From assembly GCA_019428825.1 (NCBI GenBank), contig JAHYJU010000002.1, positions 1-41,282 on the forward strand: DNA of 41,282 bases, read 5' to 3'. This document shows positions 1 through 41,282 of this stretch, piece by piece. Below the pieces are notes generated by a model that was not told where the DNA came from, searched no databases, and saw only the letters and a list, made by a program, of their open reading frames with translations. The DNA is from Patescibacteria group bacterium. Its GTDB lineage: Bacteria > Patescibacteriota > WWE3 > UBA101185 > UBA10185. A program made the translations under genes and the position numbers. Position 1 is the first letter of the stretch. The number at the start of each line of letters is the position of its first letter.

Positions 1-271
1 CGGCTAATACCATACCCTGTGATTCAAGTCCCATCATTTTTCTAGGTTCAATATTTATTATAAAAGGAAGTTGCTTGCCTACGATGGTCTCAGGGCTGTA
101 CCAAGCTTTTATACCTGCAATTATTTGTCTTTTTCCAATTTCACCGAAATCAACCTCCATTTTTATGAGTTTTTCGGAACCTTCTACACCCTCTGCAGAG
201 AGGATAGTTCCTAATCTAATATCAATTTTTGCAAAGTCTTCAAATTTAATTATTGGTTTTGGTTCGTTCAT
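1..271 (-). CDS. tRNA-binding domain protein (CsaA / EMAP-II / MetRS C-terminal-domain-like), 3' end cut by window edge
   Basis: Not in the ORF track because it runs off the window. The reverse complement from the ATG at 271 reads [90 protein letters not shown]. This is the classic OB-fold tRNA_bind pattern (DIRxG, GxxxRQIxxGI, NxxPxKxxGxxSxGMxLA). Confidence 0.85.
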
Positions 272-329
272 ATTGTTGACTATACCTCAAATATTATATA
301 AACTCCACCTGTTAATAAGGAGTAATAAT

Positions 330-503
330 ATGGGAAAAACAAAGAGAACATGGCAACCTAAAAAAAGAAAAAGGGTAAAAAAACACGGATTCCTTAAGAG
401 GATGTCCTCACCCGGTGGTATAAATGTTATTAAGAGAAGAAAAGCCAAGGGAAGAAAGGAAGTCGTAGTTTCCGCAAGAGATAAAAAAGATAAAAAAAGA
501 TAA
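330..503 (+). CDS. rpmH: 50S ribosomal protein L34
   Basis: Only the 3' part of track ORF 75..503 is real. ATG at 330 is preceded by AAGGAG (318-323). The 57-aa product [43 protein letters not shown] is the canonical L34 sequence. Confidence 0.95.
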
Positions 504-526
504 TTTATTCAAATTGGTATCTTCTG

Positions 527-874
527 ATGCTTAAAAAAGAAAACAGACTTTCCACTAACTTTGAATTTAATATAACTAGAAAATACGGAAAATATTACAA
601 AGGAAAGTTTTTCCATATATATTTCCTGGTGCCGAAAAAATACGATGGTCCTACAAAAGTTGGTATAGTGGTGTCGAACAAATTCAGCAAAAATGCTGTC
701 GAAAGAAATAGGGTAAAAAGGGTTTTTCGGGAAGTCGTGAGAAATAATTTTGAAAAAATTAACAAAGGTAATCTTTGGGTAGTTATTCACCCTAAGATAT
801 CTTGTACTAAAGCAACTTATGAAGAAATTAATTCTGAATTTAATAAAATTCTACAAGAAGCATCTTTCTCTTGA
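527..874 (+). CDS. rnpA: RNase P protein component
   Basis: 115 aa and basic, with the RNR-type motif region [15 protein letters not shown]. It occupies the conserved position directly after rpmH. Confidence 0.9.
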
Positions 875-1034
875 CGAGAAGGGGGTAAAAGTTTGTAGAT
901 TTACACCAACCTGTTCCGAATACACGTATCAGGCGATAGAAAAATATGGGGTTATAAAGGGTGGCTTGATGGGATTTGGTAGAATACTAAGATGCAACCC
1001 TTTCTCAAAGGGAGGCAACGATCCTGTAAAATAA
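819..1034 (+). CDS. yidD: membrane protein insertion efficiency factor YidD
   Basis: 71 aa with [19 protein letters not shown]...[16 protein letters not shown], the YidD signature. It overlaps the 3' end of rnpA by 56 nt in another frame and sits before yidC. Confidence 0.9.
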
Positions 1035-1050
1035 TTAAAGGGTAAAAATT

Positions 1051-1827
1051 ATGTGGAATACAATATTAATAAATCCAATATTCAATCTCTTAATAGGTTT
1101 ATACAGACTAACCGGAAATTTAGGTGTATCAATAATATTTTTTACAATAGTGGCAAAGACAATTTTAATACCCGTAACAATCCCTCAAATAAAGATGGCC
1201 AAAAAACAGAGAGATATTCAACCGGAGCTAGATAAGATAAAACAAAAATTCAAATACGATAAAAAGAAACAGGCAGAATTACAGATGGAACTGTTTAAAA
1301 AACATGGTATAAACCCGGGAGCTGGTTGTTTTACCACTATAATAACTTTTGTTCTTATGATAGCTATATACAGAGCTATTACTACATTAACCATGGCTAC
1401 AGATATAATAGCTCTCAACGACAGGATATATTTTGAAGGTTTAAAATTCTTTTCAGGTGAGAATCTTGCAACAAAATTTCTATATCTTGATATGACTAAA
1501 CCCGACCCACTTTTGATAGTTACGGTACTAACCGTTGTATCCCAATTTTTAGCAACGAAAATGATATCACCCTACTCAAAAACAGCCACTAAAGCGGTTA
1601 AAAAAACTCCCGGACAGGCAGATGACATAATGCAAGCAATGCAAAAACAAAACCAATATGTTATGCCTATAATGTTTTTTGTTTTCGGAATAACACTTCC
1701 ATCGGGTGTAATGTTATATATCCTTACTTCTACTATATTCCAGATAGGTCAAACTTACTTCTTCTCCGGATGGGGAGGTTTAAAACCATGGATTAATAAA
1801 TTAAAATCTGGTAAAAAAGAAAGGTAA
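1051..1827 (+). CDS. yidC: YidC/Oxa1-family membrane protein insertase (short form)
   Basis: 258 aa, multi-pass, with the typical motif region IPVTIPQIKMAKKQRDIQPELDKIKQKFKYDKKKQAELQMELFKKHGINP. Synteny is rnpA-yidD-yidC-jag. Confidence 0.9.
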   Translation: MWNTILINPIFNLLIGLYRLTGNLGVSIIFFTIVAKTILIPVTIPQIKMAKKQRDIQPELDKIKQKFKYDKKKQAELQMELFKKHGINPGAGCFTTIITFVLMIAIYRAITTLTMATDIIALNDRIYFEGLKFFSGENLATKFLYLDMTKPDPLLIVTVLTVVSQFLATKMISPYSKTATKAVKKTPGQADDIMQAMQKQNQYVMPIMFFVFGITLPSGVMLYILTSTIFQIGQTYFFSGWGGLKPWINKLKSGKKER

Positions 1828-1858
1828 GGCTTTTACCCCGAAAGCTTATTTCATCATT

Positions 1859-2335
1859 ATGGAAACAAAAGAAATAATAAAAACTAATTTGGACAAAATA
1901 TTTAAGTTTATAGGAATAGATCCTAAAACCGAGATAGAAGAAAAGGAAGAAAATAACTACTCGGTTACTATATCCGGAGACAATCTAAATTTTTTGATTG
2001 GTTTCAGAGGTCAGTCTTTGGAGGCACTTCAAAATATTTTAAGACTGATGATATTTAGAAAAACACAAGTTCAACCAATACTGACAGTTGATATAAATGA
2101 TTACAGAGATAATAAATCAGAGAAGCTTCAGGATATGGCTAAAAGTTTTATAGATAAAGTAAGGTTTTTTCAAAAAGAGGTTGAGCTACCAAGAATGAGT
2201 CCCTGGGAAAGAAGAGAAATACATATGCTGGTCTCAGAATACGAAGATATATTTTCAGAAAGCACCGGAGAGGGAGAAGATAGAAGAATAGTTTTAAAAC
2301 TAAAGAAACAAAATTCAAAAGAAGAAAAGGAGTAA
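1859..2335 (+). CDS. jag: Jag/SpoIIIJ-associated RNA-binding protein (KH + R3H domains)
   Basis: 158 aa. KH-like segment FLIGFRGQSLEALQNILRL and R3H segment MSPWERREIHMLV. Conserved position after yidC. Confidence 0.8.
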   Translation: METKEIIKTNLDKIFKFIGIDPKTEIEEKEENNYSVTISGDNLNFLIGFRGQSLEALQNILRLMIFRKTQVQPILTVDINDYRDNKSEKLQDMAKSFIDKVRFFQKEVELPRMSPWERREIHMLVSEYEDIFSESTGEGEDRRIVLKLKKQNSKEEKE

Positions 2336-2344
2336 AATCAATTC

Positions 2345-3451
2345 ATGAAATTCTCTTGCCTACAAGAAAATCTATCTAAAGGTTTACAAACCGTTATGCA
2401 TGCTGTTCCTGTCAAAAGTTCACTACCGATATTGTCAAATGTTTTAATAGAAATTGAAAAAGGAAGAATTAAATTATCGGCTACTAATCTTGAGACGGCA
2501 ATAACAACTTACGTGGGAGCCTCGATAGAAGAAGAGGGTTCTATCACAGTGCCGGCTAAACTTTTAAAAGATTTTATAACAAACCTGTCGCCGGGGACCA
2601 TAAATTCCCAGGTTAAAGACGACATATTTATAATTAATTCAAAAACTACAAAATCAAAATTTAACGGTAGCAGTCCAAAAGACTTTCCCGAACTACCTGA
2701 ATTTCCCAAAAAGACTAAAAATTTAAAAATTGAACCGGATTTGCTAAATGAAATTGTTGGAGTAGTTGCTTTTGCCTCGGGAATGGATACTAGCAGACCT
2801 ATATTTACTGGAATTTATATGGATTATTCCAAAGATAAACTAACTATCACATCCACTGATGGATTCAGATTGTCCGAGAAAACGGTAAAAATGAAAGGGG
2901 AAATTGAAGATTTTAAGGTTGTTATACCTGCAAAAACTTTGGTAGAAGTAGCAAGAATCTTTTCTTCGTCTCAAGAACCAATCGAATTTACACTAAATCA
3001 AAATGAAAATTTAGCACTCTTTAAGTCGGAAGATACTGTTATAGCAACAAGGATACTTGACGGTGATTACCCTGATTACAAAAAGATTATTCCAGGCGAA
3101 CACATAGTTAAAGCTAATTTTGTTGCCTCGGAATTTACTGAGGCAGTAAGATTAACGGATATTTTCGCAAAAGAAGGCAATAGTACCATAAAAATTCGTT
3201 TTGACCCGGAAGGTAAGATAAAAATAACTTCTTTATCAGAAGAAACCGGACAGCACGAAAGTAATTTATCAGCTGAAATTGAAGGTGAGCTGGTAGAAAT
3301 TGCCTTTAATTCAAAATATCTTCTTGATTTTCTAACAAATATAAAATCCGAAAAAATTGATTTTAGTTCAAATGGAAATATTTCTCCTTGTACTTTCAAT
3401 CCTGACTCTCAGAAGGACTTCGTCCACATAATAATGCCGATGCAAATCTAG
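2345..3451 (+). CDS. dnaN: DNA polymerase III beta subunit (sliding clamp)
   Basis: 368 aa. N-terminus MKFSCLQENLSKGLQTVMHAVPVKSSLPILSNVLIE and C-terminus MPMQI are typical of DnaN, and the length fits three domains. Confidence 0.95.
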   Translation: MKFSCLQENLSKGLQTVMHAVPVKSSLPILSNVLIEIEKGRIKLSATNLETAITTYVGASIEEEGSITVPAKLLKDFITNLSPGTINSQVKDDIFIINSKTTKSKFNGSSPKDFPELPEFPKKTKNLKIEPDLLNEIVGVVAFASGMDTSRPIFTGIYMDYSKDKLTITSTDGFRLSEKTVKMKGEIEDFKVVIPAKTLVEVARIFSSSQEPIEFTLNQNENLALFKSEDTVIATRILDGDYPDYKKIIPGEHIVKANFVASEFTEAVRLTDIFAKEGNSTIKIRFDPEGKIKITSLSEETGQHESNLSAEIEGELVEIAFNSKYLLDFLTNIKSEKIDFSSNGNISPCTFNPDSQKDFVHIIMPMQI

Positions 3452-5991
3452 TTTCTATCAGCATTTACTGGATTATTTAAATTCTCCGTTGTAGTTTGTG
3501 AATTTGTCCCCTGTTTCTGCTTCCTCATATCTTCCACTGAGTCCAGTATATCCCCGGCTGAAGGTGAGTTATTCAAGAAACCATCCTCATCCCCAAGCAT
3601 TTTATTTCTTAACTCTACCACCCTACTATCCAGTGGCTTTTTCTGTTGTAAATTAGGCTTATGTGTAGGGTTGTTATCCAAAGGTTTGTTGTTTTCATTA
3701 GTGGGAGCAGGGGTGGAGGTAGGGACTCCCGGTTTTGATGAATTTATTGCGCTATCCGGTATACCACCACTTGTAGATTCAGGTTTATTTTCATTTCCGA
3801 ACTTATCGGAAGATTCGGGAAAATCGGGTTTTTTAACAAAATCCTTTGGAGTGTCAGTGTTATCTTCAACATTATTTTTTTTATCTTCCGGTGGAATATC
3901 AGGAGAATTTGAAGCCACAGGTTTAATATCAATAGTCCCACTGTCCTTATTATCATTATAATCTGTTATAGGAATTTCGGGCGGCAGTATATCCTCACTC
4001 TCAGATTCTACAAAATCCTCACTAACTACATCACTCATAATCTTCTTAACTTGGGGATCGGGTTCTACAGCGTCTTTTTCGTCAAATGTAGAATACTCAT
4101 CCATGGGCGCCGGAGGTACATATGGCTTATATACCGGTTTTGATTCTTTGGTGGGATTTAACTGTCCTGATTGTTCTTTCCTTTTGTCTTCTCTTAAACG
4201 CAACATTTCTTCAGGATTAGTTGTTATGAGTTTATTCTCAGCTTCTGAAGCCATTACTTTAACGGCAACGTGATTAGAACCAGCAAAGAACAGCCCTTCG
4301 CCTATACCCGCCGACAAAAGGAATCTTTTTTCACCTTCCGAGAGGTAGAACGTTTCCACAACTTTATCAATAGCTGCAGGGTGTTGCTTTAAAAGCATCT
4401 GTATTGAAGAGTTTGTAACAACAGCCTTACCGTATTCCGAGGTAAGAAAGTCGTCAACATCTTGGGAAATAGTCGTAAGTCCTAAATAGTACTTTCTGGC
4501 TCTTTTTGCAATTCCATATATAAACCTCGCACTATCGTTGTTCTGCATGAGATACCATGCCTCCTCAACAATCAGTATCCTTTTTCTTAAATCTCTCCTT
4601 ATAGTAGTCCACACAAAGTCCAAAATCATGTAAAAAGCAATTGGTCTTAAAGCTTCCTCCAAATTCTTAGTCGAAAATACGGTCATATTGCTTTCAAGAT
4701 TAATGTTAGATTGAGAATCAAATATTCCTGTCATTGAACCTTTTATAAATTTCTCCAATCTATCCGCCATACTCTTTGATTCACCCTCACTTCCGCCCAA
4801 AAGAACTTTATAAAGATCTTCCATAACGGGGGGCTCTTTTGTTGCCTGAGTTTCCGGATCAGAAGTTATACCTTTTATCCTATATGTCTCAATTAAAGCA
4901 CGGTCCAGTATAGCCTCCTCGGTAGAAGTTAGACTACCCATCATAAGTTTAAGAAGGGTAATCAATGATATAAGTTTTTGACCTAGCTCATTTTCCCCCT
5001 CCGTAACAATACCGGAAAGGTCAAATGGGTTAATTTTATGTTTAGAGTTAGCAGAGAAGTTTATATAGTTACCACCTACAATTTCGCATAGGTTATAATA
5101 CTCCTCCTCCGGATCTATTATCATTACCTGGGCGCCAAAAACGAGATGTCTAAGAGCCTCGAGCTTAACAAAGTAAGACTTTCCTGCTCCGGATTTTGCA
5201 AATACAACAGAGTTGGCATTCTCCAGTGAGAATCTGTCAAAAATAACCAGCGAACCATTGTGCTTATTTATTCCGTACATTATCCCCTCCTCCATCGTCA
5301 AATCAGAAGAGGTAAAGGGGAAAGTAGTAGCTAAACTAGTAGTATCCATATTTCTAGCAATTAAAAGCTTGTCCATACCCGTAGGTATGGTTGATCTAAA
5401 AGCATCCTCCATCTGTAGTGCAGCAGTCTTTGAAATAAGAAGCAAAGAAGATAGTAAAGATTCCATCTTAGAAGTTACGTTTTCCAATTCTTCTAAATCG
5501 TATGCAGGGATAGTTATATAAAAAGAGAATTGAAAGTATTTTTCTACCCCTTTTACGAGCTGTTCTTGTAAAGCATTGGCATCTTCAAGAGCCGCTTCAA
5601 CCACAGGATCAGTAATTTTACCTTTATCCCTATTAGTCAAAGTAGTGGCCTCTAATTCCGTAATTTTTCTCCTTAAATCATCTAAGATAACTTTAGACTT
5701 AACAGGGTAATAAAACATCGAAATAAGTAAGGTGTGGTCAAAATTAATTACAGGAGAGAGCCAGTTAGCACCAACAAATCTAGGGTAACCTGAGACAAAG
5801 AAAGTTCTATAGTACACTTCCCCTATTCTCACATCATTAAAATCGACCTCTATTGCCGAAGGAGCAATTATATCTCTTACATTAAGCATACCCTCTGCTA
5901 AAACCTGAGGTGGTGTTTTTTCATCAGGTGACTCAACGTTTTTATCTGCTTTTGTGGTTTTTTTAAATATATTAAATAAATTTAGGGCCAT
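3448..5991 (-). CDS. VirB4/TraC-type type IV secretion ATPase with a roughly 250-aa low-complexity C-terminal tail
   Basis: 847 aa. Walker A is VFAKSGAGKSYF and Walker B-like is RILIVEEAWYLM. The VirB4 N-proximal segment is IAPSAIEVDFNDVRIGEVYYRTFFVSGYPRFVGANWLSPVINFD. The last ~248 aa (from REDKRKEQ) are a P/N/D/K/S/E-rich low-complexity region. Confidence 0.85.
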   Translation of the reverse strand: MALNLFNIFKKTTKADKNVESPDEKTPPQVLAEGMLNVRDIIAPSAIEVDFNDVRIGEVYYRTFFVSGYPRFVGANWLSPVINFDHTLLISMFYYPVKSKVILDDLRRKITELEATTLTNRDKGKITDPVVEAALEDANALQEQLVKGVEKYFQFSFYITIPAYDLEELENVTSKMESLLSSLLLISKTAALQMEDAFRSTIPTGMDKLLIARNMDTTSLATTFPFTSSDLTMEEGIMYGINKHNGSLVIFDRFSLENANSVVFAKSGAGKSYFVKLEALRHLVFGAQVMIIDPEEEYYNLCEIVGGNYINFSANSKHKINPFDLSGIVTEGENELGQKLISLITLLKLMMGSLTSTEEAILDRALIETYRIKGITSDPETQATKEPPVMEDLYKVLLGGSEGESKSMADRLEKFIKGSMTGIFDSQSNINLESNMTVFSTKNLEEALRPIAFYMILDFVWTTIRRDLRKRILIVEEAWYLMQNNDSARFIYGIAKRARKYYLGLTTISQDVDDFLTSEYGKAVVTNSSIQMLLKQHPAAIDKVVETFYLSEGEKRFLLSAGIGEGLFFAGSNHVAVKVMASEAENKLITTNPEEMLRLREDKRKEQSGQLNPTKESKPVYKPYVPPAPMDEYSTFDEKDAVEPDPQVKKIMSDVVSEDFVESESEDILPPEIPITDYNDNKDSGTIDIKPVASNSPDIPPEDKKNNVEDNTDTPKDFVKKPDFPESSDKFGNENKPESTSGGIPDSAINSSKPGVPTSTPAPTNENNKPLDNNPTHKPNLQQKKPLDSRVVELRNKMLGDEDGFLNNSPSAGDILDSVEDMRKQKQGTNSQTTTENLNNPVNADRN

Positions 5992-5996
5992 AATAA

Positions 5997-6698
5997 TTAC
6001 TCCTCAATTATTGCGGGATTAACTATAGCTGTTTTATAATCCTCTATGTTAGTCCTTATCCTTTGACCATGTAAATTACTGGGATTGTAAATATCAAAAT
6101 ACAATTCAACTAGTTCCTGTGTACCAAGTTGCCTGGCTTTTACTCCTAATCTACTGAATTCTCTAATAATGTGATCCACTTTTGGAGCCAAATCTATCTT
6201 ACCATCTCGTAAAACTCTTTCTAAGTTAATATCTACCCTTCTATTTTGAACCCCCACCAATTTTGATACCCAATCAAAAGCGCTTCCGCCTTTTTCAACC
6301 AAAATTGACTGTCCTGAGGGAACAACAACATAAAATTTCTTATCCAAAACCTCATTTACTTTTATTACCTCCTGAACAAATTTTCTGTAAGACTCTGCCT
6401 GGTGTTTTAAGAGTGGGTCAGATATTCTTGACTCCACCTTTCTTACTTTTTCTACATATTTTGAAATATCTAGTTTTCTTGATCTGACAACAACTTGTAT
6501 TGGGAAAGTTATAGAGTTCAAAAGCATTGAAAAAGCGGCAATAATAGCATCCTGCTCTATCTCAGAAAGAAGGTCAAAGTTAACAGCTGTAGTTTGAATA
6601 ACAGAACATACAACCCCATTTTTCAATACGGTCAAATTATCTTTTATGTCAAAAATGTCTAAGTGTTCTTGAGTTGTAGGTGTACTTTGGGCAGCCAT
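5997..6698 (-). CDS. soluble T4SS-associated protein, possibly a detached VirB4 N-terminal domain
   Basis: 233 aa with no TM segment. It lies 1 nt after the PrgI-like gene and 5 nt before the VirB4 ORF. The pattern DIFDIKDNLTVLKNGVVCSVIQTTAVNFDLLSEIEQDAIIAAFSMLLNSITFPIQVVVRSRKLDISKY resembles, from memory, the extreme N-terminus of Gram-positive ICE VirB4 proteins. Confidence 0.55.
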   Translation of the reverse strand: MAAQSTPTTQEHLDIFDIKDNLTVLKNGVVCSVIQTTAVNFDLLSEIEQDAIIAAFSMLLNSITFPIQVVVRSRKLDISKYVEKVRKVESRISDPLLKHQAESYRKFVQEVIKVNEVLDKKFYVVVPSGQSILVEKGGSAFDWVSKLVGVQNRRVDINLERVLRDGKIDLAPKVDHIIREFSRLGVKARQLGTQELVELYFDIYNPSNLHGQRIRTNIEDYKTAIVNPAIIEE

Positions 6699-6699
6699 A

Positions 6700-8364
6700 T
6701 TATTTTCCTATAACATCCAAGGTAGGAATAACCCCACCTTTAACCTCAATAGGAATTATACCAAACGTTAGGTTAGTTTTATTAGTAGGACTTACTTCGA
6801 CAGTATACGTACCGTTTTGCAAAGGTGTAGAAACAACAAATTGTCCCAATGAATTGGTTTTGAGCGCTCTAACTGTGTCGCCTCTTGAATTTTTTACTAT
6901 CAGTAAAGTATCGGTAAGGTACTTTCCCTCCCCGTCTCTCACAACTCCTGTTAATACATTGGGCTTGTTTGTTAATGCAGGTAGCTGTGTTTTACTTCTT
7001 TCAATAAATTCTTTTCCTGTGGATACATTTTCTTTCTCATGCAATTTCTTTTGTAGATCCTGAACCTGTGACCTCAACTCCGAATAGCTGGTAGCTATCT
7101 CACTTTTCTGTGATTCTAATTTCTTAAGTAAATTCTCCTGTTCTCCGGTTTCCATAGACATAGACTTACCTCTTTCTATCTGATTTCTAAGTTTCTGGAT
7201 TTCGGATGATAAGTCATCATTCTGCTTTTTCAACTTATCTACAACCTCGTGGGCTTGATTATCAACAGCTAGAATATCTCCTTCCTTATTATCTGATATA
7301 GAAGGTTTTTCTACGGAAATTCCCTCTTCCTGACGTATCTTTTCTAGTAAATCTTTTAACTTATCGGCCTTTTCTTTCAAATCAGTTCTAACCTCAGCAC
7401 TCTCATTTGCATTCAACACCCTATCACCTCTTATAGGTAAAATTATCTGCCCACCCCCCGAAGGAACTAAATTGACAAATTTTCTACCTGAATGCGTATC
7501 AGGTGTAATAAATTCGTAATGATCCGAGGCCCTACTTCCCATAGAAAATTTTTCTGAATCCCTCGATCTGGATGTGTATGGATAGTCTTCGGCAGTTCTA
7601 TTTCTATAGGGTGTACTAACATAAGAAGATCTAGATTTTATTATTGTCGGAGATTTTTCTTTCGATTCTACTTTCCCTGTATCTTCTACAGTCACTACCT
7701 CTTGTTCTGTAGATGTGTCAGAAGAAACTACCTGATCCGTACTTTTAACTTTCTCTTTATCGGAATCTTTCTGGTCCCCAAGTTTTGATTGTTCTTCTTG
7801 AAACATTTTTTCTTGGATGGTTGGTTCTTCTAAAGCAACTTTCACACCTGAGGACTTTGGCTCATCCGGGTAAGCATTACGAACTTTCATACGGTAATAT
7901 TTTTCAGGTATATCAAGAGGATCCTCCTCATCCTGCTTGGTATCAGTTTTAAGGTAATCCTCTAATTTCCTTCTACTGGAAGTAGGAGCAAGAGTTATCA
8001 TCTCCTGTTTTACAACAGCCAGGTTATCATATAGGAAAGCTGTAGGTAATTGAGGTTCTTTTTTCCAAATTCTCTGAGTTGGAGAATTTATAGATCTATA
8101 AAAATTTACCAACCACTCATCAAGACCTCTTTCCTGAATAGGTACGAAGGCTAGGGCAAGAGCCAAAAGAGCTGATACCACAGCTATAGGAATTCTAAAA
8201 ATCCCGGGTATTATGGTGTAACTTAAATAAGCTAACAGGCCAAATATCATTAGATAAGAAAACTGACGCATCGTAAGATCACCCACCAATTTGAACTCAA
8301 CGTCCATTATGTTTTGAGGTACAGCGTGCTGTTTATTTGATTGAGGTGCATCAGCAATAGGCAT
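6700..8364 (-). CDS. PrgI/VirB3-like membrane protein fused to a coiled coil and a C-terminal CarboxypepD_reg-like beta-sandwich
   Basis: 554 aa. N-terminus VPQNIMDVEFKLVGDLTMRQFSYLMIFGLLAYLSYT plus a second TM helix is PrgI-family-like. Next come an acidic S/T/E/D-rich linker and heptad-like coiled coil (KLKKQNDDLSSEIQKLRNQIE...LRSQVQDLQKKLHEKE). The C-terminus is LTGVVRDGEGKYLTDTLLIVKNSRGDTVRALKTNSLGQFVVSTPLQNGTYTVEVS. Confidence 0.6.
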   Translation of the reverse strand: MPIADAPQSNKQHAVPQNIMDVEFKLVGDLTMRQFSYLMIFGLLAYLSYTIIPGIFRIPIAVVSALLALALAFVPIQERGLDEWLVNFYRSINSPTQRIWKKEPQLPTAFLYDNLAVVKQEMITLAPTSSRRKLEDYLKTDTKQDEEDPLDIPEKYYRMKVRNAYPDEPKSSGVKVALEEPTIQEKMFQEEQSKLGDQKDSDKEKVKSTDQVVSSDTSTEQEVVTVEDTGKVESKEKSPTIIKSRSSYVSTPYRNRTAEDYPYTSRSRDSEKFSMGSRASDHYEFITPDTHSGRKFVNLVPSGGGQIILPIRGDRVLNANESAEVRTDLKEKADKLKDLLEKIRQEEGISVEKPSISDNKEGDILAVDNQAHEVVDKLKKQNDDLSSEIQKLRNQIERGKSMSMETGEQENLLKKLESQKSEIATSYSELRSQVQDLQKKLHEKENVSTGKEFIERSKTQLPALTNKPNVLTGVVRDGEGKYLTDTLLIVKNSRGDTVRALKTNSLGQFVVSTPLQNGTYTVEVSPTNKTNLTFGIIPIEVKGGVIPTLDVIGK

Positions 8365-8372
8365 TATTACAA

Positions 8373-8401
8373 ATTATATGGCTCAATTACATATTCGGCA
8401 A
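8373..8401 (-). promoter_or_regulatory. sigma70-like promoter of the T4SS-like operon (TTGCCG-17 nt-TATAAT), only 8 nt from the ATG
   Basis: The minus strand reads TTGCCG (8401-8396), an exact 17-nt spacer, TATAAT (8378-8373), then TTGTAATA, then ATG (8364). No Shine-Dalgarno sequence fits in the 8-nt gap. Confidence 0.45.
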
Positions 8402-8437
8402 GAGAAAGAACAAAAAACTCTCGAACAGAACATAATA

Positions 8438-11400
8438 TTACTTTAAATTTACATAGTACATAAGGTCTTTTTCTAATATCCCGCTGTTTTTAAAAGCACC
8501 TTCTATGTATTCCAAATTCTGACTTTTTAAACCCACCACAGAACCAAATGGTGGATTAAAAACAAATGAGTAGTTATCACCACTGGTACCAGGCTGTTTT
8601 TGCCAAACCAAAGAATAATAGCTATCTTCCTTTGTTAAAGAAATGTTAACCGAAAGGTCATAAGATAGAACTAGTCTAATACTGCTCTTAGGATCTAGTT
8701 TAAAGTCCTTTTCAAAAGAAGTATACCTCCCAACTTTTGTAACTATTACATCTTCGAATATATCTTGCTCGGTACCGTTTTCAAAAATTATTTTTGCTCC
8801 GGTCAGTTTGGAACCATCTTGTGTTAAAACCCTAACATAATTTGTATAAGGACCGCCGGGCCAAGCGTCATCTTCAGCATTATTTCTATAATCTAAATAA
8901 AGATCCGCTCTGAGTAGACCATCTCTGGTCATAGAACTCAACACATACGACATGTTATTTTCAACATAATAATTAGATTTTGTTCCCCCTAAATTGGAAT
9001 TTACCACGAACAGATAGTCACCATCCGTATTGACTAATCCCCCATCCCACTTTTTTTCTTTTAGAAGAGAGTTTATAGAGTTGTTCGAAAAATATATTTG
9101 CATGTGTCTCTGGTTTAATGATTTACCTAATTCTTCAACCAACAAAGGTGTTTCCTCCTTTCCCAAAGAAAACAATCTTTCTAGTAGTTTTCCTCCAAGT
9201 ATAGTTAAAAAGGATTTTTTATCAGTAGAACCTTCCCTATAATCAAAACCGCTATAATATTGGGCTCTCTCATCAAGGTTATCGGCACTTATGTCTTCAT
9301 TGTAACTTGCAAGAAATATTGGACCTGTTACCCTGAGAAGCCCTTCAACAAAATCTAAGTCTAAAGCCACATAACCATCAATGGTCTCTCCGGTAATTTT
9401 AAAATAAATATCATCAAAAGTTTTTGCCGATTTTGTAAAATCAGGATCCCAATTAGAGTTCCTAAGATATAGAGTATCCTCATCTAAAAATTCCTTAATT
9501 GGCTCGGGTGGTTCTGTTTTTATATTCCTAACGTCAATCTGCCCGTCAGGATTATATATATCGTCTATAGTAAGGTCTTTAATTTTACCTGATTCTATTC
9601 TTATGATTGCATAAGAACCTATAAAACCACCCGTAGGTCTTATCTCATTAGAATTCTGGAACCACACTATATACTTTTTCTCACCTCCCACCCCCAAGGC
9701 CTGTGGAAGTCCCGACATAACAGTAGAAAGTGAATCAACTATATCTTGGGAACTTAGCAAAAAGTCTCTAAATTCATTTAAATTATTCCTATACTTTTCT
9801 GGTACCGCAGTTATTTCAACTCCCAACACATCTGCCTCTGCCATCCTAAGATAATCCCTTGTATTTACTATGCTCTGTTTAGCATCGTCAAATAAAGTTT
9901 CTTCAAGAGTAAGGTTGTTATCAGGGCGTATTGTGTCTAAAACCGACTCCAGCGGTTTAATGGCTGCAGATCCTGTATTCCCGGCTTTTGAAAAGAAAAT
10001 TAAGGAACTTAGTAATTTATCGTAAGAATTAAAATTATCTCCTATACCAAAAAGGTTAAATGCCCATCTTAATTTTCTTAGAGATGAGCGCCCGCTCCTA
10101 AAAGAATTGTAAGCGGATAAAGTATCCCTCTCTAATCTTACCGAATCCATCTGGAACAAGCTGGTTTTAGCATTTTCAAGAGATGTAACTCCCTTTTTAA
10201 TATTAAAATAAGCACTGGCTGAAGGAATCCCTACAAAAACTGCAATTGCCGATAGAAAAATTGCTAATATGGCAAGGCCGTATCCCATATCTGCTTTTAC
10301 CCGATATTTGAATGTGGTTATTTCTTTTTTAAACTCCTTCTTTTTTTCCTTTTTTTCTTTTTTCAAAGACATTTTAAAGAAGGGTTTCCTTTTGACCTCA
10401 GTTCTAACCATACCCCGCTCTTCAGAAAAAATTTCATCAGGAACACTATCCTTAGGCCTAGTCGTTATTTTTACACCTTGTAAAGAAGATATCGTATCTG
10501 GAAGTATTTCCTTACTTTTTATTTTCTGCTCAACAAGTTTTGCAGGTTTAAAAGCGTGAGTATTAGGAGAATAATCAAAAGATTCTAAGGTTCTCATCAC
10601 CCCTTCTTTTAAAGATACTTTGGGTTTCCAACTTATATCCTTAACATTTAGAGTGTCAGGGATACTTAGATCACCTTTAAAATCCGTAAGTCTATTTTTA
10701 AATTGAACCGATAAATTTGCATCTGCAACACTTCTTACCAGATAAGCTGATTCAAGGGCGGATACTGAAGAATCAGGTATTAAAGAGTATATTTTTCCCT
10801 TGGTATTCTCCTCAAATTGGGATTTAATAATTCCGGATATAACATCAGATATATATAGATAATATTCCTTTTCATCTCCATCTCCAAATATTTCTAGAGA
10901 AGAACCATTTATAACATTTTTTATAAACCCTCCTAAAAAACCACTGGAAGATAAATCCATACGGGGGCCATATACCTCCGGGAGTCTAACTATTCTTGCA
11001 TCCATATCGTGTTTTTTGTAGTACTCCCAAACCACAGCTTCCGCAAATCTCTTGGCCTCTATTAGGCTAAATTTATTTTCCTCACCACTACTGGAACCAA
11101 AATACTTATCAATATCTAGCTGGGACATTTTTCCCTGATACACATCAATCGTAGAAGCTAATAAAAATTTCGCGGAAGATTTTTTTGCCAAATCAAGTAG
11201 ATTCTTAGTCCCTAAAGAATTTGTAAATAAAGAATCGAGGCTTAAATAATCCTTACTATAAAAATATTCCTCAAGCCCCGCCAAATGAAAAACATAATCT
11301 ACACTTTGAATTTCCGGAGGGACACTCTCATTAATATCCACATCGTAAAGAGCAAAGTTTTCATTCTGAAGCAAATGTTTTACATGTATTTCCTTACCGG

Positions 11401-11542
11401 TTTTAAAATTATCAAGGACAACCACCCGAGCTTTGTTTTGAAGAAGATATTCAGCTAAATGGGAACCTATGAAACCCGCACCACCCGATATCAAAACGGT
11501 AGGAACTAGAGCAGATTTGGTTATTATTTGTTTCTTTGGCAT
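8438..11542 (-). CDS. fusion protein: NAD-dependent sugar epimerase/dehydratase (SDR, UDP-glucuronate decarboxylase-like) + TM segment + DUF4012 domain
   Basis: 1034 aa. The N-terminus has the Rossmann motif ISGGAGFIGSHLAEYL and an extended-SDR layout. A K/E-rich linker and TM helix (GYGLAILAIFLSAIAVFVGI) follow. The C-terminal ~600 aa contain FQNSNEIRPTGGFIGSYAII, which I recognise as the DUF4012 core motif. Confidence 0.75.
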   Translation of the reverse strand: MPKKQIITKSALVPTVLISGGAGFIGSHLAEYLLQNKARVVVLDNFKTGKEIHVKHLLQNENFALYDVDINESVPPEIQSVDYVFHLAGLEEYFYSKDYLSLDSLFTNSLGTKNLLDLAKKSSAKFLLASTIDVYQGKMSQLDIDKYFGSSSGEENKFSLIEAKRFAEAVVWEYYKKHDMDARIVRLPEVYGPRMDLSSSGFLGGFIKNVINGSSLEIFGDGDEKEYYLYISDVISGIIKSQFEENTKGKIYSLIPDSSVSALESAYLVRSVADANLSVQFKNRLTDFKGDLSIPDTLNVKDISWKPKVSLKEGVMRTLESFDYSPNTHAFKPAKLVEQKIKSKEILPDTISSLQGVKITTRPKDSVPDEIFSEERGMVRTEVKRKPFFKMSLKKEKKEKKKEFKKEITTFKYRVKADMGYGLAILAIFLSAIAVFVGIPSASAYFNIKKGVTSLENAKTSLFQMDSVRLERDTLSAYNSFRSGRSSLRKLRWAFNLFGIGDNFNSYDKLLSSLIFFSKAGNTGSAAIKPLESVLDTIRPDNNLTLEETLFDDAKQSIVNTRDYLRMAEADVLGVEITAVPEKYRNNLNEFRDFLLSSQDIVDSLSTVMSGLPQALGVGGEKKYIVWFQNSNEIRPTGGFIGSYAIIRIESGKIKDLTIDDIYNPDGQIDVRNIKTEPPEPIKEFLDEDTLYLRNSNWDPDFTKSAKTFDDIYFKITGETIDGYVALDLDFVEGLLRVTGPIFLASYNEDISADNLDERAQYYSGFDYREGSTDKKSFLTILGGKLLERLFSLGKEETPLLVEELGKSLNQRHMQIYFSNNSINSLLKEKKWDGGLVNTDGDYLFVVNSNLGGTKSNYYVENNMSYVLSSMTRDGLLRADLYLDYRNNAEDDAWPGGPYTNYVRVLTQDGSKLTGAKIIFENGTEQDIFEDVIVTKVGRYTSFEKDFKLDPKSSIRLVLSYDLSVNISLTKEDSYYSLVWQKQPGTSGDNYSFVFNPPFGSVVGLKSQNLEYIEGAFKNSGILEKDLMYYVNLK

Positions 11543-11652
11543 TTGGGCAGTATATTTTTACTTAAATTATTCTATTTAAGTATACAAAATTTCGTCACTA
11601 TATCCACTAATTTTTGCTCAAAATAACAAATAAACATATAATTGTTGGTATA

Positions 11653-12270
11653 ATGAAAAGGTCCATGGAGTTAAAAGAAATATTTAAAAAGATAAATAGG
11701 TATAGAATAACCCTTATTTTATTTGCAGTTCTAGGGTTGGTGGCCGGTGTAATTTTTTATGTCCTACCAACAAATTACTACTCGTCAGGTTCTTTTTTTG
11801 TAAAAAGGAAAATAGACCCATCAAATGATTTTTTTGCCTACGAGGGATATTATGCACAACAATCGGCTCTATCATATACAAATTCTCTAACAGCGCTGGC
11901 AGAAAGCCCTGATGTTAAAAAAGAACTTTTAGAAAATATGGGAGAAGAAGTAAATAACCAGAACATAAGAAAAATTAACAATGCCGTTAAAGTCAAAAAA
12001 ACAGGCCCGCAAATGATATTGATAACAGTAAAAGGAAAAGATTATGAGATCTCAAGAGATATTTGGAAAAAACTAGCAAATACATTGGTTCAAAAATCAA
12101 CAGAAATAAACAAAAATGGGGATGAAAATTTATCGGTAAGTCTTGTATCACAAGAGCCTTTGGTAAAAGAAGGTTATAAAAATATTTACATATTTACTCT
12201 AGCAGGTATTTTGCTGGCAACTTCTTTAGGAATACTCGTAATATCCGTAAAGGAATATTTCCGAAATTAA
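11653..12270 (+). CDS. Wzz-like polysaccharide chain-length determinant / co-polymerase (short)
   Basis: The track ORF starts at TTG 11614. The first ATG is at 11653 (MKRSMELKE) and another in-frame ATG is at 11665. Topology is a TM helix near each end (ITLILFAVLGLVAGVIFYVL and IYIFTLAGILLATSLGILVISV) with a periplasmic-type middle, typical of Wzz/PCP. An extended -10 TGGTATAAT lies at 11646-11654. Confidence 0.6.
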   Translation: MKRSMELKEIFKKINRYRITLILFAVLGLVAGVIFYVLPTNYYSSGSFFVKRKIDPSNDFFAYEGYYAQQSALSYTNSLTALAESPDVKKELLENMGEEVNNQNIRKINNAVKVKKTGPQMILITVKGKDYEISRDIWKKLANTLVQKSTEINKNGDENLSVSLVSQEPLVKEGYKNIYIFTLAGILLATSLGILVISVKEYFRN

Positions 12271-12275
12271 ACACT

Positions 12276-12674
12276 ATGAAATTTTTTGTACATACTGACG
12301 GAGGTGCAAGAGGAAATCCGGGTCCCGGAGCAGTAGGTGTAGCTGTTAAAAACAAGGAGGGTAAAATCATCAAAGAAGTAGGTAAATTCATAGGCAGATC
12401 AACAAATAATGAAGCAGAGTACAAGGCTGTTATTGAGGGGTTAAAAGCCTGTGATAGTCTGGAAGCAACGGAATTAGAGTTCTACATAGACAGCCTATTG
12501 GTTGCAAGTCAGCTTAGCGGCAAATTCAAGATAAAAGAACCCCGGATGAGAACCTTATTTAATGAAGCTAAAGAATTGGAAAGACTCTATAAAAAAGTTA
12601 CGTACACCCATGTTCCAAGAGAAAAAAACTATCTAGCCGATAGAATAGTAAATGAAGTACTTGATACATTGTAA
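12276..12674 (+). CDS. rnhA: ribonuclease HI family protein
   Basis: 132 aa. HTDGGARGNPGPGAVG...STNNEAEYKAVIEGL...DSLLV...NYLADRIVNE carries the RNase H D-E-D-D layout. Confidence 0.85.
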   Translation: MKFFVHTDGGARGNPGPGAVGVAVKNKEGKIIKEVGKFIGRSTNNEAEYKAVIEGLKACDSLEATELEFYIDSLLVASQLSGKFKIKEPRMRTLFNEAKELERLYKKVTYTHVPREKNYLADRIVNEVLDTL

Positions 12675-12679
12675 TAAAA

Positions 12680-13552
12680 ATGAGTAACAAAAAATCTAAT
12701 CTTTGCAGTTTAGCGATATTAAAAACACTTTCGTATAGTGCAGCCTTTGGCTACCCTTTAACTTTTTACCAAATAACCAACAATCTTATAACAAAAAATA
12801 ATTTCACAGCCAAAAAGGTCAAAAAAGAATTAAATAGATTAGTAGATTCAAGGGTAGTAAGGAAAACAAAAGGAAGGTACATATTAAGAGGAGTTCGGGG
12901 GTACGATGTTGATAAAAGGAAAAAGATAACTGAGAAAATAATTAAAAAAAATGAAGAAACCATAAAAATTCTAACAAGAGTTCCATGGATAAAAATGATA
13001 GCTATAACAGGTTCCATAGCCAATCAAAACGCCGTAGAAGGTGCCGACATAGATCTTCTTTTCATAACTGAAAAAAATAGGTTATGGATTACGAGAGGTT
13101 TTGTATTTTTAATATTGAAAACTCTTGGAAAATTGCCTGCCGATAGAGACAAACGGGATATATGCCCAAATATTTTTATAGATGAGAGAAAACTTTCTTG
13201 GGCTAAAAAGAAAAGAAACCTGTACGTTGCTCAAAACATTATTTCTATGAAACCCTTAATCTGGAGAGACAATGTGTATTTTGATTTTATGAGAGCTAAC
13301 AAATGGATACACAATTACTATAAGAATTTTAAAATAAATTATCCTGCGAAAGGAAAAAAGAAGAGTTGCCATAGAAATAGGTTTATGGAAATGGTTGAGT
13401 CGGGAGCCGGAAAAATAGAAATATCATACATGAAAAAAGGTGTTACTACAGAAATTGCAAACGATAAGCTTATTCATTTTAATAAAAACGACAGTAGTAA
13501 AAAAATCTTATCGGAGTACAAAAAAATCCTCAAAAAAGCTAAAAATTCTTGA
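12680..13552 (+). CDS. hypothetical protein with a Pol-beta-superfamily nucleotidyltransferase-like motif
   Basis: 290 aa. The N-terminus may be a wHTH. ITGSIANQNAVEGADIDLLFI matches the G[GS]-x(9-13)-D-x-D signature of minimal nucleotidyltransferases. Confidence 0.45.
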   Translation: MSNKKSNLCSLAILKTLSYSAAFGYPLTFYQITNNLITKNNFTAKKVKKELNRLVDSRVVRKTKGRYILRGVRGYDVDKRKKITEKIIKKNEETIKILTRVPWIKMIAITGSIANQNAVEGADIDLLFITEKNRLWITRGFVFLILKTLGKLPADRDKRDICPNIFIDERKLSWAKKKRNLYVAQNIISMKPLIWRDNVYFDFMRANKWIHNYYKNFKINYPAKGKKKSCHRNRFMEMVESGAGKIEISYMKKGVTTEIANDKLIHFNKNDSSKKILSEYKKILKKAKNS

Positions 13553-13582
13553 CAATTGGCACTCCCATTGATAGACTGATAA
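13549..13582 (+). promoter_or_regulatory. hsp20 promoter (TTGACA-17-TAGACT) overlapped by a CIRCE-like inverted repeat
   Basis: TTGACA lies at 13549-13554 and TAGACT at 13572-13577. TTGGCACTC (13556-13564), N9, GACTGATAA (13574-13582) matches the CIRCE consensus TTAGCACTC-N9-GAGTGCTAA at 15 of 18 positions. Confidence 0.4.
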
Positions 13583-13622
13583 TATAATAGGGTATCAATT
13601 TTGTTGAAAGGGGGCGATAAAT

Positions 13623-14045
13623 ATGGCAATCGTTAAATGGAACAGATGGGGAATGCCTACCGTTTTTGACGACGAGAATTGGCTATCCCAGTGGTTTGAT
13701 TCAGGAACTCCTTCTTCAGGACTTGATATATACGAGACAGATGATTCTGTGGTGGTAGAAGCGCAAGTTCCGGGTATAAAAGAAGAAAATATTGAGGTTA
13801 ACATTGAGGGTAATGTTTTAACTATTAATGCTTCTCAGGAAGAAACGGAAGAACAAAAAAGCAAGAAGAAAACCATATATAAATCTACCCGACAAACTTC
13901 CTTCAATTACTCAACTAATCTACCTAGGATAGTAGATTCAACTGAAGCTCAGGCTGAAATTGAAGAAGGTGTAATAAAAATAACAATTCCAAAGTCAGAA
14001 AAGGATAAACCGAAGAAGATAGAGGTTAAGAAGAAAAGCAAGTAA
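13623..14045 (+). CDS. Hsp20/alpha-crystallin family small heat-shock protein
   Basis: 140 aa. LDIYETDDSVVVEAQVPGIKEENIEVNIEGNVLTINAS...GVIKITIPK is the alpha-crystallin domain pattern. Confidence 0.9.
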   Translation: MAIVKWNRWGMPTVFDDENWLSQWFDSGTPSSGLDIYETDDSVVVEAQVPGIKEENIEVNIEGNVLTINASQEETEEQKSKKKTIYKSTRQTSFNYSTNLPRIVDSTEAQAEIEEGVIKITIPKSEKDKPKKIEVKKKSK

Positions 14046-14100
14046 TCTCTTAACAACAATACAGCTAGTTGAGTAAGAAAAATTTGTTAAGAAATAGGAA

Positions 14101-14125
14101 GGGGCCCCGCCTTTGGCGGGGCCCC
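14101..14125. terminator. bidirectional GC-rich hairpin terminator between hsp20 and groEL
   Basis: GGGGCCCCGCC (14101-14111), TTT, GGCGGGGCCCC (14115-14125) form a perfect 11-bp stem. It sits between two convergent stop codons in otherwise AT-rich DNA. Confidence 0.7.
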
Positions 14126-14149
14126 TCTAATATTCACCTAAACCCAAGA

Positions 14150-15775
14150 TTAATACTCAGGCATTTGCATCTGAGGTGTTTCTTCCTTCTTAGGAAGCTC
14201 AGTTACAAGACATTCTGTTGTAATAATCATGGTAGCTGCTGATACAGCGTTCTGAAGTGCACTTCTGGTTACCTTAGCAGGATCTATTATTCCGGATTCC
14301 ACCATATCCACATAATCCATCTTTAAAACATCATAACCGATGTTTTTATTCTTCTCTTCTTCAACTTTTCTTTCTATCTCGGCCAAAACTTTACCGTCAT
14401 CCATTCCCGTATTTTTAATAAGTAGCCTTATAGGTTGTTCCAGTGCTTTCTCAAGAATACTGATAGCAACTTTTTCATCACCCTCAAGCTTCAAATCCTT
14501 TAAAGCATCTCTTGCCCTTATGAAAGCTATACCGCCTCCGGGAACTATCCCTTCTTCGACGGCAGCTTTTGTAGCATTTACTGCATCTTCAACCCTAAGC
14601 TTTAATTCTTTTAACTCAGCTTCTGTTGCAGCCCCAACTTTTACAACGGCAACACCACCGCTAAGTTTTGCGAGTCTTTCCTGAAGTTTTTCCTTTTCAT
14701 ATGTAGACGTTTCTTTTTCAATTTGAGAACCTATCATTTTCACTCTGTCTTTTATCTCTTTTTCAAATCCTTTACCCCCAACTATCGTGGTGCTCTCTTT
14801 TCCTGAGATAACTCTATCTGCTCTACCTAAATCCTCAACTGTAACCCCGCTTATTTTCTTCCCCGTATCTTCGCTGATAAAAGAAGCTCCCGTAAGTATT
14901 GCGATATCTTCCAGAAGAGCTTTTCTGTTATCTCCAAAACCCGGAGCTTTGATGGCGAGAATGTTCAAAACACCCCTAAGCTTATTTACCACCAAAGTTG
15001 CCAAAGCTTCACCGTCAACATCATCGCTTATGATAACCATATCTTTTGAAACTTTCATAAGATTTTCCAATAAAGGGAGCATGTCCTGCATATTGGAAAT
15101 TTTTGTATCGGTGACAAGGATATATGGGTTTTCTATAACAGATTCCATTTTCTCAGCATTGGTAACAAAATAAGGAGAAAGGTATCCTTTTTCAAACTGC
15201 ATCCCTTCTTTATATTCAAGTTCAATATTAAATCCCTTGGACTCATCAACCGTAATAACACCTTCTTCTCCTACTTTTTCCATGGCTTCTGCAATTATTT
15301 CTCCGACTTGATTATTTTGTGCTGATATAGTTGCTACTTGGATCTTCTCCTCTTTACTTGATATTTTTTTGGAAATTTTTGATATTTCCTCTACAACTGC
15401 TTGTGAGGCTTTTTCCAAACCTCTTCTCAGTACCATTGGGTTTGTACCTGCCGAAATATTTTTTAAACCTTCGTTAACAACTGCTCTGGCTAAAACCACA
15501 GCCGTTGTAGTTCCATCTCCCGCTACATCATTGGTTTTGGAGGCGGCTTCTTTTACTATCTGTGCCCCCATATTTTCAAACTTGTCCTCAAGGTCTATCT
15601 CTTTTGCAACAGTTACCCCGTCATTAACAACCTGAGGTGTTCCCCAGCTTTTATCCAGGGCAACATTACCTCCTTTAGGACCTAGGGTAGTTGCAACTGC
15701 CTTAGCAAGTTTTTCAACACCCTTTTTTAATTTTTCTCTTGCTTGCTCTCCATATATAATATCTTTTGCGCTCAT
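14150..15775 (-). CDS. groEL: chaperonin GroEL (Cpn60)
   Basis: 541 aa. [36 protein letters not shown]...[12 protein letters not shown] are canonical GroEL motifs. Confidence 0.98.
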
Positions 15776-15793
15776 ATTTATTCCTCCTTTAAA

Positions 15794-16096
15794 TTAACTT
15801 TCAATTACAGCTAAAATATCTTCCTCTCTTACAAGAAGGAGTTCTTTTCCTTCTATTTTTATTTCTGTTCCACCCCATTTTTTGTACATAACAATGGAGC
15901 CCTCTTTAACACCAAGAGGAACAATGTCCCCCTTCTCGTCTCTTTTACCCGGACCTGCTGCAATTATTTTACCTTCTTGAGGTTTTTCCTTTGCAGTATC
16001 AGGAATAACTATTCCTGAAGGCAATTTTGTCTCTCTTTCGAGAGGCTCTATTAATAAATAATCGGACAATGGTTTTATATTTTTTATATTTGTCAT
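15794..16096 (-). CDS. groES: co-chaperonin GroES (Cpn10)
   Basis: 100 aa, with IKPLSDYLLIEPLERETKLPSGIVIPDTAKEKPQEGKIIAAGPG. It lies 18 nt upstream of groEL. Confidence 0.97.
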   Translation of the reverse strand: MTNIKNIKPLSDYLLIEPLERETKLPSGIVIPDTAKEKPQEGKIIAAGPGKRDEKGDIVPLGVKEGSIVMYKKWGGTEIKIEGKELLLVREEDILAVIES

Positions 16097-16171
16097 AATA
16101 ATTAACCTCCAATTTTTAAACTACTCGGAAATATATATACCACTTTAACACGTAAAATTTCAACTAGGGAA

Positions 16172-17992
16172 TTATTCTTTGAATTTAGCGTAAATTCTCA
16201 TCTTACCTTCACCAATCTTATCTTGTTTGTATATCTCAATAGCACCAATTTCTCCCGTATTAGAAACATGGGGACCTCCGCAAAATTCTTTACTGAAACT
16301 AGACTCTAAACTTTCGCCAATGAAATAAACCTTAACTTGATCAGGATATTGCTCTCCCTCCAAATGTATAGCACCCGAACTTATAGCTTCATCCTGAGGC
16401 ATTATTTTAAAGTTGACAGGTAATTTTTTCTCAATGACGTCGTTTACTATTCTCTCAACTTCGGATATTTCTGCATCGCTCAATTTCCCTTCATGAGGAA
16501 AGTCAAATCGCAGTCTCTCGGGGGTTATGTTGCTGCCTATTTGCCTAACATGATCACCTAATACTTTCCTAAGTGCTTCATTCAATAGATGGGTTGAAGT
16601 ATGGTATCTAAGAACCTCGTTGCTTTCGTCAGATAACCCACCTTTGAATCTTTTTTCGGCACCTTTTCTGGAAACTTGTTGATGGGAAGTAATAAGTTTT
16701 TCAAAATCCTTTTCAATGTCGTCCGCTAGTTTTTCATCTATCTGAATTTTTTCCTTTAAATCCTCTATGAACATTTCTATTGGGTAACCTTGGGACTGAT
16801 ATAAGTCAAAAGAAATTTTTGCAGGTTTTAAAACTTCAATTCCCGATGAATTAACTCTCTCATTTAGATCGGAAATATTTTCTATCTTTTTATAGGATTC
16901 CTTTTGCCCTTCGTTTAATATTTTTAGAAATCTTTCTTCTTCAAGACGGAGATACTTTTCAATAAAAGATTGGTTATCATTAAGCTCGGGGTAATCTTGA
17001 AAATTTTCTTCTACAACTATTCTTGATAATCCGATTAAAAAAGGTTCGGTAATCCCAACGTTTCTACCCTTCCTAATAGCTCTTCTTATTAACCTTCTTA
17101 AAATATATCCCTGATCAACATTCGAAGGAGCTATACATCTTTGATCTCCAAGTATAAATACTGATGCTCTAGTATGGTCAGATATTATCCTAACTGAATT
17201 CTCGTCAGGGGAAACTGATATTTCTTTGATTTTCTTTATTAAGTTTTCATAAATATCTATTTCGTAAACATTATTTTTACCGTTTAAAACTGCAACGGTT
17301 CTTTCAACTCCCATACCGGTATCAACATTTTTTTGTTTTAGGGGTACATATTTTCCATCAAGCGTTTTCTCGTATTCCATAAAAACGTTGTTCCAAATTT
17401 CAACCCATTGTCCCGAGTCTTCTGCCGAATCCAAACTCGTGGTTTCACCATCTCCGGTCCAATAGAATATTTCAGTATCGGGTCCACACGGCCCTGCATT
17501 TCCCACAGGTCCCCACCAATTATCTTTTTTTCCTAGGAAAAATATTCTATCTTCTTTTATTCCCAATTTTTTCCAAATATCTGCGGAAACTTCATCTTTC
17601 GGAGCATCCTCATCACCTGCAAAACAGGTGACCGCTAATTTTTCTATAGGGATGTTTAACTCTTTTGTCAAAAACTCAAAACTCCATGAAATAGATTCTT
17701 CTTTCCAATAATCCCCTAAGGACCAATTCCCCAGCATCTCAAAAAAAGTTCCGTGAGTATCGTCGCCTACTTCGTCTATGTCATCTGTTCTCAAACATTT
17801 TTGTACGTTTACAAGTCTGTTACCAAGAGGGTGTTTTTCACCTAAAAGATAAGGAACTAAAGGATGCATACCGGCTGTAGTAAAAAGCACGGTCGGATCA
17901 TTTTCAGGGACTAGGGAAGCTGAGGGAATTACTGCATGCCCTCTTTCTTCGAAGAATTTTAAATATTTTTGTTTTAGTTCTTTTGTAGTCAT
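16172..17992 (-). CDS. alaS: alanine--tRNA ligase, short form (catalytic + tRNA-recognition + editing domains, no C-Ala/DHHA1 region)
   Basis: 606 aa. N-terminus is ELKQKYLKFFEERGHAVIPSASLVPENDPTVLFTTAGMHPLVPY. Editing-site motifs HTSTHLL and CGGPHV are present. The protein ends about 35 aa after the CGGPHV motif. Confidence 0.93.
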   Translation of the reverse strand: MTTKELKQKYLKFFEERGHAVIPSASLVPENDPTVLFTTAGMHPLVPYLLGEKHPLGNRLVNVQKCLRTDDIDEVGDDTHGTFFEMLGNWSLGDYWKEESISWSFEFLTKELNIPIEKLAVTCFAGDEDAPKDEVSADIWKKLGIKEDRIFFLGKKDNWWGPVGNAGPCGPDTEIFYWTGDGETTSLDSAEDSGQWVEIWNNVFMEYEKTLDGKYVPLKQKNVDTGMGVERTVAVLNGKNNVYEIDIYENLIKKIKEISVSPDENSVRIISDHTRASVFILGDQRCIAPSNVDQGYILRRLIRRAIRKGRNVGITEPFLIGLSRIVVEENFQDYPELNDNQSFIEKYLRLEEERFLKILNEGQKESYKKIENISDLNERVNSSGIEVLKPAKISFDLYQSQGYPIEMFIEDLKEKIQIDEKLADDIEKDFEKLITSHQQVSRKGAEKRFKGGLSDESNEVLRYHTSTHLLNEALRKVLGDHVRQIGSNITPERLRFDFPHEGKLSDAEISEVERIVNDVIEKKLPVNFKIMPQDEAISSGAIHLEGEQYPDQVKVYFIGESLESSFSKEFCGGPHVSNTGEIGAIEIYKQDKIGEGKMRIYAKFKE

Positions 17993-18061
17993 TTTTTATA
18001 GATTAAAACAACCAAATCTCAATGTTGATATTTTACCACCATCGTGATAATTTATGTACAC

Positions 18062-19255
18062 ATGGCTGTATCTACTATAAGCAATGACGAAAAACCGTTC
18101 TCAACTGCCTTAATTTACTTCCTAGGTGTACTGGGAGTTGCCCTTGTTGTTTTCTTCGGCGGAGAGCTGATAAGAAACTTAACAGGGCTTGGAAGTAAAT
18201 CAGCTCTTGAAGTAGATGTAGAAAATGGAGTCGCCCAAGTTTTAATAAATGACAAAGTTGTGGGAGACACTCCTTTTAGAACCCAAAATATTAAACCCGG
18301 TCAAAATATTGTAACTGTAAGAAACGAGCAAAGGCAGTATCAAACCGAACTAAAATTCTTACCTTCAAAAAATGAGGTTTTATACACCACGGTGATAATT
18401 AGAGACTTAGGTATTTCGGATACATTTTCTTCAGGTCAGGAATCATGGTTTGAAAAAGATGGTTCCGAAAATACTGTTAGGATAGTTTCAGAGCCATCGG
18501 GAGCTACTGTGTTCATAGACGGTTCAGACATAGGTACCACACCATTTTCATCAGGTGCTATAACAAGCGGGGAGTATGATCTCGCAATATCATTTCCGGG
18601 CTATCGTACTGAAAGATCCAGAATAAGTATTCAAAAAGGCTACACTTTAAATATATCGGCAAAGTTATTCCCTATTCCCGTTACTCCATCGGTAGATGTT
18701 TTCGAGGGATCAGAAAATCTTTACAACGTTACAATAGATAATCCAAGGATAACCTCGGACACAAGAGATTGGGTAAAGGGATTAATTTACTGGAATATTA
18801 CAGAGGGAATTAATATAGATAATGTAGGTTTAAACAGAGAAAAGGTGTTTGATTATTTCATTGACTACCTGGGAAATATTTACGATATGAATGGAAATCC
18901 GGTAGTTGCAGAAGATGATTTTGAGAGACTTAGAGACTTAGGTAGGGGTGCTTATCTTGGAACCCCGTCTACGGGAGAAGGAATAACTACCGAAGCCAGA
19001 CAAGCACTTGAGACACTTTCTAATCTGGGAGTCGAGCCTGTAAAAATATCCTCTTCTACAGCAAAAATTAAACCGACACCTTTGGGTTGGCTAAGAGTTA
19101 GACAAACCCCCAGCTTAAATGGTACTGAGCTAACAAGAGTAAATTCAGGAAATACATATAATGTTCTGGACGAGCAAGAGGGGTGGGTAAAAATAAAGGT
19201 ATCGGAAACTATTGAGGGTTGGGTTTCCTCAACATACGTGGAACTATCTGAGTAA
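18062..19255 (+). CDS. membrane-anchored PEGA-domain protein with C-terminal SH3b domain
   Basis: The track start is GTG 18044 and the first ATG is at 18062. After an N-terminal TM helix come two PEGA-like repeats (VLINDKVVGDTPFRTQNIKPGQNIVTV and VFIDGSDIGTTPFSSGAITSGEYDLAISFPGYRTE). The C-terminal SH3b-like segment is LRVRQTPSLNGTELTRVNSGNTYNVLDEQEGWVKIKV...GWVSSTYV. Confidence 0.75.
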   Translation: MAVSTISNDEKPFSTALIYFLGVLGVALVVFFGGELIRNLTGLGSKSALEVDVENGVAQVLINDKVVGDTPFRTQNIKPGQNIVTVRNEQRQYQTELKFLPSKNEVLYTTVIIRDLGISDTFSSGQESWFEKDGSENTVRIVSEPSGATVFIDGSDIGTTPFSSGAITSGEYDLAISFPGYRTERSRISIQKGYTLNISAKLFPIPVTPSVDVFEGSENLYNVTIDNPRITSDTRDWVKGLIYWNITEGINIDNVGLNREKVFDYFIDYLGNIYDMNGNPVVAEDDFERLRDLGRGAYLGTPSTGEGITTEARQALETLSNLGVEPVKISSSTAKIKPTPLGWLRVRQTPSLNGTELTRVNSGNTYNVLDEQEGWVKIKVSETIEGWVSSTYVELSE

Positions 19256-21145
19256 ATCCGACCACTCCAAAAGATCGGGTCTCAATTCTTCTATTCTGAA
19301 TAGACTCTTTTCATAACTTTCATTTAAACCTAATCTTTTTTCATATCTTGCAACAGCTAGTACTACACCGACATCATTCCAATACTCTCCTTTTACCATA
19401 TCAAAAAATTCAGATGCTTGAGAAATATATTTTTCATCAATGTTACCTTCACCCGGAGCTATAGAAACATCCCTAACTCCTAAAAAGTAGTAAATAGGAA
19501 TAGAGTTCCTTAAAGTAACTAAGTTATAAGGATTTAAATCCTCTGCTTTTTTAAGGTCATCAAGTATTAATGATTTTATCTCTTCAGTATTTTCCGAAGA
19601 AACAAGATAAACAGTTCTTATTTTAGCTCTGCCTCGGTAGTAGTTAGGCTCATAGGGATTTATTTGTATCGCTTTATCTGCAAAATTAATAGCTTGATCT
19701 ACCTGACTTTCCCCTGCTAAATCCTGAGATTTTCTAAAATGAACATCTGCAAAATAAACCTCCGATATTTTATAAACAAAAATGAAATAAACTAACCAGA
19801 CAGGTACTAAGTAAATATACTTTTTGTCTTTAACTATGGTAATAACTTTCTTCTTTTTTGATTTAGATTTCTTATCTATAAATCCCTGTCGAATATACTC
19901 ATCAGATATGCAAAGGAAAAACCAAAATAATAAACTAGTAGAAACAACCGGCCAACCGAATAAATTCGATATACCAAAAGCTACAAATGACGGTGCTAAA
20001 TAACCGGGAGATTTTTTTATTAACTTAAACATCAAAACTACAAAAATTATCAAGAAAAAAATTCCGGACTCGGACCACATTTCCAAGTAATAATTGTGGG
20101 GTTTATTAAAAACAAAATCCCATTCCGAAGAATAGTTTAACTCCCTGCTCCTGAATGGCTGAAAAGCGTATGGAAATGTCTCCGGTCCTGACCCGAAGAA
20201 AAAAACTTTAGAATTTGAAAAAATTAGATCTAAACTACTTTTCCATAGTTCAATCCGAATAAAGCCTGGGTCGGACAATGTATTTTCAACTCCCTGAGCA
20301 TAAACTTTTTTTAGAATAAATGTTTGTTTTTTTAAATCTACAAAAACATCGCTTATCTTATCTTTAAAAATCCCTAAATTTGAGAAAGAAATAAAAATAG
20401 AAATTGCAGAAAACATAATTACTCTTCCCTTTATATCTTTAACTTTATTTTCGGTTTTCCACATTTTGATTAATACTAAAATCACAGCAACAATAAAGCT
20501 AAAAATCCCGGATGTGGAATAAGAGACCCAGAGACAATAAAACCCAAATACATATACTGCAAACCATACTTTATATCTTCCCGATTCCTCTGTAAGTAGA
20601 AAATAAACTACCAAAGGGAGAAGCATTGCAAGATACTGGGCTAACCAATTAGGCTGACCTATTGATGAAAATGCTCTGACTGTTCCATTGAAATACTGAG
20701 ACAGGCCCAAAAAGCTTATAGGTAATATCGTGAACAATGTAATTTTCAATATTTTCTCATAATCATCTTTGTTTAATTTATTTATTCCTACAAAATACAG
20801 ACCGAAGAAAACCAAGTTGGACAATAAACTATCGTTAAACCTTGAGTAATAACCAAAAAACGAAGTGTATAAGTGTGATGAAAGTAATGTTGATATTAAA
20901 AATAATGTAAGAAGGGCTAAAACTAGGGGATGAGGAGTTTTAATCTCAAACAGATTTATTAAATAATCAGATACAAAGAAAAAAATAATAAAAATACCTA
21001 ATAGGTATATAAAGTACATCTTGGGAAACTCAAAAAGCTCGTTTGTATTACTAACAAATATCAGCGGGGTGAAAAACAACAGTATCGAATAGAACATTAA
21101 ATATGGCTTTTTTAGAATATCCTTGATTGACTCGAGTATTGTCAT
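19244..21145 (-). CDS. O-antigen ligase/polymerase-like (Wzy_C-type) polytopic membrane protein with C-terminal TPR-like region
   Basis: 633 aa with about 10-12 TM helices. The loop SSIGQPNWLAQYLAMLLPL is typical of O-antigen-ligase-family proteins. The soluble C-terminal ~170 aa look like helical repeats. Confidence 0.6.
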   Translation of the reverse strand: MTILESIKDILKKPYLMFYSILLFFTPLIFVSNTNELFEFPKMYFIYLLGIFIIFFFVSDYLINLFEIKTPHPLVLALLTLFLISTLLSSHLYTSFFGYYSRFNDSLLSNLVFFGLYFVGINKLNKDDYEKILKITLFTILPISFLGLSQYFNGTVRAFSSIGQPNWLAQYLAMLLPLVVYFLLTEESGRYKVWFAVYVFGFYCLWVSYSTSGIFSFIVAVILVLIKMWKTENKVKDIKGRVIMFSAISIFISFSNLGIFKDKISDVFVDLKKQTFILKKVYAQGVENTLSDPGFIRIELWKSSLDLIFSNSKVFFFGSGPETFPYAFQPFRSRELNYSSEWDFVFNKPHNYYLEMWSESGIFFLIIFVVLMFKLIKKSPGYLAPSFVAFGISNLFGWPVVSTSLLFWFFLCISDEYIRQGFIDKKSKSKKKKVITIVKDKKYIYLVPVWLVYFIFVYKISEVYFADVHFRKSQDLAGESQVDQAINFADKAIQINPYEPNYYRGRAKIRTVYLVSSENTEEIKSLILDDLKKAEDLNPYNLVTLRNSIPIYYFLGVRDVSIAPGEGNIDEKYISQASEFFDMVKGEYWNDVGVVLAVARYEKRLGLNESYEKSLFRIEELRPDLLEWSDLLR

Positions 21146-21211
21146 AGTAGTAATATGATATCAGTCCTGCTAATAATTTTCCCATATTTATGACAGCAGG
21201 AAAAAATAATT

Positions 21212-21781
21212 ATGCTGTCCAAAGCACTGGTAAAATTAATTGATAAAGCTATAATACCGGCTCTTCTGCTGTTGTCCTCAAGAATTGTCTCCATAATACT
21301 GGTAGCAAAATACTATGGAATAAGTTTTAAAATCGACAGTTCGGGCTTTGTTTTTCAAAATTCTTCCGATTATGTAAAAGTAAATTCTTATTCAGCATTA
21401 ATAATGACTTTCATGCTCGTGATAGGTCTTGGTTATGTGGTAATAAAATCTCTCTTTTTTCATGAATCTCACATAAAACCTACTTTTACGGCAAGACTTT
21501 TTTCACTAAAGGCAGAGTCTTTTATACAAAACTCTTACGAAATATATACACAGGGAGCTATTTGGCTTTCTTACTCATACCTTCTTCTTATCGTATCAGG
21601 AATTATGTCGGCGTCTGGATTGATGTATAGCTGGGTTTTCTACGTAATTTTAGGAATCACTTTATCAACAACTTTGATATTTATTTTAGATATGGAAGAA
21701 GAAATAAAAATTAAAAAAGAAGATAGTGTTGAATATGATATGGATAGAAGTTTTATAGAATTACCGGGAGATTTAGAATGA
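21212..21781 (+). CDS. hypothetical integral membrane protein
   Basis: 189 aa with four predicted hydrophobic helices. Its ATGA start/stop overlap with the next ORF suggests translational coupling. No recognisable motif. Confidence 0.5.
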   Translation: MLSKALVKLIDKAIIPALLLLSSRIVSIILVAKYYGISFKIDSSGFVFQNSSDYVKVNSYSALIMTFMLVIGLGYVVIKSLFFHESHIKPTFTARLFSLKAESFIQNSYEIYTQGAIWLSYSYLLLIVSGIMSASGLMYSWVFYVILGITLSTTLIFILDMEEEIKIKKEDSVEYDMDRSFIELPGDLE

Positions 21782-22137
21782 AAATTTTTAAAATAGTCAT
21801 GAATCTAACTTTACTAATAATGCTTGGAAGTATGCTGCTTCTGCCCACCGGAATCATGGGATTAATGAAATTTGAAGAAAGCCCCTCGGTATTATCAGCT
21901 CAAGATGAAAGAGTACAAGTAAATGTTGAGGGTCCCGGTATAAGATCTTTAGACGATCCTGAGGCAAACGTACCTGAGGACATTATGGAATTAATACTGA
22001 GAATGGAAAGAGAGTATTACCAAACACAGGAACCTGAATTTGTGGAGGATGTTGAAAGAACAGAAGAGCAGGAAATAGAAATAGTACCTGAACCAATTGA
22101 TTTAGAAGAAGATGTAGAAATATCAGAGAACGAGTAA
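21778..22137 (+). CDS. hypothetical membrane-anchored, highly acidic protein
   Basis: 119 aa, with an N-terminal TM/signal-anchor and an E/D-rich remainder. Confidence 0.45.
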   Translation: MKIFKIVMNLTLLIMLGSMLLLPTGIMGLMKFEESPSVLSAQDERVQVNVEGPGIRSLDDPEANVPEDIMELILRMEREYYQTQEPEFVEDVERTEEQEIEIVPEPIDLEEDVEISENE

Positions 22138-22153
22138 AACTATTCTTAGATTT

Positions 22154-23098
22154 TTATAATCCCGGCAAAAAGAAGGTAATAAAAGCTGTAATTGAGGCCC
22201 AAATTAACACTGTTACAAGAAGCGGTCCATCAGACAAAAGAACTCTTTCGGGGGACTCCCCCTCTTCCTTTTCATATATCACATATAAATATCTTGCTAT
22301 CCCGTAAATAACGAGGGGAATAGTTAACATCATTAATTTTGGGGTTTTAAGAACTACAGGCAAAAAATCCGCCAATACTCCGCTAACTTCGCTTGGAGAT
22401 ACCATAAATGTAAATAGCGAGTATGTGAGTATGGTATAAGCAGATGACATAGATATCATGCTATCAAGCAAAGTATCGGGGTAATGTCTGAGGGTTTTTC
22501 TTGTTTGAGTCTCTTTTGAATCCCCCGAGAATTTTGCCAAAATAGTTTTCTCTGACCTTCTCTTTCCAAAAGCAAGAAGCATTGAAATTCCTATTGTTGT
22601 AAGAATAAGCCAAGAAGATATAGATGTTCTGGATGCAAAACCGCCTGCAAATACTCTTATTATGAAACCCGTAGCTACTATCAAAGAATCAAGGATAATT
22701 ACATTTCTAAAATAAAACGAATAAGAGAGTTGTATAACAACATATACGATAAGCATTACCGAGAAAAAATCCTCTAAAAAAATAAACGAATAGATTATTG
22801 AAGAAGATATCAACAAAAAGGATATTATCAAGGCAACAACCGGGGAAAGATCCCCCGATGCTATAGCTCTGTTCTTCTTTATAGGGTGTAACCTATCCTT
22901 CGGTGCGTCTATAACGTCGTTTAAAAAATAGGCGCCGGAGGATACAGCACAAAAAGCTGCGAAAGCTCTTATAGACCAAAGAAAGACCTCTCCATCCAAC
23001 AAGGTACCGGCGAAGAAAGGCGCCGCAAATATGCTAAAGTTTTTTAGCCATTGCCTCGGTCTGGCAGTTCTAACTATGTGGTATATTTTCCTTATCAT
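22154..23098 (-). CDS. UbiA-family prenyltransferase, decaprenyl-phosphate phosphoribosyltransferase (DPPR synthase)-like
   Basis: The track start at 23134 is TTG (it overlaps the stop of the upstream regulator). The first ATG is at 23098 (MIRKIYHIVRTARPRQW). RPRQWLKNFSIFAAPFFAG...AFAAFCAVSSGAYFLNDVIDAPKDRLHPIKKNRAIASG closely follows the pattern of Rv3806c-type DPPR synthases. Confidence 0.82.
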   Translation of the reverse strand: MIRKIYHIVRTARPRQWLKNFSIFAAPFFAGTLLDGEVFLWSIRAFAAFCAVSSGAYFLNDVIDAPKDRLHPIKKNRAIASGDLSPVVALIISFLLISSSIIYSFIFLEDFFSVMLIVYVVIQLSYSFYFRNVIILDSLIVATGFIIRVFAGGFASRTSISSWLILTTIGISMLLAFGKRRSEKTILAKFSGDSKETQTRKTLRHYPDTLLDSMISMSSAYTILTYSLFTFMVSPSEVSGVLADFLPVVLKTPKLMMLTIPLVIYGIARYLYVIYEKEEGESPERVLLSDGPLLVTVLIWASITAFITFFLPGL

Positions 23099-23130
23099 TA
23101 TGTTGATAATAGGGCTTTTATCCAATTTTC

Positions 23131-23802
23131 TCAAGTCTCAATTTCATAACCAAAACCCCTTCTGGTTTTAATAGCACCCTCCCCCTCAGTATTAACTAGC
23201 TTCATTCTTATATTTCTTATATGAACTTCCACTGTATTACTAATTACGTCAATTCCTTTTTCCCAAACATGTTCTAATAATTCCTCCTTAGAAACCATTC
23301 TCCCACGATTTATCATCAAATACTCCATCAGGTCAAATTCTTTTCTCCTTAAATAAATATAAGTTTCTCCAGCAAAAAATTTCTTATCTTTCATATTCAA
23401 TGATAGGTTGCCGGAAGATATAGTGTTTTGACAATTTTTTGAATTTCCGTTTCTTCTTGTTAAAACATTAATTTGAGCTAATATTTCGTAAACGTCTATC
23501 GGTTTAAAAATTATTACGTCAACCCCGGCATCAAAACTCCTTACTCTATAGGCACAGTCATTATTATCGGAAATTAATACTATCGGAGTCTCCACCTGCA
23601 GACTTCTTATCATTGAGCATAATTCCAAACCGCACATATCAGGTAATTCTGAGTTTATAACAATAATGTCATACAAATTGCACTCGGATAAATATATGGA
23701 ACTGGGCTCGTCAGACGCTATATCAATAATATAATACTTCTCCAACTCGGGGATTAATTTTTCTATGTCTTCTTTGTTGCAACTTATTAACAATAATCTC
23801 AT
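23131..23802 (-). CDS. OmpR/PhoB-family winged-helix regulator with a degenerate (aspartate-less) receiver domain
   Basis: The track start at 23814 is TTG; ATG is at 23802 (MRLLLIS). The receiver fold is recognisable, but the acidic pair is replaced (LLLISCN versus xxVDDD) and the phospho-acceptor position reads DIIVINSELPDMCG (N instead of D). T/S (VLISD) and K (IIFKPI) are retained. The C-terminal Trans_reg_C segment is RRKEFDLMEYLMINRGRMVSKEELLEHVW...VEVHIRNIRMKL...IKTRRGFGYEI. Confidence 0.85.
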   Translation of the reverse strand: MRLLLISCNKEDIEKLIPELEKYYIIDIASDEPSSIYLSECNLYDIIVINSELPDMCGLELCSMIRSLQVETPIVLISDNNDCAYRVRSFDAGVDVIIFKPIDVYEILAQINVLTRRNGNSKNCQNTISSGNLSLNMKDKKFFAGETYIYLRRKEFDLMEYLMINRGRMVSKEELLEHVWEKGIDVISNTVEVHIRNIRMKLVNTEGEGAIKTRRGFGYEIET

Positions 23803-23889
23803 TTTTATAAACAACTTAGAATATTTTTACGGAAGAACATTAAATTAAAATTAAAAAATGGGTAAAAAACTAATGGGACGATAAATTAC

Positions 23890-25395
23890 CTATGTAATAG
23901 TGTTGGGTTCTTTCTTTTTTAAACCTAAGCTCACATTGAGAGTCACAATAGCAAATGCCACCACACCCATAATTACAAAAGTTAATTTAAGAACTATTCT
24001 TTCTGGAGAAAGTAATCCGATTAACCCGAAAATACCGGTCGCGAACCAGTAAAATAGGGCTACTTTACCAACACCCCAACCTTTTTCTAACAAAATATGG
24101 TGAAGGTGTCCCCTGTCGCCTTTGAATGGATTTCTACCTTTCAAAACACGCCTGCTAACTGTAAATAGTGCGTCTAAAAAAGGAACGAGTAGAATAAGTA
24201 CTGACACTGCAATTTTTGCTTGAGCTAAAATTGCTAAGCTCGCAATAACCAAACCCGCTGACATAGCTCCAAACCCCCACATTATCTTTGATGGGTGCCA
24301 ATTGTATTTTACTGAACCAAAAGATGCTCCGGCGCTTATCATTGATAAAATAGCTATATGTTTTTGAAAAATCGTAATATCATCGAACCTGAGAGCAAGG
24401 AGTGATATTAAAATTGACGCAATACCTACTATGCCGGGAAATTGACCATCGACTCCGTTAGACCATGATAAAACGTTCATTAACCAAACAACCCACAATG
24501 TTGTCAGTAAAATAGGAACTACCTGAATAGAGTTACTCCCCATACTAATCTGAAAAATATTCAGGTCAATGATTCCACCTGAAGGGTTGCTAACGTTGTA
24601 TATAATAACTCCGGATAAAACTACCGGAAGAACACTTACAAATAATAAAAATAGTCTTAGAACAGGATTCTCCATAAATCTGTACCCTGACTTTGGGTGG
24701 GTATTTTGATAGTCATCAATAATCCCAAGTATTGCAGTCATAAAGATAGAAATGTACACACCGTATAGTTCTTTTTTGAAGCCTACAAATATTATTGCAA
24801 GTAATAGAAAAACGATAGCATAGACAAAACCTCCCCCTCTTGCTGACGGTGCCTGCAATATCATTCCCGGATGGTCGTGAACCTTGGGATTTGTAATTAT
24901 CTTTCTACTTTTAGCGTATTCTATGAAATAGGGCATGAGAATTCTCATTAAGAAAAATGCTAATACAAAAGACGGAAGTAGGTTAACGTATTTAGGATCA
25001 ATAATAGCTTCAAAAGGAACAGAAGATATTCTTATAATTCTTAGTACAGAACCGATCAGAAAAAGGTTCACAAAAAAAATAAAATACCAAACAATGTCCT
25101 CTAAATATCTTATATAAAATTTGTTGAGAAGGGTTAGTAAAAGACCAAATATATTTATCCCCAAGCAAATTAGAGGTATCAAATATAAATTGCTTTTAGA
25201 TGCAAGTTGTGTATCACCCCATGTTCTGGTGTACCAAAAGGGAATCTCATCGTTTATATAAAAAAATCTTAATAAAATATATATGAATAGAAAAATAGAT
25301 AGGAGAGAGTTTAAAGTAAAACCTGAGAGATTTTTATCTTTTAATTTTTTCGAAATGTAATCGGTTGTTTTTGATATTCTTTTAGCTATTTTCAT
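23890..25395 (-). CDS. glycosyltransferase family 4 polyprenyl-phosphate sugar-1-phosphate transferase (MraY/WecA/TagO-like) with extra N-terminal TM region
   Basis: 501 aa. Motifs are GIIDDYQN, NVLSWSNGVDGQ and DRGHLHHILLEKGW. It has many TM helices, and about 150 additional N-terminal residues compared with typical family members (estimate). Confidence 0.82.
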   Translation of the reverse strand: MKIAKRISKTTDYISKKLKDKNLSGFTLNSLLSIFLFIYILLRFFYINDEIPFWYTRTWGDTQLASKSNLYLIPLICLGINIFGLLLTLLNKFYIRYLEDIVWYFIFFVNLFLIGSVLRIIRISSVPFEAIIDPKYVNLLPSFVLAFFLMRILMPYFIEYAKSRKIITNPKVHDHPGMILQAPSARGGGFVYAIVFLLLAIIFVGFKKELYGVYISIFMTAILGIIDDYQNTHPKSGYRFMENPVLRLFLLFVSVLPVVLSGVIIYNVSNPSGGIIDLNIFQISMGSNSIQVVPILLTTLWVVWLMNVLSWSNGVDGQFPGIVGIASILISLLALRFDDITIFQKHIAILSMISAGASFGSVKYNWHPSKIMWGFGAMSAGLVIASLAILAQAKIAVSVLILLVPFLDALFTVSRRVLKGRNPFKGDRGHLHHILLEKGWGVGKVALFYWFATGIFGLIGLLSPERIVLKLTFVIMGVVAFAIVTLNVSLGLKKKEPNTIT

Positions 25396-25397
25396 AC

Positions 25398-26942
25398 CTA
25401 CCTTACTTTTGGCGTGTGATAAAGGTCTTTAAACCTTTTACCAAATATCAACATGGTTTGAGCATGTATCCAAGGAAAGAAAGAATAAGTTAGTAAATTA
25501 AGCATTATCAACGGCCCTTCAAGATAAGTTAAAAATCTTCTGAATTTAGACCATTTCTCAGGAGGGGGAACTGAGAATTTTTTTCTAAAATACACTCCTG
25601 GTATCATGAAAACTAGAGTTAGAGTAAGTATCAAACTTGTTATCTTTGGTAAGCTATAAGCAAAACTGGATTGTTTTACATAGGGATTAACCAGTGTAAC
25701 TATTGCAAAACCAAATGTTATCAAAAACACTATATTAACCAACAGAACTCTTTCCTTCATATGCCTTACCATCCATTTGATCTTTTTAGATGTTTTTATC
25801 TCACTTTTTTTTAAAAATCCCTTTACGGAAAGTGGAAAATCTACAACACCCCATCCCCATCTTAAAAGTTGTTTATATAAGCTTTTATAAGAATCAAGAT
25901 AATTTTTACCTTCAACAGCGTCAGCTGAATAAGGAATAAAGTGGGCCCTTCCTTCAAATTCACCATTTCTTGCAAAAAAAGCTCGCCAATAGAATATTGT
26001 GTCATCGGCACCTAGAGAAACATCAAAATAATTTGCGTCAATAAGGGTTTGCAAAGAAACAGAGAAAGCGGAAAAACATTTTCTAACTCCTCCTTTTGAA
26101 ACAGTCCAATCAGAAATTACACCCAAAGTTACTGCATTAGCCTCAAGTCTCATCATCAACGGAACACGCCACAAATTATTATCAAAAAGAGGGACAGCGG
26201 AAGAGTAAAAGTGATTATCTCTTTTATCTGTAGTTAGATACAAATGGGTTAACCTGGATAAATAGTGTGCATGTAAAACATGGTCTGAATCAAGATTACT
26301 AAAAATATAATTTCTTAAATTTTCGTTTTTATTTTTCAACTCCTCTACTGCATGAGATGTACCCCAAGCACGATTAGCACCCCCATCTCCTATCGCCTCT
26401 CCGGGGATTCCTGCAGGATGTATAAAAAACATTAAATCACTGAGATTTTTTTCTCTTTCTCCAACAACATTTCTTATCCTCTCGATAACCTCATTTGAAT
26501 ATTTCTGCTCTACCGTAAAAACTAAACATATTTGAGATATAGGAAAAGATTGGTTTAAAATACTGTCAATTGAATCTTTTAAAACAGCTTTGGGTTCATT
26601 CACAACAGGAATTACAAGAATGTGTCTCACATCTTCCAATGTCGGAGGGAGAGTTTCCTTCTCGGGAAGTGAAAAATAATCAAGTTTTCTACACTCTAAA
26701 TACCAATCAAAGGACATTTCCTCTTGGTATATTCTATACCCTACAAACAAACCCTTGCTGTGGCTGTATGCCATGTAGGTCCAGTAGACCGTAAGGAATG
26801 TAAGCATATAAACAATTGCAGGGGGATACAAAAGACCGAGCCATATAGGTGATGTCAAAAGGCTCCAAGTTAAAACTCCCAGAATTATCTCAAGACTTCT
26901 ATGTACGAGTCTATCGTGCTTTTCTACAAATTTTTGTATCAT
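25398..26942 (-). CDS. membrane-embedded family 2 glycosyltransferase of the processive (QxxRW) type
   Basis: 514 aa. ILVIPVVNEPKAVLKDSIDSILNQSFP is the GT2 N-terminal motif, followed by NLDSDHVL (DxD), GADDTIFYW and QLLRWGWG (QxxRW). TM helices flank the catalytic domain. Confidence 0.78.
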   Translation of the reverse strand: MIQKFVEKHDRLVHRSLEIILGVLTWSLLTSPIWLGLLYPPAIVYMLTFLTVYWTYMAYSHSKGLFVGYRIYQEEMSFDWYLECRKLDYFSLPEKETLPPTLEDVRHILVIPVVNEPKAVLKDSIDSILNQSFPISQICLVFTVEQKYSNEVIERIRNVVGEREKNLSDLMFFIHPAGIPGEAIGDGGANRAWGTSHAVEELKNKNENLRNYIFSNLDSDHVLHAHYLSRLTHLYLTTDKRDNHFYSSAVPLFDNNLWRVPLMMRLEANAVTLGVISDWTVSKGGVRKCFSAFSVSLQTLIDANYFDVSLGADDTIFYWRAFFARNGEFEGRAHFIPYSADAVEGKNYLDSYKSLYKQLLRWGWGVVDFPLSVKGFLKKSEIKTSKKIKWMVRHMKERVLLVNIVFLITFGFAIVTLVNPYVKQSSFAYSLPKITSLILTLTLVFMIPGVYFRKKFSVPPPEKWSKFRRFLTYLEGPLIMLNLLTYSFFPWIHAQTMLIFGKRFKDLYHTPKVR

Positions 26943-27715
26943 AATTTAAAAAGAGAGCAGGTGTTCGCATAAGAACGTTCGGATACTTCTTCAAATGTTT
27001 TTTGTTTTACCTGTGCGACTTTCTCAGCAACGATTTTAACATATTTAGGATAATTAATCTTTCCCCGAAGCGATTGCGGGGGCAACCAAGGAGCATCTGT
27101 TTCCACTAAAAATCTATCTTCCGGAACTTTTTTGACTACATCTAAAAGATTTTCTTTATTAGGGTATGTAATCATGTTTGTAAAGGAAATATAAAATCCG
27201 ATATCCAATACCTTTTTTGCGAAATCCCAATCAGAATCAAAACAATGAACTACACCAATCAAATTGGAGTTCAAATGTTCTTTTAATATTTTTAGTAAGT
27301 GTTCGTCACCATTTCTATTATGAACTATCAAAGGGAGATTATTTTTCTTAGCAAATTCAATTTGTTTTCCAAATAAAATAAATTGTTCTTCCAATGGTCT
27401 GGAATCATCTATGTTAGAAATGTCTATCCCACACTCCCCGACCGCTACTATTTTTTTAGACATATTCAAATTCCCTTCAAGAGAATCCATAAGCTCGGGT
27501 ATGGGTGAGGTTCTGTTTTCGTGAGGATATATCCCTATAGAACAAAAAACTTGAGGATATTTATTTGCTGTCTCAATTGATTTTATATTCTCTTCAACAG
27601 ATGTTCCGATATTGATAAATTTCTCAACACCAAAATCTTTTGCCTCCGCTAATATATCATCCACACTAATATCATATCTTTCATGAGGAAGGTGACAATG
27701 AGAATCTATAAGCAT
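26939..27715 (-). CDS. tatD: TatD-family metal-dependent hydrolase/DNase
   Basis: 258 aa. MLIDSHCHL...GECGID...VHNRN...HCF...ETDAPWL are the TatD metal-ligand motifs. It has an ATGA overlap with the GT2 gene. Confidence 0.9.
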   Translation of the reverse strand: MLIDSHCHLPHERYDISVDDILAEAKDFGVEKFINIGTSVEENIKSIETANKYPQVFCSIGIYPHENRTSPIPELMDSLEGNLNMSKKIVAVGECGIDISNIDDSRPLEEQFILFGKQIEFAKKNNLPLIVHNRNGDEHLLKILKEHLNSNLIGVVHCFDSDWDFAKKVLDIGFYISFTNMITYPNKENLLDVVKKVPEDRFLVETDAPWLPPQSLRGKINYPKYVKIVAEKVAQVKQKTFEEVSERSYANTCSLFKL

Positions 27716-27719
27716 TGTA

Positions 27720-29612
27720 TTACTCTATCAATTTTTTGAACTCATCACCATCTATTGTTTCTTTTTCCAAAAGTTTTGATGCAACCTTATCCATCTTTTC
27801 CCTATTTTCAATTAAAATTCTTTTTGCTTCCTTATAGGATTCGTCGACTATCCCCGAAATTTCAGCATCTATCTTTGCCGACATCTCCTCACTTATGGAT
27901 GCACCTTCCCCAAATTCTTGAGCCAACCAAGAAAATTCACTTCTTGCCTCATAAAATATTGGGCCTAGGGGGCTCATACCATACTCCGTAACCATTTTTC
28001 TGGCAAGTTCTGTGCATCTTTTAATATCCTCGGAAGCTCCTGCTGTGAATTCACTAAAAACTGTGTCTTCAGCGGCTCTACCACCGAGCATGGTGGTAAT
28101 AAGTGAAACTATTCTTGTCTGTGTAAGCTGGTATCTATCTCTTTCAGGAGGTAAATCCGTGTGACCTAAGGTTTGACCTCTGGCTACTATGGATACTCTT
28201 TGTACGGGATCCATGTCTTTTACATTTGCCGCAACTATTGCATGACCTGCCTCATGGTATGCAGTCATTCTTTTTTCCTCTTCGGACTGAAGAGTTCTTC
28301 TTTCAGAACCGATTGTTACCTTCAAAGAAGCTTCATCTAAATCTCTTTCTGTCACTGTTTCTCTATCTTCTCTAGCGGTTAAAATTGCAGCTTCATTCAA
28401 CATATTCTCTATGTCGGCACCGCTAAATCCAACTGTTTTCCTTGCTAATTTTTCAATGTCAACGTCGGGATCTATTGGTTTACCTTTCATGTGTATTTTT
28501 ATTATTTCTTCTCTGTCTTTTAAATCAGGTGGGGGAATTATTATTCTTCTATCAAATCTTCCCGGTCTAACTAAAGCCGAATCAAGCATATCGGGTCTAT
28601 TTGTTGCAGCTAAAACTATAACGTTTGTTCTAACGTCAAATCCGTCCATCTCAGTTAATATTTGATTTAAAGTTTGTTCTCTTTCGTCATGACCCCCACC
28701 GATACCCATTCCCCTCTGTCTTCCAATAGCATCAACTTCGTCTATAAAAATTAAACTGGGTTGTTTTTCCCTTGCCATTGCAAAGAGATCTCTTACACGG
28801 GACGAGCCTACTCCAACCAACATTTCCATAAACTCACTACCTGCTACACTAAAAAATGGAACTTCAGCTTCACCGGCGATTGCTCGGGCTAATAATGTTT
28901 TTCCAACACCCGAAGGTCCTACCAATAAAACTCCTTTTGGTATCCTAGCCCCAAGTTTTCTGTACTTAGCCGGGGATTTCAAAAAATCAACGATTTCCGA
29001 CATTTCTCTTTTTGCCTCTTCACATCCTGCGACGTCATTGAAAGTTATTTTTTGCTGACCTTTTGCAAAAAGTCTGGCACGAGATTTTCCAAATGACATT
29101 ATGTCCCCGCTTTGACCTCTAAGTTGTCTTAAAAAGAAGAACAGTATTAAAAGCGGAAGCCCAAACATTAATATAGGAGAAAGTATTTCGCTGAAGGTTG
29201 CTTGCTGTCTTACTTCTAATTTACCGGCGATTTTTGATCTATCTACTTCATTGTTACTCAATATTTGATCAAAACTTATTGAGTTTTCTTTTTTTGCGTA
29301 AACTCTTGTACCATTCCTTTCCAAAATTTCGATTTTATCGTTTATAACTGTTATATCCTGAACTTTTTCTTCTTCTATTAGCCTTACTGCCTCACCTATA
29401 GATATCTCTTCCTGCGTAAAAGAGGAATCTTGAAACCCTGCAAAGACCAGATATATTGCTAAGAATAGAAATATGTAGAAGAAAATGTTGCTGAAAATAT
29501 TGGGCTTTTTAACTTCTATTACCATTTTGTTAGGTAGTTTTATTTTTTTGGTTTTTCCGTTTTTCTTCTTTTTATTATTTTCTTTTGAGTTTTTTTGTTT
29601 TTTTTCTGCCAT
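27720..29612 (-). CDS. ftsH: ATP-dependent zinc metalloprotease FtsH
   Basis: 630 aa with two TM helices. AAA motifs are [18 protein letters not shown] and [11 protein letters not shown], the SRH is present, and the zinc site is HEAGHA. Confidence 0.97.
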
Positions 29613-29682
29613 AGCCTAAAGAGTATACCACGAGTCTGAAAAGAATATTTACTATTAATAATAAATATCATAGTATAGCTAT

Positions 29683-30465
29683 ATGGAAAATCTAGAAATA
29701 CAAACTCCTGCAAACGAGGAAAAACTAGTACGTGTGGAACCTGTAAAAGATGAGAATGGAAATGAAATAGGATTACCTTATACAGTAGATGGAAACAGAA
29801 TTTTCGACGTACCCATAAGAAATATCAATAACTCTGAGGGGGATTTTCTTGTCCCATACACTCCCGAACACCTTACATACACCTTAGAACAAATTAGAGG
29901 AAAATTTCCCACTAAGGAATTGGAAGAAGAATGGGTTGCAAGTTTGATAGAGGCTTACAACCGAAGCGTGGAAAGTTATCACAGTCCCATATTGAAAAAT
30001 GGTAGCATAATATTTAGTCAAGGATATTATTATAATCCTGATGGATCTACACAATACGGTGGAGAAGCGTTGAGTCATACACTTATTTATCAACCACTTC
30101 CAGGAGAATTTCATGCGTTCAATGTATCGGGTACTCTAGGGTTAAAAGTGAGAAGATTATTTGAACAAGGATTATTGACTAAAGATGTTATAGATTTTTT
30201 CATAAATCAACCAAATTCTGAAATCAGAACAATGGGTTTACATGAGCTTTGTCATAAGTTAGGCACCGAATACCATGATGGTACTTTGAGTATGGAATTC
30301 CCATATGAAAATAATGTGAATGAAATAGAGAAAAAATTTAAACTTCAAAGTAATCATACAGTTCATATAGAAATACTTAAAACAATTAAAGATGCCTTAA
30401 GAAAGAGTGGAAGAATTCAGAAAGAAAGTGACCCAGAAATCGAAGCCTCTTACAAGAAAATTTAA
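29683..30465 (+). CDS. hypothetical protein with an HExxH motif (possible metallopeptidase)
   Basis: 260 aa with no TM segment. The only recognisable feature is MGLHELCHKLGTEYHDG. Confidence 0.45.
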   Translation: MENLEIQTPANEEKLVRVEPVKDENGNEIGLPYTVDGNRIFDVPIRNINNSEGDFLVPYTPEHLTYTLEQIRGKFPTKELEEEWVASLIEAYNRSVESYHSPILKNGSIIFSQGYYYNPDGSTQYGGEALSHTLIYQPLPGEFHAFNVSGTLGLKVRRLFEQGLLTKDVIDFFINQPNSEIRTMGLHELCHKLGTEYHDGTLSMEFPYENNVNEIEKKFKLQSNHTVHIEILKTIKDALRKSGRIQKESDPEIEASYKKI

Positions 30466-30611
30466 AAAATCCAAAGCTATTTTTTAACCTGCTTAAACTT
30501 TGCTTAACATTTAATCTAAATAGGTCTGATTATATTCAATACAGTCACTTTTCGTTGTTTATTATAAAACTCAGTAACAGAGGAAGATAAGCTAAAAGAA
30601 GCCAGATGATT

Positions 30612-30624
30612 CCAATGGGTGGAC
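30612..30624 (-). repeat. duplicated 3'-end fragment of the adjacent tRNA-Met gene
   Basis: CCAATGGGTGGAC at 30612-30624 is identical to 30741-30753 inside the tRNA. Similarity extends into the flank (GATGATT versus GATGGTG). The offset is 129 bp. Confidence 0.7.
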
Positions 30625-30735
30625 GGGGTCCAAGTAAAAAATTTAGGAAAAAACTTATACTTTTAAAAACAATTTGCCGATCTTAAATTTTCTTAGGGCT
30701 GATCACCATCTCGGCGTAGCCTTGGCGAAGACGGA

Positions 30736-30811
30736 TGGTGCCAATGGGTGGACTTGAACCACCGACCTAGCGCTTATGAAACGCCCGCTCTGACCCCTGA
30801 GCTACATTGGC
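30736..30811 (-). tRNA. tRNA-Met (anticodon CAU; elongator type, or possibly tRNA-Ile2 if lysidine-modified), CCA encoded
   Basis: The reverse complement folds as GCCAATG TA GCTC AGGGGTCA GAGC G GGCGT TTCATAA GCGCT AGGTC GGTGG TTCAAGT CCACC CATTGGC ACCA. The cloverleaf is complete and G1-C72 is paired. Confidence 0.9.
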
Positions 30812-30858
30812 AAATATACTTAGTGTCTACAATGTGATTATATCAAAAGAATAATAAA

Positions 30859-31353
30859 TCAAAAAAGTGAGGGTTTTGGTAAAGTACTACTCTCATATAT
30901 TTTGTATTCCCATTCAACTGGATTTGATTTTTTATCGATAAAAAAACATACTTCTTGAGATATATCCATAGCAAGGGGAGAAATTACCATGCATTCACTG
31001 TTTTGAATCTTTAACAATTCAGGCGGTTCAACTTGATAATATTCTCTATTGAGACCTTGATTTTCAACAAGCTCTATCGTAATAAAACCATCATCAACAG
31101 AAACAACTTTATATCTATTATTCGGAATACTAGAAATAGGATAACCTTCCTGACTGATAAATTCTGTCTGACTAATATAATCTTCTTGTTGATGTGTTAA
31201 ATAAAAAGTTTCCCCAACATTCGGAATTTTACCTGAAAAAATTACAATTCCAGATGATATCTCACTTTTATTCTTCAACCAGAATAGCAGTAAAGCCACA
31301 AGAAAAAAGGATAATAAAAGCACTGATAACCTGAGTAACATTTTCTTTCTCAT
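30859..31353 (-). CDS. hypothetical membrane-anchored/secreted protein
   Basis: 164 aa. The N-terminal signal-anchor is MRKKMLLRLSVLLLSFFLVALLLFWL. No recognisable domain. It sits between two tRNA genes. Confidence 0.55.
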   Translation of the reverse strand: MRKKMLLRLSVLLLSFFLVALLLFWLKNKSEISSGIVIFSGKIPNVGETFYLTHQQEDYISQTEFISQEGYPISSIPNNRYKVVSVDDGFITIELVENQGLNREYYQVEPPELLKIQNSECMVISPLAMDISQEVCFFIDKKSNPVEWEYKIYESSTLPKPSLF

Positions 31354-31494
31354 AAAACTAACTAAGATTATATCACTTATTTTTTGAAGAAAATAAAGAA
31401 ATTAATAATATTTTGAGAGGAAATTTTCTTTGGCCCGCCAGGCGTAGCTCGAAGAGCGAAGACTGGCCTTGCCAACCGAAGCTTTAGCGTAAGT

Positions 31495-31568
31495 TGGTTG
31501 CGGGACCTGGACTCGAACCAGGACCCCCGGATTATGAGCCCGGTGAGGTGCCATTCCTCCATCCCGCG
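31495..31568 (-). tRNA. initiator-like tRNA-Met (anticodon CAU, C1-A72 mismatch), CCA encoded
   Basis: The reverse complement folds as CGCGGGA TG GAGG AATGGCA CCTC A CCGGG CTCATAA TCCGG GGGT CCTGG TTCGAGT CCAGG TCCCGCA ACCA. It closely parallels E. coli tRNA-fMet (CGCGGGG...CTCATAA...CCCCGCAACCA). The unpaired 1-72 position is the bacterial initiator hallmark. The anticodon stem has G29-C41, G30-C40 and G31-U39. Confidence 0.85.
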
Positions 31569-31624
31569 TCGTTTTCAAATACGTCTGTTAATCTAACAGA
31601 TAATGTATTCTAAGTCAAAAATGC

Positions 31625-32008
31625 TTAATTATCAAAAAAAAGCCTGTACCATGAATACCAATTACTATCTTTTTTATCATCTTCGTAATTAAAATCAGAT
31701 TCCGAAAGAACATTTTCAGAAGAACTTTCTCCTCCCATCACAACATAAACTTTCTCCCCCGGCTTTATTAAATTCAACTCATTTCTGGCCTTCTCCTCAA
31801 CATATTCATCTGTCTTTTTGTAAGTTATCTCCTTTTCAATTTCCGATTTCTTTTGCTCTAATAATTCAACTTCTTCTTTTAACTCATCCAACCTATCCTC
31901 GCTTTCTAAAACATCAAAGGTGGACTTAATAAAACTTACCGATAGTATGATAAAAAATATTGCTCCCAGTAAATACTTGTACTTATTCATTTTGGACATT
32001 AAACCCAT
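31625..32008 (-). CDS. septum formation initiator family protein (FtsB/DivIC-like)
   Basis: The track start at 32035 is TTG. In-frame ATGs lie at 32008, 31999 and 31990. The protein has one TM helix, then a coiled coil (EDRLDELKEEVELLEQKKSEIEKEI) and the family-typical EEKARNELNLIKPGEKVYVV. Confidence 0.7.
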   Translation of the reverse strand: MGLMSKMNKYKYLLGAIFFIILSVSFIKSTFDVLESEDRLDELKEEVELLEQKKSEIEKEITYKKTDEYVEEKARNELNLIKPGEKVYVVMGGESSSENVLSESDFNYEDDKKDSNWYSWYRLFFDN

Positions 32009-32128
32009 GATAGTGAATAAATTGACAGTTTTCAATCCCTTTGATATTATAAGCCCATAGGATTTATTTGTTTTAATTTTCTGTTATAATGTGCCCCGTT
32101 CGAAAGTAATTCTGCTTAAAAAATTATT

Positions 32129-33004
32129 ATGAAATTAGAAACAGCTCACAAAAAATTTATAGAAAAATTAAGATCCGAAGGAAAATCGAAAGCCACGGTA
32201 GTTGCTTATAATAAAGATATTGAACAGATACGTGAATTTTTATCTGAAAAAAATATTACTGATGTTGAAGGTATGAAGATTGAACACCTCACATCTTTTA
32301 TGAAAAGCTTGGAGGAAAAAAATTACACTCCTAAGTCTATTTCTAGAAAAACAAATGCTACAAGAACTTTTATTAAATATTTGGCAGGAGAAGGTTATCT
32401 TAAAGAAGACATATCTTCTCAATTAAAACATCCTAAGTTTGAGATGGGGGCTCCTAGGATTTTATCTAAAATGGAGTATAGAGCTTTAAGAGATTCTGCA
32501 AAAGATGATGTAAGAAGTTATGCAATGATAGAGACACTTCTACAGACTGGCATTACTATTTCCGAACTAGCAGGAATTAGCATGGAAGATATTGATATAA
32601 AAGGAGAAACAGGTACTTTGTTTATTCCTAAAAGAAATAATAAAGATGCAAGAAATGTTCCTTTAAATAAAGCGGTTGTTGAAGCGATTACAAAATACAT
32701 AGAAAAAGGAAGGCCTGATGTAAAAGGTTCTTCTAATGATCTTTTTATTACAAAAACAGGAAGGTCTCTTTTGATAAGAAATATTAGATCTACTATTGAT
32801 AGGTTTTTTAGGATAGCAGGAGTTGAAAATGCAAAAGTAAATGACTTAAGACATACTTTTGTAGCCCATCATTTACAAAATGGGGTTAATATTTCTTATT
32901 TAGCAAAAGTATCAGGACATAAAAGAGAATCTACTACGGAAAAATATCTTGAATATATTGAGAAACCGGAGAAGATGGAAAAAACTGAGCTGTCTGTTTT
33001 ATAA
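32129..33004 (+). CDS. Xer-like tyrosine recombinase/integrase with a non-canonical active site
   Basis: 291 aa. The N-terminal SAM-like domain is followed by a catalytic domain that aligns with XerD: QTGITISEL (versus ATGLRVSEL), NKDARNVPL, NDLRHTFVAHHL (versus HVLRHAFATHLL) and SGHKRESTTEKYLEY (GH...Y). Confidence 0.85.
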   Translation: MKLETAHKKFIEKLRSEGKSKATVVAYNKDIEQIREFLSEKNITDVEGMKIEHLTSFMKSLEEKNYTPKSISRKTNATRTFIKYLAGEGYLKEDISSQLKHPKFEMGAPRILSKMEYRALRDSAKDDVRSYAMIETLLQTGITISELAGISMEDIDIKGETGTLFIPKRNNKDARNVPLNKAVVEAITKYIEKGRPDVKGSSNDLFITKTGRSLLIRNIRSTIDRFFRIAGVENAKVNDLRHTFVAHHLQNGVNISYLAKVSGHKRESTTEKYLEYIEKPEKMEKTELSVL

Positions 33005-33032
33005 ACAAACTTCTATTTAGATTTAACTAGGG

Positions 33033-33060
33033 AAACGACCTTTACAGGTCGTTTTTCATT
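33033..33060 (+). terminator. intrinsic terminator after the recombinase gene
   Basis: AAACGACC (33033-33040), TTTACA, GGTCGTTT (33047-33054), followed by TTCATTTTT. Confidence 0.6.
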
Positions 33061-33062
33061 TT

Positions 33063-33184
33063 TAAACAACAATCTTATGCAAAACATAAGAAACTATCGC
33101 CAAAACAACCGAGAAAAGCATAGCTGTCCAAAATGTATCAACAGTAAAATCAGGTATAAGTATCGATGCAAATAAAACTATTAT
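33063..33184 (-). pseudogene. orphan copy of the 3' end (last ~40 codons) of the holin-4_2-like gene
   Basis: 122 bp that are about 95% identical (about 6 mismatches by eye) to 34238-34359. On the minus strand it reads IIVLFASILIPDFTVDTFWTAMLFSVVLAIVSYVLHKIVV*, but it has no start codon or N-terminal part. Confidence 0.75.
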
Positions 33185-33196
33185 AAGTTAGTAATT

Positions 33197-34195
33197 CTAA
33201 TTGCCCTCTTCTATACCAAGTCTATTATCCAAAAAGGTAATAATATTCTCTAGGCCTGGTTTTATCTTGCTATCTCTAGCCTCCACAAGAAGTTTTTTCG
33301 TTTCTTTAATCTGACTTGCAACCATTTCTAGATAACCGGATGTATCAAACCTGGAATACCACTTTGACCAAGCAGAGTTAGTGTCTGAATTGATAACTAT
33401 TCCTGAAGTGTCATAACCTTCTGCATTTAAAACTTGGTCAAACGCCTTATCCTCAAATTTATCTTTTAACTTGTAGGATAAAGTTGCACCATCATTATCT
33501 TTTTCCATTTCGTAAAGGTTTTTTAAAAAAATCGGATTTACATCAATATCCATAAGAAATGACGGCCTATTCATCACATCATAAAATACTCCCTCACCGC
33601 CAGCAGAAGTAGAATTATCTGACAACTCAAATGTAATTGGGCCTAATTTTTCGTGTATTAAAGTAGTACGCACAATATCTTGGCTTCTAAATTCCTCTTC
33701 TCCGCCATAATCATAAATAATAATATAGCTATCACCAACAGGATCATATTTAACGATATCTTCCAGACCATACTTTTGAACAATTGTTGTAAACACTTCT
33801 TTGTTTAATTCTTGATCCGGAGTAGCAAGAGCTTCCATACCTTTACTAACTTTTCTTTCTGCTTCTTTTTCTAATTGCAACGCTGCATCCTTACCCTCAT
33901 ATGCTTCTGTATATGCCAACTCCTCTGCTAACTTTGGGTCTTTAATAAAACCCTCCTCACCCTCTCTATAATCTATTTCTTCTGCTCCCTTTTTTGAAAA
34001 CTTCTCTAATATTAAGGCTGCATTTTTTCCCCCAGTTTTCTCTAAATACGCTAACCTCTCTGCTAACCTTGGGTCCTGAATACGCTTATCACCCTTCTCT
34101 GCAAGTACTTTGTTGATATCTGTCTCTCTAACATAGATGCTATCAACCGACTCTATGTTTTTATCATTATTATTTTCTGGAATAGGTTCATTCAT
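33197..34195 (-). CDS. hypothetical acidic protein with an internal tandem ~45-aa repeat
   Basis: 332 aa with no TM segment. The repeat is DPRLAERLAYLEKTGGKNAALILEKFSKKGAEE / DPKLAEELAYTEAYEGKDAALQLEKEAERK. No domain recognised. The gene is bracketed by the 122-bp direct repeat. Confidence 0.6.
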   Translation of the reverse strand: MNEPIPENNNDKNIESVDSIYVRETDINKVLAEKGDKRIQDPRLAERLAYLEKTGGKNAALILEKFSKKGAEEIDYREGEEGFIKDPKLAEELAYTEAYEGKDAALQLEKEAERKVSKGMEALATPDQELNKEVFTTIVQKYGLEDIVKYDPVGDSYIIIYDYGGEEEFRSQDIVRTTLIHEKLGPITFELSDNSTSAGGEGVFYDVMNRPSFLMDIDVNPIFLKNLYEMEKDNDGATLSYKLKDKFEDKAFDQVLNAEGYDTSGIVINSDTNSAWSKWYSRFDTSGYLEMVASQIKETKKLLVEARDSKIKPGLENIITFLDNRLGIEEGN

Positions 34196-34236
34196 AGGAA
34201 AATTGTAAATGATATAAATTTTAAAGTAAAGGAAAA

Positions 34237-34575
34237 CTAAACAACAATCTTATGTAAAATATAAGAAACTATAGCCAAAACAACCGAGAAAAGCATAGCT
34301 GTCCAAAATGTATCAACAGTAAAATCAGGTATAAGTGTGGATGCAAATAAAACTATTATCGCGTCTATTACAAACGTGAATAAACCTAAAGTCAGAATTG
34401 TTATCGGAAGTGAGAGAATAATTAGAAATGGTTTTGCAAGCATATTTAAAATAGCTAAAACCAAAGCAACAATTAAAGCAGCCATGAAATTTGAAACATT
34501 AACACCTGATAATAAGTATGCAGTTGCGTAAACAGCAAATCCATTTATTAAAAATTTTATTATATTTTTTAACAT
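34237..34575 (-). CDS. phage holin family 4_2 / YvlD (DUF360)-like membrane protein
   Basis: 112 aa. AALIVALVLAILNMLAKPFLIILSLPITILTLGLFTFVIDAIIVLFASTLIPDFTVDTFWTA matches B. subtilis YvlD-type proteins almost motif for motif (PILLLLTLPINILTLGLFTFVINA). Confidence 0.85.
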   Translation of the reverse strand: MLKNIIKFLINGFAVYATAYLLSGVNVSNFMAALIVALVLAILNMLAKPFLIILSLPITILTLGLFTFVIDAIIVLFASTLIPDFTVDTFWTAMLFSVVLAIVSYILHKIVV

Positions 34576-34674
34576 TAAATAACCTCCTAATGCAATGATA
34601 GCACATATTTTTCTTACATATAAAATTCATTAGTTATTTACACTAGTTAATGATAGTGATATATTCCCATTAAT

Positions 34675-34926
34675 ATGGAATATGCAACATTAACTAAACA
34701 AAATCAAATAACGGTTCCTATGAAAGTACGAGATAAACTCAAACTTAAACCCAGCGATAAGTTGGTTTTCTATGAATCCGGAGACTCCGTAATAGTAACT
34801 AAACTTAAATCTATAGAAGATTTTAAGGGCTTATTAAAGGATTATAAAGTTGAATTAGGTAAACAAGGAAACGAAAGTATCTGGTTGGATAGATACATAA
34901 GGTATGAAGAACAAGCCGAAAAATGA
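34675..34926 (+). CDS. AbrB/MazE/SpoVT-family antitoxin (VapB-like)
   Basis: 83 aa. The N-terminal swapped-hairpin motif is LTKQNQITVPMKVRDKLKLKPSDKLVFYESGDSVIVTKL. It is paired with a downstream PIN gene. Confidence 0.8.
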   Translation: MEYATLTKQNQITVPMKVRDKLKLKPSDKLVFYESGDSVIVTKLKSIEDFKGLLKDYKVELGKQGNESIWLDRYIRYEEQAEK

Positions 34927-35317
34927 TACTTTAAAAGATAAAATTAGAATGTCAAAAGGAGTTGTTGTAGACACAAACATTCTAATAAGAGCTCTTATTG
35001 ATGAAAACGCAGAACTATCAAAACTAATTGCAAACTCTGACGAAGTTCATATTCCATTGCCTATTTTTTTTGAAACAGTATTTGTACTAGAGAAATTTTA
35101 TAAACAACCAAGAGAAACAATTATTGATTATATATTTACTATCGTTTCCTATGAGAATATTTTCACCGATAAAAATAGTCTTAAGGAAGTTCTTTATACT
35201 TATGAAAGAAAACAAAACTTAAGTATTATAGATTGTTTTCTATTAACATACGCCAAGATTTATAATTTAAAAGTAAAAACACTGGATAAGGCTTTAAAGA
35301 AACATTTAATTAATTGA
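34904..35317 (+). CDS. PIN-domain toxin (VapC-like)
   Basis: 137 aa if started at ATG 34904 (23-nt overlap with the antitoxin). An alternative ATG is at 34949 (MSKGVVVDTNILI). Conserved acidic positions are VVVDTN, FFETVFVLE and IIDCFLL. Confidence 0.8.
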   Translation: MKNKPKNDTLKDKIRMSKGVVVDTNILIRALIDENAELSKLIANSDEVHIPLPIFFETVFVLEKFYKQPRETIIDYIFTIVSYENIFTDKNSLKEVLYTYERKQNLSIIDCFLLTYAKIYNLKVKTLDKALKKHLIN

Positions 35318-35338
35318 TGGTGGGTGATCCAGGACTCG
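35318..35338 (-). repeat. exact 21-nt duplicate of the 3' end (T-loop to CCA) of tRNA-Ile, abutting the vapC stop codon
   Basis: TGGTGGGTGATCCAGGACTCG at 35318-35338 is identical to 35485-35505. It begins 1 nt after the TGA at 35315-35317. Confidence 0.9.
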
Positions 35339-35484
35339 GTCACAAGTCCAAGTATCTCTACGTCACTGCGTTCCTAGAGCTTCTTGGCTCGCGACCCCCT
35401 CTCCTTCGCTACGCTCAGTCCGAATTATTCTCGTCCTGTATCACAGAAAGCTAGCTACCATCCTGCGGATGATATCTACCTTTC

Positions 35485-35560
35485 TGGTGGGTGATCCAGG
35501 ACTCGAACCTGGAACCGGGCGTGTATAAGACGCCTGCTCTGCCAATTGAGCTAATCACCC
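35485..35560 (-). tRNA. tRNA-Ile (anticodon UAU), CCA encoded
   Basis: The reverse complement folds as GGGTGAT TA GCTC AATTGGCA GAGC A GGCGT CTTATAC ACGCC CGGTT CCAGG TTCGAGT CCTGG ATCACCC A CCA. The cloverleaf is perfect and the anticodon loop CTTATAC gives TAT. Confidence 0.9.
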
Positions 35561-35668
35561 ATATTTTATCTTTACCTATCTTCCTCTAGTGTCTTTCGCT
35601 CCGCTCAAGTCAAATAATTCTATCTTCTTATGTATAGATTATCTCTGGATATCGCTTCGCTCTATCAG

Positions 35669-35681
35669 GAGCTAATCACCC
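35669..35681 (-). repeat. exact copy of tRNA-Ile positions 1-13 (5' acceptor strand + D-stem)
   Basis: GAGCTAATCACCC at 35669-35681 is identical to 35548-35560. Confidence 0.85.
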
Positions 35682-35759
35682 GTAATAAACCCAGAGTAAA
35701 TTAATGTTAACGTACTTTTATTCTCCGTCTTGGTCAACTACGCTTACGCTTGTTGGCTA

Positions 35760-35779
35760 AAGACGCCTGCTCTGCCAAT
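35760..35779 (-). repeat. exact copy of tRNA-Ile positions 15-34 (D-loop to first anticodon base)
   Basis: AAGACGCCTGCTCTGCCAAT at 35760-35779 is identical to 35527-35546. Confidence 0.85.
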
Positions 35780-35896
35780 CTTACCAACGCACTAACAAAA
35801 AATTATACCTTTCTTTCATTGTCACTCGCAAAAGCTCGCTATATTTTTCTAATCTACAATTATACGTTGGTAACGGTCGTCGCTTCGCTCCGACAG

Positions 35897-35960
35897 GGGC
35901 TAGTCACCCGTGAACATCTCTACTTACCTTCTTTAATATCTTTCGCTCCGCTCAAATATA
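35897..35960 (-). repeat. diverged duplicate of the tRNA-Ile 5' end plus its upstream flank
   Basis: GGGCTAGTCACCC (2 mismatches to tRNA positions 1-13) is followed by ...ATCTCTACTTACCTTC...TCTTTCGCTCCGCTCAAATATAAT. This parallels 35548-35620 (...ATCTTTACCTATCTTC...TCTTTCGCTCCGCTCAAGTCAAATAAT). Confidence 0.7.
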
Positions 35961-35963
35961 ATA

Positions 35964-36314
35964 TCAAACTTCCTCAATCAAAAATTCTTCCAAATCTTCC
36001 TCTTTTTTCAAGTCTTTTCTTCTCTGGACTATACTATCTTTTTCAATCATATCAAGCAATTCCTCCACTACAACCACTAAAGCATTTTCCAATGTAAAAG
36101 CAGTTTCATCAGAGAAATATTCTTTTCCGCTTAGAATCAAATTCACTTTAACTTCAAACTGATCATCAGGAACTGAATTTAAAACTACCCTAGCAAAACG
36201 AGACCCTTCAGGTAAATTATCTGTCCTAGCTTCTATCCTTTCAAATTTCTCTTTCGTTAATGCCTCCATGCTTGGAGAGAGATCTATATTATCGGAAGTT
36301 ATTTGATATTGCAT
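35964..36314 (-). CDS. hpf: ribosome hibernation-promoting factor / RaiA (YfiA) family protein (short form)
   Basis: 116 aa. MQYQITSDNIDLSPSMEALTKEKFERIE...FEVKVNLILSGKEYFSDETAFTLENAL matches the sigma-54-modulation/HPF fold pattern. Confidence 0.85.
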   Translation of the reverse strand: MQYQITSDNIDLSPSMEALTKEKFERIEARTDNLPEGSRFARVVLNSVPDDQFEVKVNLILSGKEYFSDETAFTLENALVVVVEELLDMIEKDSIVQRRKDLKKEEDLEEFLIEEV

Positions 36315-36351
36315 GTCTTTATTTTACCATCCCTTCTGATAAAATGATTTT

Positions 36352-37215
36352 ATGAAAAAACTACAAACATTCTTTTACGTATTTAAGAACAGTATTACTT
36401 CTCATAAGTACTACAATGATATTTTGAAAACTAATTTTTGGTTTTCTGTGAAATATTTTATGATGCTTTCTTTTTTTGCATCTTTGGTATTTACAATATT
36501 CACAAGTGTAGTAATTATCCCGGGTATGGTTTCGGGTATAAGATCGGTATCTCAAAGTGTAAAAGAAGTATTTCCGGAGGACTTAGTAGTAATTTTTAAA
36601 GATGGGGGCTGGGAAACTAATAAAGAAGGCCCCGTTGTAATTCCAATGATTAGTATTGATGAACAACCCCAAGAGTATCTACCGGAAAATATTATTGTTT
36701 TTGATAAAGAGGGAACAATAGATAAACTTGAAGAATACAATACCCTTGCTTTATTAAACAACGAGAATATTATTTACAGGAATGAGGGGAATTCCATAAC
36801 TTCTCAACCAATAAGTAATATTCCTGACTTTACCTTAGATAAATCTACAGTAGATGGGGGTATAGATAATTTGTATAAGTATTTAAGGATACTTCCATAT
36901 GTTCTTCCTTTGTTTATACTTTTATTTACTTTCTTATTTAACTACATTGGGGGAGCTTTCTTTAGTGTGCTTTTGATAGGCCTTGTTTTGTATGTTATTT
37001 CTTTAATATCAAAAACTAAAATACCCTTTGTTTCTGCCATAAAGATTTCTATTCACGCTATGACTGTACCCATAATTTTGCAGTTGATACTTATTCCTTT
37101 TCCTGAAATAAACTCATATATTCCCGGGTGGTTTTTTATCTCAACTTTGATTATTTCACTTTATTTTATGTTTAAAATGGAAGATACTGCAGATCTTAAA
37201 AAAATAGATAAGTGA
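36352..37215 (+). CDS. polytopic membrane protein, DUF1189-like
   Basis: 287 aa. The N-terminus FFYVFKNSITSHKYYNDILKTNFWFSVKYFMMLSF, the TM layout and a central soluble loop resemble DUF1189 proteins (from memory, not verified). Confidence 0.45.
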   Translation: MKKLQTFFYVFKNSITSHKYYNDILKTNFWFSVKYFMMLSFFASLVFTIFTSVVIIPGMVSGIRSVSQSVKEVFPEDLVVIFKDGGWETNKEGPVVIPMISIDEQPQEYLPENIIVFDKEGTIDKLEEYNTLALLNNENIIYRNEGNSITSQPISNIPDFTLDKSTVDGGIDNLYKYLRILPYVLPLFILLFTFLFNYIGGAFFSVLLIGLVLYVISLISKTKIPFVSAIKISIHAMTVPIILQLILIPFPEINSYIPGWFFISTLIISLYFMFKMEDTADLKKIDK

Positions 37216-37219
37216 GAAA

Positions 37220-37248
37220 TTGAGGATTTTGGTTAGGATTGTTATAAT
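37220..37248 (+). promoter_or_regulatory. strong sigma70-like promoter (TTGAGG-17-TGT-TATAAT) heading the noncoding tRNA-Asn leader region
   Basis: TTGAGG lies at 37220-37225, then a 17-nt spacer ending in an extended -10 TG (37240-37241), then TATAAT at 37243-37248. No ORF follows. Confidence 0.5.
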
Positions 37249-37287
37249 TCGAAAGTTATTCGTTGAAAAAGCAAGTTTTGAGAACAG

Positions 37288-37296
37288 TCCCCTGTA
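37288..37296 (+). repeat. tRNA-Asn positions 1-9 fragment (with upstream-flank similarity)
   Basis: GAGAACAGTCCCCTGTA here compares with GAGAATAGTCCCCTGTA at the real gene (37645-37661). Confidence 0.7.
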
Positions 37297-37320
37297 AGAA
37301 CCTTTGCCTTCGGCAAAGAA

Positions 37321-37460
37321 CCTTGCATTTGAGCTATAGCACTTCGTACTATAGCGTCAAAAGAAAGTGCCTTGCATTTGAGCTATAGCACTTCGTACTA
37401 TAGCGTCAAAAGAAAGTGCCTTGCATTTGAGCTATAGCACTTCGTACTATAGCGTCAAAA
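37321..37460 (+). repeat. perfect tandem repeat, 49-bp unit x 2.9, each unit containing a hairpin
   Basis: Units start at 37321, 37370 and 37419 and are identical: CCTTGCATTTGAGCTATAGCACTTCGTACTATAGCGTCAAAAGAAAGTG. The internal hairpin is GCTATAGCAC-TTC-GTACTATAGC (9 bp plus 1 mismatch). Confidence 0.95.
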
Positions 37461-37471
37461 GTAGCTCAATG
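37461..37471 (+). repeat. tRNA-Asn positions 7-17 fragment
   Basis: GTAGCTCAATG follows the tandem repeat directly. Together with 37288-37296 it reconstitutes tRNA-Asn positions 1-17 if 37297-37463 is removed. Confidence 0.7.
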
Positions 37472-37524
37472 CTTTACTGCTTGTGAGATAACTGGGATAG
37501 TATAATATATTTACAATTCAATAG

Positions 37525-37590
37525 TCCCCTGTAGCTCAATGGGAAGAACCGTCTCGCTTCGCTCGAGAACCTTGCGATTGCGCTACAATC
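37525..37590 (+). pseudogene. tRNA-like chimera: exact tRNA-Asn positions 1-18 joined to two foreign hairpin arms, no 3' acceptor strand
   Basis: TCCCCTGTAGCTCAATGG (37525-37542) is followed by GAAGAACCG, then TCTCG-CTTCGCT-CGAGA (37552-37568; 5-bp stem, 7-nt loop), then AACCTTGC, then GATTG-CGCTA-CAATC (37576-37590). There is no complementary 3' acceptor strand. Confidence 0.6.
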
Positions 37591-37652
37591 AAAAACGTGT
37601 TTATTATTTATAATTAAATACGATAAAAATTTGATAAATTAAATGAGAATAG

Positions 37653-37727
37653 TCCCCTGTAGCTCAATGGTAGAGCGTCCGGCTGTTAACCGGCAGGTTC
37701 GTGGTTCGAGTCCACGCGGGGGAGCCA
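37653..37727 (+). tRNA. tRNA-Asn (anticodon GUU), CCA encoded
   Basis: Folds as TCCCCTG TA GCTC AATGGTA GAGC G TCCGG CTGTTAA CCGGC AGGTT CGTGG TTCGAGT CCACG CGGGGGA G CCA. Confidence 0.93.
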
Positions 37728-37747
37728 AATATTCAATCCCCTTTTTA
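37719..37747 (+). terminator. possible terminator that uses the tRNA-Asn 3' acceptor strand as its 5' arm
   Basis: GGGGA (37719-37723) pairs with TCCCC (37737-41) across a 13-nt loop, followed by TTTTTA. Confidence 0.4.
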
Positions 37748-37835
37748 TCCCTTTATAACAACTAATTAACAAATACCCTTTTCAACCCATCTCGGTCTTA
37801 TTCGAATAAATTAAAGAAAAGGTATAATTCTATAA

Positions 37836-38813
37836 ATGATATTTAAAACTCATCCTTTCCAAAAAAGAATAAGCTATAAAGGTACAATCGAGGATTTACT
37901 AAAACAAGTTGTAAAAGATTACTCATTTGGTAACTACAAAAAACATAAAGTTGTTGGGGTAGGATATGAAGATTTTAATGTTGTTACCGAAACTGACAAA
38001 GGAAAATATTTTCTGAAATTTTTTGCAGATTTTAGAGATGATGAGAATTGTCAAAGATACGTAGATATAATTTTATCTGCTATTGAACATAAAGTTAGTC
38101 ATCCAAAAATATATAAATCAAATCAAGGTTATTTTAATAAAATTAACACACTCGATGGGAAAATAAGATTTATAGCAACAGAATATATCGATGGAAAAAC
38201 ATTTTTTGATTTAGGTTTAAAACCCTCAATTCAGGAAAAAGAGTTTTTAATTAGACAAGCTTCCATAATTAACAGTATGCAAATAGCGCCTAAATTTATT
38301 TACGATAGTTGGGCAATAGTAAATTTTCTTCAAGAGTACAAGGAAATTAAAAAACATCTTACTAACGTAGATATTGGATTAATGGAACACTTAGCGAAAA
38401 AATTATCCATGGTGAGTATTGAAGATTTACCACATTGTTTTGTCCACGGAGATATTATAGATACAAACGTTATTCGTTCGAAAAACAACAAATTATATAT
38501 ACTTGATTTCTCTGTATCGAATGTATACCCAAGAATACAAGAATTAGCAGTTATGCTTTGTGATATTTTATTTGAACAAAACAAGAATGATTTTCAAAAA
38601 ACATACGATAGAACACTTGAGGTATATCAAGAAAGCATAAAACTGGAACAAAAGGAAATTGAAACCCTTCCTCTTTATACTCAAGTAGCTCATGCTATGC
38701 ACATCATTGGCTCCGTTAAATCAGCCTTACAAGATGGAGATTCTATTGAAAACAATCACTGGATGGAAATGGGAAGAGAAGGCTTAGTTTTTACATCAGA
38801 TTTTTGGAAATGA
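37836..38813 (+). CDS. phosphotransferase-family kinase (APH / homoserine kinase type II / choline kinase fold)
   Basis: 325 aa. The catalytic loop is CFVHGDIIDTNVI (HGDxxxxN), with ILDFS (Mg-binding D) 17 residues later. The N-lobe is typical: YFLKFF. Confidence 0.7.
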   Translation: MIFKTHPFQKRISYKGTIEDLLKQVVKDYSFGNYKKHKVVGVGYEDFNVVTETDKGKYFLKFFADFRDDENCQRYVDIILSAIEHKVSHPKIYKSNQGYFNKINTLDGKIRFIATEYIDGKTFFDLGLKPSIQEKEFLIRQASIINSMQIAPKFIYDSWAIVNFLQEYKEIKKHLTNVDIGLMEHLAKKLSMVSIEDLPHCFVHGDIIDTNVIRSKNNKLYILDFSVSNVYPRIQELAVMLCDILFEQNKNDFQKTYDRTLEVYQESIKLEQKEIETLPLYTQVAHAMHIIGSVKSALQDGDSIENNHWMEMGREGLVFTSDFWK

Positions 38814-38978
38814 TGCATTTACTCATGCGTATAAACACCAACTCCCCAACAATACTCACTTCCTAATCAATTAGCAAACTCACCCATTTTCACTACATTA
38901 TCCAACTTATCAATCTCCTGTCTCATTTCTGCCATTAATTTAAAATCTTCAAAAACCTTTATAGAATCAGCTAAATAT

Positions 38979-39550
38979 TTGGTTATATTAAGGTTACGGT
39001 CGGCGAGCCATTATCCTGTAGTATTTTACAAAGAAGGGTTAAAATATGCTGGATTAATCCCTACAGATACAATCTATGGACTATCCTGCTTAGCTTCTAC
39101 ACAAGAAAATGAAGAAAAAATATATGAGATAAAACAACGAGATTACGATAAACCATTCATTATTCTTATTTCAAATATTAAAGATTTACAAGAATTTGAA
39201 ATACCTCTAGCAAAAGATGAAAAAGAAACATTAAAAAATACTGGCCAGGACCTGTCAGTATAATCCTCAAGGTAGACAACAAAAGATATAGATATTTGCA
39301 CAGGGGAATGGGATCCCTTGCATTTAGACTTCCTAAAGAGAAAGACTTAGTTAACATTATAAAAACAACCGTTCCAATAGTTTCAACCAGTGCAAACACC
39401 TCGAACTACCCTCCCATAAACTCTGTATCAGAAGCAAAAATACAGTTTGAAGAAAAATTGGATTTTATGTTGGACAAAGGAAAACTGAATAATAAACCTT
39501 CCAAAATTATAAAAAAGAAAATGGTATTGAACACATACTTAGATAGATAA
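38979..39550 (+). pseudogene. tsaC: L-threonylcarbamoyladenylate synthase TsaC/YrdC, interrupted by a frameshift in an A-run
   Basis: The N-terminal frame (TTG 38979..39263) has LIPTDTIYGLSC...IKQRDYDKPFIIL. The C-terminal part continues in the +1 frame from about 39219, with KKYWPGPVSIILKV...LAFRLP...PIVSTSANTSNYPP...PSKII. The frames switch at TTAAAAAAT (A6 at 39233-39238). Confidence 0.8.
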
Positions 39551-40147
39551 ATCCCAACCTAAAAAATATAAACACTAGATTTTACGACGTGTTCTCCTAG
39601 AACCTTTTGCTCTATCTTCCTTAAACAGAATCATACCTATATAGACATGTAATAACATGGGGTAGGGAAGAGTAATATTCTAAATCGCAATATTTACTAC
39701 ATTGGCAATATATCACTTTTACATATATGAAATTCGTCATTATTTGAACAAATAAGCATAGAAAAAATTCTAAAAAATTATTATGTTATTTATAACAATT
39801 TACGTAGTTATATTAATATATGTCCAAACTGCCCTAACCTGCTCCCCACATAAACCCTAATTATTTTCGGCAACCCCCAAGATTTAATATCAAATAGATA
39901 TTGACTGAGAGAGGTCGTTAATCATATATAACATGGTAGGACAACTTAAGGTAAGTATTTGAAAATTAATCACAATTAATAAGCTGGCAGTTTATTTATA
40001 TTTTAGTTATTTTTTATTTGACCTCTTTAATTTAACTCTCACCTCTTCTACACGCCTCCCCCACACAAGATATTGGTAAGTTTAAACACAAAACCCCTTG
40101 AGAATTCTTTAAAAATAGATAAAATACCCATGTAAGGAAACGAAAAT

Positions 40148-40702
40148 ATGAAAAAAACCAACAACTTAATTAAATATTTAACAGGTCTTTTAACAGTTGT
40201 AGGTATGAGATTGATACCCCACCCCCCAAATGTAGAACCGATAATGTCTACAATGATGCCTTTCTCCAAAAAATGGGGTTGGTTAAGCGGGATGTTATTC
40301 TGCCTTATATCGGTAGTCCTTTTTGATGTCCTATCAGGCATAATTGGCGTTTGGACATTAGTAACAGCAGGTACCTACTCACTAGTCGGAGCTTTTTCAG
40401 GTCTTTATTTTAAAAATAGGGAAAGTAAGATAAAAAACTATGTAAAATTTTCGATTATTGCCACCATATTCTATGATGCAGTAACGGGAATAGGTATGGG
40501 GATGTTGTTTTTTAATCAATCTTTTATTACTACTTTTTTAGGTCAAATTCCATTTACACTTTATCATTTAACAGGAAATATTCTGTTAGCAATAATAGTT
40601 TCCCCGGCTTTATATAAAAGGGTAGTAAATAATCCAAATTTTGAAACAAACCAAGTTTTTAACAAAATACTCCCAGTTTTTCAAAAGAATACCAATCGAT
40701 AA
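40148..40702 (+). CDS. small polytopic membrane protein, possibly an ECF-type substrate-capture (S) component / DUF6580-like
   Basis: 184 aa with about 5-6 TM helices. The N-terminal RLIPHPPNVEPI motif recalls vitamin-transporter S-component-like families (from memory, weak). Confidence 0.35.
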   Translation: MKKTNNLIKYLTGLLTVVGMRLIPHPPNVEPIMSTMMPFSKKWGWLSGMLFCLISVVLFDVLSGIIGVWTLVTAGTYSLVGAFSGLYFKNRESKIKNYVKFSIIATIFYDAVTGIGMGMLFFNQSFITTFLGQIPFTLYHLTGNILLAIIVSPALYKRVVNNPNFETNQVFNKILPVFQKNTNR

Positions 40703-40828
40703 TACATTTTTAATTTTTAGAGACCTGATCTCAAAATATCCAACGCTTTTAAAAAGTATCCTGTAGTAGTTGCTATCTGCAAGAAAAAGGGTTATAATTC
40801 AACAAAACTATCATGAAAAGGAGAAGAG

Positions 40829-41113
40829 ATGGGCAATTACTTCGGCGGTTTATTCGCCATCTTGATGTATTCCAACTGCTGTTTTTCCGCTATTATTGTT
40901 GTCTTTTTGGCAATTCTAGCAATTAAATCAGCTAAAGGTAGAGAGGTATTACCTATACTAAGGTTTTTGAGCATTTTGTTAATCATAAGTTCAGTAATAT
41001 CCTTAGTGAAGCTCTTAATATTAGGACTTCAATCGTCCTTTCTGGAGCTAATAATAAATCTAATTCTTCTTTTTCTATTTATAGGATTTATTAAGAAGAA
41101 AAAGGATAAATAG
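40829..41113 (+). CDS. hypothetical small membrane protein
   Basis: 94 aa with three hydrophobic helices. GGAG lies 8 nt upstream of the ATG. No recognisable family. Confidence 0.4.
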   Translation: MGNYFGGLFAILMYSNCCFSAIIVVFLAILAIKSAKGREVLPILRFLSILLIISSVISLVKLLILGLQSSFLELIINLILLFLFIGFIKKKKDK

Positions 41114-41119
41114 ACAAAC

Positions 41120-41159
41120 ACAGCACTATTGTTAAAAAAACAAAAGTGCTGTATTTTTT
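41120..41159 (+). terminator. possible intrinsic terminator
   Basis: ACAGCAC (41120-41126) pairs with GTGCTGT (41146-41152) over an A-rich loop, followed by ATTTTTT. Confidence 0.4.
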
Positions 41160-41214
41160 AAATAATTTATTAAAAATTGTATATATTTTGTGTAAAAAAC
41201 TATATAATTTCCTC

Positions 41215-41282
41215 ATGGCAAGTTTTTATTTATTCCTTAGAAGAAATACAACTGCACTGATGCTTGCAATTATTACTTGTTT
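41215..41282 (+). CDS. 5' end of a hypothetical membrane protein, truncated by window edge
   Basis: ATG at 41215 lies 6 nt after a TATAAT (41203-41208). It reads MASFYLFLRRNTTALMLAIITC. Only 22 codons are visible. Confidence 0.25.
   Translation, partial: MASFYLFLRRNTTALMLAIITC

Follow-up and report, generated by a model that had tools for sequence, protein, structure and literature searches.

The three genes described here lie on the minus strand of a 41,282-nucleotide stretch of contig JAHYJU010000002.1 (hereafter the window) from a patescibacterium of the WWE3 lineage. They encode, in reading order, an extended PrgI/VirB3-like membrane protein, a TrsD/TraC-like protein and a VirB4-type ATPase (Table 1). 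An earlier note on this DNA had described three packed open reading frames with 1-nt and 5-nt gaps, and these were recovered with the same coordinates, the junctions reading TAA-T-ATG and TAA-TTATT-ATG. SD-like sequences (AGGAAA and GAGGAG) are situated within the upstream genes, and the short gaps would favour translational coupling.

Table 1. Features of the VirB3-TrsD-VirB4 locus, in reading order; residues refer to the protein named in each row or in the nearest gene row above
Feature	Position	Strand	Basis
Promoter: -35 TTGCCG, 17-nt spacer, -10 TATAAT	8373..8401	minus	sequence and scan
Extended PrgI/VirB3-like membrane anchor gene, 554 aa	6700..8364	minus	PF12666 match, TM helices
Residues 1-164: TM hairpin (H32-51, H57-73; hydrophobic ~38-76), then conserved helices	7873..8364	minus	AF2
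Residues 165-285: disordered linker, variable length, Ser/Thr-rich, mildly acidic	7510..7872	minus	AF2 and alignment
Residues 286-345: conserved motif ITPDTHSGRKF...ILPIRGDRVL	7330..7509	minus	alignment A1, 75 sequences
Residues 320-459: helices 320-347, 362-401, 407-446, 451-459	6988..7407	minus	AF2
Residues 465-554: beta-sandwich, transthyretin / CnaB / carboxypeptidase-regulatory type	6703..6972	minus	AF2, Foldseek, PF13620
TrsD/TraC-like protein gene, 233 aa	5997..6698	minus	VirB4_plasma, TrsD, PF26593 matches
VirB4-type ATPase gene, CD1110 family, 847 aa	3448..5991	minus	NF045971, PF19044, PDB 4ag5
Walker A AKSGAGKS, residues 265-272	5176..5199	minus	regular-expression match; aligns with 4ag5 P-loop
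Walker B-like ILIVEE, residues 472-477	4561..4578	minus	motif; aligns with 4ag5 VLVVDE

The promoter that had been assigned to these genes is present. By itself this single match proves nothing, since consensus promoter matches are not enriched in the region (13 observed vs 17 expected in the scan). At 22 of 24 related loci a -10-like hexamer ends 6-9 nt 5' of the ATG of the PrgI-like gene, and among these conserved boxes 17 are exact TATAAT and the rest one-mismatch variants. The three genes would form one operon transcribed from its own conserved promoter, and from the minus-strand sequence, in which the -10 ends 8 nt ahead of the ATG, we infer that the mRNA probably has little or no leader.

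The PrgI family (PF12666) matches residues 15-98 of the 554-aa protein well above its cut-off (6.3e-11; 43.1 bits vs 27), which establishes the PrgI/VirB3 identity first proposed from the letters of the sequence. Each part of the layout claimed for this protein, i.e., two TM segments, an acidic linker, a coiled coil and a beta-sandwich, was also recovered, the coiled coil in the form of long helices. The TM hairpin is modelled with AF2 pLDDT 84-96, and column conservation is 0.6-0.9 over residues 1-164. This region is likely to dock VirB4 and TrsD, a prediction made because VirB3-VirB4 contacts in R388 and PrgI-PrgJ contacts in pCF10 are known (summarised in PMC12857230). The two-helix hairpin, together with the conserved helices after it, would anchor the complex to the membrane.

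Beyond this point the protein carries an extension of several distinct parts. The linker (residues 165-285) has pLDDT <50, conservation of 0.05-0.47 and a net charge of -6; its length ranges from 60 to 203 aa across the aligned family, and linker length alone accounts for the extra size of the longer members. The motif that follows, at residues 286-345, has invariant H291, G293, R294, F296, L309, P310 and G313 (alignment A1, n=75) and found no match in Pfam or PDB searches. The helices of residues 320-459 (pLDDT 73-92) probably form a coiled coil or helical hairpin, and in a PDB profile search this region returned generic coiled coils only, such as keratin, Jun and GCN4. The terminal beta-sandwich has pLDDT 93-97 over residues 472-552. 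Its PF13620 match (1.1e-5) falls under the curated cut-off, and its Foldseek matches include 4v4c_B, UafA, carboxypeptidase D, CnaB2 and SpaC, with E values of 5e-5 to 1e-3. The extended PrgI-like family, which combines PF12666 with PF13620 in proteins of 490-700 aa, has a profile matched by 2,410 representative clusters.

Since the extension is long, its location bears on what it might do. Its parts could be read as an extracellular structure, i.e., a coiled-coil stalk bearing a CnaB/transthyretin-like surface tip that contacts a host and replaces the missing pilus or adhesin. Among the structures closest to the beta-sandwich are domains of Gram-positive adhesins and pilins (UafA, CnaB2, SpaC, BcpA, SdrD), and the fold is commonest in surface adhesins and pilins and therefore fits an extracellular site better than a cytoplasmic one. 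Long, Ser/Thr-rich linkers of variable length are typical of wall-spanning regions, and no pilin or adhesin gene was found at the locus, for which such a tip could substitute. We nevertheless regard this arrangement as unlikely, though deserving of some weight. Both VirB3 termini are cytoplasmic (PMC12857230), and VirB3-VirB4 fusions are known, which requires that the VirB3 C-terminus be cytoplasmic. The conserved helices past TM2 are expected to bind VirB4, itself cytoplasmic, and a third hydrophobic segment, which could serve as a further TM segment, is absent from all 75 members of the family. Furthermore, no sortase motif was seen on sequence inspection, and the fold also occurs in cytoplasmic enzymes, e.g., HIU hydrolase and dioxygenases. 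The 450-aa extension therefore seems better placed inside the cell, where it would probably be a flexibly tethered cytoplasmic appendage and may serve as an adaptor or regulatory arm.

The second and third genes together represent a VirB4 that is split between two polypeptides, as had been proposed. The 233-aa protein, predicted to have a soluble alpha/beta fold in keeping with its earlier description as soluble, matches positions 113-233 of the NCBIfam VirB4_plasma profile (8.8e-10) and, far under the curated cut-off of 200, the NCBIfam TrsD family (5.2e-7, 29.7 bits); its precomputed Pfam assignment is PF26593, TraC-like. Its model is of moderate confidence (pLDDT 64). The best 14 Foldseek matches against the PDB are all R388 TrwK/VirB4, with probabilities of 0.77-1.0. 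The VirB4 protein passes the cut-off of the CD1110 family (NF045971; 358.4 bits vs 325, 7.5e-107, profile positions 181-733 of 752) and matches PF19044 (7.8e-27) and, over residues 229-590, PDB 4ag5 (2.6e-49). These matches, along with the Walker A and Walker B-like motifs starting at residues 265 and 472, confirm it as a VirB4-type ATPase. Residues 229-590 form the RecA-like ATPase domain and residues 591-847 a disordered, Pro/Asp/Asn-rich tail; just 228 residues, the remaining N-terminal domain, precede the ATPase domain. On one VirB4 profile TrsD occupies positions 113-233 and VirB4 positions 275-893, and the TrsD-like protein corresponds to the front portion of the VirB4 N-terminal domain, encoded as a soluble polypeptide of its own. 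The order VirB3-like, TrsD-like, VirB4 recurs in a Pontibacillus plasmid cluster. The TrsD part probably reassembles with VirB4, which would form the motor, a hexamer by analogy; the contacts and stoichiometry of the three proteins are those suggested by R388 and pCF10.

The trio sits in a housekeeping neighbourhood, as the earlier note had observed of its flanks. The order groEL ... epimerase-DUF4012, trio, dnaN, jag, yidC, rnpA is the same in ~25 WWE3-type genomes. Median identity across the WWE3 loci is 76% for VirB4, 73% for TrsD, 60% for DnaN and 77% for GroEL, and deeply divergent relatives still share 64-77% identity in the VirB4 core vs 32-39% in DnaN. At one locus (L023) the trio has been transplanted as a unit into a different housekeeping context. 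When the remaining ORFs of the window were scanned against Pfam and NCBIfam, none matched a relaxase, VirD4, VirB6, pilin or VirB1-like hydrolase, in agreement with the reported lack of conjugation genes; neither a relaxase nor a T4CP was found in the window or just past its left edge, and no att-like or flanking direct repeats were found around the operon. On these sequence grounds the operon belongs to the vertically inherited core genes, is very strongly constrained and is not a conjugative element, and the proposal of a domesticated, non-conjugative machine is supported because both synteny and sequence are so strongly conserved.

That the trio is a decaying ICE or plasmid remnant, either retained by chance without function or still part of a mobile element, is effectively refuted. 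Its proteins do have their ancestry in the conjugation machinery of monoderms, with the best VirB4 matches on plasmids (36-37% identity) coming from Actinobacteria and Firmicutes; some homologues are named 'PrgI family mobile element protein' by NCBI, and a tyrosine recombinase lies 24 kb away, at 32129-33004. However, there is no adjacent integrase, no relaxase or T4CP and no flanking direct repeat. None of the three ORFs is disrupted, VirB4 and TrsD are conserved on a par with GroEL and far above DnaN, and the ~25 genomes all keep the trio at the same place between core genes. The GC content of the operon (0.36-0.39) lies at the upper end of the range of the window (0.30-0.40), a level common to several housekeeping stretches.

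Taken as a core gene set, the three genes very probably encode the cytoplasmic-membrane energising core of a Patescibacteria-type T4SS, derived from the monoderm MPF-FATA class, in a host of the WWE3 lineage, whose nearest genomes belong to candidate division WWE3. Identity comparisons suggest that it belongs to the published Patescibacteria VirB4 clade. The homologous PrgI, TrsD and VirB4 genes of S. epibionticum are essential (PMC12102498; PMC10633639), and by analogy with this Southlakia system the most likely role of the operon is to drive host-dependent traffic of macromolecules or assembly of a pilus. A VirB4-like ATPase could instead serve another envelope machine, e.g., type IV pili/competence or a Ced-like importer, taking up nucleic acids with no T4SS-like channel. 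VirB4 has weak NCBIfam matches to CedB (2.9e-7) and CedD (1.1e-4), a PilO gene lies ~2 kb from the trio in L023, a review describes VirB4/T4CP pairs working with T4P or other systems, and the literature contains proposals of nucleic-acid uptake roles in Patescibacteria. Such a role appears improbable, given that the match to the conjugative-type CD1110 family is far stronger (7.5e-107), that partners such as VirB3 and TrsD typify the inner-membrane part of a T4SS, that PilO adjacency is confined to one locus, and that in Southlakia comEC competence is dispensable while the T4SS is essential.

The description of this T4SS core as stripped-down holds for the locus itself; beyond the locus it is unproven, with VirB2-like pilin arrays 6-9 kb away in divergent relatives. 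As the locus has no VirB6, pilin or hydrolase gene, a complete secretion path in this organism is conjectural. We give roughly even chances to a more complete T4SS with scattered genes, of which the operon would be the ATPase module, with VirB2-like pilins, a VirB6-like channel protein, a wall hydrolase and perhaps a VirD4-like protein encoded elsewhere in the genome. Two divergent loci of the same fused-VirB3 family (L033 and L034) have PF18895 T4SS_pilin genes 6-9 kb upstream of the trio, forming an array in L033 and accompanied in both by large unknown proteins, and in a Firmicutes relative genes for a pilin-like protein, a hydrolase and a 779-aa protein surround the same core. A 2025 survey found T4CP homologues in 2,918 genomes, mostly distant from virB4, and in some classes the T4SS components were scattered (PMC12102498). 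Yet no homologues of the L033/L034-type pilins and large proteins were found in the window or within 10 kb of VirB4 at 30 WWE3 loci, no match in the pilin-profile search was labelled WWE3 (few were labelled at all), and VirB6 is scarce or undetectable in some Patescibacteria classes (PMC12102498). The dispersed and energising-core readings differ solely on whether the system is minimal.

Among known systems, archaeal Ced (CedB/CedD), an uptake machine, resembles the operon in being non-conjugative and chromosomal with a VirB4/HerA-type ATPase, but the weak NCBIfam matches are far under the cut-offs (29.5 bits vs 700), there are no CedA-like partners, and CD1110-type VirB4 is a much nearer relative. 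With R388 Trw (TrwM/VirB3-TrwK/VirB4; PDB 7o41, 8rtb) the operon shares an architectural core of a two-helix VirB3 anchor and a VirB4 ATPase, and the TrsD model superposes on TrwK/VirB4 chains only. The R388 system, in contrast, is conjugative and diderm; it includes VirB6, VirB8, VirB10, an outer-membrane complex, pilus, T4CP and relaxase, and it has a small VirB3 and a VirB4 made as a single polypeptide. The operon also resembles the Gram-positive conjugative pGO1/pSK41-type TrsC-TrsD-TrsE and CD1110-type cores, in which a small VirB3-like protein, a TrsD-like protein and VirB4 follow in this order, as in the plasmid of Pontibacillus sp. ALD_SL1 (L031). TrsD-like proteins align to the N-terminus of full-length VirB4 profiles, and the CD1110 family cut-off is passed by the VirB4 described here. 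However, the Pontibacillus proteins are only 37% (VirB4) and 29% (TrsD) identical to those of the operon, the plasmid cluster also encodes pilin-like proteins, a membrane protein of 779 aa and a large peptidoglycan hydrolase, and its VirB3-like protein, at 116 aa, lacks the extension and has no detectable BLASTP similarity to the 554-aa protein.

The closest counterpart is the Patescibacteria-clade T4SS, including Southlakia epibionticum SEML1_0006-0019, for which VirB3, TrsD and VirB4 without a relaxase near dnaN/rnpA/rpmH have been reported (Wang 2023, PMC10633639; Quinonero-Coronel 2025, PMC12102498). The system can thus not be called poorly described, as the earlier note had it, for PMC10633639, PMC12102498 and PMC12857230 deal with it, including TrsD, the lack of a relaxase and the position near dnaN/rnpA/rpmH. 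As to its further suggestion, that unusual accessory domains mark a distinct system, the T4SS itself is already described, but the VirB3 extension (linker, invariant motif, coiled coil and transthyretin-like beta-sandwich) and the occurrence in WWE3 appear to be unreported. WWE3 appears neither in the text of PMC12102498 nor in its available supplementary tables, and neither PMC10633639 nor PMC12102498 mentions a conserved extension like that of the 554-aa WWE3 VirB3. The WWE3 locus also differs in consisting of three genes, without VirB6, a VirB2-like pilin array or peptidase/lysozyme genes. Both systems have adjacent chromosomal VirB3 (PrgI), TrsD and VirB4 genes of MPF-FATA descent, adjoin dnaN, rnpA and rpmH and have no nearby relaxase or coupling protein, and the strong constraint on the sequence of the WWE3 operon is consistent with the essentiality of its Southlakia counterpart.

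The three minus-strand open reading frames (ORFs) that the earlier note had described, together with their 1-nt and 5-nt gaps, were found in the sequence. They encode a fused PrgI/VirB3-like protein, a TrsD/TraC-like protein and, 5 nt behind the latter, a VirB4-type ATPase; the junctions read TAA-T-ATG and TAA-TTATT-ATG, and the SD-like motifs of the second and third genes lie inside the preceding gene. The claimed promoter was also present. As matches to the promoter consensus were not enriched over shuffled sequence in a scan of the operon region, this claim rests on conservation across species, i.e., a -10-like box ending 6-9 nt before the ATG in 22 of 24 related loci, as exact TATAAT in 17 loci and with one mismatch in the others. 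This recurrence supports a real promoter for the operon, and the -10-to-ATG spacing kept across loci suggests that its mRNA may be leaderless. At the 3' end, virB4 (-) converges with dnaN (+) at window 3448-3451, where the two genes share 4 nt, with both stop codons inside the overlap, leaving no room for a terminator between them; the gap between dnaN and virB4 in other loci is about 10 to 970 nt.

Genes and promoter of the operon (window coordinates) and predicted segments of the fused VirB3/PrgI-like protein (residue numbers)
Feature	Position	Strand	Details
Promoter TTGCCG-17-TATAAT	8401-8373	-	-10 box ends 8 nt before ATG
Fused PrgI/VirB3-like gene	6700-8364	-	554 aa
TrsD/TraC-like gene	5997-6698	-	233 aa
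VirB4-type ATPase gene	3448-5991	-	847 aa
TM hairpin	residues 32-51, 57-73		AF2, confident; hydropathy analysis agrees
Helix after TM hairpin	residues 81-93		AF2
Conserved helices	up to residue 164		AF2, moderate (pLDDT 55-77)
Disordered stretch	residues 171-317		AF2, low confidence
Long helices	residues 320-459		AF2, pLDDT 73-92
Beta-sandwich	residues 472-552		AF2, pLDDT 93-97

The third protein scored 358.4 bits against the CD1110 family (NF045971; cut-off 325) and also matched the VirB4 C-terminal domain of PDB entry 4ag5 (2.6e-49, residues 229-590) and PF19044 (7.8e-27). With AKSGAGKS as the Walker A motif at residue 265 and ILIVEE as a Walker B-like counterpart at residue 472, its identification as a VirB4-type ATPase is upheld. 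The NF045971 match is limited to profile positions 181-733 of 752, so the N-terminal ~180 profile positions are missing from this protein, which has only 228 residues ahead of its ATPase domain. Residues 591-847 (window 3451-4221, minus strand) form a disordered tail of 257 aa, rich in Pro, Asp, Asn and Lys and with a net charge of -19; the length of this tail varies widely, and the VirB4 proteins of relatives measure 674-847 aa.

The second protein matches the N-terminal region of VirB4_plasma, a full-length VirB4 model, at positions 113-233 (8.8e-10), and the third protein continues on the same profile at 275-893. Against the TrsD/TraD model (NF041427) the second protein reached 5.2e-7 and 29.7 bits, under the curated cut-off of 200, and its homologues carry Pfam PF26593 TraC-like among precomputed hits. 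By these profile matches it is a relative of TrsD, below NCBIfam-level membership, that belongs to PF26593 TraC-like. Its sequence retrieved only noise from the PDB, with phmmer as well as in a profile search, and the fold search alone was informative: with the AF2 model (pLDDT 64) as query, Foldseek retrieved from the PDB only chains of R388 TrwK/VirB4, from a diderm conjugative system, the other matches being noise (top 14 matches, probability 0.77-1.0). Since the two proteins tile one profile, the N-terminus of VirB4 itself is short and the fold matches are to TrwK only, the idea of a VirB4 split between two genes holds.

The assignment of the first protein, whose gene opens the operon, to VirB3/PrgI likewise stood, with 43.1 bits against Pfam PrgI (PF12666; gathering cut-off 27, residues 15-98) and two predicted TM helices. 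It has the two TM helices, the helix C-terminal to them and the virB4 neighbour of this family, but canonical VirB3 has short cytoplasmic ends and a size of 10-15 kDa (PMC12857230), which the 554 aa found here far exceed. By domain homology it is a VirB3/PrgI member, of atypical architecture. Foldseek comparison of the AF2 model gave its beta-sandwich a transthyretin / CnaB / carboxypeptidase-regulatory fold, and Pfam has a weak CarboxypepD_reg match at residues 471-535. In an alignment of 75 sequences, conservation extends over the first 160 residues, the C-terminal domain and a motif at 286-345 (invariant residues H291, G293, R294, F296, L309, P310 and G313), but not over the linker. The family profile found only generic coiled coils in the PDB, and the 286-345 motif was without a match there. 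When searched against 1.84 billion representative proteins, the profile returned 2,410 clusters, of which 1,167 have E <= 1e-30. Close homologues are all 490-700 aa long, each with PF12666 and PF13620, and distant members reach 1,074 aa, differing only in linker length. Charge counting (positive-inside) did not settle the topology. Because the ends of canonical VirB3 are cytoplasmic and a third hydrophobic segment was found in no family member, the extension probably lies in the cytoplasm.

The genomes closest to the window belong to candidate division WWE3, two complete ones included, and gene order is kept in about 25 loci, running groEL, hsp20, nucleotidyltransferase, rnhA, wzz, epimerase-DUF4012, the three operon genes, dnaN, jag, yidC, rnpA. 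Beside the operon the window holds rnpA, yidD, yidC, jag and dnaN, which are codirectional (1-3451); the first ORF is rpmH-like by appearance and no dnaA adjoins dnaN. Two divergent loci with the same fused VirB3 family, L033 and L034, have dnaA within about 5 kb of the three genes. GC skew of the window tracks gene orientation and is uninformative on the replication origin. Median identities are 76% for VirB4, 73% for TrsD, 77% for GroEL, 60% for DnaN and 45% for the fused VirB3, and the figures for three 'Patescibacteria group' loci of deep divergence are 32-39% for DnaN, 64-77% for the VirB4 core and 42-64% for TrsD. The nearest VirB4 of a monoderm plasmid has 37% identity to that of the window. 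These identities are consistent with placement of this VirB4 in the Patescibacteria clade nested in MPF-FATA. The three genes are also intact in another housekeeping context in L023 (WWE3 UBA1401), where what comes after them (12002-15168) is not dnaN but a holA-like gene, one for a sortase and the type IV pilus gene PilO.

No direct (att-like) repeats beyond chance flank the operon and no integrase adjoins it, the closest recombinase being 24 kb off. Scans with Pfam and NCBIfam detected no relaxase, T4CP (VirD4/TcpA-type), VirB6, pilin or T4SS hydrolase in the other ORFs of the window, nor in the ORFs sampled just past its left edge in two related loci (L004 and L029). [quoted passage not shown] The same evidence rules out an ordinary ICE and points to a strongly constrained core operon, in agreement with the core-gene setting proposed earlier.

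Directly upstream of the operon in WWE3 loci is a gene (window 8438-11542, minus strand) for a 1,034-aa fusion in which an NAD-dependent sugar epimerase/dehydratase is joined to one TM segment and DUF4012. It was considered as a T4SS part and rejected: the adjacency is lost in L023 and in loci L032-L034, so the gene is probably just a neighbour with a role in envelope biosynthesis. Elsewhere in the window, an Rfam scan found only tRNAs, among them a tRNA-Ile with anticodon UAU, unusual in bacteria (35485-35560, minus strand), and two nearby tRNAs with CAU anticodons (30736-30811 and 31495-31568, both minus strand). The tsaC/sua5 gene for L-threonylcarbamoyladenylate synthase (38979-39550, plus strand) apparently consists of two ORFs, 38979-39263 and 39296-39550, which may reflect a frameshift, a pseudogene or an assembly error. 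At 34675-35317 (plus strand) a PIN-domain gene begins within an 83-aa ORF, the two sharing 23 nt, in what looks like a VapBC-type toxin-antitoxin layout; a four-TM holin-like gene (PF04020; 34237-34575, minus strand) is just upstream of this pair. Two overlapping genes at 21212-22137 (plus strand) had no database match and encode a four-TM protein of 189 aa and a very acidic one of 119 aa whose N-terminus is signal-like.

The T4SS is stripped down at this locus. The earlier note's description stands to that extent, with no further T4SS part detected in the window, but divergent relatives do have pilin genes nearby: L033 and L034 encode, 6-9 kb upstream of the three genes, T4SS_pilin proteins (PF18895) as well as large unknown proteins. 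In L033, three VirB2-like pilin genes come after the gene of a 653-aa protein whose C-terminal domain is pilin-like (1229-4454), and an uncharacterised 1,199-aa protein is encoded at 5015-8614, all upstream of the 1,074-aa fused VirB3. Neither the window nor, in 30 WWE3 loci, the sequence within 10 kb of VirB4 contained homologues of these pilins and large proteins, and a pilin-profile search gave no match named WWE3, though few matches bear names. The WWE3 system may be either minimal or dispersed over the genome. We consider it rather improbable that the WWE3 T4SS has been reduced to three proteins, with the conserved 450-aa arm of VirB3 doing the job of the missing subunits. VirB3 may, on this reading, have acquired an arm of flexible tether, invariant motif, coiled coil and transthyretin-like domain, which could recruit substrates in place of the coupling protein or, if surface-exposed, could make host contact in place of the pilus. 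Among known T4SS-derived translocases such a machine would be the smallest, and its genes would be a core set.

We regard the operon as the WWE3 example of an already published system, plus one undescribed component variant, the VirB3 extension. The earlier note was right on identity and overestimated novelty, as the system was published in Wang et al. 2023 and in a 2025 survey. Wang et al. 2023 reported an essential T4SS in Southlakia, with a Gram-positive-like composition and pilins, without recognizable relaxase or coupling protein (PMC10633639). The survey by Quinonero-Coronel et al. 2025, of 3,035 genomes, found the VirB4 of Patescibacteria to be a monophyletic clade nested in MPF-FATA, with TrsD, remotely homologous to the N-terminus of VirB4, as its most abundant partner, PrgI-type VirB3 subunits, relaxases almost absent and T4SS genes near dnaA, dnaN, rnpA and rpmH (PMC12102498). 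A 2025 review restates these points, the function of the Patescibacteria T4SS has been called 'completely unknown' (PMC11665869), and a 2026 preprint speculates on RNA uptake and T4SS pili. The window has what the survey's clade is known by: VirB4, an adjacent TrsD, VirB3/PrgI, no relaxase or T4CP in the cluster and a core-gene location (PMC12102498). No WWE3 or RAAC2 genome is mentioned in the available parts of the survey text and supplement (PMC12102498), and WWE3 is likely missing from its dataset; NCBI taxonomy places WWE3 outside 'Patescibacteria group'. Neither an extended VirB3 nor WWE3 is mentioned in the available parts of Wang 2023, the 2025 survey, the 2025 review, PMC11665869 or the 2026 preprint.

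Building on the homology, operon structure, conservation and domain layout established for the three proteins, we propose that TrsD would complete the N-terminal domain of VirB4, that the fused VirB3 would anchor the ATPase in the membrane with its extension as a tethered cytoplasmic arm, and that the machine may power host-dependent macromolecule traffic or pilus assembly. In the sole species tested the Patescibacteria T4SS is essential, and it is a leading candidate for the supply of macromolecules to these ultra-small episymbionts from their hosts. The present locus extends it to WWE3, a lineage apparently missing from the 2025 survey, in genomes where VirB4 and TrsD are among the slowest-evolving proteins. 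The VirB3 subunit, from a family of about 2,400 sequence clusters, has an extension that is both conserved and highly atypical and that offers a concrete handle for structural and interaction work; for heterologous expression, the compact operon of three genes makes a simple target.

The split VirB4 corresponds to the TrsD plus TrsE arrangement already known from pGO1-type systems. The Pontibacillus sp. ALD_SL1 plasmid cluster (L031) has the same split arrangement, with a TrsD-like protein beside a CD1110 VirB4, and also holds pilin-like genes, a 779-aa protein, a peptidoglycan hydrolase and a 116-aa VirB3-like protein, to which the fused VirB3 showed no similarity by BLASTP.

Follow-up and report, generated by a model that had tools for sequence, protein, structure and literature searches.

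Miniature elements of the REP/BIME and IS200/IS605 types are tiny and non-coding, with subterminal hairpins and without terminal inverted repeats; REP elements are dispersed over intergenic regions, and insertion of IS200/IS605 elements gives no target duplication. The GC clusters and hairpin elements of mitochondria are GC-rich hairpin modules in AT-rich genomes, characterized by short flanking duplications, strain copy-number variation, and modules that merge, become shuffled and are exchanged between lineages (PMC4478555, PMC2800124). In 'insertion with long target duplication' (Nobusato 2000, Furuta 2010/2011), as far as its discussion for rRNA genes in PMC3457768 goes, short DNA of unknown origin sits in an RNA gene between long direct target repeats and is recognized by comparison with an empty site. 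tRNA genes themselves are entered by tDNA islands and prophages of 2-200 kb (the 'Islander' signature), which split the target yet regenerate it, leave an end-fragment in the same orientation and occur in tandem arrays, with crossovers in the anticodon loop and T-loop (PMC4383910, PMC9897764). Their displaced fragments obey a configuration rule, lying on the same strand with 5' pieces upstream and 3' pieces downstream; the D-loop is not among the recognized integrase subsites, and 5' fragments mark 159 of 3919 known islands, or ~4% (PMC4383910). In split, permuted and multi-intron tRNA genes of archaea and algae, break points in loops are accompanied by GC-rich pairing flanks (PMC3978253).

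The locus described here lies in a 41,282-nt stretch of DNA, called the window, from a Patescibacteria group bacterium of candidate division WWE3 (contig JAHYJU010000002.1). Between hpf and a tRNA-Ile gene, and again downstream of the latter, pieces of that gene alternate with other sequence, as follows in the 5' to 3' direction of the minus strand:

35964..36314, minus: hpf, the ribosome hibernation factor, short form (Pfam Ribosomal_S30AE, NCBIfam yfiA)
35910..35956, minus: copy of the present upstream tRNA flank, the 3' part of a beta-type element (direct repeat D1)
35897..35909, minus: decayed outermost copy of tRNA positions 1-13, GGGTGACTAGCCC, matching at 11/13
35780..35896, minus: element gamma, with homologues only beside tRNA-Ile
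35760..35779, minus: exact copy of tRNA positions 15-34, whose last base is the first anticodon base
35682..35759, minus: element alpha', with 20 homologues, all beside tRNA-Ile in the same orientation
35669..35681, minus: exact copy of tRNA positions 1-13, the innermost 5' fragment
35561..35668, minus: element beta, which ends as the present 5' flank of the tRNA
35485..35560, minus: intact tRNA-Ile(UAU) with encoded CCA (ARAGORN; Rfam tRNA, 67.2 bits)
35339..35484, minus: element delta, consisting of the long hairpin kappa (35446-35484) and a structured core (35339-35439)
35318..35338, minus: exact copy of tRNA positions 56-76 including CCA, a displaced or duplicated 3' end 146 nt past the gene

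The original prediction, made from the letters of the sequence, had described an intact tRNA-Ile surrounded by exact pieces of itself and by a diverged copy of positions 1-13 with upstream flank. Sequence comparison agrees with all of these: ARAGORN and Rfam find the same single intact tRNA-Ile(TAT) on the minus strand, and 35931-35963, which includes a GAGCGGAGCGA mini-hairpin (35943-35953, inside the flank copy), is 82% identical over 33 nt to the gene's own upstream flank at 35584-35616. The matches go far beyond chance, since any 12-mer in common with the tRNA occurred in only 2 of 1000 dinucleotide-preserving shuffles of the flanks, where the longest match was 12 nt vs the 21, 20 and 13 nt observed. 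The pieces overlap each other and cover positions 1-34 and 56-76 only, positions 35-55 never being represented. The outer copy of positions 1-13 is more decayed while the inner is exact; the orthologue of the outermost copy remains exact in L023 and L006 (such labels denote fetched loci of relatives, W the window and X25 a sequencing run), and the innermost is found at -120 to -122 in W, L001, L002, L004, L006, L023, L026, L031 and L033. Substitutions are shared between fragment and resident gene: the 15-34 fragment and the tRNA both have G27 in the window and both A27 in relatives L004 and L006, and in L002 C60 is present in the tRNA and also in the 56-76 fragment. A conserved 14-mer directly before the 15-34 piece may be diverged 1-14. 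As had been noted earlier, no convincing ORF covers the tract among the ORFs of the window. The Rfam scan then proposed, carried out with Rfam 15 and permissive E-values on the tract and on four relatives, gave matches to tRNA alone; a hit to Hammerhead_HH9 (E = 7.4, 14 bits vs a gathering score of 52) was without the catalytic core and was rejected.

The spacers belong to families of 40-150-nt non-coding hairpin-rich elements, the intervals of the tract measuring 77-146 nt and containing no gene. Gamma opens with the hairpin CTGTCG-GAGCGAAGCGA-CGACCG (35874-35896), has a promoter-like TTGCGA-18-TATAAT in its interior (35831-35802) and ends in the conserved GGTGCGTTGGTAAG. Alpha', located constantly between a fragment ending at position 34 and a position 1, starts with TAG and the hairpin GCCAAC...GTTGAC around GCGTAAGC, after which AAGACG is complementary to fragment positions 29-34; the idea that alpha is what decay has left of positions 35-76 in a tandem copy of the whole gene was discarded, the similarity being no better than that of shuffles (P = 0.34-1.0). 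Beta begins with the hairpin CTGATA-GAGCGAAGCGA-TATCC, followed by GAGATAATC, which is nearly complementary to tRNA positions 5-13; an AT-rich body comes next, then a second mini-hairpin (35596-35606) and finally the tRNA 5' flank. The beta stem covaries (GATA/TATC, GTCG/CGAC, GTTG/CAAC). Delta carries GAGCGTAGCGA at 35406-35416, and its CAGGAC (35433-35438) pairs with GTCCTG (35330-35335) of the 56-76 piece ~100 nt further downstream. Its fold is far better than those of shuffles (z = -5.1), and in its consensus structure, of which 93% is paired, 8 pairs are compensated and a G-U is invariant. The delta family is also found at tRNA-Met in L009 and L033, and a covariance model search found no copies past those from nhmmer. 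Two further readings of delta were abandoned. For delta plus the 56-76 piece as a tmRNA, two-piece tmRNA or minihelix, W has GTGAT-ACAGG upstream, from which a 12-bp acceptor/T helix could form, but this possible helix is not kept in L012, L009 or L045. A guide RNA made of a TnpB omega-RNA-like scaffold and flanking sequence would be directed against the intact gene next to it, and tnpB was not seen.

Similar arrays at other tRNAs, whose search had been suggested along with the original observation, are present in the same window at tRNA-Asn and tRNA-Met:

37216..37652, plus: tract at tRNA-Asn, equivalent to the tRNA-Ile tract
37220-37248, plus: promoter-like site of the tRNA-Asn tract
37288-37296, plus: copy of tRNA-Asn positions 1-9
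37297-37460, plus: element epsilon, with a perfect 49-nt x 2.9 tandem repeat (37321-37461)
37461-37471, plus: copy of tRNA-Asn positions 7-17
37525-37542, plus: copy of tRNA-Asn positions 1-18
37543-37652, plus: element zeta, which abuts tRNA-Asn
37653-37727, plus: tRNA-Asn gene
30612..30624, minus: copy of tRNA-Met positions 59-71, 112 nt downstream of tRNA-Met (30736-30811)

The tRNA-Asn site is empty in L045 and L047, where the DUF1189 stop is followed directly by tRNA-Asn, and their near-identical relative L046 has the full tract; the AT-rich body of zeta is not copied from local sequence and is foreign to the empty site. In L005, a dead tRNA-Asn copy lies 18 nt past a conserved -10 box, the place occupied by the live gene in L032, and the live tRNA-Asn of L005 is found ~190 nt downstream of the dead copy, behind zeta. 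In L006, a 193-nt Asn unit is present twice. Epsilon in the window's tRNA-Asn copy is 86% identical to epsilon in a tRNA-Ile copy of L020, whose hpf protein is only 43% identical to that of the window, and in both places it is flanked by GTA on both sides, its entry following (T/G)GTA. Epsilon and the 43-nt beta' each consist of two hairpins.

The sequence GAGCGNAGCGA (on the opposite strand TCGCTNCGCTC) has five occurrences within the tract and a single one upstream of tRNA-Asn vs a whole-window expectation of 0.38, which bears out the motif reported earlier from the spacers. It fits GCGNAGC, and hyperstable mini-hairpins of single-stranded DNA have GCGNAGC/GCGNNAGC as their consensus (PMC13037366). 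All 8 of the 8 GCGNAGC sites in the 41-kb window fall in the non-coding flanks of its four tRNAs, in sense orientation at tRNA-Ile and antisense at tRNA-Asn and tRNA-Met. The direction of transcription or replication was rejected as the cause of this orientation, both orientations being found within one replichore, to which the window is assigned because of its monotonic GC skew. Junctions are in part quasi-palindromic, with helices of 7-8 bp at zeta and of 10 bp at tRNA-Met in L033, and pairing across the hairpin is significant at the zeta junctions of tRNA-Asn, at two beta junctions (L002, L023) and at one of tRNA-Met (L033). A general rule, by which the broken end pairs across the inserted hairpin, was given up and kept as a tendency, most tRNA-Ile junctions not being significant.

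Comparison of orthologous hpf-tRNA-Ile regions, another of the checks originally proposed, revealed the fragment pattern in 34 of 60 loci from candidate division WWE3 genomes and metagenomes; in the four tRNA species sampled, all around a single conserved gene cluster, the phenomenon extends through the phylum and to several tRNAs beyond the tRNA-Ile locus. Break points at 13/14, 34/35-35/36 and 55/56 recur across these 34 loci, and 20/21 is another frequent D-loop break point. Among 69 tRNA genes scanned, fragments are confined to the strand of the gene, 5' pieces lying upstream of it and 3' pieces downstream, and no antisense copy of at least 11 nt was found at any of them. Empty tRNA-Ile sites, in which the hpf stop is separated from the tRNA by 7-9 nt, are present in L007, L008 and L040, and related strains range from such sites to 560-nt stacks that differ by whole units: L042 is alpha-tRNA, L041 alpha-[1-34]-alpha-tRNA and L039 has one further unit; L033 has two tandem beta units, 100% identical, and L002 one; L004 equals L006 plus [1-34]-alpha. 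The same architecture is seen in independent assemblies of close relatives (L023, L006/L038, L004/L037, L026, L031). Between species, identity is 91-98% in the fragments vs 71-76% elsewhere in the tract (Fisher p 2e-4 to 2e-3), and this, together with the tracking of resident tRNA substitutions, fits the repeated gene conversion that the original prediction had considered.

The elements are specific to tRNA flanks, move between tRNAs as well as between WWE3 lineages, and have GCGNAGC/GCGNNAGC mini-hairpins at their core. In the 442-484 kb of WWE3 sequence covered, they occur nowhere but in tRNA flanks, and they are much better conserved than host proteins: elements of 66-75 nt keep 86-92% identity between genomes in which the hpf protein shares 43-62% with that of the window. 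Two families occur at different tRNAs, each beside a copy of that tRNA's own end; thus, the delta core at tRNA-Met of L009 and that at tRNA-Ile of L012 are 92% identical, and the 3' end of the respective tRNA follows each. Contigs of unrelated metagenomes join the 3' half of delta to the 3' ends of other tRNAs, and the depth of these contigs is 20-100 times that of flanking genes. A phage origin was considered and rejected: delta, epsilon, the beta junction and the tRNA 3' end have no match in 2.9 million viral contigs (IMG/VR), and a looser pattern gave only random GC-rich matches. Reads of the source strain were not found in indexed runs, where the best word share was 0.14, owing to the tRNA itself, and an exact search for the hpf protein turned up no record.

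Set beside the described systems, the tract agrees with tDNA islands in its tandem arrays and its split yet apparently regenerated target, in that the gene is accompanied by cognate end-fragments of the same orientation on the correct side and in that 34/35 and 55/56 lie in the anticodon loop and T-loop. The original prediction had placed the break points in the T-loop, anticodon loop and D-arm, as integrase-favoured sites; they do recur in the D-, anticodon and T-loops in dozens of loci, 34/35 and 55/56 fitting recognized subsites and the extra D-loop break points 13/14 and 20/21 not. In contrast to tDNA islands, 5' fragments predominate, the intervals hold no integrase and no kilobase body between gene and fragment, the spacers are conserved families that duplicate as units, and the delta core, instead of adjoining the T-arm repeat as a canonical attR would have to, is enclosed in a T-arm-like hairpin. 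With insertion with long target duplication as discussed in PMC3457768, the case shares a foreign segment, flanking target repeats and an empty site (L045/L047 vs L046 at tRNA-Asn, L006 vs L002/X25 for a 22-nt insert with a 12-nt repeat, L007/L008 vs the rest at tRNA-Ile), but here insertion is recurrent and nested, aimed at tRNA loops, with inserts in hairpin families and a duplication that reaches the gene end so that an intact gene survives. The mitochondrial modules share with the WWE3 elements the features listed for them above; in WWE3, however, the host is bacterial, and the elements keep to tRNA flanks, go together with partial tRNA duplications and have the specific GCGNAGC/GCGNNAGC core. 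As in miniature elements, short non-coding hairpin units exist in several copies at different sites (epsilon at tRNA-Asn and tRNA-Ile, delta at tRNA-Ile and tRNA-Met), and the two-hairpin build of epsilon and beta', as well as the entry of epsilon after (T/G)GTA, recall REP and IS200/IS605; restriction to tRNA flanks sets them apart, and no cognate RAYT or TnpA gene was seen, nor any transposase among the window's ORFs. Of MITE-type ends, inverted terminal repeats were not seen; epsilon has GTA on both sides at two sites, and the other duplications vary in length. With split or permuted tRNA genes the tract shares loop break points and GC-rich pairing flanks; its pieces, however, overlap rather than complement one another, leave 35-55 uncovered and do not jointly make one tRNA, and an intact gene is present; the splicing endonuclease is not known from bacteria. 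Nor does any Rfam 15 covariance model other than tRNA recognize the tract.

The reading favoured here, with about an even chance of being right, is that miniature elements were inserted one after another into tRNA loops, the gene being regenerated each time, and that unequal recombination and gene conversion reshuffled the outcome. Short (~40-150 nt) non-coding hairpin-rich DNA would enter a loop of the working gene, at D-loop 13/14, anticodon 34/35 or T-loop 55/56, after which the stretch from the entry point to the closer end of the gene would be present twice, and therefore one intact gene would survive beside a dead end-fragment. Further events would push older 5' fragments outward, toward hpf, and hairpin elements may also enter dead copies, gamma having probably split a former 1-34 copy and epsilon a tRNA-Asn copy. 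Unequal recombination or slippage between direct repeats would expand, delete and reshuffle whole units and keep the fragments identical to the live gene (concerted evolution). Regeneration may come from the insertion itself, either through a tRNA segment that the element carries and that recombines in the manner of attP x attB, or through long target duplication; candidate enzymes are the nearby conserved Xer-like recombinase and an integrase or HUH enzyme acting in trans from another part of the genome, or there may be no enzyme at all. For most polymorphisms, the polarity of gain and loss is presumed, a gain being indistinguishable from a precise deletion between repeats. Several facts count against serial insertion: no transposase or integrase was found in or beside the elements, the delta core is placed unlike that of an attR, and we know of no integrative element with intervals nearly so short. 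In addition, duplicated lengths vary (3, 12, 13, 18-20, 21 and 34-35 nt, plus 0-27 nt of flank), which fits replication template-switching better than a single enzyme.

Replication error alone, without a dedicated mobile element or enzyme, is the first rival to be weighed. In this account, exceptionally stable mini-hairpins and tRNA stem-loops stall the fork, and the growing strand moves to another template (by slippage, by fold-back or by copying a different hairpin-bearing flank) and resumes further upstream, giving partial duplications and templated filler. It would accommodate the confinement of the hyperstable consensus to tRNA flanks, the variable duplication lengths, the perfect tandem units (beta in L033 and the 49-nt repeat), several quasi-palindromic junctions and the fruitless search for an enzyme gene, and it may describe the duplication-creating step, so that it overlaps with the insertion reading. 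As a whole it is rather improbable, in view of closely similar elements at different tRNAs of distant hosts, the same GTA duplication of epsilon at two unrelated sites, the precision and recurrence of the break points, and the foreign body of zeta. Ordinary integrase scars, by which full-size islands or prophages repeatedly entered tRNA-Ile and later lost their interiors, leaving attP-arm remnants and displaced ends, are very unlikely. The tDNA-island signature in orientation and configuration and the classical crossover subsites in the anticodon loop and T-loop (PMC4383910, PMC9897764) speak for them, and so does the 3' side of tRNA-Ile, which takes islets such as a VapBC-like pair in the window and a 2.2-kb insert in L045 flanked by repeats of the tRNA 3' end and flank; a tyrosine recombinase gene is a conserved neighbour of the locus, and the Xer-like gene (32129-33004) 2.3 kb away, outside the intervals, is the sole recombinase in the window. 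Yet no full-size integrase-bearing element lies between a tRNA and its fragment among 73 loci, the supposed remnants are conserved in size and sequence and duplicate as units, 5' fragments dominate vs 159/3919 known islands (PMC4383910), 13/14 is not a known subsite and viral contigs lack the sequences. The serial integration scars of the original prediction are retained in their placement and decay gradient, which fit, and set aside as ordinary integrase-bearing islands by the 77-146-nt gene-free intervals and by families moving between tRNAs.

A functional RNA would require the tRNA-like pieces to be selected parts of a leader or trailer in the hpf-tRNA transcript, serving as processing signals, as decoys for tRNA-binding enzymes or, in delta, as a stable small RNA with a T-arm/CCA 3' end. 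The order hpf then tRNA-Ile(UAU) holds in every WWE3 locus long enough to show both, and hpf, lying upstream of tract and tRNA, is probably co-transcribed with both, as originally suggested: the hpf-tRNA gap is 7-9 nt in basal relatives, and metatranscriptome contigs, of low depth and without strand information, span the hpf 3' end into a relative's tract. Delta adds its excellent fold, with a three-helix architecture, compensatory changes and the invariant G-U, which works on the sense strand only, and its helix CAGGAC/GTCCTG covaries with the T60C change; the fragments are also as conserved as the tRNA itself. Such a role is nonetheless unlikely, and the composite RNA of tRNA-like modules imagined at the outset is not supported, in view of redundant pieces that never supply 35-55, spacers drifting to 71-76% identity, a tract missing or very different in unit number in close relatives, mini-hairpins in either orientation relative to the tRNA, and the want of an Rfam match. 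Most likely, the tract rides in the hpf-tRNA transcript as selfish or neutral DNA rather than designed RNA. That a repeated tRNA locus was misassembled is hardly credible: many metagenome contigs do end within tracts and L009 has a gap there, but the repeats of 13-21 nt are below assembly k-mer size, independent assemblies from different projects give the same piece order with ordinary sequence divergence, and individual junctions are covered by contigs of unrelated runs.

Taken as serial insertions, these tracts point to a previously undescribed family of tiny tRNA-targeting elements. A bolder version, put forward tentatively and rather doubtful, is that WWE3 host undescribed enzyme-less mini-hairpin elements that can enter any of three tRNA loops from either side and heal the gene with a displaced segment that they carry or generate, perhaps mobilized in trans by the Xer-like recombinase or through a single-stranded intermediate, with delta perhaps a structured RNA with a tRNA-like 3' end. 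If the insertion reading is true, even very small Patescibacteria genomes carry active, highly specialized mobile DNA, which exploits sites impossible to lose, single-copy tRNA genes, without destroying them. Such loci break metagenome assemblies and give spurious 'partial tRNA' calls, and island finders requiring an integrase and at least 2 kb overlook such events entirely. GCGNAGC-type mini-hairpins with gene-regenerating partial duplications would offer a tractable system for hairpin-driven insertion with long target duplication, and the unit-wise polymorphism could supply strain-level markers for WWE3 populations in digesters and sludge. A small-scale version of the proposed insertion event is seen within delta itself, where L002/L030 and the strain of the X25 run contain a 22-nt mini-hairpin insert flanked by a 12-nt duplication, and L006 has the empty site.

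The exact tRNA-Ile pieces that the original prediction had described around the intact gene, all in its orientation, are present where it had placed them, together with the diverged upstream copy and its flank, and, as it had stated, no ORF accounts for the tract.

35485-35560, minus strand: intact tRNA-Ile(UAU), called by ARAGORN (Rfam tRNA, 67.2 bits), the sole intact copy in the window
35318-35338, minus strand: exact copy of tRNA-Ile positions 56-76
35669-35681, minus strand: exact copy of positions 1-13
35760-35779, minus strand: exact copy of positions 15-34
35897-35909, minus strand: decayed copy of positions 1-13 (11/13), preceded by a copy of the tRNA-Ile upstream flank (82% over 33 nt)
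35964-36314, minus strand: hpf, the neighbour of the tract

Chance matches of this kind are rare, as a 12-mer in common with the tRNA occurred in just 2 of 1000 dinucleotide-preserving shuffles of the flanks. In an Rfam scan of the tract, tRNA was the only family accounting for its sequence. Read in the tRNA sense, the order is hpf, a beta-type flank copy, the decayed 1-13 piece, gamma, the 15-34 piece, alpha', the 1-13 piece, beta, the tRNA, delta and the 56-76 piece, in which the Greek letters denote hairpin-rich spacer elements. This whole stretch is collinear among the window and the related WWE3 loci L023 and L006. Because gamma, beta and a 43-nt insert of L044 all start directly after position 13 and have in common a hairpin, CTGYYG ... 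CRRCCG, that surrounds a mini-hairpin, the decayed 1-13 and 15-34 pieces are best read as what was once a single 1-34 copy, now interrupted by gamma. In the window as in L033 and L039, decay is more advanced in outer than in inner copies, a gradient that would be predicted by a serial process always hitting the live gene and pushing old ends outwards.

In all WWE3 loci that reach far enough (22 from genomes, 51 from metagenomes), tRNA-Ile(UAU) comes after hpf. The hpf stop is 7-9 nt from the tRNA in L007, L008 and L040, which carry no fragments and are empty sites; in closer relatives the distance is 188-560 nt. Fragments are present in 34 of 60 tRNA-Ile loci (not de-replicated), always on the same strand, with 5' pieces upstream and 3' pieces downstream. 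The comparison of orthologous intergenic regions, proposed in the original prediction, revealed recurrent breaks at 13/14, 34/35 or 35/36, and 55/56, with rarer ones at 20/21 and 53/54 in a few loci. Near-identical strains differ by whole units, and the arrangements include the following, with dead copies in parentheses.

L042, L043, L047: hpf-alpha-tRNA
L041: hpf-alpha-(1-34)-alpha-tRNA
L044-46: dead copy broken between positions 13 and 14 by a clean 43-nt insert of two hairpins
L039: additional (1-33)-alpha unit
L033: two beta units, 100% identical, at a place where L002 has one
L004: as L006, plus one (1-34)-alpha unit

In the tRNA-Ile tract of L009, a run of N (6395-6495) between identical 40-nt repeats is a scaffold gap at a duplication, and many metagenome contigs end within such tracts.

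Similar arrays at other tRNAs, for which a search had been suggested, were found in the window at tRNA-Asn and tRNA-Met.

37653-37727, plus strand: intact tRNA-Asn
37216-37652, plus strand: tRNA-Asn leader tract, with two dead 5' copies, epsilon, zeta and a promoter-like site
37525-37542, plus strand: exact copy of tRNA-Asn positions 1-18, upstream of the gene
37220-37248, plus strand: conserved promoter-like TTGAGG-17-TATAAT in the leader
30736-30811, minus strand: intact tRNA-Met
30612-30624, minus strand: copy of tRNA-Met positions 59-71, 112 nt downstream of the gene

An insert of 164 nt (epsilon) interrupts the second tRNA-Asn 5' copy after position 9 and holds a tandem array (37321-37461) of 2.9 perfect copies of a 49-nt unit. 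tRNA-Asn directly follows the DUF1189 stop in L045 and L047, and the full tract is present in their close relative L046; L006 carries a 193-nt tRNA-Asn unit twice. In L005, a dead tRNA-Asn copy stands 18 nt behind the conserved -10 box, the position of the live gene in L032, and the live gene is found ~190 nt beyond it, after an element with an AT-rich body of non-local sequence. Each of the two tRNA-Met genes has GC-rich hairpins downstream (30612-30735 and 31430-31494, minus strand), with GCGTAGC on the opposite strand at 30714-30720 and 31442-31448.

A search of ~0.45 Mb from WWE3 found alpha, beta, gamma, delta, kappa (the long hairpin of delta), epsilon and zeta homologues in tRNA flanks only; the few 'far' matches lie at ends of contigs, which cut off the tRNA. 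Two families, the delta core and epsilon, occupy different tRNAs, each time beside an end-piece of the very tRNA concerned. The delta core occurs after tRNA-Ile in the window and in L002, L004, L006, L012, L026, L031, L045, L046 and L055, and after tRNA-Met in L009 and L033; the L009-Met and L012-Ile cores are 92% identical over 72 nt. Epsilon, flanked by GTA on both sides at either site, splits a tRNA-Asn copy in the window and a tRNA-Ile copy in L020/L065 with 86% identity, in hosts whose hpf proteins are merely 43% identical. Contigs from unrelated metagenomes that match delta's 3' half reach 20-100 times the depth of flanking genes and run on into the 3' ends of other tRNAs. Moreover, close strains differ in delta by a 22-nt mini-hairpin insert, TTTAGATGCGAAGCATCGCAAC, between a 12-nt duplication, GAACGAAGTGAC (filled in L002 2100-2160, L030 and a strain of run X25; empty in L006 6982-6993), which is a miniature version of the same event as the tract.

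Five copies of the motif GAGCGNAGCGA lie in the tRNA-Ile tract and one lies upstream of tRNA-Asn, with 0.38 expected in the whole window. In the WWE3 sequence, 45 of 48 motif matches are no further than 600 nt from a tRNA. The 41-kb window has eight GCGNAGC sites, against 2.7 expected over its length, and every one of them falls in the non-coding flanks of the four tRNAs present. Relatives carry the variants GCGNNAGC (GCGTAAGC, GCGTTAGC, GCGACAGC), and the inner pair covaries from C-G to T-A (GAGTGAAACGA). GCGNAGC and GCGNNAGC coincide exactly with the two consensus forms of a single-stranded DNA mini-hairpin of extraordinary stability, which is known to occur in single-strand replication origins and in the N4 single-strand promoter (PMC13037366), and a role at the DNA level, in stalling, priming or recognition, may be envisaged. 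As the motif is sense at tRNA-Ile and antisense at tRNA-Asn and tRNA-Met under a GC skew that is monotonic over the window, its orientation is explained by the direction of neither transcription nor replication.

The tract behaves as tRNA-targeted integrative elements do (PMC4383910, PMC9897764) but is without their defining integrase-bearing body of at least 2 kb, and, unlike most catalogued islands, it uses the tRNA 5' side, which marks 159 of 3919 of them (PMC4383910). It matches the descriptive pattern called 'insertion with long target duplication' (PMC3457768), and its hairpin modules resemble in behaviour the mobile GC clusters found in yeast mitochondria: both have short duplications at their flanks, vary in copy number, merge and shuffle, and are exchanged between lineages (PMC4478555). 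It is neither a split nor a permuted tRNA gene. On the basis of one small conserved gene neighbourhood, it is a real, lineage-wide variant of tRNA-targeted mobile DNA, apparently undescribed so far.

The explanation preferred, at about an even chance of being right, is that miniature hairpin elements serially enter loops of the live tRNA gene, which would be regenerated each time; secondary insertions into dead copies would come next, and unequal recombination or conversion would yield unit-wise copy-number change and homogenisation. The second copy would be created by the insertion event itself; the acting enzyme and the direction (gain or loss) of most polymorphisms are presumptive. An element-borne tRNA segment might recombine with the gene, like attP with attB, so that duplications run to the gene end with merely 0-27 nt of flank; alternatively, a long duplication of the target made on insertion, or forks that stall and switch template at hairpins, would make duplication length variable. 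Pure replication error, though unlikely, would account for the duplication step and leaves unaccounted for the 86-92% whole-element conservation across distant genomes and different tRNAs. Serial integration and gene conversion, both raised in the original prediction, enter the preferred reading, but not as classical island scars: these would explain why the pieces are oriented as they are and where two of the three breaks fall, and are improbable given the conserved miniature size, the lack of any full-length element in 73 loci and the absence of delta, epsilon, the beta junction and the tRNA 3' end from 2.9 million viral contigs. Mis-assembly is hardly credible, since assembly k-mers exceed the repeats in length and the same result comes from independent assemblies.

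Fragments evolve slowly: among the window, L023 and L006 they are 91-98% identical, versus 71-76% for the remaining tract (Fisher p 2e-4 to 2e-3). They also change along with the live tRNA, G27 being found in both here and A27 in L004, L006 and L023, and C60 in both in L002; in L039, a D-loop deletion of the live tRNA is in the inner copy and absent from the outer. This may come about through gene conversion or unequal exchange involving the live gene, through re-insertion that recurs, or because identity is selected for.

Co-transcription of hpf and tRNA-Ile is likely, because basal relatives have no promoter room between them. For the L006 tract, one metatranscriptome contig joins the hpf 3' end to the tract and another covers its middle, both of low depth, with no strand information and with possible DNA carry-over. 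Most hairpins fold no better than shuffles (z -0.1 to -2.3), and delta reaches z = -5.1. A three-helix delta consensus from ten copies, with eight compensated pairs and an invariant G-U, is 93% paired versus 27-37% in slid controls, a figure inflated by deriving the structure from the alignment scored; delta matched no Rfam family. Since CAGGAC at the core start pairs with GTCCTG of the 56-76 piece, tracking the T60C change, delta sits inside a T-arm-like hairpin; the L033 counterpart complements the tRNA-Met piece perfectly over 10 nt. The delta structure keeps alive the suggested functional RNA composed of tRNA modules, which is nevertheless improbable, if slightly less so than island scars, as the tract is missing in relatives, unit number varies, spacers evolve fast and the pieces are redundant.

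The host belongs to candidate division WWE3 (Patescibacteria/CPR), and its closest hpf genes all come from WWE3 or 'Saccharibacteria'-labelled MAGs. Beyond hpf lie a DUF1189 membrane protein and tRNA-Asn; the other side holds a VapBC-like AbrB/PIN pair, a holin-like protein, a 332-aa protein and a Xer-like tyrosine recombinase.

34675-35317, plus strand: AbrB/MazE-type antitoxin and PIN-domain toxin (VapBC-like), directly beyond the 56-76 fragment
32129-33004, plus strand: Xer-like tyrosine recombinase, equally XerC-, XerD- and XerA-like, below curated cut-offs

The VapBC-like pair looks like a small islet inserted on the tRNA-Ile 3' side, as it is missing at the corresponding place in L023 and L006. 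A larger islet without integrase occupies the same site in L045 (3839-6117), where a 2.2-kb insert codes for a functionally uncharacterised 495-aa protein and has at its borders repeats of the tRNA 3' end with 26 nt of flank, and a second partial delta. Apart from the Xer-like recombinase, no transposase or integrase was found among the window genes. This recombinase is a conserved neighbour (L013, L019-L021 and L049), and in several WWE3 lineages its 3' end abuts that of tRNA-Ile.

Elsewhere in the window, rpmH, yidC, jag/khpB and dnaN lie on one strand (75-3451, plus) with no dnaA in between; the listed rpmH start is probably over-extended, the L34 domain being confined to residues 89-129 of 142 aa. 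A 94-aa Sua5/YrdC-like ORF (38979-39263, plus) covers positions 10-59 of a 178-position domain and may be a truncated or frameshifted gene. The two nearby CAU tRNAs look like one initiator and one elongator Met, and the UAU anticodon of the isoleucine tRNA throughout WWE3 (window 35485-35560 and all 60 related loci) implies that AUA is decoded without a lysidine-modified CAU tRNA.

Follow-up and report, generated by a model that had tools for sequence, protein, structure and literature searches.

The tRNA-Asn gene in a 41,282-nucleotide stretch of DNA from a Patescibacteria group bacterium (contig JAHYJU010000002.1; the whole stretch is hereafter called the window) is preceded by a long leader. 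On balance, this leader was probably built by the locus itself through nested local duplications, kept as hairpins and recombined, and its transcription from a conserved promoter, P1, is predicted. Its roughly 400 bases consist of direct and inverted copies of the start of the gene, folded into hairpins. Within 37220-37727, P1 is followed by two truncated tRNA-Asn 5'-end copies and finally by the intact gene. On the best reading of the data, the locus is neither a mobile insertion nor an integrase scar nor a pseudo-tRNA. All coordinates below refer to the + strand of the window.

Architecture of the tRNA-Asn leader

The intact tRNA-Asn(GTT) gene (37653..37727) is called by ARAGORN and by Rfam (67 bits). 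P1 (TTGAGG-17-TATAAT with a TG; 37220..37248) lies directly past the stop codon of the DUF1189 gene. A preliminary description of this DNA had placed a strong promoter without a downstream ORF here, and both its position and the lack of any ORF of at least 42 aa within 37216-37835 were confirmed. The promoter scan by itself is not above chance (3 found vs 3.7 expected); P1 is accepted because all relatives conserve it in that place. Its motif ATTGAGGATTT-N9-TTGNTATAAT keeps its position across clades A, B, and C, and a P1-related form is found in haplotypes L013, L014, L047, and L048. No terminator is predicted between P1 and tRNA-Asn.

The first truncated copy, S1, comprises tRNA positions 1-9 (TCCCCTGTA, 37288..37296; direct-repeat family D4, 94%) and is preceded by 8 nt starting at 37279, TGAGAACAG, that match the flank of the real gene. 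S2' is a copy of positions 7-17 (GTAGCTCAATG, 37461..37471) and carries the right-hand GTA junction. The second truncated copy covers positions 1-18 (37525..37542; direct-repeat family D3), with five upstream bases, AATAG, identical to the flank of the real gene; this tRNA-Asn 18-mer occurs twice, where 0.01 occurrences are expected. The fragments, the start of the intact gene at 37653 and the restoration of tRNA positions 1-17 by excision of 37297-37463 are all as previously described. The duplicated stretches extend 5-8 bases 5' of tRNA position 1 (TGAGAAC/TAG and AATAG; D3, D4), and since these flanking bases are present in the copies, the source was the gene locus and not the mature tRNA.

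Three units can thus be told apart in the window: the P1 unit, a P2-like unit, and the real gene. The P2-like box (GGATAGTATAAT, 37483..37511; 9/12 in the promoter scan) is similar to the -10 region that P1 has in L013 and L048, with which it shares GATAGTATA (p about 0.03-0.07), and it is conserved in L014, L015, and L047 at 67-83%. Given its poor spacing to any -35 sequence, activity as a promoter is uncertain. The AT-rich spacer before the gene (37588..37652) includes the -10-like boxes TATAAT (37609-37614) and TGATAAAT (37632-37639) and is 80% identical to the clade-B spacer of L020 and L022. Beyond such -10-like boxes, paralogy of the promoter-bearing parts across the three units is not significant.

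Hairpins and their tRNA-derived arms

The 164-bp segment between S1 and S2' holds a perfect 49-bp tandem array that had escaped the preliminary description (37321..37461; 2.9 copies, 100% identity); the copy number may depend on the assembler, and the haplotype of the window was observed only once. Each 49-bp unit forms one hairpin h2 (37328-37361, 37377-37410, and 37426-37459), a 12-bp hairpin whose 5' arm, TTGAGCTATAG, is antisense to tRNA positions 5-15 (inverted-repeat families I7-I9) and whose 3' arm resembles the sense tRNA sequence. Overall, the arms of the hairpins copy tRNA positions 5-18 in sense or antisense orientation (I3-I9), which the preliminary description had likewise missed. 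Upstream of the array, a hairpin h1 is predicted by folding (37293..37327; direct-repeat family D6), with a lower stem TGTAAG/CTTGCA, a 3x3 internal loop AAC/AAC, an upper stem CTTTGCC/GGCAAAG, and a loop TTC; the fold of 37288-37363 is markedly stable (z = -5.6). The h1 module is also present in L015, L038, and L047, with differences confined to the loop. Two direct copies of AAGAACCTT (37296-37304 and 37316-37324) flank the hairpin; this motif sits in the native 23-nt leader of L048 right before the tRNA (4/1000 shuffles score equally high).

The second truncated copy opens a segment previously taken for a tRNA-like chimera, a name retained here for convenience. This interpretation fails: there is no ARAGORN call and no RF00005 match at E<=10, and minimum-free-energy folding gives one long hairpin instead (-21.5 kcal/mol, z = -2.3). 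The chimera is predicted as one long imperfect hairpin (37530..37587), in which sense tRNA 6-18 pairs with an imperfect antisense copy at 37577-37587 and the arms enclose an inner hairpin, hC (TCTCG CTTCGCT CGAGA, 37552-37568). A tRNA or tRNA pseudogene within 37525-37600 was likewise rejected, as the gene at 37653 is the only one that either ARAGORN or Rfam reports. The segments following fragments 1 and 2 are, as claimed earlier, alignable and represent true paralogues of the form AAGAACC - hairpin - GAACCTTGC[A/G][A/T]TTGAGC; only the earlier alignment itself needs correction, one C having been counted twice (AGAACC / CTTTGCC). The leader hairpins leave tRNA positions 1-4 uncovered, and when the full length is folded, fragment 1 pairs with the 3' acceptor strand of the real tRNA in the minimum-free-energy structure.

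No Rfam family matches the tRNA-Asn leader at permissive thresholds. A CRISPR array was dismissed, the 49-bp units being contiguous and identical and the sole CRISPR-repeat model match having E=7. Type III toxin-antitoxin RNA repeats, a T-box, a boxA-like antitermination site, an operator palindrome, oriC/dif, and a split or permuted tRNA were dropped as well, the defining partner gene or motif being missing in each case.

Leader haplotypes in related genomes

Eleven leader haplotypes were compared, drawn from three deep clades among Patescibacteria/Saccharibacteria relatives. They combine the same modules differently, from none up to two 193-bp units. The modules are wholly missing in the close relatives L013 and L048 and are therefore dispensable. 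L014 has a fragment and the P2-like box; L047 adds a 36-nt insert without the h2 interior, and L015 the 30-nt h2 interior. The window carries h2 three times plus the chimera, L021 the chimera alone, L022 and L038 an interrupted chimera, and L020 and L032 the entire 193-bp unit twice; in such a 193-bp x2 array of a relative, the copies differ at 3 positions. Only one h2 unit is present in L015, L020, L022, and L038.

The window and L021 have an uninterrupted chimera, and L020, L022, and L038 have one that is broken at a shared junction, so that interrupted and uninterrupted versions of one site with the same GTA junction do exist in relatives. The absence of the region from related genomes, which the preliminary description would have taken as the sign of a one-off scramble, is not observed: the region is present there, and the same haplotypes recur across independent assemblies (that of the window once). 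Fragment 1 reads TCCTCTGT in L014 and L015 vs TCCCCTGT in the gene, and in the first module of L020 and L022 plain base pairs take the place of the internal loop. Around the downstream APH-family gene, the neighbours differ in every relative. An exact-protein look-up with the two flanking window proteins matched nothing.

Conservation, pairing, and covariation

Four-fold sites of the DUF1189 gene show 24-31% identity between clades and are thus saturated, whereas the leader modules are 90-100% identical between these same clades (91-98% in one comparison). Homologous spacers are 75-80% identical, compared with 58-60% for unrelated spacers. The 50-nt core of the chimera reaches 94-98% identity to clades B and C; it differs at 1-3 positions, the linked spacers at 20-25%. 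For the 34 core bases that are not tRNA-derived, we calculate a chance of about 0.005 of finding at most one change.

Paired cells amount to 91-96% in the alignments of hairpin 2 and the chimera (96% in the chimera). The earlier suggestion that the hairpins are kept as structures gains support from the distribution of variable sites, which comprise 5/9 unpaired vs 4/42 paired positions (p=0.005). The two changes in hC convert G-C or A-U into G-U on the + strand, and the internal loops and the hC loop CUUCGCU are nearly invariant across clades. Covariation, on which that suggestion had drawn, is not significant among the orthologues at this locus, where hairpin 2 has a single compensatory pair and the chimera has none; these tests are uninformative because the sequences of both are too conserved. 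As for the wholesale replacement of stems that are different but paired, such stems can also arise in a single template-switching step (PMC8794818).

The modules are unlikely to be junk because they are common to three deep clades, evolve more slowly than neutral sites and their own spacers, and vary mostly where unpaired; judged from these comparisons, a role for them is probable. The body allele of tRNA-Asn does not agree with the tree of the flanking genes, and the spacer types are incongruent too. The near-identity between clades could partly reflect horizontal exchange instead of selection.

An independent replicate at tRNA-Ile

Neighbouring tRNA-Ile leaders show the same design, a fragment followed by a hairpin and an antisense copy. 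In this hairpin, 5/6 pairs covary, a value reached by 0/500 shuffles; all changes are simultaneous double changes without G-U intermediates. The layout in three parts (sequence, complement, and second copy of the sequence) is shared by the tRNA-Asn and tRNA-Ile leaders. A 21-nt copy of the tRNA-Ile 3' end also lies about 146 nt downstream of the gene. A hammerhead match (HH9) in the tRNA-Ile leader was set aside as a chance match, with E=2.6 and a location on positions that vary between species.

Origin of the leader and alternative explanations

The favoured model starts from the promoter, the leader, and the 5' end of the gene, which would have been assembled into the present leader by nested local duplications. 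Direct tandem duplications would have yielded the truncated 5'-end units, the 49-bp x3 array and, in a relative, the 193-bp x2 array; inverted copies of tRNA 5-18, made by template switching or fold-back, would have turned each truncated copy into a succession of sense strand, inner hairpin, and antisense strand. P1 would transcribe the entire leader into the tRNA, and a cut by RNase P at tRNA position 1 would free the leader. In the transcript, the hairpins would hold the truncated 5' copies and their antisense partners together and may thereby keep them from competing with the folding of the real tRNA, a hypothetical sequestration that the uncovered tRNA positions 1-4 and the pairing of fragment 1 with the acceptor strand speak against. 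Recombination in and around the invariant tRNA would reshuffle the locus between lineages.

Mutation might account for the same architecture without any function. The leader would then be debris of a slippage and template-switch hotspot at a highly transcribed, structured tRNA gene, and the similarity between clades would stem from recent horizontal exchange. Errors of this kind generate tandem repeats and perfect palindromes and can also restore a stem in a single step. The young, perfect arrays (49 bp x2.9 at 100%; 193 bp x2 with 3 differences) fit such an origin, as do the lack of modules in L013 and L048, the incongruence of the tRNA-Asn body allele with the flanking gene tree and that of the spacer types, and the double changes in the tRNA-Ile hairpin without G-U intermediates, which template switching predicts (PMC8794818, PMC3820800). 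However, debris would hardly show a 50-nt core with 1-3 changes next to linked spacers with 20-25%, variation focused on unpaired sites, and the same modules persisting in three clades with saturated neutral sites; we regard this explanation as unlikely. We judge it somewhat more unlikely that the leader acts as a cis-regulatory RNA switch, in which the antisense AUUGAGC... would pair, in the P1 transcript, with the upstream decoy or with the real D-arm region and gate folding or maturation by RNase P, or in which the core would bind a protein or ligand. The three-part layout at both tRNA genes, the near-invariant internal loops and CUUCGCU loop, and the tolerance of G-U on the + strand agree with a switch. 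Against it stand the lack of a match to known RNA families, a likely promoter-like box between the switch and the gene, by which many transcripts could bypass it, the dispensability of the modules in relatives, and the conversion of the first-module internal loop of L020/L022 into plain base pairs.

Two further explanations invoke incoming DNA. Integration or illegitimate recombination, by which an incoming promoter plus tRNA 5' end displaced the resident one and was later deleted down to its ends, appears improbable. Direct repeats of a tRNA segment around inserted DNA are its classic signature, an archaeal 5' fragment is associated with a 1.8-kb recombinase element (PMC3293823), tRNA alleles have evidently been swapped, fragment 1 of L014/L015 (TCCTCTGT) differs from the gene (TCCCCTGT), and the 21-nt copy of the tRNA-Ile 3' end would also fit. 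Yet in 11/11 haplotypes the interval from P1 to the gene is at most about 400 bp and contains no gene or recombinase, the fragment end-points vary (8, 9, 18), unlike those of a fixed crossover, and nothing related was found in viral or plasmid collections. The only nearby tyrosine recombinase is syntenic in all clades, which fits an Xer-type housekeeping gene and not one borne by a mobile element. The preliminary description had read the 164-bp segment as behaving like an insertion flanked by a 3-bp GTA duplication, which, if a target duplication, would make it a MITE-like or hairpin-ended element within the tRNA 5' fragment, with the chimera as a related copy. Filled and empty versions with the same junction in six haplotypes, the patchy presence among close relatives, and the high identity across clades are what such an element would leave, but duplication followed by deletion explains the empty and filled sites equally well, and a 3-base junction identity is typical of microhomology, too. 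Patterns and a covariance model detected no module copy outside the tRNA-Asn leader in 192 kb (the 41-kb window and about 150 kb of related loci), and the chimera covariance model found no diverged copies there either. The leader had no blastn match among phages and plasmids; the module patterns, the tRNA itself, and the gapped pattern fragment...AGAACC...AACCTTGC had none in viral contigs (IMG/VR). The insert ends (AGAACC... / ...GTCAAAA) are not inverted repeats, those inverted repeats that exist being adjacent tRNA copies, and no transposase was recognized among the 20 window ORFs scanned. Moreover, the insert consists of local sequence (sense and antisense tRNA 5-18 and the native-leader motif AAGAACCTT), and a shorter intermediate form occurs in L047. 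A mobile insertion is thus very improbable, and the GTA duplication is best read as the junction of a local duplication and not as a transposon footprint.

A broader proposal, which we put forward as tentative, is that the modules of fragment, inner hairpin, and antisense form a new functional class in Patescibacteria, either as a structured leader RNA, in which rival sense and antisense pairings would control how a single-copy tRNA folds and matures, or as a cassette spread by recombination. Such a class would occur before tRNA-Asn, before tRNA-Ile, and, mirrored, behind tRNA-Ile. Pieces of the invariant tRNA on either side would allow the cassette to pass between lineages by ordinary homologous recombination.

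Comparison with known systems

One of the closest parallels is the E. coli tyrT-tyrV/RttR (rtT) locus, RtT being an Rfam family. There, too, tandem repeats adjoin a tRNA gene, each with a terminal piece of the tRNA: in MG1655, three copies of the last 19 nt of tRNA-Tyr follow tyrV at 178-bp spacing and one lies between tyrT and tyrV, and the first of the downstream copies is precisely where the annotated sRNA rttR ends. The tRNA-Ile trailer in the window shares this 3'-side design. In contrast, the copies at tRNA-Asn are 5'-end copies located upstream, between promoter and gene, and each is closed as a hairpin by its own inverted copy; there is no sequence similarity, and no Rfam family, RtT included, matches the leader. 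Pneumococcal BOX elements, boxA-(boxB)n-boxC, are likewise modular, with an internal module of about 45-49 nt repeated in tandem a variable number of times, and have strong predicted RNA hairpins. They are scattered over the genome in about a hundred copies and unrelated to tRNA, whereas the present modules occur at one locus only (192 kb scanned).

In Caldiarchaeum subterraneum, a 5' fragment of tRNA-Thr lies upstream of the same intact gene, as in the window, but there the 1.8 kb in between is multi-copy and codes for a recombinase (PMC3293823); here, 60-240 bp without a gene separate the two at a single locus within the sequence scanned, and the origin is local. Template-switch (quasipalindrome) mutations are described to create and maintain hairpins (PMC8794818, PMC7202029, PMC3820800). 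As there, perfect inverted repeats lie beside their source, both sides of a stem change together, and a link to highly transcribed DNA exists; those reports deal with a mutational process, while at tRNA-Asn its products have been retained across clades, apparently under constraint. A literature search retrieved no description of such leaders or of rtT.

Biological implications

Tiny genomes, such as those of these bacteria, usually carry each tRNA gene once. If this applies here, whatever is conserved between a strong promoter and such a gene may be a candidate for regulating the supply of the tRNA. The locus offers a clear natural example of how tandem and template-switch duplications turn the sequence of a gene into hairpin RNA, and intermediates of the process survive in living relatives. 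It also illustrates that stems that are different but still paired can be real and maintained and yet are no proof of a mobile element. The tRNA-derived leaders and trailers at tRNA-Asn and tRNA-Ile point to a family-wide feature, which is overlooked by annotation pipelines and breaks metagenome assemblies at these loci.

Organization of the tRNA-Asn leader

The tRNA-Asn leader extends from the promoter P1 (TTGAGG-17-TATAAT, with TG; detected by a promoter scan at 37220-37248) to the intact tRNA-Asn(GTT) gene (37653-37727, located by tRNA tools). Direct reading of positions 36900-38100, combined with repeat, pattern, and tRNA tools, located every element named in the preliminary description, including the lack of an ORF downstream of P1 (none of at least 42 aa lies in the interval). 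These elements comprise the tRNA-Asn fragments TCCCCTGTA (fragment 1 or S1, tRNA positions 1-9; 37288-37296) and GTAGCTCAATG (S2; 37461-37471), and a copy of tRNA-Asn positions 1-18 (37525-37542), which opens a hairpin-bearing region termed the chimera (37525-37600). The truncated copies (repeat families D3 and D4) include 5-8 bases of the gene's own upstream flank and are therefore DNA copies of the tRNA-Asn locus. Several features had been overlooked. The 164-bp segment between the first two fragments harbors a 49-bp unit, present 2.9 times with 100% identity. Each unit forms a 12-bp hairpin (h2) with a 5' arm antisense to tRNA-Asn 5-15 and a 3' arm resembling the sense sequence (inverted-repeat families I7-I9). 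Likewise, an imperfect antisense copy of tRNA-Asn 6-18 resides within the chimera (37577-37587). The chimera had been described as tRNA-like; its predicted fold is one long hairpin enclosing a small hairpin (hC), not a cloverleaf, and neither ARAGORN nor the Rfam tRNA model recognized it as a tRNA, even at E<=10. On these grounds, a pseudo-tRNA was rejected. The leader matched no Rfam family.

Leader haplotypes in related genomes

Orthologous loci were retrieved via DUF1189 protein homologues and their contigs (a DUF1189 membrane-protein gene, 36352-37215, is the upstream neighbor of the leader), via exact matches to the tRNA-Asn body across species-representative genomes, and via a P1-motif scan of metagenomes. 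DUF1189 identity separates three clades, A (55-76%), B (88-92%), and C (79%), with 42-53% identity between clades; 11 leader haplotypes are distributed over them. The simplest layout, in the clade A loci L013 and L048, consists of P1, a leader of 23-27 nt, and the tRNA, with the modules absent. L014 shows an 8-nt fragment enclosed by a mini-hairpin and a promoter-like box (P2-like box, 37483-37511 in the window) between P1 and the tRNA. In L047, P1 is followed by S1 (1-9), a 36-nt insert (AGAACC-h1-GAACCTTGCATTTGA, h1 being the hairpin after fragment 1), GTAGCTCAATGC, the P2-like box, and the tRNA. L015-L019 have this layout with an additional 30-nt h2 interior, and the window, also of clade A, carries h2 three times, the P2-like box, an uninterrupted chimera, a spacer, and the tRNA. 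Among clade B loci, the chimera core is uninterrupted in L021 (identical to L035, L041, L043, and L044) and interrupted by the insert at GTA in L022, and the entire 193-bp unit is present twice in L020 (identical to L032). Clade C comprises L023 (identical to L025 and L028), with the final 25 nt of the core joined to P1, and L038, with an interrupted chimera and h1 of the window type. Since identical haplotypes recur in independent assemblies, they are not assembly artefacts. In an unrelated metagenome organism (L026, 8093-8210; L031, 3434-3560), a P1-like promoter precedes 3-4 tandem units of ~33 nt (ATTCGTATATTGTAGTGAGTGGATAAATT...) and an ORF.

The clade A sister pairs L013/L048 (73%) and L047/L014 (76%) each contain two different tRNA-Asn body alleles. 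The differences lie in the stems of the anticodon and T arms (L013/L047 vs L048/L014/window), and the distribution of the alleles conflicts with the flanking-gene tree. Spacer types also cross clade lines (the window with L020 and L022; L021 with L023), and each clade has its own form of P1 and of the first leader bases. Therefore, exchange or conversion has affected the locus within and close to the tRNA. The DNA downstream of tRNA-Asn is unrelated between genomes (L020-L023), which makes the gene's 3' side a synteny break point; an APH-family kinase gene comes next in the window, a placement not conserved among relatives. The contigs of L014, L016, L017, L022, and L048 stop within or directly past the tRNA-Asn gene.

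Conservation and structure of the modules

Between clades, the four-fold degenerate sites of DUF1189 are saturated (24-31% identity, one listed pair 42%), and the 50-nt chimera core is 94-98% identical. The first module of the window matches L038 at 81/86, L015 at 78/86, and L047 at 45/46 positions; homologous spacers show 75-80% identity, and unrelated spacers reach 58-60% under the same alignment procedure. As their identity exceeds that of spacers and four-fold sites, the modules change several-fold more slowly than linked DNA. The 34 core bases not derived from tRNA show 1 change vs 20% expected (p ~0.005, a binomial estimate of our own). In L023, which has lost half of the core, the remnant is more diverged (23/25 matches to L021 and, by eye, 29/33 to L038).

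The proposed covariation is not formally significant among orthologues at the tRNA-Asn leader, because the hairpins are almost invariant (91-96% paired): h2 displays one compensatory pair (A-U to G-C, L015) vs three stem-breaking changes, and in the chimera double changes are absent, while two pairs became G-U on the plus strand. Variable sites are concentrated in unpaired positions (5/9 vs 4/42 paired; Fisher p=0.005), and the h1 interior exists in four unrelated versions, each a hairpin.

Origin of the leader modules

The 164-bp segment had been interpreted as an insertion flanked by a 3-bp GTA duplication. A mobile insertion is not borne out, as parts of the insert match local sequence and the modules occur at a single locus: patterns and a covariance model of the chimera found none outside the tRNA-Asn leader in the 192 kb searched. 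Similar sequence was likewise absent from IMG/VR contigs, phage genomes, and plasmids. The 20 window ORFs scanned include no transposase, and the sole recombinase among them is a syntenic tyrosine recombinase (32129-33004) ~4 kb from the leader; an integrase scar was also rejected. On sequence evidence, parts of the insert derive from its surroundings. The h2 arms, like the segment GCATTTGAG, repeat the adjacent tRNA-Asn 5' sequence in inverted orientation. In L047, this antisense segment is in direct pairing with the CTCAATGC that follows it. The 'conserved flank' AAGAACCTT is found in the native leader of L048, immediately 5' of the tRNA (4/1000 shuffles score as high). The relatedness of the segments after fragments 1 and 2 holds: they are paralogues, with h1 corresponding to hC and h2 to the short hairpin GATTG..CAATC. 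Tandem duplication of a block starting at G7, then a small deletion, then divergence could give rise to the order S1, X-hairpin, GTA-S2-X-hairpin, in which case the GTA repeat would mark the start of the duplicated block. The perfect 49-bp array and the near-identical 193-bp units of L020, differing at 3 positions, indicate that tandem duplication is visibly ongoing. Template switching accounts for the emergence of perfect stems and their re-matching in one step (PMC8794818, PMC3820800).

A parallel design at tRNA-Ile

The tRNA-Ile(TAT) gene (35485-35560, minus strand), oriented divergently to tRNA-Asn, and its orthologues in clades A, B, and C show the same design and thereby provide a second, independent case. 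In the arrays compared (window 35561-35960, minus strand; L014, L015, L020, L021, L028, L038, and L043), each unit joins tRNA-Ile 1-13 to a small hairpin followed by an imperfect antisense copy (GAGATAATC). The number of units varies between one and three, and the leader also holds copies of positions 14/15-34 or 1-34. Five of the six pairs of the small hairpin show double changes, a value reached by 0/500 shuffles and by none of the shifted controls, and no G-U intermediates were found in this hairpin. A run of N (scaffold gap) within the repeats of L015 (~2330-2420) indicates that such arrays defeat short-read assembly.

Directly 3' of tRNA-Ile lies a conserved structured element of ~125 nt (window 35318-35484, minus strand) that terminates with an identical repeat of tRNA positions 56-76, CCA included; antisense and sense copies of the tRNA 3' end (CAGGAC/GTCCTG, GTGA/TCAC) close it into a long hairpin. 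Clades A and B and L043 have the element, as does L038 (clade C), although in L038 the contig stops before the 3' copy. Given its resemblance to the RttR design of E. coli, this element is a candidate tRNA-like small RNA. Adjoining the 3' fragment copy are genes for a MazE/VapB-like antitoxin and a PIN-domain (VapC-like) toxin (34675-35317); gene calling gave nothing at the corresponding site of L015 and L017. As a rule, each stray tRNA-end copy in these genomes seems to have its own inverted copy as pairing partner. In the tRNA-Met trailer, a 13-nt copy of tRNA-Met 59-71 (30612-30624, minus strand) lies 112 nt downstream of the gene (30736-30811); both window tRNA-Met genes have GC-rich, hairpin-prone trailers.

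A survey of the window and orthologous loci for GAGCG(N)AGCGA, which forms a GC-GNA-GC mini-hairpin between GA..GA, detected this motif seven times within 2.2 kb (window 35363-37564, minus strand), and the rest of the window had none. Every copy is on the tRNA-Ile strand; one of them, in antisense orientation, makes up hC in the tRNA-Asn chimera. GAGCGAAGCGA, an 11-mer from the tRNA-Ile hairpins, also occurs in hC, antisense to tRNA-Asn, which suggests DNA-level copying between the two leaders.

Genomic context

The window belongs to a Patescibacteria (CPR) genome (GC 30-39% in 2-kb windows), with closest database relatives labelled Patescibacteria or Candidatus Saccharibacteria. Its genes include a short AlaRS, FtsH, GroEL, a TraG-like ATPase, and a DUF4012 protein. 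A Sua5/YciO/YrdC-family gene appears as two ORFs (38979-39263 and 39296-39550) matching N- and C-terminal domain parts, reflecting either a frameshift/pseudogene or a sequencing error.

Proposed function and comparison to known systems

No terminator is predicted between P1 and tRNA-Asn, and transcription from P1 would run through the leader into the gene. The hairpins would keep each truncated sense copy bound to its antisense partner, such that their pairing leaves folding of the genuine tRNA undisturbed, and the leader would be released by RNase P. The near-invariance of the non-tRNA core calls for selection. The leader may act as a regulatory switch, its core may bind a protein, or it may serve a role at the DNA level; the occurrence of GAGCGAAGCGA on the same DNA strand in the tRNA-Ile hairpins and hC is relevant to the last of these.

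The nearest described design is the tyrT-tyrV region of E. coli. In strain MG1655, inspection confirmed copies of the final 19 nt of tRNA-Tyr at intervals of 178 bp, the first of which marks the end of the sRNA rttR. These copies are 3'-sided and without self-pairing inverted copies, whereas the tRNA-Asn leader is 5'-sided and hairpin-closed. A 5' tRNA fragment upstream of the intact gene is known from an archaeon, with a recombinase-bearing element in between (PMC3293823). A literature search did not find such leaders described. The tRNA-Asn leader is a real, conserved, lineage-specific feature and represents a new 5'-sided, hairpin-closed variant of tRNA-flanking repeats carrying tRNA fragments.
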